This document shows positions 1 to 42,657 of a stretch of 42,657 nucleotides of DNA, piece after piece. The DNA is taken from positions 1-42,657 of the forward strand of contig JAZDFD010000013.1 in the NCBI GenBank assembly GCA_043808155.1. Direction: 5' to 3'. The notes under the pieces are model-generated. The model was not told where the DNA came from. It did not search any database and saw only the letters and a program-made list of their open reading frames with translations. The translations under genes and the position numbers were made by a program. This DNA comes from Candidatus Iainarchaeum sp. (lineage in GTDB: Archaea > Iainarchaeota > Iainarchaeia > Iainarchaeales > JAZDFD01). Positions within the stretch are counted from its first letter, which is position 1, and every line of letters starts with the position of its first letter.

Positions 1-900
1 GACTCAGGTTTTGTAGGGAAAAATCTATTTGCACTTGATTTGATTCTTATACGTGCAATTTCAGCAATTTTCACTTATAATGAAAACAAACTCTCAAAAG
101 CAGAGTACTTACCTAACTTTTTTTCATTTCCAGAACCGCACCTAAGCAACAACTCTTTAGAAAATCATGAATTCGAAACTTCAAAATCACTGAAAAGATT
201 AATTGAAGAAGTCACACTCTCAAAAAGAACAATATTGGAAAAAAACCCAGATTATTTGTTTATTGACGGTTCAATAATCCCCCAGCATCAGGACAAACCA
301 AGAAAAGATTCAAAAATAAAATCCCAATATCATGAACTTTTAGAAACCTTTCAGGATTTTTATGACACTGCAGAAAAAAACCAATGTGAATTAATTGCAT
401 GCGTTGAAGATTCACGGGGGAGCAGATTCAGAACAATGCTTCAGGAAGAAATTCTCCCAGAAGAAATCTCTCAGCTCCCTGAATTAGATAATTGTTTTGA
501 TTCTGTTTTGTTGGATTATCTTTTAAGAAAAGGCGAACGATGTTCTGCATTCACTTACACAAAAAGCATTAAGGATCACCCAATTCTAATGGATTATGAA
601 AAGAAATGGGCGGAAAAAGTCCATGCATTTTATTTAAAACCCGCAGAATTTGACAGGCCTTTACGTGTTGAATTTCTCTCAAATGGAAACATTCCAAAGC
701 AAGCTTCAAAAATTGCAGAAGTTGCATATGCCCAAAGTTCAATGCACCGCGAATATGCTTACCCCGCAGTTCTAATCGAAGCAGATATGCATGCAAGATT
801 AAAACCTGACGAAATAAGTATTGTATATGATAAAATCCTTGACAAACTCTCAAAAGGATTCAAAATTAAATTAAGAAGAGACAACAGACCTTTCAAGTGA
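1..900 (+). CDS. nurA: NurA DNA double-strand break repair nuclease (5' truncated by window edge)
   Basis: Frame is open from base 1 (DSGFVGKNLFALDLILIRA); motifs LFIDGSI, ACVEDSR and YAYPAVLIEADMHA typical of NurA; HerA lies just downstream. Confidence 0.85.
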   Translation, partial: DSGFVGKNLFALDLILIRAISAIFTYNENKLSKAEYLPNFFSFPEPHLSNNSLENHEFETSKSLKRLIEEVTLSKRTILEKNPDYLFIDGSIIPQHQDKPRKDSKIKSQYHELLETFQDFYDTAEKNQCELIACVEDSRGSRFRTMLQEEILPEEISQLPELDNCFDSVLLDYLLRKGERCSAFTYTKSIKDHPILMDYEKKWAEKVHAFYLKPAEFDRPLRVEFLSNGNIPKQASKIAEVAYAQSSMHREYAYPAVLIEADMHARLKPDEISIVYDKILDKLSKGFKIKLRRDNRPFK

Positions 901-904
901 TAAA

Positions 905-1150
905 ATGAAAAAGCAAAACACAGGAAATTCGAAAAGGGAAATGCAAAAAATAGAAAAACAAAAAGCAGAAAACACAAAAGAACTTCGATTTTGTCCCGTA
1001 TGCGGTTCAACAAAATTAGAATGGCTTATTGGCGGAACAACTGGAGACCAATACAAATGCGAATGCGGATATCAGGGGATTGCATTAATCGGAACACCCA
1101 AATTCATAAAAAAATTCAGGGAACAGGCAACAGGTGTTAAATGTGACTGA
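905..1150 (+). CDS. small Zn-ribbon protein
   Basis: FCPVCGS...YKCECGY two-knuckle Cys pattern; tightly packed after nurA. Confidence 0.7.
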   Translation: MKKQNTGNSKREMQKIEKQKAENTKELRFCPVCGSTKLEWLIGGTTGDQYKCECGYQGIALIGTPKFIKKFREQATGVKCD

Positions 1151-1616
1151 CGTAAAAATCAGAAAAGCAACTTTGAATGATTTAGATGAAGTTGCTATAC
1201 TTGCAAAAGAGATGTGGGATTTTCATGAACCATTTCCGCCCCAGTTCATAAAATTAAAGAAAAATGCTTCAAAAATATTCAGGGGATTTTGCAGAAAAAT
1301 TATAAAAGGCAACAAAGGTTTTATCCTGGTTGCAGAACATAAAAAAGAATTAGTTGGTTATTTGCTCGAGTATGAAAAAGAATGGCCTCCAATTTACGAG
1401 AATAACATCACTGCAAATGTTTTTGATTTATATGTTAGAGACTGTCTCAGAAATAAAGGAATTGGGACAAAACTTTTGAAAGATGCAGAAAAAAGAATAA
1501 AAAAGAAATATAAGTTTTACACGCTTGACGTTGCTTTTGAAAATAAAAGAACTTACAAATTCTACAAGAAGATGAACTTTATTGAGGAGCGCATAAGGCT
1601 GATAAAAAAATTATAG
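1143..1616 (+). CDS. GNAT family N-acetyltransferase
   Basis: IRKATLNDL N-terminus, LYVRDCLRNKGIGTKLL motif A, N...FYKKMNF; GTG start at 1143 chosen because GGTG (RBS-like) lies at 1133-1136. Confidence 0.85.
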   Translation: MTDVKIRKATLNDLDEVAILAKEMWDFHEPFPPQFIKLKKNASKIFRGFCRKIIKGNKGFILVAEHKKELVGYLLEYEKEWPPIYENNITANVFDLYVRDCLRNKGIGTKLLKDAEKRIKKKYKFYTLDVAFENKRTYKFYKKMNFIEERIRLIKKL

Positions 1617-1624
1617 GTGAAAAT

Positions 1625-3157
1625 ATGACTGACTTAGGAACTGTAATTTCAACCCCGGAAGGACCAAGTCCATCCTCAATTACATTTGTAGTAACTAAAG
1701 GCACTGTGCACAGAGGGCAGTTTGTAGAATTAGATTATTCGCAAGGAACAATGATTGCTTTAGTTTCCAATGTTTACAAAACAAACAGATATTTTGAGCG
1801 TGCAGAGTCAGTAAAAGAGTTTGAAAGTAATGGCACAAAATTAATGGAACAGTTCCCTGCTGCTGAGTGGGAATATTTAGTTGGTGAAACATATCCTTTA
1901 GGTGTTTTCAAAGACAACATAGTAAAACGTCCTACCTATCCCCCCTCACCCGGAACAAAAGTAAGATTAGCAGATTCAAAAAACTTAGAAAAATTCCTGA
2001 ACATTGACAAAGAACACGGAATTGAATTAGGTGAAATTGAACACCATAAGGTTCCTGTAAAATTAAATCTTTCAAAATTTTTACAAAAGCACTGTGCAAT
2101 TTTAGCACAGTCTGGTTTTGGAAAATCTTATTCTGTTTCAGTACTGCTCGAAGAACTTCTTGATAGAAAAAAAGAATCTGGAAGAATTGCGACTATTGTT
2201 TTAGACCCGCACGGAGAATACAGCTGTTTTGCAGAGCCAACAACCAATCCAAAATACAAAGACTACAGCAGCCAGACAACATTAGTGAAAGCAAGAAACA
2301 TAACAATCGGCGTACCAAAATTAAGTATTGGAATTCTCAGTAACATAATCCCTTCAATGTCTGGCCCTCAAAAAAGAGATCTCCAAAAAATAATTTCCGA
2401 TTTGCAAAAACAAATGAAAGAAGGCCTCGGACCTTTTGATTTGAAAACAGTAAAATCTGCTTTAATAAATGACAAAGAAATAAATGACAAAACAAAAAAA
2501 CTACTTTTGTCATACCTTGACAATTTGGAAGAACTGCGTTTGTTTGGAAAATTTGACAGTCCCTCAATTTCAGATGTTGTAAAACCCGGACATTTAACAA
2601 TAATTGATTTGTCAGACATTACTGACATGAAAAAGAAGCAAATAATTGTGAGTTATTTTGCACAAAAATTATTTTATGAAAGAAGAAAAAAATCAATACC
2701 GCCTTTCCTTTTAGTTGTTGAGGAAGCGCACCAGTTTATTCCTGAAACAGTTGCTGCAGAAAGTGCAATTGCAAAAAGTATAATGAAAACAATAGCAAGA
2801 GAAGGAAGAAAGTTCGGCGCATCTTTATGTTTGGTTTCTCAAAGACCAATTCAGCTTGACACCACAGTTTTATCGCAATGTAATAACAAACTCATACTCA
2901 GAATCACAAATCCTTATGATTTAGATCACATTGGAAAAAGTGCAGAAGGCATTGACAAAAATTCACAGCAGATGCTTACGTCACTCCGTGTTGGTGAAGC
3001 ACTAATTGTTGGTGAAGCAACAGGCCACCCTGTGTTTTTCAAAGTCCGAAAACGAAAATCACAGCCATCCAAACACGAAATTCCAATGGAACAGGCTGCA
3101 CGTGACTTCGAAACCAACTCAGAACAAAATAATTCCGACACTGAGCAGTTTTTGTAA
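1625..3157 (+). CDS. herA: HerA helicase/ATPase (HAS barrel + FtsK/HerA ATPase)
   Basis: KHCAILAQSGFGKS Walker A, LDPHGEY, LVVEEAHQF Walker B, AREGRKFG, SQRP; AGGTGA RBS upstream. Confidence 0.9.
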   Translation: MTDLGTVISTPEGPSPSSITFVVTKGTVHRGQFVELDYSQGTMIALVSNVYKTNRYFERAESVKEFESNGTKLMEQFPAAEWEYLVGETYPLGVFKDNIVKRPTYPPSPGTKVRLADSKNLEKFLNIDKEHGIELGEIEHHKVPVKLNLSKFLQKHCAILAQSGFGKSYSVSVLLEELLDRKKESGRIATIVLDPHGEYSCFAEPTTNPKYKDYSSQTTLVKARNITIGVPKLSIGILSNIIPSMSGPQKRDLQKIISDLQKQMKEGLGPFDLKTVKSALINDKEINDKTKKLLLSYLDNLEELRLFGKFDSPSISDVVKPGHLTIIDLSDITDMKKKQIIVSYFAQKLFYERRKKSIPPFLLVVEEAHQFIPETVAAESAIAKSIMKTIAREGRKFGASLCLVSQRPIQLDTTVLSQCNNKLILRITNPYDLDHIGKSAEGIDKNSQQMLTSLRVGEALIVGEATGHPVFFKVRKRKSQPSKHEIPMEQAARDFETNSEQNNSDTEQFL

Positions 3158-3192
3158 TTAGTTTTAAAAGAACCTCGGAATCTATTTGAAGT

Positions 3193-3579
3193 ATGCGTAG
3201 ATTTACAACAAATAAAAGACGGAATCCTGCAACCCGGGCAGATCATAAGCCCCCAAAAAATCCACTTAAAAAGAATGCTGTTACCACAAAAAAGGCTCAT
3301 ACAAAACTAACACCTGCTTTTGGGAAACTTGCCGAAGCCGCCCCTAAACATGGTTTAACAATAAAAAACCCAGGACAAGTAATGGCCCGCGAAGGAATTG
3401 AGCGAGACGCTGCAAAACAGATGTTTGTTGATTTTATTTTGTACAATAAAAAACTCAATGGTGTAACAATCACTGAAAGCGTGCGTACAGAAGCTCGAAA
3501 AACTGCGGACTCAAAAATAAGGAACCAGTATAATGTTGAGCGCAAAGTAATGCAAGAAGAAGCAAAACAAAACAAATAG
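3193..3579 (+). CDS. hypothetical basic protein
   Basis: 128-aa ORF filling the gap; K/R/P-rich N-terminus; no recognisable motif. Confidence 0.5.
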   Translation: MRRFTTNKRRNPATRADHKPPKNPLKKNAVTTKKAHTKLTPAFGKLAEAAPKHGLTIKNPGQVMAREGIERDAAKQMFVDFILYNKKLNGVTITESVRTEARKTADSKIRNQYNVERKVMQEEAKQNK

Positions 3580-3637
3580 TTCACCGGAAATGTACTCTTA
3601 CTAAGTTCTTTTTAAAGCGCAAAAATCTCTTTCTTAC

Positions 3638-5161
3638 ATGAACCCCAACACAAGCACAGTGCTAACTGCAGTAAAATATCTGCCCGAGAAAAAAGTAATT
3701 TATGCTGAATTTTCATGTGAGGGGATTAAGAGTACGGAAAAATTTGGTTTCTTTCCCTCACTCTTTCTTCCCATTACCCCTTTTACCGAAGCCCAGATTA
3801 AAGAAATAATAACTGAAAATGGAATAAAATGCAAAATTTTCATGCATGAAAACTCTGTTGAAATAATGGCTCCGAATTTTGATGATCTGAAAAAAATTAC
3901 AAATATTTTAAGTTCTCTGATAAACGCAACCCCTCTGCTAATAGAGCCTGAGCGTCAGTTTCTCATAAAAAAAGACTGGAGCTATTTTGACAGTTTCAAT
4001 TTCTCAGAAACTGAAATTGAAAAAACACATCTCACGCTCCCTAAAACCGAAGTTGAATTCTTATCTTACTCACTTCATGAAACATTAGAAGACGCACTTT
4101 TAAAGGATTCTAAAAGTGCAGAAGAACTCGCAAAAAAAATTGCAATTTCAAATATTCTTAAAGTCCCTCCTCTCAAAGTGCCGCTTGACAGATTTTCCCA
4201 GCTTGAAACTTTACTGGAAAATCTGTTTTTCAGGCACAAATATGTTTTCACAAAATCCACGTCCCAGAGAAAAGCAGTTGCTGTTAAAGCACCTTATGGG
4301 AATTTCTCTAAAATAACTGAATTTGATTTTTCACCCGTTTTAAATAATCTCATAACTAGGCCATTTTTCAATTTCGGAACTGATAGCTTTATGTGCGGTT
4401 GCTGTAAACCCGGTCCGATTGAAAAAGAAAATACCCTTCCTGATTCTCTGGTTGAACTTGAGTTTAAGGAGGATGGCATCTATTTTGAGTCATTCTCCTC
4501 TCATTTCTCCCAGCAGTTTCATCTGTTAAATCCAAATAAGGAAAAGAGATTGGCAAGAAAAGCAGAATATTATCTGCGTGAATCGCCAGTAGGACCTTTT
4601 TTTAAAAATCAAAAAGCATACTTACCCATTCCAGATGCCTCAAATTTAATTAAAGAAAAAAAAGCAGTTCCCACTGGAAATAAACACTTAAAGTGGTTCT
4701 GTACAAAAAAAGAATCTTTCATTTCAAAAGAAATTTCCAATATGCAAAACTTAATTTCATTAACCTCAATTGAAATCGAAAAAAAAGAAATTGAAAGTTT
4801 CAAAAATCACGGAATTAATGCAGTCACTTTTTTGGAATACAACCCCGAGCATTTTTATCTCTCAACTCATAGACGTGAAATGTCTGCACTTTTAAATTCA
4901 CTAATCCCCCACCTGACAAACAGCAACAGCAGATTCTATTCCTCAGAAATTGCAGATTCAATAAATGCAATAATCGATTATGCAATAACGAAATTCTCTG
5001 CGTTCACCTCTGAAAATGGAGGCAGATTCATACACTCAAATAATTGCAGAGTTTTCATAGAATCAGAATCCCCCTTAGCACTTGCAATGACCTTCTCTGA
5101 GAAGGAGAACTTCCCAACACCTATTATTATGAAAAACCACTCAATTATTGCTTTCCACTGA
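3638..5161 (+). CDS. inactivated, internally deleted family B DNA polymerase homolog
   Basis: Collinear degenerate PolB elements: FFPSLFL and IEPERQFLI (N-terminal domain), VKAPYGNFSKITEFDFSPVL (motif A), FNFGTDSFMCGCC...WFCTKKESFI, LLNSLIPHLTNSNSRFYSSEIADSINA (motif B region), GGRFIHSNN in place of YGDTD. Confidence 0.7.
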   Translation: MNPNTSTVLTAVKYLPEKKVIYAEFSCEGIKSTEKFGFFPSLFLPITPFTEAQIKEIITENGIKCKIFMHENSVEIMAPNFDDLKKITNILSSLINATPLLIEPERQFLIKKDWSYFDSFNFSETEIEKTHLTLPKTEVEFLSYSLHETLEDALLKDSKSAEELAKKIAISNILKVPPLKVPLDRFSQLETLLENLFFRHKYVFTKSTSQRKAVAVKAPYGNFSKITEFDFSPVLNNLITRPFFNFGTDSFMCGCCKPGPIEKENTLPDSLVELEFKEDGIYFESFSSHFSQQFHLLNPNKEKRLARKAEYYLRESPVGPFFKNQKAYLPIPDASNLIKEKKAVPTGNKHLKWFCTKKESFISKEISNMQNLISLTSIEIEKKEIESFKNHGINAVTFLEYNPEHFYLSTHRREMSALLNSLIPHLTNSNSRFYSSEIADSINAIIDYAITKFSAFTSENGGRFIHSNNCRVFIESESPLALAMTFSEKENFPTPIIMKNHSIIAFH

Positions 5162-5255
5162 TTTTATTGGCATATATGCTCCGATCTCCGCGCAAGGGTT
5201 TTTAAATCATACGCAGGGAACATTCTATACTATTATTCCAAAGAGACGATCATTT

Positions 5256-5462
5256 ATGGCTGATTTAACAAGATTTGAACGAACAAGATTAATTTCTGCA
5301 AGAGCATTACAGCTCTCATTAGGTGCACCTGCACTGCATAAAATTAAAAATGCAGTTTCTATGATTGATGTTGCAAGAACCGAATATGAAAATAAAGTAC
5401 TGCCGTTATCTGTTCTTAGAAAATATCCTAATGGTAGAATTGAAAAAATAGACCTTAGTTAG
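5256..5462 (+). CDS. rpo6: DNA-directed RNA polymerase subunit Rpo6/K
   Basis: LTRFERTRLISARALQLSLGAP...VLPLSVLR; in-frame ATG at 5256 preferred over the TTG at 5148. Confidence 0.92.
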   Translation: MADLTRFERTRLISARALQLSLGAPALHKIKNAVSMIDVARTEYENKVLPLSVLRKYPNGRIEKIDLS

Positions 5463-5471
5463 TGATTTTTT

Positions 5472-5756
5472 ATGGGTAAAGCGGTTCCTAAATCATTGAA
5501 AAGACGAGCTGAAATTCTGATGACAGAATTTCCAAAAGAAGTATCTTCTGATTTTGATAAAAACAAAGCCTTTCTAAATACAATGGAATTATCACTTTCA
5601 AAATCCCAAAGAAATCTTGTTGCAGGGTTTATTTCAAGAAAAACTGAAAAACCCGCAGCAACAGAACACAAATTTGCAAAGCCAAAAGAAACTGAACACA
5701 AAGCTGAAAAACCCGCAGCAACAGAACACAAATTTGCAAAACCTATTACAAATTAA
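5472..5756 (+). CDS. rps17e: ribosomal protein eS17 (S17e) with repeated C-terminal tail
   Basis: MGKAVPKSLKR..., DFDKNK, SKSQRNLVAGFISR match S17e. Confidence 0.85.
   Translation: MGKAVPKSLKRRAEILMTEFPKEVSSDFDKNKAFLNTMELSLSKSQRNLVAGFISRKTEKPAATEHKFAKPKETEHKAEKPAATEHKFAKPITN
5644..5740 (+). repeat. 37-bp exact direct repeat, 60-bp period, in the rps17e tail
   Basis: ctgaaaaacccgcagcaacagaacacaaatttgcaaa at 5644-5680 and 5704-5740 (EKPAATEHKFAK twice). Confidence 0.95.
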
Positions 5757-7820
5757 TTAGGTTCTAATTTCTATAAATTCGGGTTTTGTTACTCCATCAT
5801 TATTTTTGTCTCTGTGTAAAACATAAATATTAGACGAGGCCGCATTTTCCATTTCTTTATCATGGGTTATAACAAAAATCTGGCCCACAACTTCTGGAAG
5901 ATGTTCTCTCAGCATAACACTAAGTTCACGTATTGCTTCAGAATCCAGATTATGTGTAGGTTCGTCCAATATAAGCCAGCTTAAATTCTGGGTTAAAACC
6001 AATGAAAATGCAATTCTTATGCACAAAGCAGCCGAACTCCGTTCACCACCGCTTAAAATACCCTCAACACGGACCCATGCCCCTTCTCTCTGAAGTACTT
6101 TGAGTTCATAATTTCCGTCTTCAATTTCCATTTTGGCATTTGTATAATCTCCGTAAGGATAAATTCTCGGCCAGATATCACTCATTGCATTATTTATATT
6201 TTCAATCAGCAAATCCCTCATTTCTGCCTGAACTGCTTTCAGAGAATTAGTGAATATTGAAAGTTTATCAATATTTTTATCAATTCCCAAAATACTTTTC
6301 TCAAGTTCCTCCATACGCTGCGTTTCTTTTTCAATTCGTTCAATACTTTTCTCAAGTTCTGAAATCATTTCTATGTTTCCGGAAATTTCCTTTTCCGCAG
6401 ATAATTTATTTGATTTAATTTCAGAGAACGTCTCCTTTTCAGAACTTAAAAGTTTTTCATCAAACCCAAGATGTTTTATTTTCACTTTAACTTTTTCCAA
6501 TTCATTTTCAAGAACAGAGATTTCATTTTTGTTTTTTTCCACATCTGTTGCAAACAAAACTAAATCATTAATTTTAATTTCTTCTTTAACAAGCGAATCA
6601 GTTATTTCCTTAAGTGATTTAATCTCATGTTTGTGCTGTTCAAATTCTTTTTTCAAATCTGTGTGTTTCTTATCTAATTTTGAAATTTCCTTCAAATTCC
6701 CTGCGATTTCCTTTTCAGCATCTTTAATCAATTTCTCTTTTTTTTCATTACTCAGTGCGGTTTTACACAGTGGGCAATCTGCATCAAGTTCTTTGAATTG
6801 TTTAAGCTGTTTCCCTAGTTTTTCATTGCCAGATTTGTAAACTGCATCCTTTTCAGAAATTTCAGAAATGTGTTTCTGCAATCCATCAAGTGTTTTCTCA
6901 TTTGTTTCAATTGCCTTATTGCTTTTTTCTTTTTTTCCAGAAATTTCCTTAACCTCTTTTTCAAGCATTTCTTTTGTTTTGTTGCCAATTTTTTTCATAT
7001 TTTCTTCAAGTGTTTTTTTCATCTGCTCTGTTTTCGCAGAAAGTCTAACTCTCAGTTCTTCAGATTCTTTAAATTCTAATGCTTTCTTTTCAAGATTAGA
7101 AATTTTTTCAGAAATTTCTTTCTCGTCTTTCCCGAATAAATCAATTTTCTTTTCAAGTTCTAAATTATGTTTTTTCTTTTCACTAAGCCTTTTTTCAATT
7201 TCATTAACATTTTCATCTTTCAGTTCCTGTCTGGATTGTTCAAGCATCTTCTTTCTTTCTTTTGAAATATCTTTAAGTCTGTTTGAAACAGTCACAGAAT
7301 TACTTCTGACTTTTTCATATCTGTTCAGATTAAGAAGATCATCGAATTTGTCTTTTCTCTGTGCAGGACTAAGTCTCAAAAAGAAATCCAGCTGATTCTG
7401 TTCAGAGTAAACTGCTCTGCTGAACAAATCATAATTTATCTCAAGCAGTGATTCAATGCTATTTGTGACTTCTTTTGTTTTGGGTCCTGCAATTAATATA
7501 CCTTCTCGGTACAGTTTCCCGCTGTTTGTTCCGCCCTTGATTATACTTCGTTCAACTGAATATGATTTGCCATCATAATCAAACTCAAGCACAATTTTTG
7601 CATTGTCCATTGCAACTGGTTTTGCCATTATGGTTTCATCAAGACTTACACGTTTTGCATTTGCTGCAGGAAAGGTTCCAAACAAAGCAAAAGAAATAGC
7701 ATCCATCACTGCGCTTTTACCCGCCCCCATTGGACCCACAAGAACATTAGTGCCTGAACCAAATTCGAACTCACTATTTTTGTGGGTTTTCCAGTTTTCA
7801 AGCACAATTTTCTTTATCAT
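5757..7820 (-). CDS. rad50: Rad50/SbcC-type SMC ATPase
   Basis: GPMGAGKS Walker A, Q-loop YSEQ, coiled coil with central CPLC zinc hook, LSGGE signature, LILDEPT Walker B, ITH. Confidence 0.9.
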   Translation of the reverse strand: MIKKIVLENWKTHKNSEFEFGSGTNVLVGPMGAGKSAVMDAISFALFGTFPAANAKRVSLDETIMAKPVAMDNAKIVLEFDYDGKSYSVERSIIKGGTNSGKLYREGILIAGPKTKEVTNSIESLLEINYDLFSRAVYSEQNQLDFFLRLSPAQRKDKFDDLLNLNRYEKVRSNSVTVSNRLKDISKERKKMLEQSRQELKDENVNEIEKRLSEKKKHNLELEKKIDLFGKDEKEISEKISNLEKKALEFKESEELRVRLSAKTEQMKKTLEENMKKIGNKTKEMLEKEVKEISGKKEKSNKAIETNEKTLDGLQKHISEISEKDAVYKSGNEKLGKQLKQFKELDADCPLCKTALSNEKKEKLIKDAEKEIAGNLKEISKLDKKHTDLKKEFEQHKHEIKSLKEITDSLVKEEIKINDLVLFATDVEKNKNEISVLENELEKVKVKIKHLGFDEKLLSSEKETFSEIKSNKLSAEKEISGNIEMISELEKSIERIEKETQRMEELEKSILGIDKNIDKLSIFTNSLKAVQAEMRDLLIENINNAMSDIWPRIYPYGDYTNAKMEIEDGNYELKVLQREGAWVRVEGILSGGERSSAALCIRIAFSLVLTQNLSWLILDEPTHNLDSEAIRELSVMLREHLPEVVGQIFVITHDKEMENAASSNIYVLHRDKNNDGVTKPEFIEIRT

Positions 7821-7954
7821 AAAAACTCTAAATCCGATTCTTGTTATAAGTTTAATTAGATGTGATTAATTAGGATAAGATGTTATGTATAAGACACCAA
7901 ATACTTTTGAAAAATTTAAATTAAAAATTCAAAATAAGAATTAAAAAAACAGAA

Positions 7955-8215
7955 TTAAAGGAGTGTTACTCCCTCAACTTCAACGTCCCTAACACCAGGA
8001 AGTGCTTTGATTTCATCTTCCAGTTTCGACATTGCGCCGTCTTCCTTATCTGGAATAACAACTGCAATCTTAACCAATTCCAAACCAAATGCAATAGGCT
8101 CTAGTCTTACTTCTTTAACTTCGCCATTCTTGATTTTCTTGACAGATTTTTCGATTTTCACAGAATCTTCAAGTTCCTCAGGATATATTTTCATGATTAT
8201 TAGTGCGTTACCCAT
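7955..8215 (-). CDS. ef1b: translation elongation factor aEF-1beta
   Basis: EPIAFGL motif; ATG at 8215 with GGTGA RBS; standard position after the Zn-finger gene. Confidence 0.92.
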   Translation of the reverse strand: MGNALIIMKIYPEELEDSVKIEKSVKKIKNGEVKEVRLEPIAFGLELVKIAVVIPDKEDGAMSKLEDEIKALPGVRDVEVEGVTLL

Positions 8216-8225
8216 CTGATTCACC

Positions 8226-8381
8226 TTATGGGCCTATAAATCCGCATTCTTTGCATGTGTATGGTTTTGAGGTTGATCTGCAGTGTAAGCATCTCACAAT
8301 CCTTTCCTTGCTGCATTTTGGACATTTGAATTCCACGTAATTGTCTGTAACTTCCTTGTTACATGTGCTGCAAACTTTCAT
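8226..8381 (-). CDS. Zn-ribbon protein (DUF1610 / HVO_2753-like), not in the ORF track
   Basis: Own translation MKVCSTCNKEVTDNYVEFKCPKCSKERIVRCLHCRSTSKPYTCKECGFIGP; four CxxC; AGGTGA RBS; conserved neighbour of aEF-1beta. Confidence 0.9.
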   Translation of the reverse strand: MKVCSTCNKEVTDNYVEFKCPKCSKERIVRCLHCRSTSKPYTCKECGFIGP

Positions 8382-8404
8382 AGTATTCACCTACTTTACC
8401 AAAG

Positions 8405-8468
8405 TTTAAACCCGATTGCGTACGGGTGTTCCGCGTCCCACCCGAAGTGGGGCTGCCTAACGTTTAAA
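8405..8468. other. GC-rich intergenic two-hairpin element
   Basis: acccg/cgggt (8410-8427) and cccac/gtggg (8437-8451) stems; tttaaac/gtttaaa flanks can also pair. Confidence 0.5.
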
Positions 8469-8556
8469 AACTTCAGCCTTTAATAATCTCTTAGGACTAA
8501 CATTTAAAAACCGCATGGGCGATTGAGTTCACGGGAAATCTACTCTTTCAAATTCA

Positions 8557-8564
8557 TTATAAAT
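8557..8564 (+). promoter_or_regulatory. TATA box for a probably leaderless LAGLIDADG transcript
   Basis: TTATAAAT begins 28 nt before ATG 8585; no RBS visible. Confidence 0.5.
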
Positions 8565-8584
8565 CATAAAAACCAATTTATTTT

Positions 8585-9367
8585 ATGCTTAGAGAGTTGC
8601 TTATAGATGAATCTATTTTGCCGGATTTAGCCGAAATTTGTGGAATACATGCAGGTGATGGTTATCTCAGGAATGATGGCAGAAGAAGAGACTTAGACAT
8701 CAGTGGAGGTTTCGAAGAAAAAGAATACTATGACTCACACGTAATTCCTTTATGTGAAAAAGTATTTTCAACAAGCATTACTGGACGCTATTTCAACTCA
8801 AGGAACACTTACGGATTTGTTATTCGCGATGAAGAAATTGTTAATTTCATGCTTTCATTAGGGTTCCCAAATGGCAAGAAAACACTAACCGTCAAAGCAC
8901 CTGACTTTGTAATACACTCACGAAATTTGGATATAATTTATAGATTTATTCGCGGAGTGTTTGATACTGACGGTTGTTTGAACTTCCGTAAAAGAGAAGG
9001 TAGCAACTACGCGAAGTGCGATAAATTGAAACATAGCTATCCCCGCATTCAAATTTCATCATGTTCAACATATTTAATTGACGATTTAGCAGATCTACTA
9101 AAACGAACGGGGTTTCAATTTCGACAGTGTTATGATAAAACAAAACTTGAAAATTATAATGACAAATTCAAAATTTATTTGAGAGGTTACCAAAATCTTG
9201 AAAATTGGATGTTTAATATTGGTAGCAAGAACACATCTAAACTTTCAAGGTTCAATGTCTGGCAAAAATTTGGTTTTTGTCCACCAAACACTACTTTTGA
9301 ACAGCGAACCCAAATCTTAAATAATGAATTAGATCCTAATGTATTTTACAATGGGCCTATAATCTAA
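8585..9367 (+). CDS. free-standing two-motif LAGLIDADG homing endonuclease-like protein
   Basis: LAEICGIHAGDGYL and FIRGVFDTDGCL motifs; no Hint/intein termini; last codons overlap the tRNA. Confidence 0.88.
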   Translation: MLRELLIDESILPDLAEICGIHAGDGYLRNDGRRRDLDISGGFEEKEYYDSHVIPLCEKVFSTSITGRYFNSRNTYGFVIRDEEIVNFMLSLGFPNGKKTLTVKAPDFVIHSRNLDIIYRFIRGVFDTDGCLNFRKREGSNYAKCDKLKHSYPRIQISSCSTYLIDDLADLLKRTGFQFRQCYDKTKLENYNDKFKIYLRGYQNLENWMFNIGSKNTSKLSRFNVWQKFGFCPPNTTFEQRTQILNNELDPNVFYNGPII

Positions 9368-9455
9368 TGGACAGGATATCTCGCTTCGGCTTGTTTAAGT
9401 TAGTTCTTTTGCAAGAAGATACGAGACAATGGGGGTCCGAATCCCTCTAGGCCCG
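9353..9455 (+). tRNA. tRNA-Arg(TCG) with 31-nt intron (9390-9420) at position 37/38
   Basis: Acceptor GGGCCTA/TAGGCCC, D stem ATCT/GGAT, A20 Arg identity base, anticodon stem TCTCG/CGAGA, anticodon TCG 9386-9388, T stem GGGGG/CCCTC, G73, no encoded CCA; strict BHB: CTTC/GAAG helix, 3-nt bulges GGC and ATA, outer helix TTGT/GCAA. Confidence 0.93.
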
Positions 9456-9456
9456 T

Positions 9457-10206
9457 TTATTCAATAAGCACAGAACTATTTTTTTCATATTCCGGAATTG
9501 TTAGTTCATCAACTTTTTCAGAAAAAGAATTAATCTGCTCGTAATAGGAAGAACCATCTTCTGATTCAATCCTTGCAAATACAATAAAATTATTTTTAGA
9601 ATCTAAACACAAATTTCCTGAAAATGAATCTGCAGTAATTTTGTAAAGCTTGCAATCGCGTTCATAGCTGTCACTCTCGCTTTTTTTTTCAACTACAATC
9701 AAATCACGTGCATTACTGACACTAAGTCCTCTAAGAAATGAAAAAATTCTTTCATTGTCAAAAAACCTATTGAAGTGAACAGGACTCAGAGAACTTTCAA
9801 CACATCCACTTTTACATTCAACAACAATGTCCTCCAAATACCACTTAGTGTCTTCTTCCTCAATTTTAATCAAATTTCCTTTTTTTTCAATGATTTGTTT
9901 TTTATTATATTTTTCTTCGTTTCCTAATTTTAATTTAACAGTTCTTTCAAGTGAAAATTCTTTTATGTTTTTCAAATTTCCGATTTTTTCAAAGAATTTA
10001 TCACCCTCACTTTCAAAATCCTCCGCTGCAGTTTCATCAGTTTCAAGAATAACATTTACAAGAGAATCTGAATTGGAATTTGTTACATTTTCAGAAATCA
10101 CAGCCCCATCATTCCCCCCATTAACAAAAATATCCTCTTCACTAATGCACCCACTAATCAGCAAAGAAAAAATAATTAATCCAAATACTAATCCACTTAA
10201 TTTCAT
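9457..10206 (-). CDS. putative lipoprotein / secreted protein
   Basis: MKLSGLVFGLIIFSLLISGC lipobox-type signal; ATGA overlap with the upstream gene. Confidence 0.7.
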   Translation of the reverse strand: MKLSGLVFGLIIFSLLISGCISEEDIFVNGGNDGAVISENVTNSNSDSLVNVILETDETAAEDFESEGDKFFEKIGNLKNIKEFSLERTVKLKLGNEEKYNKKQIIEKKGNLIKIEEEDTKWYLEDIVVECKSGCVESSLSPVHFNRFFDNERIFSFLRGLSVSNARDLIVVEKKSESDSYERDCKLYKITADSFSGNLCLDSKNNFIVFARIESEDGSSYYEQINSFSEKVDELTIPEYEKNSSVLIE

Positions 10207-13142
10207 GAACACCCACCAGTGAATGCATGCATTTTCGGATCACCAATTTTAATTTCAATCCCTGCAAGATATTTACTCCCTAAATAATAACTGTCTGCTA
10301 AAACACAACCATCAGCATATGCTTTAACAAAGTGATATGGGTCTGAATATTGATTATCAAATCCTGATGTCACAACCCCGCTACTGCCTGAAGCACCATC
10401 ATTAATCAAATCAATTCCCAGTGTTTGCGTAGGACTTGCATGCCCGCCATTATGAGAATATGCAGTGTTTGGTGCAATTAATTCTGAAATTGAACCTTTG
10501 AGCCAATTAACATTTGGGGTATGGTCGCAAGTCCATTCACTGTCAAAGTCCTTTCCACCGGAAATTAAAACCGCAACATTAGTTTCTGATAAATCACAGA
10601 CACTGTTGTCCTTGTCAACAATAACACTATTTGCAGGCAAAACTTCTGATGCTCTGTGTATCAAAGTATTAAGTCTGCATTTTGCATTGTTAGTTCCCTG
10701 GTCTAAATAATCAAACACCAATGTTTTTGATGCACCTGTATTCACTTCAAACACATCATCAATAAGCTGTTTTGAATCATCAGGCAGTAAATCCCCATCT
10801 GTATCATCAGGAAATGAATCAATACGCGTAACTAAATACAAATTTGAAATATTGAACTGCCCGCTCTCTGAATAAGTTGGTAAATTGGGAACGGGATTAA
10901 AGCCACACTCTTCTAACTCATAATCTTTGGTTTCAGTTCCGGCAGTTCCTGCATAGGGGTTTGGAGTATTATATCCGAACCCATATTTCACTAATGTAAG
11001 TGCAGAATCAACAGACGCAAGTACATCCCCCGAAGAATTAGTAATTTTCAGTGGCAGTCCTTTCATAAGCGCAATATATTTTATACCGCTAATTGAATCC
11101 AAACAAGTATCTACACCAGTCATTATCAAATTTTGGAAATCATTTTCTGAAATTGTTTCACTAGTACCAAGTCCCGCAATTCCACATTTTTGATTTTCTA
11201 TTTTATGAATTCCCGCATAATATTCTGCAAGTTTGCTTGAAGTTACATTATTTGCATTAAAAACAACAAGCACATCATCATAATCATAATATGCACCTGG
11301 ATTGTAAACTGGTACAATTCTTTGGAATGAACTTCCGCTTACATTTTCTGCATCTGTATTTCCTGCACTTGAATGTGCAATGCATCCAACATAATAATCT
11401 GTTTCGCGCAGCCCATTAACAAGTGGACATTTATATGTGAAATTATTCAGTCCTGCAACAAAATTATGCATTTCCTCTCTTCCGCAATATTTATTGTTTG
11501 GATTACTTACATCAATTGGAAGTGAAGGGTCAGTCACCATGTAACATTTAACAGAAACATTATTTTCCGCATTATCTTTATCAACAGTTACATCTACATC
11601 CAAAAGCGTATTCCTATAATCAATATTTCCGCTTGGAAGTATGTCATTAATTATTAAAGTAAAATTTTCAATAGGATAAGGAATTTTTTCTATTGTTCCT
11701 GCACTTACACCTGTGCTGTTTACCCAATCATTAGCACCATGCTGGTCATCCCTAACTCTGCACCAAATAGGATACGAGACATTCTCTGCAAAGTTTGTTA
11801 GGTTACAGCTGTAATTCACGTTTCCATTATGCTGATTTTCCAAAGTATTATTGCAAGAAATTGAAGTGTCACCTAAATTTCCTGCAAAGCATTGCACAGT
11901 CATGTTATCATTTTCAGTATCATTAATCGTGAGCGTGATTGCATAATTGGATTCCCATGTTTGAACTGGAGTTGTTGGTTCACCCATTACAGGTGCATCT
12001 GGTATATTGTTTGGTGCTTCGCATGTATCATGAATAGTGCACCTGTCTGATGCATTTGCAAATTTATCATAACACCACCACTCACCTGTTATTCCTGTTC
12101 CATATTTCGCTTCACAATCTGCAGGGAATGACGGATCATTTGGATCGCAATCTTCGGTATAACCTGGTTCATCATCTACAATTCCATTTCCACACAAACC
12201 ACAAACCTGCTCAGAATCACAATCATCATCATAACAATCACTTAATGAATCACAATCATTGTCTGCATTATCTGTACATTGCGTTTCTGCACTGCAAGAT
12301 GAATCTACTGAACAGTCGCTATCACAACAGTCAGTCAATCCATCATCATCTTCATCTTCGCCTGTGTTGCAATAACCAACTTCATTTTCTTTCTTACAAT
12401 CTAAATCGTCATCTTCATAATCTGTTTTGCCGTCACAGTCATTATCTATATTGTCATTGCATGTTCCCTGTGCTTCAGATTCTTCCCATGCGCCCTTACA
12501 TTGTGAATCCGCACAATCCTTGTAACTATCACAATCATCATCTAATCCATTGCTGCATAAAATAAAATTACTTCCATCACTCTCTGGTTTTTCAGTATCT
12601 CCTCCCAAATAATCAGGTGGACTCTGTGCTTCACAACAATCAATGTCATACCATTGGGCGTCATTTTTGCATGCGTTTTCAGTACACCTTTTATACGCTT
12701 GATTGCCACTCACATGTGCAATACAGTCCCCATAATAACAATCAGAATAATAACACGGATTTCCTGATTCAGAAGTTGTTTTACAATCATTATCAGTTTT
12801 TGGGACAAGATAAGGATCAAACTCGCAAATTTCCACCCCACAGGTTCCATTGTAACATTTTTCAACAACCCCCGGAACAAAACACGTAGTCCATTGAGTG
12901 TTAACACATTTTTTTATTCCCTCAATTTCACCTCCGCCAATTTTTACAATACAGGGAACTTCTTCGCCTTCTTCAACACAGGGATAACTAATACCTCCGC
13001 CAGTCTCAAGCGCCATATTTGAAACACCCTTTCCCATGCCCGCAAGAACTACAAGTACAACAGCAACAATAAGCAATGCCCCTGCAATAAGTAAAAGATA
13101 TTCAATCGCACCCTGAGCACGGGATTTGGATAGAGCCTCCAT
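10203..13142 (-). CDS. 979-aa class III signal-peptide surface protein: Cys/Asp-rich repeats, beta-rich middle, C-terminal TIGR03790-like domain
   Basis: RA|QGAIEYLLLIAGALLIVAVV N-terminus; DNDCDG..DC.D.DC repeats; CGNG..EDCD; C-terminal VLVVFNAN..S..LAEYYA, YIALMKGLPLKI, SVDSAL, LYLVTRID, IGDP. Confidence 0.7.
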   Translation of the reverse strand: MEALSKSRAQGAIEYLLLIAGALLIVAVVLVVLAGMGKGVSNMALETGGGISYPCVEEGEEVPCIVKIGGGEIEGIKKCVNTQWTTCFVPGVVEKCYNGTCGVEICEFDPYLVPKTDNDCKTTSESGNPCYYSDCYYGDCIAHVSGNQAYKRCTENACKNDAQWYDIDCCEAQSPPDYLGGDTEKPESDGSNFILCSNGLDDDCDSYKDCADSQCKGAWEESEAQGTCNDNIDNDCDGKTDYEDDDLDCKKENEVGYCNTGEDEDDDGLTDCCDSDCSVDSSCSAETQCTDNADNDCDSLSDCYDDDCDSEQVCGLCGNGIVDDEPGYTEDCDPNDPSFPADCEAKYGTGITGEWWCYDKFANASDRCTIHDTCEAPNNIPDAPVMGEPTTPVQTWESNYAITLTINDTENDNMTVQCFAGNLGDTSISCNNTLENQHNGNVNYSCNLTNFAENVSYPIWCRVRDDQHGANDWVNSTGVSAGTIEKIPYPIENFTLIINDILPSGNIDYRNTLLDVDVTVDKDNAENNVSVKCYMVTDPSLPIDVSNPNNKYCGREEMHNFVAGLNNFTYKCPLVNGLRETDYYVGCIAHSSAGNTDAENVSGSSFQRIVPVYNPGAYYDYDDVLVVFNANNVTSSKLAEYYAGIHKIENQKCGIAGLGTSETISENDFQNLIMTGVDTCLDSISGIKYIALMKGLPLKITNSSGDVLASVDSALTLVKYGFGYNTPNPYAGTAGTETKDYELEECGFNPVPNLPTYSESGQFNISNLYLVTRIDSFPDDTDGDLLPDDSKQLIDDVFEVNTGASKTLVFDYLDQGTNNAKCRLNTLIHRASEVLPANSVIVDKDNSVCDLSETNVAVLISGGKDFDSEWTCDHTPNVNWLKGSISELIAPNTAYSHNGGHASPTQTLGIDLINDGASGSSGVVTSGFDNQYSDPYHFVKAYADGCVLADSYYLGSKYLAGIEIKIGDPKMHAFTGGCS

Positions 13143-13204
13143 GTTCTAAAATAACGTGAAACTAATATATATGCCTTATAGTCGACACAGCCAATAACCT
13201 AAAA

Positions 13205-14584
13205 TCAGTAATCCAAAAATTTCTCTTTGCTTTTTAAATAATCAGTTAAGAATTCTGCAAATCCTGAATCTTTTTTGTACATGTTAATAATTTCGGGTTC
13301 ATGAATTATTTTTGCTTTAGCAATTGCTTTTTTCAAAGGAAGCCGTTGTATGCTTTTTTCCTTATTCAAAAATTCCTTAATGAGTATATTTGCATCAGAA
13401 TATTTTCTAAGTTTTTCAACAACCCATCTGCCATTCTGAATCCAGGGACCTGCAGTAATTTTTTTATTTTCAGAAAGAAACTTTTCACTGTGTTCCTTCT
13501 GCGTAACCTCAGGCCCAAAGTGTTTCGTAACTTGTTGTATCTTCAGATTCTCAAGTTCTAAAATAATAACAATCTCATTTTTCTCATCAGTCCATTCTTT
13601 TCCATGGTATGCACGAAATTCATAATATTCCAAAACATTCAGCATCTTTCTTCTGAACTTTTTTATCTGCCCATAAATAACATCTAAGTTTGCATTTTTC
13701 GGATACTGCATTTTAATTGCAATCAATTCTTTCTTCTTCAGCAAATCTTTAACTTTTTTAACTTCCCATTTTTTAAATTTCTTCCCGAAAAAGAAATTAT
13801 TTGAGGGTTTTTTCAAAAAAGCACGTGTAGCAGCAACCAATCGTGAATATTGATCATAACTCAGTGCTGCAGCAACATTTCTGTTTTTATCAGTGGGGTC
13901 CACAACAATAAAGTGCGAATCAAATTTCTTACACGCGTCAGATTCATGTTTGTAATAGTTTTCAATATCAATAACTTCTCCGTTTTTCCAGTTAACTGCA
14001 TTCTTAATAAAATTTTCAAAGTTTCCGTATTTCAAAATCAAAAGTTCAGTAACATAACCAGGAACAGAACTCATTTTCAAATCTGCACCATAACACCCAA
14101 TTCCTTTCAGAAACTGACGCACTAAACGCACTTCATCTTTCTGAGTTTTAGATAATTTTCCTAATAAATAATTATTGTGAATAGGACTTCTGTCAACTGC
14201 ACTTAACTTTTCAGTTGCATCATCAATTTTATAACTCGGCACAATCTCAATATCAAAACCATCAATATTTCCTCTGATGTATGGGTGTTCAGAATATGAT
14301 TCCTCCCAAAAATGCCCTCTGAAAACTTCTTTTCCAATTCTTAATCCTTCTTTTTCAAATACATCTCTTGAAAGGTTCCTTGGAAACAAAACAAAAATAT
14401 CCAAATCTCTGTCGCCTCTCAAATTAGTGTCTCTTGCAAGAGAACCTGCTAACTGAACATCAATATGTGCCCCCTCAATTGCTTTAATTTTGGCAATTAT
14501 TTTATTTGCCATGTCAATGTCTTGTTTAATTTCGTTTTCAGAAGGTTTTACTTTTTTCAGAACATCTCTAATCAGTGTTTTCAT
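13205..14584 (-). CDS. cca: archaeal class I CCA tRNA nucleotidyltransferase
   Basis: GSLARDTNLRGDRDLDIF, YSEHPY, SAVDRSP, VVDPTDKNRNVAAAL. Confidence 0.95.
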   Translation of the reverse strand: MKTLIRDVLKKVKPSENEIKQDIDMANKIIAKIKAIEGAHIDVQLAGSLARDTNLRGDRDLDIFVLFPRNLSRDVFEKEGLRIGKEVFRGHFWEESYSEHPYIRGNIDGFDIEIVPSYKIDDATEKLSAVDRSPIHNNYLLGKLSKTQKDEVRLVRQFLKGIGCYGADLKMSSVPGYVTELLILKYGNFENFIKNAVNWKNGEVIDIENYYKHESDACKKFDSHFIVVDPTDKNRNVAAALSYDQYSRLVAATRAFLKKPSNNFFFGKKFKKWEVKKVKDLLKKKELIAIKMQYPKNANLDVIYGQIKKFRRKMLNVLEYYEFRAYHGKEWTDEKNEIVIILELENLKIQQVTKHFGPEVTQKEHSEKFLSENKKITAGPWIQNGRWVVEKLRKYSDANILIKEFLNKEKSIQRLPLKKAIAKAKIIHEPEIINMYKKDSGFAEFLTDYLKSKEKFLDY

Positions 14585-14711
14585 CTGTTCACGCTCAAGT
14601 CACTATATTGTATTTTCACTTTAATATATCTTATCCCCGTATTATTGGAAGTATGCTTTGTATCCTAAATCAGTGCGATTATTTATATATCACTTCTTTT
14701 ATTATATAATC

Positions 14712-16409
14712 ATGGACCCGCGATTAAGAGGCAAAGATCCTTTAGCAGAGAAAAAGGAGGAAAAAGAAGATCCAAAAGAAAAAACTTATGCACCACCAAA
14801 AAAAAATGAAAATGACCCAAACTCAGCACGCCCGCGAATAAGAGAGGCAAAAGGTCCAAGAATTGATTCTTATCAGAATGTTGAAATTTTTGACGGATTC
14901 CCCCATAAATTTTATGAAATAAAAAAGAAGGAATTCACGCCAACTGAAGAAAAAATGATTGAATTAATTGTTGATATTATACGAAAAAGAATTTCGATTG
15001 ATGAATTATCGAAAAATATAAAAGAAAAAGAAGTGAAAAACTTTGTTTTAGAACTCCGGGATTATATTGTGAAAAATTTAGAATTCAAAGGCGTACTAGT
15101 CAAACTCTCAGATCAAAAAACATATCTTGAATTAAAGGAAAAACTTTTGGAAATTGTAGACCCATTGAAATTCGTAAAAGATAAAACCTTATTTTGTAAT
15201 GAAATTCTTGCAAGAAGTATTGGTTATGGAAAAATAGACGTCCTAATGGATGACGGAGGTCTTGAAGAAGTTATGGTAAATGGTTTTAACAGACCGATTT
15301 TTGTTTTTCACAGACAACACGGAATGTGTAAAACCAATCTTGTAAGTGGTGGTAAAGAAGAACTTGAAGAATTAATTCTTAAAATTGCAAGAACAATCGG
15401 AAGGCAGTTCAATGAAAAACATCCGTTGTTAGATGCAAGACTTCCTGATGGGAGCAGGGCAAATGCAACTTATGATTATGCAACTCCGTTTGGCCACTCC
15501 CTGACAATAAGAAAATTCACACGCATTCCTGTTTCAATAATAAATCTTATTGAGAATAATACACTCACAAGTCATGCTGCAGCATTTCTTTGGGTAATGG
15601 TTGAAGGAATGCATGTAGAACCAATGAATATAATTATTACAGGCGGTGCATCCTCTGGGAAAACAACATTATTAGACGCGCTTAGTGTATTTATCCGCTA
15701 CTCTGAAAGAATAATTACAATTGAAGACACTTTAGAATTAGATTTAGGTTCAAGACAGAATTGGATTCAGATGGAAAGCAAACCAAAAATAAAAGACACT
15801 GAAGAAGTAAGCATGGATGATTTGCTAAAGAATGCATTACGTATGCGTCCTGACCGTGTAATTGTTGGTGAAGTGCGTGGGCCAGAAGCGCAAACACTTT
15901 TTGCTGCAATGGATATTGGTCACAGAGGTATTCTTGGTACGTTACACAGTAACACTGCAAAAGAAATGCTTGTGAGATTAAAATCTGCTCCAATGAATGT
16001 TCCTGAAATGATGCTTCCGCTTTTAGATTTAATAATTGTAACAAAGCGTGTACATCATGAAGAAGGAATTAACAGAAGAATTGCACAAATCGCAGAAATA
16101 ACTCATATGGAAAACCAAGTTCTTCTGGGAAATGTTTTTGAATTAGATCCGAAAACAGAAAGAGTAAAATTAACAGACGTTCCAAGTCACACATTAGAAA
16201 CTCTTGCAGACAAAACAGGACTATCTAAAAAAGACATTAAACGAGAAATAATTGTAAGAAAAAAAATCCTTGAGTGGATGATTAAAAAAGGAATGCGCAG
16301 AAATCACGAAGTTGAAGAAACTGTACAGCTCTACTACCGAAACCCAAGCAAAATATTAACTGAAGTGTCAGATGAAATTAGTGCAGACAACATTGATTTA
16401 ATTAACTGA
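14712..16409 (+). CDS. type IV pilus/secretion ATPase (TadA/CpaF/FlaI family), separate from the main pilus cluster
   Basis: LEEVMVNG, LDARLPDGSR, GGASSGKTT, TIEDTLEL, LRMRPDRVIVGEVRG, GH..GTLH; ATG 14712 follows TATA-like TTTATATA. Confidence 0.9.
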   Translation: MDPRLRGKDPLAEKKEEKEDPKEKTYAPPKKNENDPNSARPRIREAKGPRIDSYQNVEIFDGFPHKFYEIKKKEFTPTEEKMIELIVDIIRKRISIDELSKNIKEKEVKNFVLELRDYIVKNLEFKGVLVKLSDQKTYLELKEKLLEIVDPLKFVKDKTLFCNEILARSIGYGKIDVLMDDGGLEEVMVNGFNRPIFVFHRQHGMCKTNLVSGGKEELEELILKIARTIGRQFNEKHPLLDARLPDGSRANATYDYATPFGHSLTIRKFTRIPVSIINLIENNTLTSHAAAFLWVMVEGMHVEPMNIIITGGASSGKTTLLDALSVFIRYSERIITIEDTLELDLGSRQNWIQMESKPKIKDTEEVSMDDLLKNALRMRPDRVIVGEVRGPEAQTLFAAMDIGHRGILGTLHSNTAKEMLVRLKSAPMNVPEMMLPLLDLIIVTKRVHHEEGINRRIAQIAEITHMENQVLLGNVFELDPKTERVKLTDVPSHTLETLADKTGLSKKDIKREIIVRKKILEWMIKKGMRRNHEVEETVQLYYRNPSKILTEVSDEISADNIDLIN

Positions 16410-16509
16410 AAACCCGCTTTCGAGCGGGTGTGCCTAGTTATGTGTGAGACACGATTTCGACGTTTGGTCGAAATGTGCACATTTCTGTTCTGCAGAAATA
16501 TTGTTTTCA
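16408..16509. terminator. multi-hairpin intergenic element between convergent genes (possible bidirectional terminator or small RNA)
   Basis: acccgct-ttcg-agcgggt (16412-16429), atttcgac/gtcgaaat (16454-16474), atttctg/cagaaat (16481-16499), 16-bp palindrome 16470-16485. Confidence 0.5.
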
Positions 16510-17028
16510 ATGCCACGATAATAATTTTTTATAATCTGAACCTTTTTCACTTAACACAGATTCCATCAAATCCAGAGTTTCAGCTTCAAATTCTGCAGTG
16601 AAATTATTTTGTTTCAATTTTTCAATCAATTCATTGATCGTATTTCGCCCGAGAAATTTATTTCTTGCAATTGTTGCATGCGTACTGAATTTGTTGTCAG
16701 AAATTTGCAGAAGTTTTATCAATTCAGAATTAAGTTTTTGCATTTCATCTCCGCCTTCCTCCACATCCAACCAGATAATTTTTCCATTAAACTGCCCGAC
16801 TCCTGAAATTTTGATTTTAAATTTCTTAAACTCAAATTGCTGCAGTTTCACTTTTAATTCTTCAATACTCTCTTCTGAAAAATAACCCAAAAAAAGAATA
16901 GTAAAATGAATATTTTCTGCTTTAACAAGGTTCATTTTATTTTCAGGAATCTCAGAACTTATTTTAGAAAAAATTTCATTTTTAATTTCAGAAGGAATGT
17001 TAATCGCAAAAAAAATTCTTTTCTGCAT
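16507..17028 (-). CDS. thpR: RNA 2',3'-cyclic phosphodiesterase / 2'-5' RNA ligase (2H family)
   Basis: RIFFAI N-terminus, two HxT motifs (HFTILFLG, HATIAR), LMESVL..GSDY. Confidence 0.9.
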   Translation of the reverse strand: MQKRIFFAINIPSEIKNEIFSKISSEIPENKMNLVKAENIHFTILFLGYFSEESIEELKVKLQQFEFKKFKIKISGVGQFNGKIIWLDVEEGGDEMQKLNSELIKLLQISDNKFSTHATIARNKFLGRNTINELIEKLKQNNFTAEFEAETLDLMESVLSEKGSDYKKLLSWH

Positions 17029-17639
17029 TATTTCAACTCGTCTCTCGCAACTTTTTCAAATCTCTTTAACGCAGTATCATTTTTATCAAATTTTTCATTT
17101 GCAATATCAACTAATTGTTTCAAATATTCATCACTAACTAAAATTTCATTTTCAATTTTAACTGGCACTGCTAAACCTTGTGTTCCCTGAAGTTCAACAA
17201 TAAATTTTCCTGGCTTTGCAACAATAATTCCGCCGCGTTTAATTCCTGATTTTGTCATCACAGAAAGAATTTTTTTTGCGTGTTTCAAATCCCCTGCACC
17301 AATATGAAGAATGAATGCTTCCTGCTTAAGCCATACTGAATAAGGGGTTTTCTCATCCAAGGCTTCACGAACTTCCTTAAATTTCACTTTTCTGTGCCAT
17401 TTTCTGTGAAAAGCTGAAACTTTCTTTTTTTCATCCCTGTCCAATGCCAAAAGTAGAATTCTGCCTGAGCAGCTGCTTGAAGTAAAGTAATTTTTGGTTT
17501 TTGAAACAAATTTACACAGAGAAATCATCTTTTTATCTGCCTTTCCGTCAGAAACTGCCTGCTGAAAGGTTGTGAGATGTCTTTTTTTGATCATTTCAAA
17601 CCTAATTTCAGTCTTTGAATCTCTTTTTTCAGTTCCCAT
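17028..17639 (-). CDS. taw3: tRNA wybutosine-pathway methyltransferase Taw3/TYW3
   Basis: YFTSSSCSGRI, KWH, FILHI, SGIKRGGI; start uncertain (ATG 17639). Confidence 0.88.
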   Translation of the reverse strand: MGTEKRDSKTEIRFEMIKKRHLTTFQQAVSDGKADKKMISLCKFVSKTKNYFTSSSCSGRILLLALDRDEKKKVSAFHRKWHRKVKFKEVREALDEKTPYSVWLKQEAFILHIGAGDLKHAKKILSVMTKSGIKRGGIIVAKPGKFIVELQGTQGLAVPVKIENEILVSDEYLKQLVDIANEKFDKNDTALKRFEKVARDELK

Positions 17640-17677
17640 GTGAAAAACCTTTTTAATCTGTTTCAAACGTTATTTTA

Positions 17678-18475
17678 GTGATGAGAATGTTAAAAAAAGT
17701 ATTAGTATTGTTTTTAGTCCTTATTTGCACTAATTCAGCATATGCTGCAGTCCACATATTAAACCCCGTGGATGTTGTAGTTCCCGATGACGGGGAAGTT
17801 TCATTAGGGTCTGTTGCAGTAGGGGAAATAGCTGAACTGATAATTGATAAAAAATTAGAAAGTATTACTTATTTTGACAGAGCAGAAATAACACAAACTC
17901 TTCCAAAAGGCTGGGCACACATTCCTCTGCTGGAAGACAGAACAATAATTCTGCAACTCAATATCCCAAAAAATGCTTCTGAAAATACATACTCATTTCC
18001 GTTAAAAGTGTGGAACTCCAAAGAACCAGAAAATGCAGAAACAATAAACCTTGTGTTATATGTAAAAAAGAATCTTCTTACTGCAGATGTAATTGAACTC
18101 ATAAAAGAAACAGACATTGAAAATTCTGCAAATTATAATTTCATCCTCATAAATGATTCAATTGCAGAACACAAAGTAAGAATCTCAACAAGCCTTCCGT
18201 CATATTGGTTCCCTACTAAAGAACTCACTCTAAAACCAAAGCAAACACTTGAACTCCCGCTCCAATTAACTCCAAAAACATACGGCGTAAGAGATTTCAA
18301 AATAAATGTTGAAAGCCTTCAGAATAACACAGAATATGAATTTGATGCAAGAATAATCGCAAAGTCCACAATCTCAAGCAAACTCAAAACCCCATTGTAT
18401 GGCTTAGCATTCTTCACACCATCATTAGTTCCCCAGCTTCTTCTCAATGCTTTCATAACTTTAGTTTCTGCTTAG
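17678..18475 (+). CDS. secreted/membrane-anchored beta-rich hypothetical protein
   Basis: Signal peptide (KKVLVLFLVLICTNSAYA), Ig-like alternation, hydrophobic C-terminus. Confidence 0.65.
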   Translation: MMRMLKKVLVLFLVLICTNSAYAAVHILNPVDVVVPDDGEVSLGSVAVGEIAELIIDKKLESITYFDRAEITQTLPKGWAHIPLLEDRTIILQLNIPKNASENTYSFPLKVWNSKEPENAETINLVLYVKKNLLTADVIELIKETDIENSANYNFILINDSIAEHKVRISTSLPSYWFPTKELTLKPKQTLELPLQLTPKTYGVRDFKINVESLQNNTEYEFDARIIAKSTISSKLKTPLYGLAFFTPSLVPQLLLNAFITLVSA

Positions 18476-18512
18476 TTTCAGTTTCTTAAAGTTTTCGCAC
18501 TAATTCTCTGTA

Positions 18513-20129
18513 ATGTCTAATTTCAAAAAAGCAGATGCAAAAAAAGATTCTAAAGATTTCGAAAAAGCCTGCAGATATTTACTTTCACAAATAAAAACAG
18601 GAAAAATAACAAACTACTCCAAATTGACTAATTACAAAAATAAAGCTGCAAAAAAATTCGGAATTGAAAGCACTCCGCGAAATTCAGACATTATAAAATA
18701 CGCAACAAAATCTGATTTAAAAAATTTCAAACATCTACTGACAAAAAAACCATCAAAGGGCTTATCGGGTGTGACAGTTGTTGCAGTAATGACATCCCCT
18801 CACAAATGCCCTGGAAATTGTATTTACTGCCCAACGGGTTTTGATGTTGAAGCACCAAAAAGCTATACTGGGTTTGAACCAGCAGCAAGACGTGCAAGGC
18901 AATTCAATTTTGACCCATATTTACAGGTAACAAACAGACTTTCCCAATACATTGAAACAAACAAACCTGCAGATAAAATTGAACTAATTATAATGGGCGG
19001 AACATTTCTTTCTCAGCCTCAAAAATTTCAGGACAATTTTATGCTTCAATGCATAAATGCAATAACTCAGAAAAATGCAAAAAATCTTTCAACTGCAAAA
19101 AAATATGCTGAGACATCTCAAAACAGGATTTCAGGAATCACTTTTGAAACACGTCCTGATTTTTGCTATAAAACACACATTAACAATATGCTGAATTTCG
19201 GAGGAACACGTGTTGAACTCGGAGTTCAAAACCCAGATGATGAAATATATAAAAGAATTAAACGCGCTCACACTGTAAAACATGTAACAAACGCAACTCA
19301 ATACCTGAAAGATTCTGCATTTAAAGTTGCATATCACATAATGCCTGGCTTACCATTCTCTGACAGAACAACAGACTTGAAAAATTTTAAAATGCTTTTC
19401 AATGATGAACGTTTCCAACCAGATATGCTGAAACTTTATCCCTGTTTAATAATGGAAGGAACAGAACTGTGTGAAATGTACAAGAAAAAAGAATTCAAAC
19501 CATTAACAAATTCACAATCCGCATCATTAATTGCAGAATTCAAAAAACATATTCCAAAATATGTGCGTATTATGCGAATCCAGCGCGACATTCCTGCAAA
19601 TTTAATTGCAGCAGGAACAAAAGCAAGTAACTTGCGTCAATTAGTATCTGCGAAAATGAAAGAAAAAAATGTGAAATGTAATTGTATCCGTTGCAGAGAA
19701 GCAGGTTTGAAATCACACCTGGACAAAATAAATCCTGAAAATATTGAAATCACAACAATGAAATATAATGCAAGCAAAGGAAAAGAAATTTTCATTGCAG
19801 CTGAGGATTTGAAGAAAGATATTTTAGTTGGTTTCTGCAGATTACGAATCCCTTACAAACCATTCAGAAAAGAAATTACATCCAAAACTGCACTGATACG
19901 TGAGCTTCATGTTTACTCCGGAGTTGTCCCAGTGGGAAATAAACCCGCACTTTCTGAATTCCAGCATCGTGGATTTGGAAAAGAATTACTTGCAAAAGCT
20001 GAAGAAATCTCTGTGGATGAATTTGACATGAAAAAAATGGTTGTAATCTCAGGATTGGGCGTAAAGAAGTATTATCACGCACTTGGCTTCAAAAACACAG
20101 GGGTCTACGTGTCCAAAACCTTAAAATAG
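18513..20129 (+). CDS. elp3: Elp3 tRNA U34 carboxymethyltransferase (radical SAM + GNAT)
   Basis: LSGVTVVAVM, CPGNCIYCP, PKSYTG.EPA, ETRPD, RVELGVQ, RELHVY, QHRGFG, VISGLGVKKYY. Confidence 0.95.
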   Translation: MSNFKKADAKKDSKDFEKACRYLLSQIKTGKITNYSKLTNYKNKAAKKFGIESTPRNSDIIKYATKSDLKNFKHLLTKKPSKGLSGVTVVAVMTSPHKCPGNCIYCPTGFDVEAPKSYTGFEPAARRARQFNFDPYLQVTNRLSQYIETNKPADKIELIIMGGTFLSQPQKFQDNFMLQCINAITQKNAKNLSTAKKYAETSQNRISGITFETRPDFCYKTHINNMLNFGGTRVELGVQNPDDEIYKRIKRAHTVKHVTNATQYLKDSAFKVAYHIMPGLPFSDRTTDLKNFKMLFNDERFQPDMLKLYPCLIMEGTELCEMYKKKEFKPLTNSQSASLIAEFKKHIPKYVRIMRIQRDIPANLIAAGTKASNLRQLVSAKMKEKNVKCNCIRCREAGLKSHLDKINPENIEITTMKYNASKGKEIFIAAEDLKKDILVGFCRLRIPYKPFRKEITSKTALIRELHVYSGVVPVGNKPALSEFQHRGFGKELLAKAEEISVDEFDMKKMVVISGLGVKKYYHALGFKNTGVYVSKTLK

Positions 20130-20148
20130 ATAAAGATCATATTCTAAC

Positions 20149-20460
20149 ATGGATCCACAAGAAAAGTTCGTAATGTACTTGCAGAACAATCCTCAGTTCA
20201 ACTCAATTTCTCAAAGCGAACTCTTCATGAAAATAATTTCCGAGCTGAATAAAAAAGCGCATCCATTCATTGAATTAAGAGAGCTTTTCCCTGCAATTGA
20301 GGAAAAAGACATGCAAACCATATTGGATGCCTTGGAGTCTGTTCAAATCATCAAAAAAACCAAAGTAAACTGGAATACCTATGTTTATTATACTACTCAG
20401 GAGGCTAAAAACCTCTTAGAACATTATAAAAACGCAAAAAAACACTTCGATCTGGACTAA
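20149..20460 (+). CDS. putative winged-helix protein
   Basis: ILDALESVQIIKK...YYTTQEAK pattern typical of wHTH recognition helix and wing. Confidence 0.5.
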   Translation: MDPQEKFVMYLQNNPQFNSISQSELFMKIISELNKKAHPFIELRELFPAIEEKDMQTILDALESVQIIKKTKVNWNTYVYYTTQEAKNLLEHYKNAKKHFDLD

Positions 20461-20539
20461 TTCTGGCTCAAAATCCTACTAATATATAAATATATAATAT
20501 ATAGAAAATGATTATAGGACTTTAAAGGAGAGGTCAAAA

Positions 20540-20917
20540 ATGGCAAAAGCTTTCATAGCAACACTCGGAATCGGAAAAGGCACATGGGGTCATGTGGCAA
20601 GACTGATTTCAGAGGGCGAATGGGATAAAGTAGTATTAATTTCCAATGAGTGGGGTAAAGAAAACTTCAAAATCTCTAAAGATGAAGAAGAAAACGCAAA
20701 AAAATTAAAAAATTCCGACTGGGCAATTGTGAACACGAATGCTGGCTTCGACACAATCAAAGACGTAATAAAGGACAAACTTCCTTCAGGCGATGTTCAC
20801 GTAAGTTTGATTTCCGGCTCAGGTAAAGAACACATGGCTGTTCTTGCTGCATTAAAAGAATCAGGCACTAACTTCAAATTAATAACACTTACTGGTGACG
20901 GAACAAAAACATACTAA
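20540..20917 (+). CDS. small Rossmann-like protein, possibly a stand-alone CARF-like domain
   Basis: FIATLGIGKGTWGHV, WDKVVLISN, VHVSLISGSGKEHMAVLAAL; TATA-rich upstream and AGGAGAGGT RBS. Confidence 0.5.
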   Translation: MAKAFIATLGIGKGTWGHVARLISEGEWDKVVLISNEWGKENFKISKDEEENAKKLKNSDWAIVNTNAGFDTIKDVIKDKLPSGDVHVSLISGSGKEHMAVLAALKESGTNFKLITLTGDGTKTY

Positions 20918-20978
20918 CTTTCACAAATCACTTTATGTGAATTCTGTTTTAGTTAATCTCGACTCAGTGATTTATGTT

Positions 20979-22019
20979 CTAGTTAATCTGGAATCTCAAA
21001 ATAGCAGCAATCCCTGTAATTGATTCCAGTTTTTTTCCTGCTTCATTTCCAGAACTGATTATATTCACATTAGCTTTGCCTAATTCTGCATTTTTCATTA
21101 TTTCTTCTAATTCATCACGTTTACTAATGAGCATTTTATCAAGAATCAGCAATTCAGAAACTGCGTGCATCGCAACCGCAGATTTCACTTCTTCAAGTCC
21201 ATAAGAAACCAATCCCGAACTCTTGCCAAGTTCTTCAAAAACTTTCTCAACCAACTTTGCTTCTTTACTTATTTGTGTTTCTTCAACAATCTTATCCAGA
21301 ATTCCGGTTTTTAACAATTCATTTAATCCTGTAACTCCAACTGAATTGCAACTTTCATAAAAGATTTTGCCATTAAATTTTTTACCCTGAACATATTTGC
21401 CAAATTTATTTCGCGTAAACCCCGGGCCTGCAATAACAACTTCCTCTGGTTCATACTCCAGAATTTTATCAAAAACCTGTTTGAAATAATTTTCCTCAGT
21501 TCCCAAATCTTCCTCAAACATCTTTCCTTTTTTTCCTGAATTAATAACAGCTCTTGGTTCCATTTTGAATTCTTTCATAATTGCAAAACTCGCACTTTCA
21601 TCATCCATCACAATTAGAAGCACAGGACTCTTATGCGTTGCTTTCTTAGCTTTCTCTAATCTGTCAACATGATGTTTGCCCCAAATATGTTTCACTATTT
21701 CAATATCCTTCCCAGTTTGCACATCAATTGACTGATGTGATTTCATTTCAATAAATTCTTCAGGTTTCCCGCCTAAAATAATTCCGTTAATTCTCAGATT
21801 GCCTGTTGTTTCATGAAACTCAACACTTTCTACTTCTAATATAACGAAAAGTTTCACTCTTTTAGCATCTCTTCCTTCTTCACTTTTAATTTTCCTGTCA
21901 GTGCTGCCGCTAACTAAATCTCCTTTCTCAATAACTCTTTCCAGATGCCATAAATCATCTTTTGTTTCCGGCACTAGTTTCAGAGTTTTACTCTTTGCAT
22001 CCACTTTCAGAATTTTCAT
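20979..22019 (-). CDS. pelA: Pelota (Dom34) ribosome rescue factor
   Basis: PETKDDLWHL, LRINGII, IAGPGF, VSYGLEEV, GIAAILRF. Confidence 0.95.
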   Translation of the reverse strand: MKILKVDAKSKTLKLVPETKDDLWHLERVIEKGDLVSGSTDRKIKSEEGRDAKRVKLFVILEVESVEFHETTGNLRINGIILGGKPEEFIEMKSHQSIDVQTGKDIEIVKHIWGKHHVDRLEKAKKATHKSPVLLIVMDDESASFAIMKEFKMEPRAVINSGKKGKMFEEDLGTEENYFKQVFDKILEYEPEEVVIAGPGFTRNKFGKYVQGKKFNGKIFYESCNSVGVTGLNELLKTGILDKIVEETQISKEAKLVEKVFEELGKSSGLVSYGLEEVKSAVAMHAVSELLILDKMLISKRDELEEIMKNAELGKANVNIISSGNEAGKKLESITGIAAILRFQIN

Positions 22020-22046
22020 TTTGTCACCAAAATACTTTCAGAATTT

Positions 22047-22712
22047 TCATTCTGTTAATTCTCTTTCACCAAAAATTCCGCGCCCAATTCTTACAATATT
22101 TGCGCCTTCCTGAATTGCAACTTCAAAATCATTTGTCATTCCCATTGAAAGAAATTGCATTTCATATTTATTGCTGTTCCCCAGCTTATTAAAAATCATC
22201 CCCATTGCAGAATAAATCCCTCTCAGCTGATCCCATTCACAAATTGGAGGGACAGTCATAAGCCCCTTTACTTTAATTCCCTTAAACTCTGAAATATCAT
22301 CCAAAAACTTCCCAATTTCCTTAATCTCAACACCATAATCTTTTCCCAAATCAGTTCTCACTTGCACAAGCACAGGCATTACTTTCTTCATCTCAATACA
22401 TGCATCACTTAATTTCTCTGCAGTTTTCACAGAATCAATACTCTCAACAAAATCAAACAGCTCAGCAGCTTTCTTTGCTTTATTACTCTGAAGATGCCCA
22501 ACCATGTGCCTTTCACACTTCTTCAGTTTAGGAAACTTCTCTTCTGCTTCCTGGATCCTGTTTTCACCAACAGCCTTAATCCCTGCGTCAATTGCCTCAT
22601 TAACCACTTCAGCACTGAAGCCCTTCCCAACAGCCACTACCTTAACCTCACGCGAATCCTTCGCAGCTTCCTTAACACTTTTCAGTACTTCGGCAATATT
22701 TTCCTTAATCAT
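22047..22712 (-). CDS. yggS: YggS/PLPBP pyridoxal phosphate homeostasis protein
   Basis: VVAVGK, GENRIQE, HMVGHLQSNKAK, GLMT, LSMGMTNDFEVAIQEGANIVRIGRGIFG; start moved to ATG 22712. Confidence 0.93.
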   Translation of the reverse strand: MIKENIAEVLKSVKEAAKDSREVKVVAVGKGFSAEVVNEAIDAGIKAVGENRIQEAEEKFPKLKKCERHMVGHLQSNKAKKAAELFDFVESIDSVKTAEKLSDACIEMKKVMPVLVQVRTDLGKDYGVEIKEIGKFLDDISEFKGIKVKGLMTVPPICEWDQLRGIYSAMGMIFNKLGNSNKYEMQFLSMGMTNDFEVAIQEGANIVRIGRGIFGERELTE

Positions 22713-22755
22713 GACATAATTCAATGGAAGCACTATTAAAAAGTTTTTCCAATCC

Positions 22756-24549
22756 ATGTCATACATGGCTTCAGATGAAAGTAAAAAATTGAGGATTGCG
22801 GTAATAGATTACGACAAGTGCCAGCCTGATAAATGCAATTACTTATGCATAAGGGTTTGCCCAGTCAACAGAACAGACAAGGAATGCATTGTGGAATCGC
22901 CAGAAACCAAAAAACCCACAATTGCAGAAACGCTCTGTACTGGCTGCGGAATATGTGTTCACAAATGCCCTTTTAGTGCAATCTCAATCGTAAACTTAAG
23001 CTCTGAACTTGACATTCCGCTTCACCAATATGGGCAAAACACTTTCAGATTATACCACTCACCAACACCAAAAGAAAATTCAGTTGTTGGTTTGATTGGA
23101 AAAAACGGAATTGGAAAAAGTACTGCACTGAAAATTCTCGCAGGTCATATTGTGCCAAACCTTGGTAATTTTGAAAATGAAAAACCCTCTTACCATGAAA
23201 TTGTAAAATATTTCAGAGGAAATGAACTGCAAAACTTCTTTGAGAAATTAGAAAAAGGAGATATAACTTTAGCCTACAAACTTCAGAATGTTGATGAAAT
23301 TAATGAAAAATTCAAAGGCACTGTTCTGAAATTATTGGAAACATTTGATGAAAAAAATCAGCTGAATGAATTTGCTGAAAAATTAGAAATCTCAAAAATC
23401 CTAAATCACGAAATTGCAAAAATTTCCGGTGGTGAATTACAACGCGTTGCAATTGCAGCAACAATGCTAAGAAAAGCAAATATTTACTTTTTTGATGAAC
23501 CCTCAAGCTACTTAGACGTAAGGCAAAGATTAAGAGTGGCAAAACTCATACGTGAAATTTCTGAAAACGCCTCTGTAATTGTTGTTGAGCACGATCTCGC
23601 AGTTCTTGACTATCTGTCAGATTACATAAACATTCTTTACGGAATTCCAGGAGTGTATGGTGTCTGCTCAGCTTCCAAAAGTGTAAAAAACGGAATTAAT
23701 GAATTTTTAGAAGGCTACTTGAAAGATGAAAATGTAAAATTCCGCTCAAAGGAATTAAAATTTGCAATAAACCCGCCTTCACACTCCGAGAACAGAATTG
23801 CATTTTTAGAATATCCTTCAATTGAAAAAAAATACAAATCCTTTTCTCTCAAAACTGAACCAGGAACATTAATGAAAGGTGAAGTTTTAGGAATTTTAGG
23901 TCCGAACGCAATTGGAAAAACAACTTTTGTAAAAATTCTCGCAGGAGTTGAAAAACCAGATAATACTGAATTAAATTTCAAATTCAAAATTGCATACAAA
24001 CCACAATATCTCAAACCCGAAGAAGACACTGTTGTTTCAGATTTATTCACAAATGAAATTGATATGGAACTTTTCAAGTCCGAAATTGAAAGACGATTAG
24101 ATGTGAAGAAATTATTTGACAGCCAGCTTACAGAATTAAGCGGCGGTGAATTGCAGCGAGTTTCAGTTGCATTAACTCTCTGCAGAAAATCAGATTTGAT
24201 TCTTTTAGATGAACCTTCTGCTTTCATTGATGTTGAAGACAGACTGAATATTGCGGATGCAATTAAAGCAGTTGCAAATCTCAAAAATAAAGTAATAATG
24301 GTTGTAGACCACGACATCCTCTTTCAGGACTATGTTTCTGACAGATTAATCATTTTTGAAGGAACTCCTTCTCAAAATGGAAAGGCCAATGCCCCAGTTG
24401 AAATGCATGAAGGAATGAATTCATTCCTAAAAGACATGGATTTAACTTTCAGAAGAGACCCTGAAACAGGACGTCCGCGTGCAAATAAGAAGGATTCGGT
24501 AAAGGACCGGGAACAGAAGCAGCGCGGAGAATACTATTATACTGCGTAA
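22756..24549 (+). CDS. rli: ABCE1/RLI ribosome recycling ATPase
   Basis: N-terminal Fe-S Cys clusters (CTGCGICVHKCP), two ABC domains, TFRRDPETGRPRANK. Confidence 0.96.
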   Translation: MSYMASDESKKLRIAVIDYDKCQPDKCNYLCIRVCPVNRTDKECIVESPETKKPTIAETLCTGCGICVHKCPFSAISIVNLSSELDIPLHQYGQNTFRLYHSPTPKENSVVGLIGKNGIGKSTALKILAGHIVPNLGNFENEKPSYHEIVKYFRGNELQNFFEKLEKGDITLAYKLQNVDEINEKFKGTVLKLLETFDEKNQLNEFAEKLEISKILNHEIAKISGGELQRVAIAATMLRKANIYFFDEPSSYLDVRQRLRVAKLIREISENASVIVVEHDLAVLDYLSDYINILYGIPGVYGVCSASKSVKNGINEFLEGYLKDENVKFRSKELKFAINPPSHSENRIAFLEYPSIEKKYKSFSLKTEPGTLMKGEVLGILGPNAIGKTTFVKILAGVEKPDNTELNFKFKIAYKPQYLKPEEDTVVSDLFTNEIDMELFKSEIERRLDVKKLFDSQLTELSGGELQRVSVALTLCRKSDLILLDEPSAFIDVEDRLNIADAIKAVANLKNKVIMVVDHDILFQDYVSDRLIIFEGTPSQNGKANAPVEMHEGMNSFLKDMDLTFRRDPETGRPRANKKDSVKDREQKQRGEYYYTA

Positions 24550-24733
24550 TCTCTTTTTCATTTTCCGTAAGTATATTCGCAACTCCTGCCTCTGCAATCG
24601 CATCAGCAACTCCCACAACCTCAATATCCGCCTTACTTTTATCTTCCCCTTTATTAGAAATCACAGGCCACAGCACAATAACAATTGCAAATGCAATCAC
24701 AAGAACTGAAAAAACTCTCAAAACAGATTTCAT
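24449..24733 (-). CDS. small single-TM hypothetical protein
   Basis: N-terminal hydrophobic helix; 3' end overlaps the ABCE1 gene by 101 nt. Confidence 0.4.
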   Translation of the reverse strand: MKSVLRVFSVLVIAFAIVIVLWPVISNKGEDKSKADIEVVGVADAIAEAGVANILTENEKEITQYNSILRAASVPGPLPNPSYLHADVLFQGLF

Positions 24734-24798
24734 AAATCAATTATCTATGCGCTTTATTAAAGCACTTTTCATTTTATTAGAGAAAAAGCTAAACATCA

Positions 24799-25302
24799 TC
24801 ATTTAGCATATACATTTGTATTATTTGCATGGTAATCTTTGATTCCGAATGTGCATGGCGTTCCTGGGATCAAGTTTTCAAGTCTTTTATCAATTTCAAT
24901 ATCTTTTTGATAATATGTAACTGAACCGCCGTTACACCTTAAAGTTATTGTATCCGCGGTAGGCGTTGGATTATAAGTGTCCACAGTACAAGTAATCCCA
25001 CCTGCATAAGTATCATTTAATTCTTCCACTGCATCTTGTAAATCTAAACGAATTGTTGTATTTGTTGAATTGTTTATGCATGCTGGTGAGGGCCCAATGC
25101 CTTCATATAATGAATGTTCAAAAGCACCATCTAAAATCAATTCAGCTCTTGCAGACGCTTTCTTAACTTTGAGAATGTCCCCATTTGCACTACTCCCCAA
25201 ATTGCTTTTTTCAGAACCTAAAAAAACAAATATATTTGCAGCAATAAGTAAAATTATTAAAATTCCAATAGCGGATGTGTATAAGCCCTTATTATTCATC
25301 AT
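24799..25302 (-). CDS. pilin-like protein (class III signal peptide)
   Basis: NNKG|LYTSAIGILIILLIAA. Confidence 0.65.
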   Translation of the reverse strand: MMNNKGLYTSAIGILIILLIAANIFVFLGSEKSNLGSSANGDILKVKKASARAELILDGAFEHSLYEGIGPSPACINNSTNTTIRLDLQDAVEELNDTYAGGITCTVDTYNPTPTADTITLRCNGGSVTYYQKDIEIDKRLENLIPGTPCTFGIKDYHANNTNVYAK

Positions 25303-25622
25303 GCATCGCCCTTACAAAAATTATCAAAAGTTATATTTCCCATACCCATATCATATTCAAAACCATAACTGCAATAATAATTATTACTTGTAGGTGTATT
25401 TGGGGTTATGCCGTAAATATTAAATTCGTTTTCAATTTCTAGTGGAGTATTTACACCTTTATAATGTGCAACAAAAGTTGCATCTTCAGTTTGCGTTTTA
25501 TAATTTTCAAACACTTTTGAGTTATCAGTTGCAGGATGGTTAATAACCATAAATGCAGAAAATATGATGATTAAAATAATTGCAATCACTGCATCAACTG
25601 TGAAAAAATAACCTTTTTTCAT
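25299..25622 (-). CDS. pilin-like protein (class III signal peptide)
   Basis: MKKG|YFFTVDAVIAIILIII. Confidence 0.75.
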   Translation of the reverse strand: MKKGYFFTVDAVIAIILIIIFSAFMVINHPATDNSKVFENYKTQTEDATFVAHYKGVNTPLEIENEFNIYGITPNTPTSNNYYCSYGFEYDMGMGNITFDNFCKGDA

Positions 25623-26164
25623 TATGGCACCTTCCAGACTTTTACTGTTAAAGCCCTATTTTGTAACTCGCCACAGCCCACGCCAGTCATGCATTGCAAA
25701 TAAAGCTTTTGTTTTTTAATCCCTGGTTGATTTGCAGGACTCCAAAATACGATTAGTCTATCTGCTGAATAGTAACTTTCAGATGGATTACTTACATTAA
25801 CTTGATTTCCCTGGAAATTACTTCCTTGGTCTAAATCAATACGTAAATCATAATCAGAAGGTACCCCCAACAATATTTTAATTTCAGAATGTGTTTTACC
25901 ATTAAAAACGCTTTTAACAATGCAATTTTGCAATTCTCCAATTTTCACACTTGAATTATCTAATAAGTCGCAAGTAACATCAGGATGCGAAACCAAAATA
26001 TCCGCTGCAGTTTCACCAATTCTTGCAAGTTCATTATGAACTTCCATCTCTTTCATTGTGTACTGATTTGTTTCAATAGTCTGCATTGTCAGTCCCAGAG
26101 CAACAACTACTAAAACAACTGAAAGTATAAAATCCAGTGATGCAATCTGCGCTTTTGAATTCAT
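25622..26164 (-). CDS. pilin-like protein (class III signal peptide)
   Basis: MNSKA|QIASLDFILSVVLVVV; ATGA coupling supports start 26164. Confidence 0.8.
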   Translation of the reverse strand: MNSKAQIASLDFILSVVLVVVALGLTMQTIETNQYTMKEMEVHNELARIGETAADILVSHPDVTCDLLDNSSVKIGELQNCIVKSVFNGKTHSEIKILLGVPSDYDLRIDLDQGSNFQGNQVNVSNPSESYYSADRLIVFWSPANQPGIKKQKLYLQCMTGVGCGELQNRALTVKVWKVP

Positions 26165-26559
26165 CCTGTTATCACCATTGTTTGTCCGCATTGTAAACTA
26201 TCTGGTGAAATTGCAGGTTTTGCAAAAGGAATTGTTGAACTTACGTCACCCACATCCGGAACATTGACTGAAATTAATATACTGTCTGCATTAAGAGTTA
26301 TTGAACATGGTAAAATACCCTCCGCAGTCCTAATCTTCGGAACATCATAAGTAACAGAAAAAGAATCCCCGCCTGCAAGAACAGTCGCAGAATTCAAAAC
26401 AGAAGCCAGCTCATTCCCAATCTGGCGTTCCTGACTTCTGATGCTGTCAATTTTAGCGTTATCTGCCATCACACCTACAACTAATGCAATTGAACCAACA
26501 AAGATAACTGCTACAATTGCTATCAGTATTAAATCAAAACTAATTTGCCCTTTTCTCAT
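26161..26559 (-). CDS. pilin-like protein (class III signal peptide)
   Basis: MRKG|QISFDLILIAIVAVIF. Confidence 0.8.
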   Translation of the reverse strand: MRKGQISFDLILIAIVAVIFVGSIALVVGVMADNAKIDSIRSQERQIGNELASVLNSATVLAGGDSFSVTYDVPKIRTAEGILPCSITLNADSILISVNVPDVGDVSSTIPFAKPAISPDSLQCGQTMVITG

Positions 26560-26603
26560 TTCAGTAATAATAGAATTAACGTATATATAAGAATTCGCCT
26601 AAA

Positions 26604-28109
26604 TCAATGAATAAGACTTTTACCAGTCATTTCTGCGGGTTTTTTCAAATTCATAATTTTAAGAATAGTTGGCGCAATATCCCTCAATGCACCTGATTTA
26701 ACCCTACATTTTCTCAATTTTTTATCATCCGAAATAATCACAAAAGGAACATCATTTTTTGTATGTGCAGTTTCACTTTCCCCGTGAACATACTCTGCAT
26801 TTCCATGATCTGCAGTTAAAATCAGAGTGCCATCACATTCTTCAACCCCCCTCCAAATAATTCCAATTGCTTTATCAACTGCTTCAACTCCCTTCAAAAT
26901 TGCACTCATTTTTCCAGTATGCCCAACCATATCGCAATTTACTAAATTACAAACAACAAAACCATATTTCTCAGTTTTCAATTCCGTTACAAGAGTGTTC
27001 GCAATATCCAAAGCACGCATTTCAGGTTCCAAATCATATGTTGCAACTTTCGGAGAGGGAATCAAAATTCTTGTTTCACCTGTAAATGGTTTTTCAATTT
27101 CTGCATTAAAAAAGTAAGTAACATGTGCGTATTTTTCCGTTTCTGAAATCCTCAATTGTTTAATCTTCTTCTTTGAAAGAAACTCACCTAAACAATTCTT
27201 AATAACTCTTTCAGGATAAGCAATTTCTGCATTAACGTCTTTGTAATACTGGGTCATGCACACATAAGTGATTTTCAGTTTCTTTCTTTTAAATTCTTTG
27301 AAATTATTTTCAACAAACGCTTTTGTAATCTGCCTTGCTCTGTCAGCTCTGTAATTAAAAAAAATCACGGAATCATCATCGCAAACACCTGTGTAATTCC
27401 CAATTACACTTGGTAGGACAAACTCATCAGTTTCTTTTCTTTTGTAAGCATTTTTTATTGCAAGTTCAGCTGTCTTAGATTTAATTCCCTCCCCTTTGGC
27501 AATTGCATCATACGCTTTTTCTATCCTTTTCCATCTGTTATCTCTGTCCATTGCATAGTATCTTCCCGAAACAGTTGCAATTTCTCCAATTCCAGTTTTT
27601 TTCATTTTCTTTTCAAGAGATTTCAAAAACTTTAATGCACTTTTCGGAGGAGTGTCTCTCCCGTCTGCAAAAAAATGAATTTTCACATCTTTAAATTTCT
27701 CTTTCCTGCACAATTCCAACAAAGAAAACAAATGTTCCTGATGTGAATGAACTCCCTCATCCTGCACCAACCCCGTCAGATGCAATTTACTCTTCTTCTT
27801 TTTACAATTTCTAATTGCTTTCAAAAACGCTTTATTTTTGAAGAATTTCTTTTTTCTAATTTCCTCATTAATTCTCGCAAGTGATTGTAAAACAACTCTT
27901 CCTGCACCAATATTCAGATGCCCCACTTCGGAACTTCCCTGATAACCTTTTGGTAAACCAACAAATTCACCATGCGCTTTCAATTTAGAATGAGGGTAAT
28001 TTTTCCAGAAATAATCAAAGTTTTTAGTATCTGCGTTTTCAATTGCATTATACTTTCCTTTCTTCCCAATACCAAAACCATCCATCACAACTAAAACAAC
28101 TGGTTTCAT
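26604..28109 (-). CDS. gpmI: 2,3-bisphosphoglycerate-independent phosphoglycerate mutase, bacterial type
   Basis: LVVMDGFG, SEVGHLNIGAGR, DGRDTPP, GRYYAMDRD, ETEKYAHVT, DMVGHTG, TADHGN. Confidence 0.96.
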   Translation of the reverse strand: MKPVVLVVMDGFGIGKKGKYNAIENADTKNFDYFWKNYPHSKLKAHGEFVGLPKGYQGSSEVGHLNIGAGRVVLQSLARINEEIRKKKFFKNKAFLKAIRNCKKKKSKLHLTGLVQDEGVHSHQEHLFSLLELCRKEKFKDVKIHFFADGRDTPPKSALKFLKSLEKKMKKTGIGEIATVSGRYYAMDRDNRWKRIEKAYDAIAKGEGIKSKTAELAIKNAYKRKETDEFVLPSVIGNYTGVCDDDSVIFFNYRADRARQITKAFVENNFKEFKRKKLKITYVCMTQYYKDVNAEIAYPERVIKNCLGEFLSKKKIKQLRISETEKYAHVTYFFNAEIEKPFTGETRILIPSPKVATYDLEPEMRALDIANTLVTELKTEKYGFVVCNLVNCDMVGHTGKMSAILKGVEAVDKAIGIIWRGVEECDGTLILTADHGNAEYVHGESETAHTKNDVPFVIISDDKKLRKCRVKSGALRDIAPTILKIMNLKKPAEMTGKSLIH

Positions 28110-28477
28110 TAATCAACAACCTCAAATTCCAATTCATTTCCTCTTACATTAAACACTCTTAAACTTTCTAAATTATATGGATAAGAAATTATAAAGTGAA
28201 TATTCCCGAACTTTGCAAAAGCTCTCAAATCACCCTGTGAAGGTGAATTTCTGATGCCCGGGTGTGAATGTATACTCCCCATAATACTCCTGTCAAAAGG
28301 CACTAACCAGGTTTTAATTGAAGAATAATTTCTGCCATAAGTTGCAGGAACCATAACAAGTTCATCAATCACTTTGTCAGTTCCAGAAGCACCAAGCAAT
28401 GCAATAAACTCATTTGGATAAACATTTCTCGCAGAATTTATTATTGTTTCAACTGTTGCTGATTTTATTTTGATCAT
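28109..28477 (-). CDS. JAMM/MPN+ metalloprotease
   Basis: YPNEFIALL and GSIHSHP...PS.GD motif; ATGA coupling supports start 28477. Confidence 0.9.
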   Translation of the reverse strand: MIKIKSATVETIINSARNVYPNEFIALLGASGTDKVIDELVMVPATYGRNYSSIKTWLVPFDRSIMGSIHSHPGIRNSPSQGDLRAFAKFGNIHFIISYPYNLESLRVFNVRGNELEFEVVD

Positions 28478-30204
28478 TTTATCACTTTTAAGATTTTGAA
28501 TTTCATGTTTTGAGAAATCACTTCTGTGCAATCATGCGCTTCAAGTTCAATTTCCAAATTTTTCATAAATTCAAATTTATTTTCCCCAAAAGGCCAGGTT
28601 TTATTTTGCCAATTATCAAATTCCACTAAAACAACATAATCAATTTGATTATTATTAATAAATCTGCATGCATTTGAATCATAATATGAATATGACATGC
28701 TGTCTACTAATTCTGATTTTTCAAAACCCAGATGTACTGCATTTGATATTGGATAAAATATTTTTGTGTTTTTTTCATTTGGGAGCACATTCCAAACAGG
28801 TCCTGCTTGCCAATCGTTATCGTCACTTTTTAAAATCTCGATTAGATTATATGTTGTCATCAAAAGACTAATTGTTATAAGTAAAATTGCCAAATAAAAA
28901 AGAAATTTTTTCATCCTGCCTGCCTGTTGTTCTAAATACAATCCTGCCGAAGTGCATAGTAATGCATACGCCGGGTAAAAATAACGTGGAAATCCCCACT
29001 TGTTTGGGAGATGTTCCGATAGTGCGAAAATCGTGATAAAGCCAATTGTGAAAATCAAAGTAATTTTATTGAGGGTTTTTAAATTACCGTCTAAATCTTT
29101 TCTATAATTTGAAGCTATGAAAAATAAGAAAACTATTGGTAATAACCATAACCCAATGTTAAAGTCAATCAGTATTTTAACAATTTCAGCAATATTTCTC
29201 AATATAACTAACAATATGTTATTAGTTGCAATTTGACCGTATGTGCCTATGCCTATTTGGATATCCCATCCGAAATTAACTATCTGGTTCACAATATAAC
29301 ACAAAGAAATAAGTGTAGTTACTGCTGAAATTTTAAGAAATGAGTTTATGCCTTTTTTCATTAAAACAAATGTTGCTAATAAAACAAAAAAAATTATGCC
29401 TGTGAATTTTGTTAAAATTCCTAGAGCCGAACACGTCCCTGCCAGAATCAAATATCTTTCATCATTTGTTTTAAAATAACGGATTGTAAAATAAACTGCA
29501 GTGAGTAAACACAGACTCAGGTAAATGTCAACATAATATGTTGTCGATAACATTATTGTTTTTTGAGAAACAACAAAAAAAACAGACCCCGCTAATGATG
29601 GAAATCCGCATTCTTTAGAAATTAAATAGATTAAATACGCGCTAAATATCAGAATACATAATGGCATTAATTTCCAATAATCTGAATCTGAATTCATTTT
29701 CTCCAGAGCAACTGTAGCTTCAAATAACAAAGGATATCTGTTGGATCTTAATTCCAAGTCATTTTTTGGAGGAAAATTTTTGCCAAAAGCACCATCTTCC
29801 GAAAATTGATTAATCAAAGGTGCGTGTTGAACTACATCGTCCCAGTTTGCTATTGGAACAAAAATTAAGTTCATCGCAACAATAATAAAAACAAAACAAA
29901 GTATTGCTAAAAATAGTTTATCCGAAAAACTATGCAATAGTTTTGTATCTGCCAATTTATAAATCTCATCTTTCAAAGATTTTCGATTAATAATCAACAA
30001 AAACAATACTATTGCCGCATATACCAAAATTAAAATGTTGTTTATTGCAGTAAAAAATGAAATCGAGTAAAAAAGAAACCCTGTGATAAAAAAAGAAAAA
30101 ACACACCCCAATAACACTTTATTTGCATTTTTAATTTTCAAATAGTCTAATAATAGAAAACCCGGCCCTGTAAAAATAATAATTGACGTTATTAAATCTA
30201 TCAT
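28474..30204 (-). CDS. GT-C/PMT (ArnT-like) membrane glycosyltransferase
   Basis: Many TM helices; NWDD acidic loop, YPLL, YVD, LTKFTG, PRYFYP. Confidence 0.75.
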   Translation of the reverse strand: MIDLITSIIIFTGPGFLLLDYLKIKNANKVLLGCVFSFFITGFLFYSISFFTAINNILILVYAAIVLFLLIINRKSLKDEIYKLADTKLLHSFSDKLFLAILCFVFIIVAMNLIFVPIANWDDVVQHAPLINQFSEDGAFGKNFPPKNDLELRSNRYPLLFEATVALEKMNSDSDYWKLMPLCILIFSAYLIYLISKECGFPSLAGSVFFVVSQKTIMLSTTYYVDIYLSLCLLTAVYFTIRYFKTNDERYLILAGTCSALGILTKFTGIIFFVLLATFVLMKKGINSFLKISAVTTLISLCYIVNQIVNFGWDIQIGIGTYGQIATNNILLVILRNIAEIVKILIDFNIGLWLLPIVFLFFIASNYRKDLDGNLKTLNKITLIFTIGFITIFALSEHLPNKWGFPRYFYPAYALLCTSAGLYLEQQAGRMKKFLFYLAILLITISLLMTTYNLIEILKSDDNDWQAGPVWNVLPNEKNTKIFYPISNAVHLGFEKSELVDSMSYSYYDSNACRFINNNQIDYVVLVEFDNWQNKTWPFGENKFEFMKNLEIELEAHDCTEVISQNMKFKILKVIK

Positions 30205-30234
30205 TTTATCACTAACATGCGTCTTAACTTAATA

Positions 30235-31428
30235 TCACACACTAAAATATATTAAAATAGTCGGCACCATTAGAAAAGCCATGCAGTTTATTCTTCTGAT
30301 TTCTCTTGTTTGCGAGAAGATGCCAATTCCTGCGGCACTAGCATATGCTAAACAACCCACAAAACCAGATAACAAAAAAACAATCAAACTCACACCCAAA
30401 AGAACTGATAAATTCAATTTTTTGTAATTGATTTTTTTAATAATTCCCATTAGCTTCTGTGCAGATAAATTAACTGCAAAATACCCAAAGGCAAGTGAAA
30501 TCAGAATTGTGCCTAATAAAAAAATCAAATGAATTTCCTGTAATGAAAAAAGTCCTTTAATTGCAGCTGCACTCCCTGTCCTTGTTTTCCCAAGAGAGTA
30601 AAGAACAATGAATGAAAGAATCATATTTACTGTATTTATACTTCCAATGAGCACTAAGTAAATCTTAGTTTCAATATTTCCAAAGACTTTTCCCGTAACA
30701 AATGCTGCTTGCGCAGGGCCAATACTCGGAATTATGGAAACAAACGCACCCGAAACCAAACCCAGAAAAGAACCCATCAAAACTTCACGTTTGTCAAATT
30801 TCACTTTCAGATTTTTCTGCGGTGCAAATTTCTGATTCTGCATAATACTCTGAAAAAGTATCGGTGCTCCGAAAAAACCAGTTGCAAGTGGTAATAATGC
30901 ATTTCCTAAATTAAAATTCCCCTTAAGCATAATCACCCCTAATATCCCCGAAAGTGTCACAACTAATAATGCATTTCTTTTTCTTCTGAAAGTTTCCTCT
31001 GAAATAATCATTGAACCAAGAATCACAATTAGAATCCATGGGATAAAAAATTTTACAAATTCAATTGAATCTGTTATGAAAATAAAAAACAAAGGTGAAA
31101 TAACAATAGCAAAAATACCACCAAACAAACCGCCTATTGCTGAAAGTTTCACTGCCTCAAATCCGTTTCCCTCATTAATCATCCTGTGCCCTGGTAAAAC
31201 TGCAACAAAAGTTTCTGAATCCGGAGCACCCAGCAAAATACTCGGGACAAAATCAACAAATGTATGGACCACACTCATTGCAACAATTAAAATTACTAAA
31301 TTAAAATCTCCAAATACTGCAACTCCTAAGGCGAAAGCAGAAACTGTATTTATGTGAATTCCCGGAATCAACCCAGTCACTACACCAAGCAAACAGCCTG
31401 CAATAACATACAGAAAAATCTCTAGCAT
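30235..31428 (-). CDS. TctA-like (DUF112) multi-pass membrane protein
   Basis: TGLIPGIHIN, HTFVDFVPSILLGAP, VLPGHRM, GKTRTG. Confidence 0.85.
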   Translation of the reverse strand: MLEIFLYVIAGCLLGVVTGLIPGIHINTVSAFALGVAVFGDFNLVILIVAMSVVHTFVDFVPSILLGAPDSETFVAVLPGHRMINEGNGFEAVKLSAIGGLFGGIFAIVISPLFFIFITDSIEFVKFFIPWILIVILGSMIISEETFRRKRNALLVVTLSGILGVIMLKGNFNLGNALLPLATGFFGAPILFQSIMQNQKFAPQKNLKVKFDKREVLMGSFLGLVSGAFVSIIPSIGPAQAAFVTGKVFGNIETKIYLVLIGSINTVNMILSFIVLYSLGKTRTGSAAAIKGLFSLQEIHLIFLLGTILISLAFGYFAVNLSAQKLMGIIKKINYKKLNLSVLLGVSLIVFLLSGFVGCLAYASAAGIGIFSQTREIRRINCMAFLMVPTILIYFSV

Positions 31429-31778
31429 TTTCCCACGCGCTCCGCAACAATTTCAAGTTCATTCTCATAAATTTCAATTTTACCTTCAATTTCCACAAAA
31501 GAATTCTTTCTAATAAGAGAATATTCTTCCCGTCCAGGATTGAAAACAACACCTTTAATTTTTGCACCATCATTTATTGTAAAAATCAGAACATTAGTTG
31601 CAAGATAACTGGAGTCAATTCTCCCGCAGACAATTACGCGCTCACCTTTAATTTCTTCAGAAATTTCCGAAATTTTTAAAGAATGCGCTTCATAACTATA
31701 ACTAACAATAAACAGAACTACAATTCCAAGCACAGCCAAGCTTAACGCTAACCTTGCAACCAACTCCTCTCTAAGCAT
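31422..31778 (-). CDS. membrane-anchored OB-fold protein
   Basis: N-terminal TM; GERVIVCGRI..FTINDG..IKGVVF..VEIEGKIEIY..ELEIVA OB-fold pattern. Confidence 0.75.
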   Translation of the reverse strand: MLREELVARLALSLAVLGIVVLFIVSYSYEAHSLKISEISEEIKGERVIVCGRIDSSYLATNVLIFTINDGAKIKGVVFNPGREEYSLIRKNSFVEIEGKIEIYENELEIVAERVGKC

Positions 31779-31813
31779 TAATCAAATTAGAATCAGAAAT
31801 AATTAAAAAGATA

Positions 31814-32137
31814 TTAATTTGCATCTACTAAGATATTTACAAGACCAGTTGAATTTTCAACTTTAAGTTTAACTCTATTTTCTAAATCCGTAGTATTCCC
31901 GGGGTTTCCGGACAAATTTATCGTAAGCGTATTTGTTGCAGTATCAAAATTTACATTAGTTATATAATAAAATTCATCTTGTTCCGAGAGCCAGCTTAAA
32001 GTTTCAGATTTTGCAATAAGCATTGCATTTGTAGTGTCCTGCTCTGCAAAGTGATATCCTGCAATTACAATCGCAAGACTAAAAATAACAAGTGTAAGAA
32101 GAAGAAACTCAAAACTAAGTTGGCCTTTCCGATTCAC
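31814..32137 (-). CDS. pilin-like protein (class III signal peptide)
   Basis: RKG|QLSFEFLLL, GTG start. Confidence 0.8.
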   Translation of the reverse strand: MNRKGQLSFEFLLLTLVIFSLAIVIAGYHFAEQDTTNAMLIAKSETLSWLSEQDEFYYITNVNFDTATNTLTINLSGNPGNTTDLENRVKLKVENSTGLVNILVDAN

Positions 32138-32145
32138 AAGACCAC

Positions 32146-32628
32146 CTAATTTAATTCAACATCTCCGGAGTCTGATTCCACACTAACTTCAAAAAATTCG
32201 CCTTTATCCGTACTTGGATTGGTTAAATTAACGCTTCCACAATTTAGATTAACTGCGCCCAAATTTATTTTCGAAGTACATTTTGTATCGTCTGAGTCCC
32301 CGTCTGTACTACATGCGTCCACAGGCATACCATAAAGTTTAACTGAGAAAGCAACACTAGCTGGCGGACCCGAACTGCAGACTATATCTGACTCTTTTGG
32401 AACAAACAAATGCAAAGTTCTCTTGCCCTCGCCTAATGAGCTGGACATTTCATTTATTGCAGATGCTAATTTCTCAGCTGAAAGTTTTGTCTGCCCCAAA
32501 CGAGTTGTGTCTTGCGCTGCATCAATTGCAGGCTCAAGAACATTTACAGTAAGCAATTGTAAATAACCAAGACAAACTAAAATGATTAACATAAATTCAA
32601 TAGAAATTTGACCTTTTTTAGATTTCAT
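32146..32628 (-). CDS. pilin-like protein (class III signal peptide)
   Basis: MKSKKG|QISIEFMLIIL; ATGA coupling supports start 32628. Confidence 0.8.
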   Translation of the reverse strand: MKSKKGQISIEFMLIILVCLGYLQLLTVNVLEPAIDAAQDTTRLGQTKLSAEKLASAINEMSSSLGEGKRTLHLFVPKESDIVCSSGPPASVAFSVKLYGMPVDACSTDGDSDDTKCTSKINLGAVNLNCGSVNLTNPSTDKGEFFEVSVESDSGDVELN

Positions 32629-33740
32629 AATATTAAATTCCAAATCAAATCACCAACTATATTAAGCATCACATATCCTATTAATACTGCAGGCACAAAA
32701 GGTGCACTCATCTTTATTCTCATTTTATTTTCTAAAAGGCCTCCCTTTTGAAGCTTCTTCAGCTCAATGATTTCTCCATCAGTTACGCCGCGTGCTTTTC
32801 TTGCGGAAATAACTTCTCTGCCTTTGGGATTCATATATTCTTTCAGACCTTCCAAATTATTATCCTTAAAGTACTTAATAATTGTTTTTATCTCAATTTG
32901 CGGTTTCTTAATCACTTTCCCATTATTAAAAAGCATGGTTTCAGCAGGTATGTCTCCCTCTTCCAATTTATCAAGAGTGATTTCCTTTTCAAGCGCCTTC
33001 TTAGAATAAAAATAAAACTTAATCATTGCATAAACAAAAACAATCAAAATGTAAAGTATTACTGCACTATAAACCGCGCTAATTCCATTGTTGTAAAATG
33101 CAACTCCAAATACAAGGAATGCAACAACTTTCCTCACAAATCCCGACATTTTGTAAAATAAAAACATTGTTGGGAGAAGAACTAACCAATGAACCCCAAA
33201 AAATGCAATAATACTTGAAATTCCAACAAGCCCCAAAGTTGCCTCAATACTCACTTTCATTTTTTCTTTAATGTCTTTGATAATTTCTGTTCTCATTTCT
33301 GTTTTTTTATGTACTGCATTCACAGTAAGTAATGCACCATAAGGGAGCATTGCAAAAACTGAAAAAATAAAAAGTGAAAGCGGAAATATAGGAAGTGCAA
33401 TACTTTTGAATAATGGAATCTGAAATCCTAAATTATAAAGCAAATTAGGATTAATCGGATTTAGAGCTGCAAGTGCAGTCATTAATTTCACATCCCCGCC
33501 TGCCCAGACACCAATTTTCCAAAGTAAATATGAACCAAAAAATGTGAGAATAGTGACAACAACTGCAGTTCCAAGAATCATGTAATCATTGTAATAATAA
33601 CTCATAACCCCCTGCAGAATAAATCCCGAAAAAAGCATTGCATAATTCAATTTATTTGAAATAATCCTTTCCTTAAAATCAGTATAAGTTGCAATAATCA
33701 GCCCGATAATCGAAATACTGAATGCAACCAGGTAAAACAA
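32625..33740 (-). CDS. prepilin peptidase (A24), long EppA-like form
   Basis: YTDFKERII, WAGGDVKL catalytic Asp motifs, extra TM helices, LEEGDI, APFVPA. Confidence 0.9.
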   Translation of the reverse strand: MFYLVAFSISIIGLIIATYTDFKERIISNKLNYAMLFSGFILQGVMSYYYNDYMILGTAVVVTILTFFGSYLLWKIGVWAGGDVKLMTALAALNPINPNLLYNLGFQIPLFKSIALPIFPLSLFIFSVFAMLPYGALLTVNAVHKKTEMRTEIIKDIKEKMKVSIEATLGLVGISSIIAFFGVHWLVLLPTMFLFYKMSGFVRKVVAFLVFGVAFYNNGISAVYSAVILYILIVFVYAMIKFYFYSKKALEKEITLDKLEEGDIPAETMLFNNGKVIKKPQIEIKTIIKYFKDNNLEGLKEYMNPKGREVISARKARGVTDGEIIELKKLQKGGLLENKMRIKMSAPFVPAVLIGYVMLNIVGDLIWNLIL

Positions 33741-33751
33741 AATCCTCTCAC

Positions 33752-33922
33752 CTATTGCATTAACGATGAAATAGTTTCTGTTCTGTATGCTGCAATTCTT
33801 CCCTGAGCTGCTTGTGCAATACCGCTAATGCCTTGAATTAAAAGTGCAGCAATCATTGCCAGCATAATTCCAAACACTGCAGTAAGAAGATACTCAAATG
33901 AAACTTGCGCTTTATTATCCAT
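33752..33922 (-). CDS. 56-aa mini-pilin, not in the ORF track
   Basis: MDNKA|QVSFEYLLTAVFGIMLAMIAALLIQGISGIAQAAQGRIAAYRTETISSLMQ. Confidence 0.85.
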   Translation of the reverse strand: MDNKAQVSFEYLLTAVFGIMLAMIAALLIQGISGIAQAAQGRIAAYRTETISSLMQ

Positions 33923-33975
33923 TTTAAACCACTAATATTACTCCGAGGTTATTTATATGTGTTTTTATGGGTTTA

Positions 33976-34146
33976 TTAATTTTTCAGGTTTTCCCACGCA
34001 TTTTCTACTTTATTAAATGCACTATGTGTCTCTGTGCTTCCAAGCAGACCCAATTCATTTAATATTATTATCACAACTGCCACTAGCAAAATTACGCCGC
34101 CAATAAGTAACAAATATTCCAATGCACCCTGACCTTTATTATCCAT
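33976..34146 (-). CDS. 56-aa mini-pilin, not in the ORF track
   Basis: MDNKG|QGALEYLLLIGGVILLVAVVIIILNELGLLGSTETHSAFNKVENAWENLKN. Confidence 0.88.
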   Translation of the reverse strand: MDNKGQGALEYLLLIGGVILLVAVVIIILNELGLLGSTETHSAFNKVENAWENLKN

Positions 34147-34206
34147 GTCATTAATAACGCACTTCTTATTTAAAAGAATTTCTAAGCAGAGCTTAGCCTC
34201 ACTTAT

Positions 34207-34246
34207 AAATAAAAAAATAAAAAAAAGAAGAAAGATAAACTTTCTT
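34207..34246 (-). terminator. hairpin + long T-tract terminator after the putative major pilin
   Basis: aagaaag/ctttctt stem 34228-34246 followed on the minus strand by a ~20-nt T-rich run. Confidence 0.65.
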
Positions 34247-34281
34247 TACAAATCATTTAGGCTTAGAATCTGTAGCATTTA

Positions 34282-34458
34282 TCATCCCAGATTATTCAGT
34301 TCGCCATATGCGGTGTCTACTTTTGTAGCGCCTATGTCCTTTGCACCAACACCAGTAGTACCTAAACTATTAAGGATTACAATGACAATTGCAGCTATTA
34401 ATACAGCACCGCCAATAAGCAGCAAGTATTCCAAAGCTCCTTGTCCTTTATTATCCAT
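34282..34458 (-). CDS. 58-aa mini-pilin, candidate major pilin
   Basis: MDNKG|QGALEYLLLIGGAVLIAAIVIVIL; GAGGGTGA RBS, own TATA and terminator. Confidence 0.88.
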   Translation of the reverse strand: MDNKGQGALEYLLLIGGAVLIAAIVIVILNSLGTTGVGAKDIGATKVDTAYGELNNLG

Positions 34459-34510
34459 CACATCACCCTCCATATTGTTCAAATTTTATATGTTTAAACA
34501 TTAAACTGCT

Positions 34511-34518
34511 TTATATAA
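34511..34518 (-). promoter_or_regulatory. TATA box for the candidate major pilin
   Basis: TTATATAA preceded on the minus strand by purine-rich AAAAAGAAAG (BRE-like). Confidence 0.55.
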
Positions 34519-34527
34519 CTTTCTTTT

Positions 34528-34707
34528 TTACAATCCATTTATTGCGTTTATAGTGTTATTTGTGGCAGTTCCTGCTTCATTATTTATCTGGCTACCAATT
34601 CCATCTGGCCCAAAAAGCCATAATGCAACTAGTAATGCAATCAAAATAACCCCTGCCAGTATTATGAGCATTTCTGTTGCTCCCTGAGCACGCTCTTCAT
34701 TAATCAT
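34528..34707 (-). CDS. 59-aa mini-pilin, not in the ORF track
   Basis: MINEERA|QGATEMLIILAGVILIALLVALWLFGPDGIGSQINNEAGTATNNTINAINGL; ATGA coupled to the upstream TadC-like gene. Confidence 0.85.
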   Translation of the reverse strand: MINEERAQGATEMLIILAGVILIALLVALWLFGPDGIGSQINNEAGTATNNTINAINGL

Positions 34708-35621
34708 AAATTCACACCTACCATTCCCGCAGCCATAAATGCTGCTAAATAATAAACTATAAATGCAACTAATAAAAGTATTGGAATATACATCAGACCT
34801 TTTTTTGCTTTACCATGTCTCATAAGTGCAATCATTAATCCAGAGGCAACAACTGCAATTATAATGTAAGCCTGCATAAGGAATTTTATCGTCTCTAATG
34901 CTATTTTTGCATTTGTTTCAATATCCATGCCAGAACCAAGCCCCTGTAAAGTAGAGGTCATTAAAAATCCGACAATGGATGAAACCATACCCATAATCAT
35001 TGGTGAAACAACACCACCCGCAGCAACCATAAACAAAACCTGCATTAATGTTCTGGTTTTTCTTTCCACACCAATTCTATGCATTGCTCTTATGTCATCT
35101 GCAATTTCATCTAAAATATCTGCTAAACCAGCACCTGCTTTAATTGAATCTAAAATTATTTCAGTGCTTCTCTTAACAAGTCGTGAATCAATATTCCGTG
35201 AAAAACTTCTTAATGAATTTTCTAAGTTTTCTCCTTCTTCTAATTTTCTAAGAACCTGTGCCATCTCTTGTGTTAAGGGACCATACTGCGCAGTGGAAAT
35301 TTCACGCAAAGCATATTCATAAGTTCCGCCTGCCTTCAGAGTATCAGCCATCTGTTTCAGTGCATCAGGCAAGGCTTCTTCAATTGAATCAATTCTTTTA
35401 TCTTTTTTAATTATTGGATAACCTAAAAACAAATCCAACAACACAAGCAATATAACAAATGCCATCAAAGTTGAAACTGGAATTTTTGTAACAAGAATTA
35501 CAAACCATGTCATTATTGCTAATGCAAATGATACTGCTAAAGAAATAATTATCCAGACTTTAGCATCTACATGCATCTGTGCCTGATCCAAAATTCTTTG
35601 ATATTGTTTTAACAAATTCAT
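34704..35621 (-). CDS. TadC/T2SS-F family pilus platform protein
   Basis: IEEALPDALKQMADTLKAG, YGPLTQE, GAGLADILDEIA. Confidence 0.9.
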   Translation of the reverse strand: MNLLKQYQRILDQAQMHVDAKVWIIISLAVSFALAIMTWFVILVTKIPVSTLMAFVILLVLLDLFLGYPIIKKDKRIDSIEEALPDALKQMADTLKAGGTYEYALREISTAQYGPLTQEMAQVLRKLEEGENLENSLRSFSRNIDSRLVKRSTEIILDSIKAGAGLADILDEIADDIRAMHRIGVERKTRTLMQVLFMVAAGGVVSPMIMGMVSSIVGFLMTSTLQGLGSGMDIETNAKIALETIKFLMQAYIIIAVVASGLMIALMRHGKAKKGLMYIPILLLVAFIVYYLAAFMAAGMVGVNL

Positions 35622-35625
35622 TTTC

Positions 35626-36822
35626 TTACACTCTCGGTTGTGTCATTGTAATGTAAATTACTAACCATCCTAAAATCATTGGCATGAGTAATAAATAAAA
35701 TATTTCCACCATTGGTGCACCATTTACTGCAACTGTTAAAGGAATTGCTTCAAATACATTCATCCCACCCATTGATAATGGCGTGTTTCTTATTCCACCT
35801 AAAATTGCAACAAACACAGGAAGAACAATTGCAACAAAAATGAAAATCACACCAAAGAAATTCATTTTTTCTGCAAAGTCACGAACTTTAGTTCTCAGTT
35901 CAAATGCAACATCCTCTGCAATCTCATTCATAATATCTGAAAGATTTCCGCCTGTTTTCAATGCTCTTATAACATGCATTAATGCATTTGCTAATGCTTT
36001 GCTTTGACATCTCTGTGCCATATGTCGTAATGCTAATTTAGTATCAGTTCCTTCTTCAATTTCATTTATTGTACGTGCAAACTCTTCACTTAAATCACCA
36101 TAGTCTGCAACTGCAATTGCCTGCAAAGTTCTGTACAATCCAATTCCAGCTCTTAATTCTGTTGCCATGTGTCTTAGTGCAAATGGCAGTTCCATACTTA
36201 TATTTTCACCGCGAATTCTTGCGCGTCTTCGTGGATTTAATAACATAACAACTAATGCAAAGAAAAATGCAAGAACTGAAATTGCAACAACCACAAGTAT
36301 CTGACCAAACGGAGTTAAAGCAGCCAAACCAAAAGCAGCTACAACCGACATCAATATTAACATAAAAAAGAAAACAACTAACGCAGCCGCAACTGATAAT
36401 GCAACATACTGACGTGCAGAGTATTTCATGTTTGCAGAGTACAAATAGAAATCAATTTCTTTAACCTGGGGTGTTTTAGAAACTAATCTTGTTATTGGAT
36501 GTGTTAAAATTTTAAATTTCAAATAAAAATTTCCTAATTTCTGAACCGTCGGAGCTTTAAAATCAGAAAGATCATCAACTGACTGCATTGATGTATCTGC
36601 TTTACCTTCTGCAATAATTCCGCGGAGTTCTTTTAATTTTCCTCCGACTTCTTCCATTTCAACTCCCTGATCTTTGTATTTCTTTTTCATGTTTGTTACA
36701 ATTCTGTCAACTTGTTTATCATCAACAGTTTCAGGAGCCATGCTTACGCTTGATTTTTTATCGTCGGACTCTTTCTTTTCGCCAATTCTTCTTTTCAAAA
36801 AATCAAGTCTGCCCATTTTCAA
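35626..36822 (-). CDS. TadB/TadC (T2SS-F) family pilus platform protein
   Basis: ELPFALRHMATELRAGIGL, YGDLSEEF, TGGNLSDI; start is TTG 36822 or ATG 36816. Confidence 0.9.
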   Translation of the reverse strand: MKMGRLDFLKRRIGEKKESDDKKSSVSMAPETVDDKQVDRIVTNMKKKYKDQGVEMEEVGGKLKELRGIIAEGKADTSMQSVDDLSDFKAPTVQKLGNFYLKFKILTHPITRLVSKTPQVKEIDFYLYSANMKYSARQYVALSVAAALVVFFFMLILMSVVAAFGLAALTPFGQILVVVAISVLAFFFALVVMLLNPRRRARIRGENISMELPFALRHMATELRAGIGLYRTLQAIAVADYGDLSEEFARTINEIEEGTDTKLALRHMAQRCQSKALANALMHVIRALKTGGNLSDIMNEIAEDVAFELRTKVRDFAEKMNFFGVIFIFVAIVLPVFVAILGGIRNTPLSMGGMNVFEAIPLTVAVNGAPMVEIFYLLLMPMILGWLVIYITMTQPRV

Positions 36823-38669
36823 TTCTCCTTTTTCTCAAGTAAAAATTCATGCGCTGCCTTTGAAACATCACCAATGTCCCTTATATTCTTTTTCATTAAG
36901 GTTTCCAAAAACATTTCCCTCTCGCTGAGCTCATTATCAAGCTGTTTCTTAGTCATTCCAGTAAAATCCTGCAATTTTTTCACATAAAGACTTGGTATAT
37001 TTGTTCTGTTAATGCTATCATCAACAGGGTCTCTTTCAAATATTGCTTGGGTTTGTGCTTTGCCCTCAAGCACACCGCTAACTTCAGCAACTTCAGTGAC
37101 TCTTCTGATTGTGCCTTTTTTCTTATCATGCAGTCTGTGCTGAACCAGAATCATATCTAATCCTGAAAGCATAATCTCAGGAACATTCATTGGCGGACTT
37201 GTAACACGTACAATAGTTTCTCTTGGGGAGTTTGCGTGGACTGTACCGAGCGAGCCGTCGTGACCAGTATTCATTGCAGTAAATAATGAAAATGCTTCGT
37301 CATGCCTAATTTCACCCATAATGATTCTGTCAGGTCTCATTCTCAGACTGTTCTTTGTCAAAATATCTAATGTTAATTCACCTTTTCCTTCCAATCCTGG
37401 AGGTCGTGACTCTAATCTAATCCAATGTGTGAGTGGTAAACTTAATTCAGCTGTGTCTTCAATTGTAATTATTCTCTCACCTGAAGGAATAAACGAAGCT
37501 AAAACATTCAAAGTAGTTGTTTTACCAGAACCAGTTCCCCCTGAAATCAAAATATTTGCTGGACGGGTATTTTCACCCTCAACTGCCAACCATAGGAACG
37601 CTGCTAATTTTGCATTAACTGTCCCCATAGTCATCAAATCAATAACACTGTAAGGATCTTCTCTAAACTTTCTGATTGTTAACGAACTCCCCGAAACAGA
37701 TGCAGGAGGTATTGTTGCATTTACCCTGCTCCCATCTGGAAGTCTTGCATCTAACAAAGGTGATGAAATATCAACACGCCTTCCAACCTGCCTTGCAATC
37801 CTATTCACTAAATCCTGAACTTCATTATCTGAATAGAACTCAATATTTGTTGTCATCATCTCATATTCCCTGTGGAATACATAAACTGGCTTCTTAGGCC
37901 CAATAACCATAATTTCTTCTAATTTGTCATCCCTAACCAATGGGTCAATTATACCATAACCAACCATTTCACGTACAACTGCATCTGCGTAGAAACTAAA
38001 TCTTCTTTCAGGAACTCGTAATTCATGAGAACTTTTCAAAATATCCATAACCTGCTGTTTATACACAATTCTTCTCTGCTCAGGATCCCTGATTCTGTAA
38101 GGCGCAATACTAATCAAACGGGTAGCAACTTCCTTCACTGTGTTAATAATCGCTTTTTCAGAAGCAGTTGGTCTTGGAACTGGAATCATATAATAAAGCA
38201 GTGATTTTCCAGGAATTTTGTAGATTTTTACTTCCCCATAGCTTGCAACTTCAATTCTTTTACTAGCGGTTTCAATCTCTTGTTCAGCAAGGCTTTTTCC
38301 AACCTGCTCTTCCTCAACTGCTTCTTTCATCACTTTTACAGGATCTTCAGCAGTCTCCTCTGATTCACCAGCTGCTTTTTCAGGAACCATTGGTTTATGC
38401 CCTCTTTCAATACGTGAAGAAGACGTTCTCCCCAAAACTCGTAATTGATCCTCTAATTTAGATTCAATATCTTTTTGCCTTTCAAGATCTTCTTTAGAAA
38501 CAGGTTCTTCAATCTCTTCCTCAACTTCTTCAATTTCCTTTTCAGGAACTCTTGCCGGAATTTCTTCCTGAACTGGTTTATTTTTTGATTTTTTCTTTTC
38601 CAAGTCTTCCTCGGATTTTTTCTGTTCTTTAACTTTAGTAATTAGATCTTTAAGATAATCTTTAGACAT
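36819..38669 (-). CDS. type IV pilus assembly ATPase (TadA/CpaF/FlaI family)
   Basis: LEEIMVIG, LDARLPDGSRVNA, GGTGSGKTT, LRMRPDRIIMGEIR, NTGHDGSLGTVHAN; charged low-complexity N-terminus. Confidence 0.93.
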   Translation of the reverse strand: MSKDYLKDLITKVKEQKKSEEDLEKKKSKNKPVQEEIPARVPEKEIEEVEEEIEEPVSKEDLERQKDIESKLEDQLRVLGRTSSSRIERGHKPMVPEKAAGESEETAEDPVKVMKEAVEEEQVGKSLAEQEIETASKRIEVASYGEVKIYKIPGKSLLYYMIPVPRPTASEKAIINTVKEVATRLISIAPYRIRDPEQRRIVYKQQVMDILKSSHELRVPERRFSFYADAVVREMVGYGIIDPLVRDDKLEEIMVIGPKKPVYVFHREYEMMTTNIEFYSDNEVQDLVNRIARQVGRRVDISSPLLDARLPDGSRVNATIPPASVSGSSLTIRKFREDPYSVIDLMTMGTVNAKLAAFLWLAVEGENTRPANILISGGTGSGKTTTLNVLASFIPSGERIITIEDTAELSLPLTHWIRLESRPPGLEGKGELTLDILTKNSLRMRPDRIIMGEIRHDEAFSLFTAMNTGHDGSLGTVHANSPRETIVRVTSPPMNVPEIMLSGLDMILVQHRLHDKKKGTIRRVTEVAEVSGVLEGKAQTQAIFERDPVDDSINRTNIPSLYVKKLQDFTGMTKKQLDNELSEREMFLETLMKKNIRDIGDVSKAAHEFLLEKKEN

Positions 38670-38782
38670 TTAACCACCAGCTGAAGCCACTATAAAGTAA
38701 CGCTTTCTTTTATATAAAACTATTTGTTTGAATTATTTATTCAGATAACGTATTCAATCTTCTGAACCAGAATAAGAAAAAT

Positions 38783-40693
38783 TCACTTTCTTTCTTTAAT
38801 TTCTTTACAAAGTTCTTTAACAAAATCATCAACAGACACATCTTTCTTCAATGTACCATCATGTTTCCTGACTGCAACTTTTTTAGACGCAACTTCGTTG
38901 TCACCAACTGTTAATGTGTAAGGAATCTTTCTGAGTTCTGCATCTCTGACTTTGTAAGAAACAGTATCATTCTTATCATCGACTTCAACTCTGACTCTTC
39001 CCGCTCTTAATTTATCCGCAATTTCATTTGCAAACCCAACATGCTTGTCACTAATTGCAATAATTTTAACCTGCATCGGACTTAACCATGCTGGAAAATT
39101 TCCTGCATAATGTTCAATTAAAATTCCAAAGAACCTTTCCATCGAACCAAAGATTGCTCTGTGAATCATTACTGGTCTGTGTTCCTTATCGTCTTTTCCA
39201 ATATAACTCAAATCAAATTTCTCCGGCATTGAAAAATCCAACTGAATTGTTCCGCACTGCCAGTTTCTTTTTAATGAATCTCTAATATGGAAATCAATTT
39301 TCGGACCATAGAATGCACCGTCACCTTCACTGATTTTGTATTCTGTTTTTGTTTTCGCAAGTGCTTTCTTTAAAGTTTCTTCTGCAAAGTCCCAGTTTTT
39401 AATTTCGCCCATGAATTTTTCAGGGCGTGTACTTAATTCAATTTCAACATTATCAAAACCAAATGTTTTGTAAATTCTTTTTACTAAATTTAAAACACCA
39501 ATTATTTCATCCTGCATTTGTTCTTCAGTGCAGAAAATATGTGCATCATCTAATGAAAATTTTCTGACTCTGAACAAACCATTAAGCACACCGCTTTTCT
39601 CATGCCTGTGCACAATTCCCATTTCCGCCATTCGTATAGGCAAATCCCTGTAAGAATATCTTTTATTTTTGTAAATTAAAATTCCGCCGGGGCAGTTCAT
39701 TGGTTTGATTGCATAATCTCCCTCGTCAATTTTTGTAAAATACATATTCTCTTTGTAATGGTCCCAGTGTCCTGATTGTCTCCATAAACTTTCATTCAAA
39801 ACAATTGGCGTATTTACAAAGAAATAACCATCATCTTCGTGCTCTGTATTCCAGTAATTCTGCATCTCATTCCAGACTGTCATTCCGTTTCCATGAATGA
39901 ACACAACACCTGGTGCTTCATCATGCAGTGAAAACAAATCTAATTCTCTCCCAAGTTTTAAATGATTTCTTTTCTTAACTTCTTTTTGAAATTCTTCATA
40001 TTCATTTAACATTTTTTTATCTGGAAATGCAATCCCGTAAATTCTCTGAAGCATTTTGTTTTTTTCAGAACCTCTCCAGTACGCGCCTCCGGTTTTTAAT
40101 AATTTAAATGCTCTGAGTTTTGAAGTATCTAATAAATGCGGACCTGCACACAAATCAACAAAATCTCCGTGTTTGTAAATTGTAACTTTTTTATCTGGCA
40201 AATCCTGAATCAGTTCAACTTTATAATCTTCTTTTTGTTTTTTAAAAAATGAAATCGCATCTTCACGTTTCATTTCGCTTCTTTCAAACTTCAGTTTTTT
40301 TTCTGCAATCTCATTCATCTTTTTTTCAATCTTTGGAAAGTCTTCCGGCTGGAATGGTTTTGAGACATCAAAATCATAATAAAATCCTTCTTCAATTGAC
40401 GGTCCGATTGCAACTTTTGCTTCAGGATATAATTGTTTAACTGCATCTGCCATTATGTGAGAACTTGAATGCCACAATGCTTCTTTTCCTTTCTGATCTT
40501 TAAAAGTGAAAATTCTAAAATCACAATCTGTTTCAATTTTAAAATTCAAATCCACAATTTTACCATTAACTTCCGCTGCTAAAGAATCAGACACCAGTCT
40601 TTGCCCAATGCTTTGGGCAATTTCTAATGGCGTAATGCCTTTGTTATATTTCCCCTTCTTTCCGTCAGGGAACTTTACTGTAACACTTGTCAT
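38783..40693 (-). CDS. thrS: threonyl-tRNA synthetase, bacterial-type architecture (TGS + editing + catalytic + anticodon domains)
   Basis: HSSSHIMA, DLCAGPH, GAYWRG, KPMNCP, DDAHIF, GAFYGPKID, QCGTIQLDF, MIHRAIFGSMERF. Confidence 0.97.
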   Translation of the reverse strand: MTSVTVKFPDGKKGKYNKGITPLEIAQSIGQRLVSDSLAAEVNGKIVDLNFKIETDCDFRIFTFKDQKGKEALWHSSSHIMADAVKQLYPEAKVAIGPSIEEGFYYDFDVSKPFQPEDFPKIEKKMNEIAEKKLKFERSEMKREDAISFFKKQKEDYKVELIQDLPDKKVTIYKHGDFVDLCAGPHLLDTSKLRAFKLLKTGGAYWRGSEKNKMLQRIYGIAFPDKKMLNEYEEFQKEVKKRNHLKLGRELDLFSLHDEAPGVVFIHGNGMTVWNEMQNYWNTEHEDDGYFFVNTPIVLNESLWRQSGHWDHYKENMYFTKIDEGDYAIKPMNCPGGILIYKNKRYSYRDLPIRMAEMGIVHRHEKSGVLNGLFRVRKFSLDDAHIFCTEEQMQDEIIGVLNLVKRIYKTFGFDNVEIELSTRPEKFMGEIKNWDFAEETLKKALAKTKTEYKISEGDGAFYGPKIDFHIRDSLKRNWQCGTIQLDFSMPEKFDLSYIGKDDKEHRPVMIHRAIFGSMERFFGILIEHYAGNFPAWLSPMQVKIIAISDKHVGFANEIADKLRAGRVRVEVDDKNDTVSYKVRDAELRKIPYTLTVGDNEVASKKVAVRKHDGTLKKDVSVDDFVKELCKEIKERK

Positions 40694-40828
40694 TTGTATA
40701 CACTCCTCAAGTTCCCGGTGTGTCCTATTAATACAAACCTGTATTCTTTTTTTAAATCTTTAAGTCTGCAGTACACTACTTACTTTGTCATAAATCCTCT
40801 TTTATTAATTCCTTTAAATGAAATATAT

Positions 40829-42058
40829 ATGCCTTCACAAAAAATGTGTCTTGCGTGTAAAGGGCGATTATGGTGCGGACCTAAGTGTCACATTTTAGAA
40901 AAGTATTCAAGAAGAAAAAGAATTACATCAAAAATAAAAAATAATGAATTCTCAGGAACAATGCCACCTGGTGTTTTTGTTTCATGGACATCATATCCAA
41001 AAATTTCTTTAGCACCATTAAGCCCGCCGTTCTCCGGAACTGACATTAAAGTAATGGACACACCTGAACAATGGTTCAATAAAGACAGAGATGAAATAAT
41101 TAATTTCAGGGAATCACTAATCCGCGCAAACAGAAAATTCAATGTAACTTCAGCTTCAAATCCTTCTTATGATTTAGTTGAAATTCAGGAATCAATTATG
41201 AGCTCAGAACCAGTTGATGTTGAAATCACATTAACAAGAACCCCAAATTATGAACTTTCATTTTCAGATTCATCCGCGCCCTTAGGTCCAAGTGCAGATT
41301 TAAAAACTTTTAAATTAAATGAAAATCCAAAAATTCCCCAAAAAGTAGATTATTTAGTTTCTGACACAGATGTAAACTCAAATACTGCCTTAACTGAATT
41401 GCATTCTTCAGGTTTTGATGTTTCTTATCTTTACAAACTTTTAAGCTCAGGTGTTTTAGGTGTAAAAAAGAACAGAAGATTAGTTCCAACACGCTGGGCA
41501 ATTACTGCAACTGATTCAAACATATCTTCACAATTAATTGACAAAATAAAATACATGAAAGAACTTAATGAAATTCAAATTTTCAATTCAGAATATTTAG
41601 GAAACTATTTTCACGTTTTAATTTATCCCTCACAATGGGAATTTGAAAACTTAGAATCCTGGCAACCAGGAACTGTATGGACAAGTGATGAAACTTCTGC
41701 AAATATAATGTCCGATTCTGAATTTTACAAAGGCAGAAAAACTTACGCTTCAAATACTGCAGGTGCATATTATGCATCAAGATTAGCAGTTGCAGAATAC
41801 TTAACAAAACAAAAAAGACAAGCAGGATGCATAATTTTCAGGGAAATTTCAAAAGATTACGACATTCCAATGGGTGTCTGGGTAATAAGAGAAACAGTAA
41901 GAAACGCACTTTCCAAATCACCATTAAAATTTTACGATTTCAATTTAGCTCTGAATTACCTCTCCACAAAACTCAAAAACCCAATGAAATCCTATTCACA
42001 AATGTCTTCATTAATTGACAAAAGAAAACACCAGAAACGAATTAGTGAATTTTTTTGA
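40829..42058 (+). CDS. nreA: Nre family DNA repair protein with C-terminal PIP box
   Basis: CLACKGRLWCG..C, RRLVPTRWAITATD, GAYYASRL, GVWVIRE, terminal QKRISEFF; start moved to ATG 40829. Confidence 0.9.
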   Translation: MPSQKMCLACKGRLWCGPKCHILEKYSRRKRITSKIKNNEFSGTMPPGVFVSWTSYPKISLAPLSPPFSGTDIKVMDTPEQWFNKDRDEIINFRESLIRANRKFNVTSASNPSYDLVEIQESIMSSEPVDVEITLTRTPNYELSFSDSSAPLGPSADLKTFKLNENPKIPQKVDYLVSDTDVNSNTALTELHSSGFDVSYLYKLLSSGVLGVKKNRRLVPTRWAITATDSNISSQLIDKIKYMKELNEIQIFNSEYLGNYFHVLIYPSQWEFENLESWQPGTVWTSDETSANIMSDSEFYKGRKTYASNTAGAYYASRLAVAEYLTKQKRQAGCIIFREISKDYDIPMGVWVIRETVRNALSKSPLKFYDFNLALNYLSTKLKNPMKSYSQMSSLIDKRKHQKRISEFF

Positions 42059-42197
42059 GTATAAACTGCTTTTTATGAATGCAAGGTTGTAATTTCTGAT
42101 TATTAAATGCTTTTTCTGAACGCAATGTTTTTATATTACAAAAGTCTATAAATAATCAAATTAGTCTTAATTGAAAAACACACATGGGGTATTTGAT

Positions 42198-42657
42198 ATG
42201 AGAAAAATTTTTGATAAAGCACAGGGAGCAACAGAATATATGCTGATTCTCGCTGGAGCAATTTTTGTAGCTGCAATATTACTTGCGCTTTTGGCCAATA
42301 TGAGTGGCATAACCAAAAATGAAGCTCAAGGTGGCTTAGCTGATCTTTTCTGTGTTACTAGCTGTGATGTTATTAATTGCCCATCTCACCAATGTGAATC
42401 AAATGTAGATTGCCCTACTAAGGCACTACCTAACTGTTCGGGTCCCCCTGCTTGTGTTTGTGTAGCTGGCGGCGGAGGTCCAACCCACAAAGAATGCTCT
42501 GGAACATCATGTGTTAATATAGCAGGTGCAGGAACAGATGAGTGCACCACAAATTTAGATTGCGGAGGCATCATAACCCACAAAGAATGCTCTGGAACAT
42601 CATGTGTTAATATAGCAGGTGCAGGAACAGATGAGTGCACCACAAATTTAGACTGTG
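42198..42657 (+). CDS. class III signal-peptide protein with Cys-rich tandem repeats (3' truncated), not in the ORF track
   Basis: Own translation MRKIFDKA|QGATEYMLILAGAIFVAAILLALL...CESNVDCP...THKECSGTSCVNIAGAGTDECTTNLDC; open to the window end. Confidence 0.85.
   Translation, partial: MRKIFDKAQGATEYMLILAGAIFVAAILLALLANMSGITKNEAQGGLADLFCVTSCDVINCPSHQCESNVDCPTKALPNCSGPPACVCVAGGGGPTHKECSGTSCVNIAGAGTDECTTNLDCGGIITHKECSGTSCVNIAGAGTDECTTNLDC
42482..42652 (+). repeat. 78-bp exact tandem coding repeat, 93-bp (31-aa) period
   Basis: 42482-42559 is identical to 42575-42652. Confidence 0.95.

Follow-up and report, generated by a model that had tools for sequence, protein, structure and literature searches.

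What is the role of a protein that is built like a DNA polymerase but appears to lack the parts needed to work as one? This question is raised by a locus of Candidatus Iainarchaeum sp., which we analysed in a window of 42,657 nt, i.e. the whole stretch of DNA under study. An earlier note on this DNA had described an intact frame for a reduced family B DNA polymerase (PolB), located between HerA/NurA and Rad50. The frame is indeed open from 3638 to 5161 on the forward strand and gives 507 aa on translation, with many stop codons on the opposite strand across it, and the flanking genes lie as had been described. The features of the locus are listed below, where conservation is given as the number of positions which are at least 90% identical in the family.

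1..900, + strand: NurA nuclease (Pfam NurA, E 9e-15), 5' end truncated by the window edge
1625..3157, + strand: HerA helicase, 510 aa (Pfam DUF87, E 5e-33)
3609..3616, + strand: TATA-box-like element TTTTTAAA, read directly, centre ~26 nt upstream of the ATG
3638..5161, + strand: whole gene of the 507-aa PolB-derived protein, stop codon included (ORF listing and translation, fold, family)
3638..3937, + strand, residues 1-100: predicted N-terminal domain of the PolB fold, rich in beta structure and with two helices (model secondary structure; 5/100 positions)
3938..4027, + strand, residues 101-130: EPERQFLI helix (103-110) and putative two-strand remnant YFDSF (116-120) (motif coordinates; 5/30 positions)
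4028..4072, + strand, residues 131-145: short variable linker in place of the exonuclease domain (secondary structure of the model; 0/15 positions conserved)
4073..4282, + strand, residues 146-215: three predicted helices (146-156, 158-174, 185-199 in the model), equivalent to the segment of the N-terminal domain that follows the exonuclease
4283..4405, + strand, residues 216-256: predicted palm strand and helix with the motif A remnant DFSPVL (230-235), then C253-x-C255-C256 (HMMER, conservation)
4406..4693, + strand, residues 257-352: family-specific insertion with a predicted GINS B-domain-like alpha/beta fold (sub-model pLDDT 90.3; 10/96 positions)
4694..4933, + strand, residues 353-432: W353-x-C355, two long predicted finger helices and the degenerate motif B (414-426) (2/80 positions)
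4934..5158, + strand, residues 433-507: predicted C-terminal half of the palm; hairpin of motif C, GGRFIHSNN (461-469), without its two Asp (0/75 positions)
5148-5462: RpoK, between the PolB-derived gene and Rad50
5472-5756: S17e, between the PolB-derived gene and Rad50
5757..7820, - strand: Rad50, 687 aa, with zinc hook (Pfam AAA_23, SMC_N, Rad50_zn_hook), convergent with the gene

Judged by what is generally known of archaeal promoters, the element TTTTTAAA is possibly the gene's own promoter, from which a leaderless or short-leader mRNA would be made.

The 507-aa protein is predicted to have a PolB fold in which the N-terminal domain, palm and fingers are kept. The AlphaFold/Foldseek comparison proposed in the earlier note bears this out: the whole AlphaFold2 model (pLDDT 91.1, pTM 0.89) gave 254 matches in the PDB at E<=0.001, and the best 50 of these 254 are all family B polymerases, headed by the archaeal PolB chain 5mdn_A (E 1.0e-12, TMq 0.55). 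A structure search of the ESM Atlas with the whole model yielded PolB families in 9 out of 9 rows (TM by query 0.57–0.63), with matches beginning at residues 2-21. Searches with the single sequence found no match in Pfam, in NCBIfam or, by phmmer, in the PDB at E<=10, and none of 38 members matched the Pfam models DNA_pol_B and DNA_pol_B_exo1 (PF00136 and PF03104) at the same threshold. A profile built from 38 homologues, searched against PDB sequences at E<=10, found nine distinct sequences, all nine of them family B polymerases; the best E value of 0.1 is non-significant when taken alone. The profile alignment to 5mdn_A begins in the segment of residues 146-215, and within it HMMER pairs the strings of all three motifs (A, B and C) with their counterparts in this chain.

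Eroded motifs in the right order had been reported before, and all three strings are in place: DFSPVL for motif A (residues 230-235, nt 4325-4342), EMSALLNSLIPHL for motif B (residues 414-426, nt 4877-4915) and GGRFIHSNN for motif C (residues 461-469, nt 5018-5044). At motif A, HMMER aligns 'ldfssvl' to 'LDFSSMYP' of 5mdn_A, and the motif C segment is aligned to 'GIEVIYGDTDSLFV'. The degree of erosion becomes visible in 118 full-length members of the family. D230 of motif A is Asp in 90 and Asn in 15 of them. The motif B positions are variable, with Lys, Asn and Tyr-Gly all unconserved; within 'LLNSL', N420 is shared by 14 and S421 by 26 of the 118 members. The position of the first motif C Asp, where the 507-aa protein reads HSNN, holds an Asp in 11/118, and no conserved acidic residue was found anywhere in the motif C hairpin among these members. 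In three orthologues (L021, L026 and L031) the motif C segment is largely missing. From residue 353 to the C-terminus, only W353 and C355 are at least 90% identical.

The suspected deletion of the 3'-5' exonuclease is supported as well. Where active PolBs have an exonuclease domain of ~190 aa, this protein has the linker of residues 131-145, and only a two-strand remnant is left between residues 113 and 145; the segments Exo II and Exo III are absent from its model and its alignment. The short gap between N-terminal domain and post-exonuclease helices thus stands, though with ~33 residues (113-145) instead of the ~40 aa given earlier. From the EPERQFLI helix to motif A there are ~110 aa, whereas the equivalent distance in a Thermococcales PolB is ~285 aa. 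By our reading the remnant YFDSF (116-120) occupies the position of the Exo I strand, and we take the EPERQFLI/YFDSF block to correspond to the RYLID/FDIE region of active PolBs. At the other end, 5mdn_A continues for ~200 residues beyond the aligned end at 580 of 783. The 507-aa protein ends 38 aa past motif C, slightly more than the ~35 aa first estimated, and the thumb is absent as had been claimed. With the motif B and C residues unconserved in 118 relatives and with exonuclease and thumb absent, the view that the protein is catalytically dead appears well founded as far as alignments and models can tell.

A region overlooked in the earlier note is an insertion of ~95 aa in the palm loop just after motif A, which is kept in 33 of 36 regions. 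Conservation in the family is centred on this insertion and on the EPERQFLI block, away from the former active site. Residues C253, C255, C256, C355 and G319 are identical in all 118 members, W353 is W in 115, and within the insertion P320 is kept in 117, R304 in 116, D333 in 114 and H295 in 111 of the 118. The most conserved block outside the insertion is formed by residues 101-130 (F108 in 117, F120 in 116, R106 in 112, Q107 in 110, E105 in 105 and D118 in 100 of the 118 members); E194 is E in 104/118.

The four invariant cysteines bracket the insertion and recall the CysX site of Pol epsilon. By their position, C253, C255 and C256 would be equivalent to the first CysX ligands. HMMER places WFC of the 507-aa protein on 'TIC' of human Pol epsilon ('TICQRENSF'), with C355 aligned to the Cys in position 747 of the chain, which we take to be the fourth CysX ligand. 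Together with C355, the first three cysteines may bind a structural metal (Zn or Fe-S) and thereby clamp the insertion at its base. A Diapherotrites PolB given in the PMC7544198 supplement, as far as this was accessible, reads NCECCK...WFCENKKGF with ~11 aa between the two parts. Such a 3+1 cysteine pattern round a short loop matches the pattern found here and, at the level of sequence, would support a B3 origin of the cysteines.

The fold of the insertion gives a further lead. Foldseek searches of the PDB with its sub-model gave the best probabilities to 5ghr_B (Gins51C; 0.96, TMt 0.70), 3anw_A (0.84) and 2e9x_B (0.69). Altogether seven GINS chains were found with probabilities of 0.54–0.96, at E values of 0.29–0.96 and with no match at E<=0.001, so that these fold-level matches, which include Gins51C, Psf1C and Sld5C, are all below significance. 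The Atlas structure search, independent in both its model (ESM) and its library, agreed in that all 9 rows are GINS B-domain families (52–63 aligned residues, TM by query 0.40–0.46). In sequence, no homology to Gins51_C, PSF1_C, PSF2_N or SLD5_C was detectable by profile against the PDB or Pfam: the insertion profile found three irrelevant weak matches and no GINS match among PDB sequences, PSF2_N was reached by 1 of 31 members with E 0.063, and the insertion HMM had nothing below E 0.2 among 648 ORFs of the window and the loci. A GINS B-domain-like fold is therefore put forward as a lead from models. A Pol epsilon-like P-domain was also considered for the insertion and rejected on grounds of fold, the best 50 Foldseek rows listed containing no Pol epsilon chain.

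The gene is conserved in Iainarchaeota (Diapherotrites) and is not a pseudogene. The family profile retrieved 268 clusters (50% identity) at E<=0.001, 142 of these at <=1e-30; the best 150 of the 268 are all <=546 aa and all family members or fragments. A profile search for homologous proteins at E<=10 returned 37 proteins, again all members of the family. All 35 loci which were fetched come from Iainarchaeota or from unclassified archaeal genomes. Frames of ~430–570 aa are intact across the 268 clusters and in 33 of the 35 loci, the exceptions being one which ends at a contig edge (L034) and a short one without the insertion (L033). For three unsaturated pairs the dN/dS of the gene is 0.16, 0.21 and 0.13, and in the same genome pairs the neighbours have 0.12–0.30 (Rad50), 0.05–0.13 (HerA) and 0.06–0.10 (NurA). 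The comparison of orthologues which the earlier note had advised thus points to intact genes under purifying selection (dN/dS 0.13–0.21), within the range of adjacent Rad50, HerA and NurA. The majority of the family has a pI of 8–9.4; that of the 507-aa protein is 6.7.

Neither the window nor the 35 loci contain a canonical PolB. An active polymerase elsewhere in the genome, another point raised earlier, is indicated for Ca. Iainarchaeum andersonii, for which the accessible part of the PMC7544198 supplement lists a B3 PolB (789 aa) and the PolD subunit DP1; the same genome carries an orthologue of the gene described here (L001). Members of ~500 aa are called 'hypothetical protein' in every source giving a name, and full-text literature searches found no published description of the family. 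The string EPERQFLI and the contig AQRS01000029 are absent from the examined part of the PMC7544198 supplement, which hence is no proof.

The genomic neighbourhood was compared in 36 regions. In 22 of them HerA lies at most 6 ORFs upstream on the same strand, and in 10 regions it is the directly preceding gene, with gaps of 18–183 bp; NurA lies within 6 ORFs upstream in 15 and Rad50 within 6 ORFs downstream in 21 of the 36 regions. The HerA context spans deep branches of the family tree. In one clade of 10 the gene has been relocated beside Alba; Alba and IscS were seen as neighbours in some regions. About 10 regions have unrelated genes between HerA and the PolB-derived gene (a VTT membrane protein, a Na/Ca exchanger and, in the window, an orphan ORF), and the conserved gene block also includes RpoK, S17e and EF1b, which have no repair role. 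Because of the latter genes the synteny may represent an inherited order and not a functional operon. The 'double-strand-break repair neighbourhood' of the earlier note is thus correct insofar as HerA, NurA and Rad50 are present; it overlooked the unrelated housekeeping genes, in view of which a functional link to this repair is a possible one. Among five unannotated neighbour clusters compared with NurA by hhalign no relation was found, a crude regular expression for Mre11 motifs had no hit in the 36 regions, and no RadA-type Pfam match occurred among the window ORFs and 23 cluster representatives scanned.

A physical contact with HerA was modelled by complex prediction for HerA 1-495 and residues 5-507 of the PolB-derived protein, in three runs with three controls and with our own alignments. 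The verdict of the tool was 'weak support', with a score of 0.51 (runs 0.58, 0.51 and 0.44) against 0.00 for the best control; contact agreement between the runs was at least 84% and the partner pLDDT at least 81. The mark for this score is passed by 116 of 157 solved complexes and by 2 of 215 mismatched pairs, counts which are approximate here given our own alignments. Passing scores of <=0.60 belong to only 18 of the 157 solved complexes and to both passing mismatches, and according to the tool predictions in the band of the HerA score are wrong more frequently than not, except where the guess had been likely from the start.

From these results, we propose that the protein is probably a helper in DNA repair or replication rather than a polymerase. 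The explanation we put first, tentatively and at somewhat less than even chances, is that of a non-catalytic adaptor derived from PolB, most likely from a B3 duplicate, which docks onto HerA. An archaeal family B polymerase, most likely the lineage's own B3-type PolB, would have been duplicated and would have given rise to a non-catalytic descendant. The 507-aa protein has lost the exonuclease domain, the thumb and the motif B and C residues, has kept the N-terminal domain, palm and fingers as a scaffold, and has acquired, just behind motif A in the palm loop, a domain of ~95 aa. Its inactive polymerase body may still bind DNA, a point against which its pI of 6.7 counts, and the insertion together with the EPERQFLI block may dock partner proteins. 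In GINS, the B-domain fold is a protein-docking module, and it is from the likeness of the insertion to this module that the adaptor role is proposed. The partner would be HerA, the helicase in the end-resection machinery HerA-NurA, as suggested by synteny and by the weak complex prediction. That the locus encodes a reduced and repurposed PolB scaffold had already been supposed, and the predicted fold, the purifying selection and an architecture different from that of PolB2 all argue in favour of it.

The strongest competitor is an adaptor of the replisome instead of a repair factor, the adjacency to HerA then being nothing but inherited gene order. Such a role would fit the resemblance of the insertion to Gins51C, Psf1C and Sld5C, of which Gins51C binds GAN and DP1N according to the accessible text of PMC9023282, and would also fit the joint presence of DP1 and a B3 PolB in Ca. 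Iainarchaeum andersonii and the non-repair genes of the syntenic block. One may add leads to DUF1744 of the Pol epsilon C-terminal module (Atlas feature score 0.87; 1 of 38 members with E 0.018), but these are at noise level, just as the GINS matches are below significance. Moreover, HerA adjacency persists across deep divergence, and the HerA complex passed, albeit weakly, while its controls scored 0.00. We consider the replisome alternative the less likely one, with a fair minority chance left to it.

Far less credible is a protein that is still an enzyme, be it a polymerase or lesion extender with non-canonical residues or a catalyst of another kind using H295, D333 and the cysteines. Precedents exist: PolB2/Dpo2 was predicted to be dead and proved active (PMC8764526 and PMC11791011, in their accessible parts), and piPolBs without the first motif C Asp polymerise, as stated in the accessible part of PMC7544198. 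Acidic residues which could serve such an activity are the motif A Asp and E105, D118, E194 and D333, all frequent among the 118 members as given above. Yet the motif C hairpin has no conserved acidic residue, lies in a C-terminal part without any position at least 90% identical and is missing in some orthologues, the Lys, Asn and Tyr-Gly of motif B are unconserved, a thumb for holding the primer-template is lacking, and Exo II and Exo III are absent. That the gene is a decaying relic, either a pseudogenised PolB copy or the remnant of a virus or mobile-element polymerase with no present function, might be concluded from its eroded motifs, its two missing domains and the failure of single-sequence searches, but is ruled out by selection and conservation, namely by intact frames, low dN/dS, invariant residues and a fixed place among housekeeping genes of the chromosome. 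Nor was a viral origin supported: tblastn against 50,697 phage records gave no match, and the best viral PolB model in BFVD (5.7e-9) is poorer than the archaeal 1e-12, although the libraries differ.

Returning to the adaptor that docks HerA, its wider implications reach beyond this locus. It would add a partner to HerA-NurA, or else to the replisome of archaea, in a phylum without a cultured model, and it would illustrate the conversion of a replicative enzyme into an adaptor within reduced DPANN genomes. A bolder version, to which we give little credence, is a new replication/repair subunit in which a dead PolB with a GINS B-domain clamped by a metal cluster plugs into HerA and/or the GAN-PolD-GINS hub. 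Inactivated polymerases are known as scaffolds, for instance the C-terminal half of Pol epsilon, and PolB2 was long believed to be one. New is here that two whole domains were dropped and that selection moved from the active site to an inserted module and a four-cysteine site.

The closest known systems are the archaeal B3 PolBs (Thermococcales structures and Diapherotrites B3), with which the protein shares the predicted N-terminal/palm/fingers fold and the order of motifs A, B and C. The Diapherotrites PolB of the accessible PMC7544198 supplement has in addition the same cysteine pattern after motif A (NCxCCK ... WFCxxKK). The differences from the B3 enzymes are the loss of the exonuclease domain, the thumb and the motif B and C residues, and a palm loop with an insertion of ~95 aa compared with ~11–17 residues in active enzymes.

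PolB2/Dpo2 is similar in being a divergent PolB paralogue with substituted active-site residues which coexists with a replicative polymerase. It is said to have been introduced by Rogozin et al. (2008) as an 'inactivated' PolB family. The earlier note took the existence of inactivated archaeal PolB2 proteins as established; according to the accessible part of PMC11791011, PolB2 is an active polymerase. From what is accessible of PMC11791011, PMC7544198 and PMC4104785, PolB2 still has an exonuclease domain, although a decayed one, and is built like a canonical PolB overall, acts as a translesion extender, has one motif C Asp and a D(K/R) motif, and shares an operon with an inactivated RadA and with arCOG07300/PPB2, a small helical protein. 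Of the decayed exonuclease domain, canonical structure, motif C Asp, D(K/R) and RadA operon none was seen here. The architecture of the 507-aa protein thus differs from that of PolB2 as portrayed in the accessible part of PMC11791011, the comparison on which the earlier note had wished to see its view tried.

Dead PolBs kept as structural or scaffolding proteins are described in the accessible parts of PMC2669801, PMC4304020 and PMC5499653, namely the Pol epsilon C-terminal module, poxvirus F12 and the helicase-fused pPolBs of polinton-like viruses. Unlike the protein described here, these are larger exonuclease-plus-polymerase bodies or fusions with enzymes, and for none of them do these parts of the papers report this domain loss or a B-domain-like insertion.

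In its model the insertion may resemble the GINS B-domain, whose small fold combines an antiparallel sheet of three strands with one helix and a two-stranded hairpin (PMC2861644, accessible part); the corresponding elements would be strands 318-321, 326-330 and 343-350 and helix 331-339 together with strands 271-276 and 281-283. The insertion differs by two additional helices (288-310) and by its location inside another domain, where it would be clamped by cysteines, while the GINS B-domain is tethered by a linker. B-domains (Gins51C, Psf1C, Sld5C and, related to these, the domain at the C-terminus of archaeal PriS) are docking modules of replication proteins; Gins51C docks GAN and DP1N (PMC9023282, accessible part), and the same domain was also recruited into archaeal PriS (PMC2861644, accessible part).

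Finally, the palm loop that follows motif A carries an insertion in Pol epsilon too, where it is likewise flanked by cysteines in a 3+1 arrangement, the CysX [4Fe-4S] site. The cysteines are spaced by 99–102 residues in our family and by 86–98 residues in yeast Pol epsilon (C665/C668/C677 to C763; PMC6582351), and the pattern is CxCC here compared with Cx2Cx8C in CysX. The catalytic module of Pol epsilon is, however, a polymerase with a P-domain, whereas our protein is presumably no polymerase and its insertion has no match to the P-domain among the best 50 Foldseek rows. In the accessible part of PMC7544198, the P-domain and CysX are stated to be absent from PolBs other than Pol epsilon, yet here a cysteine site and an insertion occur at the same loop, which makes their origin testable in archaea. 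If the bolder version mentioned above is true, the 3+1 cysteine site, which is found also in active DPANN PolBs, would be of ancient origin as a place for metal binding and a hotspot for insertions, predating CysX and the P-domain of Pol epsilon, and the protein would be an archaeal parallel to eukaryotic Pol epsilon, which combines an inactive PolB scaffold, a CysX-flanked palm insertion and docking to a GINS B-domain.

The gene is an unbroken ORF on the forward strand coding for a 507-aa protein, with the opposite strand closed, in an AT-rich window (GC 0.31–0.37) of archaeal gene content. The surroundings of this gene, here called the dead-PolB gene, are:

1–900: NurA, cut by the window edge
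between NurA and the acetyltransferase: Zn-ribbon ORF
between the Zn-ribbon ORF and HerA: GNAT acetyltransferase
1625–3157: HerA, 510 aa
3193–3579 (+): orphan 128-aa ORF, between HerA and the dead-PolB gene
3638–5161 (+): dead-PolB gene
5148–5462: RpoK
5472–5756: S17e
5757–7820 (minus): Rad50, convergent with the dead-PolB gene

The Lys-rich orphan ORF has no match in Pfam or NCBIfam and no counterpart in the 35 loci fetched from relatives, and may not be a real gene. Farther away, Rfam places a 103-nt tRNA (48 bits) at 9353–9455 (+). Since ARAGORN does not report it, it probably contains an intron; a 260-aa LAGLIDADG-domain ORF (8585–9367, +) runs with its 3' end into the start of this tRNA. 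Two type IV pilus/archaellum-like gene sets (10203–13142, 14658–16409, 31814–38669) comprise two T2SSE ATPases, two T2SSF proteins, a prepilin peptidase and three class III signal peptide proteins, one of 979 aa. At 40694–42058 (+) lies an archaeal Nre protein (Nre_N, E 6.5e-92; Nre_C, E 2e-38), whose family has, in other archaea, been associated with DNA repair and PCNA binding.

As a single sequence the 507-aa protein found no match in Pfam, NCBIfam or PDB sequences. A word-indexed search yielded 38 homologues of 278–542 aa, where named, hypothetical proteins of Diapherotrites or unclassified archaea. Their profile matched nine distinct PDB sequences at E≤10, all of them family B polymerases (among these Pyrobaculum PolB, Pol epsilon, Pol alpha and E. 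coli Pol II), with a best E-value of only 0.1. The AlphaFold2 model (pLDDT 91.1, pTM 0.89) gave 254 Foldseek matches in PDB at E≤0.001, the best 50 of which are all PolBs, headed by 5mdn_A (1e-12), and the ESM Atlas structure search, run on its own model, returned PolB families in nine out of nine rows. This confirms the earlier note, which had seen an eroded family B polymerase here; its strings for motif A (DFSPVL, 230–235), motif B (414–426) and motif C (GGRFIHSNN, 461–469) fall on these motifs in the profile–PDB alignments. From the secondary structure of the model, the alignment end points and the motif coordinates the following layout was derived:

1–100: N-terminal domain
103–110: EPERQFLI helix
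116–120: YFDSF two-strand remnant, at the start point of the exonuclease domain in active PolBs
131–145: variable linker replacing the exonuclease domain
146–199: three post-exonuclease helices
230–235: motif A strand
253–256: CxCC
257–352: insertion
353–355: W-x-C
361–420: two long finger helices
436–459: palm helix
461–475: motif C hairpin
479–507: last helix and strand

Because of this layout, and because the aligned part of 5mdn_A stops at residue 580 of 783, both the exonuclease and the thumb domain are absent, as had been proposed.

For conservation, all 118 full-length members (430–600 aa) among 179 collected proteins were aligned. The motif A Asp is Asp in 90 and Asn in 15 of them, the first Asp position of motif C holds Asp in only 11, and the motif B positions vary freely. 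Between residues 353 and 432 only W353 and C355 reach 90% identity, and between 433 and 507 no position does; most of the C-terminal palm is missing in three orthologues (L021, L026, L031). Judged by these residues, a two-metal polymerase site is not maintained in the family. In a subclade of 436–460 aa the motif C half of the palm is largely missing, and L015, L016 and L026 are also without the motif A string DFS. Conservation is densest in the block of the EPERQFLI helix and the Exo I remnant (5 of 30 positions at ≥90%) and in the segment from CxCC through the insertion to WFC. All 118 members share C253, C255, C256, C355 and G319; F108 and P320 are shared by 117, R304 by 116, W353 by 115, D333 by 114, R106 by 112 and H295 by 111. 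Of the 36 regions (the window and the 35 loci), 33 have the insertion, at 85–89% coverage in L029 and L031; exceptions are L034, cut by a contig end, and L033, which lacks it. The latter protein has 350 aa and may be degraded.

That the gene is a decaying pseudogene is contradicted by its selection. Three unsaturated pairs of orthologues gave dN/dS values of 0.16 (L001/L002, dS 0.08), 0.21 (L015/L016, dS 0.17) and 0.13 (L006/L008, dS 0.56); a further 16 pairs with more than 60% identity were set aside, as their dS exceeds 1.2. In the same genome pairs the ratio was 0.12–0.30 for Rad50, 0.05–0.13 for HerA and 0.06–0.10 for NurA. The dead-PolB gene is under constraint similar to that on the housekeeping genes beside it. 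Searched filter-free with the profile, 1.84 billion representatives gave 268 matching clusters at E≤0.001 (142 at ≤1e-30), the best 150 of which are of the same size or fragments (116–546 aa), with no fused forms among them. Scanning one genome per GTDB species for the EPERQFLI peptide gave 57 pattern matches and 35 confirmed relatives, every one of which belongs to Iainarchaeum or to an unclassified archaeal MAG.

At places corresponding to the invariant cysteines, Thermococcales PolBs have two that form a disulfide. Kazlauskas et al. 2020 (PMC7544198) print in their supplement a Diapherotrites PolB in which NCECCK directly follows motif A and WFCENKKGF stands about 11 residues later; the supplement also shows NC[EK]CCK in a PolB fragment from Altiarchaeales and in others from marine sediment. 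Because such PolBs carry it, the 3+1 cysteine pattern seems to come from active archaeal PolBs, with the loop that it encloses expanded in the family from about 11 to about 95 residues. NC[EK]CCK...C after motif A in some active DPANN-type PolBs lies at the position of Pol epsilon's CysX and may be an unnoticed four-cysteine metal site. CysX is a [4Fe-4S] site at the foot of the loop that holds the P-domain (yeast C665/C668/C677/C763, PMC6582351; human ligands include cysteines 654 and 663 of four, PMC9581978), and the P-domain sits in the same loop as the insertion. In the HMMER alignment the family's WFC falls on human Pol epsilon 'TIC' (chain position 747), whose cysteine is taken, by its spacing, as the fourth CysX ligand. 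PMC7544198 states that P-domain and CysX are absent from other PolBs and that metal-binding domains are so far undetected in archaeal PolBs, and then reports putative Zn-binding C-terminal domains in the archaeal groups B6 and B10. We infer that the four invariant cysteines of the dead-PolB family may bind a metal. Eleven of the 36 regions contain a class-V aminotransferase (cysteine desulfurase-like, Aminotran_5, E 2e-130), among them L006, L008 and the clade with Alba context (L018, L019, L023–L025, L027, L033), where it is two genes away; this may be chance or may bear on a cysteine-bound metal cluster.

The insertion was modelled separately (residues 222–378, pLDDT 90.3) from a 31-row alignment of the window and 30 of the 35 loci, leaving out L002, L008, L016, L033 and L034 as near-duplicates or fragments. 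Foldseek found no PDB match at E≤0.001, and the only matches of high probability were GINS chains:

5ghr_B: Gins51 C-terminal domain bound to GAN, probability 0.96, TMt 0.70
5ghr_D: the same, probability 0.93, TMt 0.68
3anw_A: archaeal GINS, probability 0.84
2e9x_B: human GINS, probability 0.69
9e2z_A: CMG subunit, probability 0.66
5ghs_D: Gins51C, probability 0.54
8ouw_B: CMG subunit, probability 0.54

The remaining rows listed have probabilities ≤0.16, and no Pol epsilon chain is among the matches listed. The Atlas search with its own model of residues 250–360 gave GINS B-domain families in nine of nine rows (Gins51_C, PSF1_C, GINS23_N, PSF2_N, SLD5_C; 52–63 aligned residues, TM 0.40–0.46 by query and up to 0.60 by target). 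The insertion profile found nothing relevant among PDB sequences, its HMM no match among the ORFs of window and loci, and Pfam PSF2_N matched one of 31 members (E 0.063). The predicted likeness to a GINS B-domain is thus a consistent fold-level lead, not proven homology. The GINS B-domain is a docking module. It was recruited earlier into archaeal PriS (PMC2861644). Going beyond the earlier note, this cysteine-clamped, GINS B-like insertion now carries most of the selective constraint.

In the 36 regions 648 ORFs were called and clustered by BLASTP; as only 27 regions have ≥3 upstream ORFs, the neighbour counts are lower bounds. HerA lies upstream on the same strand within six ORFs in 22 regions (within three in 20, directly adjacent in 10) and downstream within six in 5; NurA is upstream within six in 15. 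Downstream, Rad50 follows within six ORFs in 21 regions, S17e within three in 17, RpoK directly in 13 and Alba within two in 10. Adjacent HerA genes end 18–183 bp from the gene; in the other regions the space between the two holds unrelated genes, for example a VTT-domain membrane protein or a Na/Ca exchanger. In a quick maximum-likelihood tree of 34 sequences of ≥430 aa (without L033 and L034) the Alba context forms one clade (SH-aLRT 100), nested among HerA-context rows. Therefore, the HerA linkage is old and was broken once. Gene order alone is no proof of shared function, since the block also carries RpoK, S17e and EF1b. Rad50 has no adjacent Mre11, its upstream neighbour being EF1-beta (7955–8224, minus). 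Searching the 36 regions with a crude regex (GNH[DE] plus N-terminal DxH) brought up no Mre11-like ORF, with HerA, NurA and Rad50 all present; these genomes may encode Mre11 at another place or lack it. In several Iainarchaeota loci the HerA gene is split by an intein with a LAGLIDADG homing-endonuclease domain (ORFs of 834–1488 aa in L002, L005, L007, L017, L018, L019, L025, L033; Pfam Intein_splicing and LAGLIDADG_3 in both long ORFs scanned, L019 and L005), and the window HerA is without one.

A complex was predicted from HerA 1–495 (13-row alignment) and residues 5–507 of the dead-PolB protein (38-homologue alignment). Support was weak, with a score of 0.51 (runs 0.58, 0.51, 0.44) against 0.00 for the best of three controls, ≥84% contact agreement and partner pLDDT ≥81. 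In the calibration, which holds only roughly for our own alignments, 116 of the 157 solved complexes and 2 of the 215 mismatches reach the mark; with a score of 0.60 or under, only 18 of the 157 do so, together with both mismatches that pass. As we know of no solved HerA–PolB complex, a remembered one is unlikely, and the prediction raises the odds of HerA binding only modestly. Most likely the protein would act as a non-catalytic adaptor in DNA repair or replication, and the earlier reading of a dead, reduced and repurposed PolB is supported. HerA is weakly favoured as its putative partner; the main alternative is GAN or DP1.

No active PolB or PolD gene lies within the 42,657-nt window. The orthologue L001 lies on contig AQRS01000029.1 of Ca. 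Iainarchaeum andersonii, for which the supplement of PMC7544198 lists an active B3 PolB (AQRS01000042.1, 789 aa) and DP1; the earlier note had asked for an active polymerase elsewhere in the genome. Neither that contig nor the string EPERQFLI was found in the examined part of this supplement, and the literature searched held no published description of the family.

With active PolBs the protein shares the structural superfamily, but it failed every test for an active PolB. PolB2, as published, has a decayed exonuclease domain, an overall structure canonical for PolBs, a single Asp in motif C, polymerase activity, and an operon with inactivated RadA (PMC11791011, PMC7544198, PMC4104785); the dead-PolB family does not fit this description. 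Pol epsilon has the insertion site and the flanking cysteines in common with it, but not the P-domain fold. The C-terminal half of Pol epsilon follows the same principle, a dead PolB retained as a scaffold.

Follow-up and report, generated by a model that had tools for sequence, protein, structure and literature searches.

The tRNA-Arg(UCG) locus

The window, by which we mean the whole stretch of 42,657 nucleotides analysed here (contig JAZDFD010000013.1 of Candidatus Iainarchaeum sp.), contains a LAGLIDADG reading frame whose last codons are at the same time the first nucleotides of a gene for tRNA-Arg(UCG). The locus comprises the following features.

8226..8390, minus strand: small Zn-ribbon protein gene (HVO_2753-like), the upstream flank; Pfam PF07754, E = 6.6e-14
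8517..8540, plus strand: possible degenerate 5′ remnant of a resident tRNA, or left end of the cassette; contains CACGGGAAA; weak, not significant
8556..8564, plus strand: TATA-like box ATTATAAAT, with 20 nt between its end and the ATG; putative promoter
8585..9367, plus strand: LAGLIDADG homing endonuclease gene, 260 amino acids, monomeric two-domain type; open reading frame (ORF) call
9317..9324, plus strand: TATA-like TTAAATAA within the Leu245-Asn246-Asn247 codons of the ORF; candidate tRNA promoter
9353..9455, plus strand: tRNA-Arg(UCG); Rfam RF00005, 48.3 bits against a gathering score of 29

The nuclease ORF starts with the ATG at 8585 and stops with the TAA at 9365–9367; the end coordinate of 9455 given for it in the initial annotation belongs to the tRNA. 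The shared end described there is real: the final five codons, GGG CCT ATA ATC TAA, are tRNA positions 1–15 read in frame from G1, so that the first 15 nt of the tRNA specify the last four residues of the nuclease and its stop, with TAA at tRNA positions 13–15. ARAGORN with intron search called a tRNA-Arg(TCG) with a 31-nt intron, and its default run called no tRNA. As read from the sequence, exon 1 spans 9353–9389, the intron, after position 37, spans 9390–9420, and exon 2 spans 9421–9455. Our own tRNA model R1 scored this gene at 70.5 bits, its top match in G000, and no other tRNA-Arg(UCG) was found in the genome. The nuclease gene is neither intein- nor intron-encoded, as had been stated initially: it lies upstream of the tRNA with its own start, the tRNA intron has only 31 nt, and intein flanks are absent.

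Among the DNA contigs of three runs, one from run X2 joins position 8315 to 9353, exactly the first base of the tRNA, skipping 1037 nt; just 21 letters lie on its shorter side, at a likeness threshold of 85, and the contig, which may derive from another organism, is not counted as evidence.

Fold, motifs and family of the nuclease

Both acidic residues of the LAGLIDADG motifs are present, in agreement with the first reading of the sequence: Asp25 in the GDG of motif 1 (8657–8659) and Asp129 in the TDG of motif 2 (8969–8971). In 40 aligned homologs Asp25, Asp127 and Asp129 are invariant. The match to Pfam LAGLIDADG_3 is marginal (23 bits, cutoff 22.5). The AlphaFold2 model (pLDDT 94.5) has the alpha-beta-beta-alpha-beta-beta-alpha fold twice and an extra C-terminal helical part formed by residues 202–254 (9188–9346). 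The best Foldseek matches are archaeal intron and intein LAGLIDADG enzymes: I-Tsp061I (2dch; E = 3.2e-10, TM 0.76 over the target), I-DmoI (TM about 0.75), PI-SceI and PI-PfuI, with a probability of 1.00 for I-Tsp061I, I-DmoI and PI-SceI. The matches include WhiA (8dy9) as well, with TM 0.60 over the query. From sequence and model, the window gene is predicted to be an intact, probably active, free-standing LAGLIDADG homing endonuclease, and this part of the initial annotation, with its tie to a tRNA, is retained.

A word-index search retrieved 432 homologs at E ≤ 1e-3, and homologs are ~50% identical across several DPANN groups. Clustering at 50% identity gave 1464 family clusters at E ≤ 1e-3, 583 at E ≤ 1e-10 and 42 at E ≤ 1e-30. 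In viral contigs only partial matches were found (24 loci, 22–31% identity), none of them a family member.

Most family members end at tRNA genes

A copy was taken to end at a tRNA when its 3′ end fell within −140 to +75 nt of a tRNA boundary. By this measure 79 of the 96 DPANN family copies with a readable 3′ end terminate at a tRNA gene: 72 at the 5′ end of a tRNA that shares their strand, and seven at the 3′ end of a convergent one. The tRNA linkage of homologs, proposed at the outset as a check, is overwhelming. Among control ORFs of at least 150 amino acids from the same loci, 22 of 349 lie near a tRNA boundary (Fisher, P = 8.6e-50), a control figure that is itself inflated because the loci were picked around such tRNAs. 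In a small genome densely packed with genes, one overlap of 15 nt is nothing unusual and could arise by chance, when an ordinary ORF runs into the next gene; however, the excess of 79/96 over 22/349, and the fact that the partner of the orthologs is always a tRNA-Arg, make chance adjacency extremely improbable.

A tree of 94 rows groups the Arg(UCG/ACG) copies in a single 49-row clade (SH-aLRT 97); 44 of these rows adjoin tRNA-Arg, the other five being cut by a contig end or having no tRNA found. Other clades lie beside Leu-CAA, Leu-AAG, Thr-GGT and Arg-GCG, and a genome may hold several paralogs, each at a different tRNA. What emerges is a large DPANN superfamily that lives at the ends of tRNA genes, each clade bound to one tRNA species. 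A full-text search of the literature found no description of such a tRNA-targeting family.

Empty and filled alleles at one site

The arrangement at the window locus, with Rad50, EF-1beta and Zn-ribbon genes on one side of tRNA-Arg and the CCA enzyme gene on the other, is syntenic across the order, and the divergently transcribed Zn-ribbon gene is by synteny the constant left neighbour of tRNA-Arg(UCG). The initial annotation had proposed to look for empty alleles in relatives. We found 23 in syntenic position in genomes of the same order, in which 53–261 nt without LAGLIDADG homology separate the Zn-ribbon ATG from tRNA-Arg(UCG), and 17 filled loci in the same synteny. The Arg(UCG) clade always occupies the same position, with the divergent Zn-ribbon gene on one side and tRNA-Arg(UCG) on the other, and most relatives are empty there. 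L114 and L131 have long spacers between the Zn-ribbon gene and the tRNA (596 and 1280 nt, respectively); considered as nuclease remnants, these turned out to hold unrelated ORFs.

An ortholog (E ≤ 1e-50) is present in 24 of the 196 genomes of the order, in six families beyond the window's own. Its presence is patchy within genera: three of seven genomes in g55 have it, and both g38 and g11 hold filled and empty genomes. In genome G008 only residues 194–257 remain beside the tRNA, a C-terminal remnant, and the window's own genome carries a nuclease fragment beside a tRNA at C6:30504–30770. Presence/absence polymorphism at one homologous site marks a mobile homing gene, and so do degenerate copies, which repeated invasion and decay would be expected to leave. 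Homologs without tRNA association, or vertical fixation without empty alleles, had been named in advance as findings that would contradict the reading of a selfish element; empty sites are in fact common.

These data bear on a different reading, in which the protein is a domesticated, WhiA-like host protein, a site-specific DNA binder or regulator of the tRNA-Arg locus, ancient in DPANN, vertically inherited with many losses, and immobile. The ~50% identity across several DPANN groups, the single copy per tRNA locus, and the extra C-terminal helical part together with WhiA among the structural matches are what such a protein would show. The phylogeny also accommodates it: constraining the 19 copies of the order to one clade was not rejected by the AU test (p-AU 0.618, with a slightly better score), and a tree that does not need long-range transfer, with subclades that track host families, leaves room for ancient presence and many losses. 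The identity of ABCE1, 55–61% in five element-sharing genomes against 47–63% in same-order relatives, does not discriminate. However, WhiA is not known to have the catalytic Asp residues, which are invariant in the 40 aligned homologs. Furthermore, the ortholog was not found in 172 of the 196 genomes of the order, 23 empty sites were verified, presence is mixed within genera, one copy is a truncated remnant, genomes hold multiple paralogs at different tRNAs, and perfect but non-functional tRNA scars of resident type occur beside tRNAs of foreign type, as described below. On these grounds we consider domestication unlikely.

Truncated tRNA copies upstream of the nuclease gene

Three to six filled loci carry, ahead of the nuclease gene, a truncated copy of the resident tRNA that is made up of its first 12–27 nt and matches empty alleles of relatives without a mismatch. 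The scar in L013, on the nuclease strand, matches at 27 of 27 nt the start of the tRNA in the empty allele of L124, and the scar in L001 is identical over 24 of 24 nt to the empty allele of L129, from the same family. L018 follows with 17/17, and L034 and L017 have 12/12 each, from position 1; the best minus-strand match over the same 53 regions, which served as the control, is 11/11. Strong scars are present in just three of the 53 distinct upstream regions, and weaker ones in two or three more. A truncated tRNA in this place indicates that the element sits inside a tRNA gene and supplies a replacement tRNA downstream. The initial annotation had placed the insertion at the leader/tRNA junction; the scars instead put the break at about positions 13–27 of the resident tRNA.

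The downstream tRNA of L013 is unlike the empty allele of its genus and is 85% identical to the tRNA of the window, which belongs to a different family. This resident-type scar adjoining a foreign-type tRNA has to be set against the AU result when horizontal spread is considered. In family f11, filled and empty alleles differ mainly at positions 26–28 and their partners 42–44, and in the intron. The linked tRNAs of families f20 and f28 are ~90% identical to the families' own empty alleles, so a foreign copy is not always evident.

In the window, nhmmer with a profile of the tRNA-Arg 5′ half detected no significant scar. The segment 8517–8540 corresponds in position to the CACCGG[AC]A that relatives show ahead of the nuclease TATA box; considered as the window's scar, it proved to be a look-alike with no nhmmer match. 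The CACCGG[AC]A motif itself, present in 16 of 51 nuclease upstream regions on the forward strand against two on the reverse (shuffle mean 5.4), was not counted as a scar because it falls within a possible N-terminal extension of the ORF in long-form relatives. An 11-mer of the window, the third match at p ≤ 0.005, lies antisense in the end of the Zn-ribbon gene and was read as chance. Among 72 copies, including paralogs at other tRNAs and convergent copies, the scar search gave nothing clearly above shuffles except for Arg-type copies; the best paralog, L060, reached p = 0.015 and was not significant. A structured stretch upstream of some copies matched no known family in Rfam.

The shared stop codon and the candidate promoters

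The initial annotation regarded the element as one that borrows its stop from the tRNA. Among 46 orthologs, 19 stop inside the tRNA, at positions 8–10, 13–15 and others, seven have stops that straddle G1, and 20 have their own stop upstream; the 26 that borrow do so in three frames, and such variety in frame and position does not support a conserved design. Every frame of the tRNA offers an early stop (TA followed by G1, U8-R9-R10, or N13-A14-R15), and sharing of the stop accordingly looks like a consequence of compaction rather than a regulatory device. Annotators should be aware that, in these proteins, a C-terminus such as GPVA or GPII results from translation of tRNA sequence.

The regulatory proposal, in its full form, holds that the element inserted at the leader/tRNA junction and borrows its stop deliberately, RNase P processing then leaving a non-stop mRNA and coupling the nuclease to tRNA maturation and to rescue by Pelota and ABCE1. 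The in-tRNA stops here and in 19 of 46 orthologs, with the seven that straddle G1, are compatible with it; RNase P RNA is encoded in the genome, and Pelota (20979–22019) and ABCE1 (22756–24549) do lie within the window, as had been reported. The link to these two genes, however, is one of synteny only, ABCE1 being located about 10 kb from tRNA-Arg in nuclease-free relatives too. The variable stops, including the 20 upstream ones, the scars, which show a break within the tRNA gene rather than at its 5′ edge, and a TATA-like box at promoter distance from G1 also argue against it, and the seven copies convergent with their tRNA could share no transcript with it. We regard the proposal as a whole as very unlikely, and its RNase P and non-stop mRNA step as unsupported.

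The box in question, TTAAATAA, is present at 9317–9324 as initially noted, 29–36 nt before G1. TATA-like 8-mers start mostly at −39 to −30 in 32 filled loci of this type against −32 to −28 in 24 empty alleles, so that the position of the box within the ORF about matches that of the boxes of empty alleles. Leu245 is encoded by TTA in 19 of 24 genes, compared with 226 of 513 codons at the other Leu positions of these genes (p = 0.0012); a weak TTA bias also appears where the codon is more than 110 nt from the tRNA (10/19 vs 111/367, p = 0.07), and as a sign of promoter constraint the codon bias is suggestive only. Judged from these positions, the tRNA promoter probably lies inside the final 40 nt of the ORF. 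The 9-mer ATTATAAAT in front of the nuclease gene recurs at the same distance in L012, L013, L021 and L144, and as a promoter it would give the nuclease a leaderless or near-leaderless mRNA.

A model for replacement of the tRNA gene

We think it likely that the window gene is an intact homing gene, that its cassette breaks a tRNA gene and brings a new copy of the tRNA, and that the stop overlap is incidental. The mechanism is proposed by analogy with homing. The enzyme would cut the element-free tRNA-Arg(UCG) gene near the junction of the D-stem and the anticodon stem, at about positions 24–27, a site that we infer solely from where the scars end. Repair would then copy the cassette, consisting of the nuclease gene followed by a tRNA copy, from the filled allele, and the 5′ part of the resident tRNA would stay behind, upstream, as a non-functional scar. 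The incoming tRNA copy requires a promoter, and for this reason the last ~40 nt of the ORF would double as its TATA region, with the ORF pressed against G1; the ORF would simply continue to the first available stop. The copy in the window would have originated by the same route.

The tRNA of the cassette would differ from the resident one around the cut site and would often bear an intron. An intron, either the canonical one after position 37 or a non-canonical one in the D-arm or anticodon, together with compensated changes at positions 26–28, would make the linked tRNA immune to the enzyme, and the cassettes may be the vehicle by which introns spread, or the reason for their retention. As a hint, introns are present in 12 of 17 filled alleles against four of 25 nuclease-free alleles of the order (Fisher, P = 0.00085, ignoring relatedness), and the contrast has the same direction in families f11, f20 and f28. 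In L020 and L027 the linked tRNAs have an extra intron exactly where the scars end. A broader possibility, which we raise tentatively, is that much of the selection that shaped the odd tRNA genes of DPANN archaea comes from tRNA-targeting homing endonucleases.

Homing endonuclease genes persist in essential genes by way of introns or inteins, or they sit between genes. The superfamily described here, with 583 clusters at E ≤ 1e-10, seems to have taken a third course in archaeal chromosomes, in which a tRNA gene is broken and a promoter-bearing copy of it is installed. If this mechanism is true, the superfamily would provide a natural set of enzymes, each specific to its own tRNA gene, a marker with which to trace DNA exchange between DPANN archaea that have not been cultured, and a testable reason why many tRNA introns are kept in these archaea.

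Comparison with known systems

I-Tsp061I, I-DmoI, PI-PfuI and PI-SceI share with the window nuclease the monomeric two-domain LAGLIDADG fold and both catalytic acidic residues. Unlike them, the window nuclease is free-standing, outside any bulge-helix-bulge intron or intein, is about 60 residues longer owing to its added C-terminal helical part, and has a tRNA as its partner, rather than an rRNA or protein gene. The bacterial regulator WhiA, a degenerate LAGLIDADG protein, resembles it in combining the LAGLIDADG scaffold with a C-terminal helical extension, whereas the window nuclease keeps the catalytic Asp residues and belongs to a family of patchy distribution with empty sites. Integrase-based integrative elements that target tRNA genes insert in the gene and reconstitute it by supplying a copy of whatever they displace. 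In the present case there is no integrase, the insert of ~1 kb lies between syntenic genes, and the 5′ part of the tRNA is duplicated, not the 3′ part.

A free-standing endonuclease gene among tRNA genes is also known from phage T4, where SegB lies in a tRNA cluster and drives preferential inheritance of the tRNA region (PMC2330249). SegB differs in being a GIY-YIG enzyme of a phage genome, and the abstract of that study reports neither duplication of a tRNA 5′ end nor overlap with a tRNA. The pattern also resembles that of the fungal mitochondrial mORFs, as described in PMC3630166. These endonuclease ORFs, known from atp6 of Allomyces macrogynus and from atp6, atp9, cox2 and nad3 of Glomus, move with a copy of the end of the adjacent gene, which they replace; the native end is left as an unexpressed duplicate that matches close relatives, and the inserted end is divergent. 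The scars in the relatives L013 (27/27), L001 (24/24) and L018 (17/17) follow the same pattern. Relative to that description of the mORFs, the present system is a mirror image, in that the replacement would affect the 5′ end of an RNA gene, promoter included, and not the 3′ coding end of a protein gene; its host is an archaeal chromosome, its target is a tRNA, and the nuclease is not fused in frame to a host gene.

A nuclease gene that ends inside tRNA-Arg

The initial annotation had described a free-standing LAGLIDADG gene running into a tRNA gene, and the overlap is real: the last five codons of the ORF, GGG CCT ATA ATC TAA, are tRNA positions 1-15.

8585-9367, + strand: nuclease ORF, from ATG 8585 to TAA 9365-9367, 260 aa
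9353-9455, + strand: tRNA (Rfam, 48.3 bits)

With intron search on, ARAGORN called a tRNA-Arg(TCG) with a 31-nt intron, and its default run called no tRNA at 9353-9455. The GDG and TDG motifs of the nuclease, the TATA-like TTAAATAA at 9317-9324 and the Pelota and ABCE1 genes within the window were likewise found as first described.

The protein matches Pfam LAGLIDADG_3 only marginally (23 bits, cutoff 22.5). An AlphaFold2 model with 40 homologs as input was confident (pLDDT 94.5), and its top structural matches were I-Tsp061I, I-DmoI, PI-SceI and PI-PfuI, recorded in our analysis as archaeal intron-encoded or intein LAGLIDADG enzymes; WhiA was also among the matches. D25, D127 and D129 are invariant across the alignment of the 40 homologs, and the modeled C-terminus carries ~55 residues more than I-DmoI, in four helices (202-254). 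Fold and motifs identify the product as a predicted LAGLIDADG enzyme, and its gene is, as proposed, neither intron- nor intein-encoded.

Several other features of the region were recorded. The T-loop in exon 2 of the window tRNA (about 9432-9438) reads TCCGAAT, the usual form being TTCGAAT, and genome G035 has the same variant. An exact 11-mer, TGGGCCTATAA, corresponding to the tRNA's first 10 nt and the single base preceding them, occurs at 8229-8239, antisense in the final codons of the Zn-ribbon gene; we read this match as chance. Between the Zn-ribbon and nuclease genes, positions 8405-8460 are G+C-rich with hairpin potential and match no Rfam family at gathering score; a similar stretch, apparently in opposite orientation, precedes the tRNA at the empty site of L108. 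Two minus-strand genes at 9457-13142, one of 251 aa with a lipoprotein-like start and the other encoding a 979-aa Cys-rich protein, separate the tRNA from the CCA-adding enzyme gene, which in many relatives, unlike in the window, directly abuts tRNA-Arg.

The family ends at tRNA genes

A word-index search returned 432 homologs, and an exhaustive search 1464, 583 and 42 clusters at E<=1e-3, 1e-10 and 1e-30, respectively. Many aligned homologs have the C-terminus GPVA, GPVV, GPIV or GP, the translated tRNA 5' end, which gave the first hint of a tRNA link; in a few annotated homologs the reading frame continues through the whole tRNA. We examined 78 loci from species-representative genomes (among at least 379 relatives) and 19 from the window's genome and order. 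The association of homologs with tRNA genes, which the initial annotation had proposed checking, is pronounced: 79 of the 96 copies with a readable 3' end stop at a tRNA boundary, 72 on the same strand at the tRNA 5' end and 7 convergent at the 3' end. By comparison, 22 of 349 other ORFs of the same loci lie equally close to a tRNA, a control inflated by the inclusion of genes flanking those tRNAs on the other side. Among the other 17 copies, several are truncated at a contig end or finish in what looks like a tRNA start left uncalled by the tRNA finders.

A tree of 94 rows contained a tRNA-Arg(UCG) clade of 49 rows (SH-aLRT 97), with the tRNA present in 44 and none found in 5; two of the 49 read ACG. 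Smaller clades adjoin Leu-CAA, Leu-AAG, Thr-GGT (convergent) and Arg-GCG, ARAGORN 'SeC' calls having been reassigned to Arg from the anticodon loop. The window's genome holds a further copy on contig C6, convergent with an intron-bearing tRNA, a fragment of a family gene on the same contig adjoining another tRNA, and a 362-aa paralog, 32% identical and with an extra N-terminal part (G000:C16:10430-11518; 1430-2518 of L079). The paralog is flanked by HMG-CoA synthase and thiolase genes; no tRNA was found near it, and it groups with a similar copy in genome G008. We consider the family's apparent overall strategy of tRNA-gene invasion a more interesting result than the shared stop.

A at position 34 is unusual in archaeal tRNA genes. 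It was read in tRNA-Arg of L024 and L050 (anticodon loop ACG) and in tRNA-Leu of L061, L063, L066 and L071 (AAG), each adjoining a family member.

Empty and filled alleles

A covariance model built for tRNA-Arg(UCG) located the gene in 40 same-order relatives, in most of which it lies ~10 kb from ABCE1. The local order is Rad50, EF-1beta, Zn-ribbon gene, divergent tRNA-Arg and then the CCA-adding enzyme gene. Empty alleles, a second check suggested at the outset, were found in 23 genomes, where the start of the Zn-ribbon gene is only 53-261 nt from the tRNA and the spacer has no LAGLIDADG homology; in the window this interval consists of the 783-nt ORF and another 194 nt. An ortholog (E<=1e-50) is present in 24 of the order's 196 genomes and 14 of its 73 genera, including 3 of 7 genomes in genus g55.

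Genomes with a nuclease ortholog (E<=1e-50), by family of the order
f20: 8/23
f23: 3/23
f11: 9/38
f28: 1/2
f24: 1/4
f25: 1/1
window's own family: present
all other families: none

Synteny was the same in 15/15 filled loci examined, and genera g38 and g11 each include filled and verified empty genomes. G008 retains a nuclease remnant, residues 194-257 only, still abutting the tRNA. The original reading of the gene as a selfish element was right in outline.

Scars of the resident tRNA

In L143 (genus g11), the spacer preceding the nuclease gene, 131 nt long, includes a same-strand copy of the first 27 tRNA nucleotides (positions 1-27). This cut-off copy, or scar, matches the empty-allele tRNA of L124 exactly and that of L130 closely; the full-length tRNA that follows the nuclease gene, by contrast, differs in its D and anticodon stems. 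When 53 distinct Arg-type upstream regions were searched with 83 tRNA-Arg 5' halves, plus-strand matches were 27/27 in L013 (the same contig as L143), 24/24 in L001, identical to the empty allele of L129 from the same family, 17/17 in L018, and 12/12 from position 1 in L034 and L017; the best minus-strand match over the same regions, used as control, was 11/11. A profile search ranked L018, L001 and L039 highest, all from model position 1 and ending at 20-25. The left junctions vary: the L001 scar precedes a structured stretch and a small ORF, after which the nuclease gene begins; the L013 scar meets the cassette at a shared CCGGC; and in L039 the nuclease ATG lies inside the scar's D-loop. 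All scars end at tRNA positions 13-27, which fits a break near the D-stem/anticodon-stem junction repaired from a filled donor. Judged from these scars in relatives, the element probably sits inside the tRNA gene; the window's own upstream region yielded no significant scar in the profile and 5'-half searches.

A stretch of ~190 nt with long-range complementarity lies between scar and nuclease gene in several relatives (L148, which is L001, about 321-700; also L138, L144 and L151) and is absent from the window. Its 3' strand contains GGAGGTG preceding a small acidic ORF (~50 aa) that overlaps the start of the nuclease ORF's long form, and it has no Rfam match.

The closest relative of the window tRNA is the linked tRNA of L143 (85%), from another family. 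The L143 tRNA itself does not rank among the sequences closely matching the empty allele of its genus. When four filled alleles of f11 were compared with the family's two empty ones, differences clustered at positions 26-28 and at 42-44, with which these pair, and the filled alleles also had an intron following position 37. A foreign tRNA is not evident in every case, since the linked tRNAs of f20 and f28 are ~90% identical to the same families' empty alleles. An intron is present in 12/17 filled alleles and 4/25 alleles lacking the nuclease gene (Fisher 0.00085), an excess that is a hint rather than a test because the genomes are related. Non-canonical introns were also read in the D-arm, about positions 22-26 (L020 and L027), and inside the anticodon of the linked tRNA-Arg (L020 and L034).

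Stop codon and candidate promoter

The first in-frame stop was located in 46 Arg-type copies: in 19 it lies within the tRNA (positions 8-10 in 8, 13-15 in 7, elsewhere in 4), in 7 it lies across G1, and in 20 it is upstream, 18 of these within 40 nt of the tRNA. Overlap or near-overlap uses three frames, so the tail residues do not appear to be selected; the conserved feature is the tight packing of ORF against tRNA. The regulatory meaning first attached to the shared stop is unsupported, as stop site and frame vary and 20/46 copies stop upstream.

TATA-like 8-mers start mostly at -32 to -28 in 24 empty alleles and at -39 to -30 in 32 filled loci resembling the window's (conserved Ile-Leu-Asn codons). 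In a subgroup whose proteins have a C-terminal extension of 30 aa, they start at -34 to -31 (14 loci), and the stop codon there forms part of the box. TTA encodes Leu245 in 19/24 genes, compared with 226/513 of the other Leu residues in these genes (p 0.0012); the bias recurs, weaker, in the extension subgroup. We infer that the tRNA promoter probably lies within the ORF's last 40 nt. The window's genome encodes RNase P RNA, so either a short leader or a co-transcript could be processed.

Spread and comparison with known systems

Tree subclades track host families, a single clade for the order's 19 copies was not rejected by the AU test (p 0.618), ABCE1 identities did not separate genomes sharing the element from those without it, and no close relatives of the nuclease were found on viral contigs. 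Therefore spread, if still ongoing, would be mostly among close relatives, as homing by homologous repair predicts. That perfect scars of resident type adjoin tRNAs of foreign type points to recent events in at least two or three lineages.

The papers returned by a full-text literature search on homing endonucleases/LAGLIDADG, tRNA genes, archaea/DPANN and partial duplication leave this arrangement undescribed. T4 SegB, described in PMC2330249, is a free-standing endonuclease within a tRNA cluster, and the window nuclease resembles it as a free-standing endonuclease gene at a tRNA gene. The closest mechanistic parallel appears to be the fungal mitochondrial mORF, which, according to PMC3630166, where the Allomyces atp6 case is also cited, supplies a new gene end while the native one stays behind; the tRNA-Arg element would be its mirror image, affecting the 5' end and promoter of the tRNA gene.
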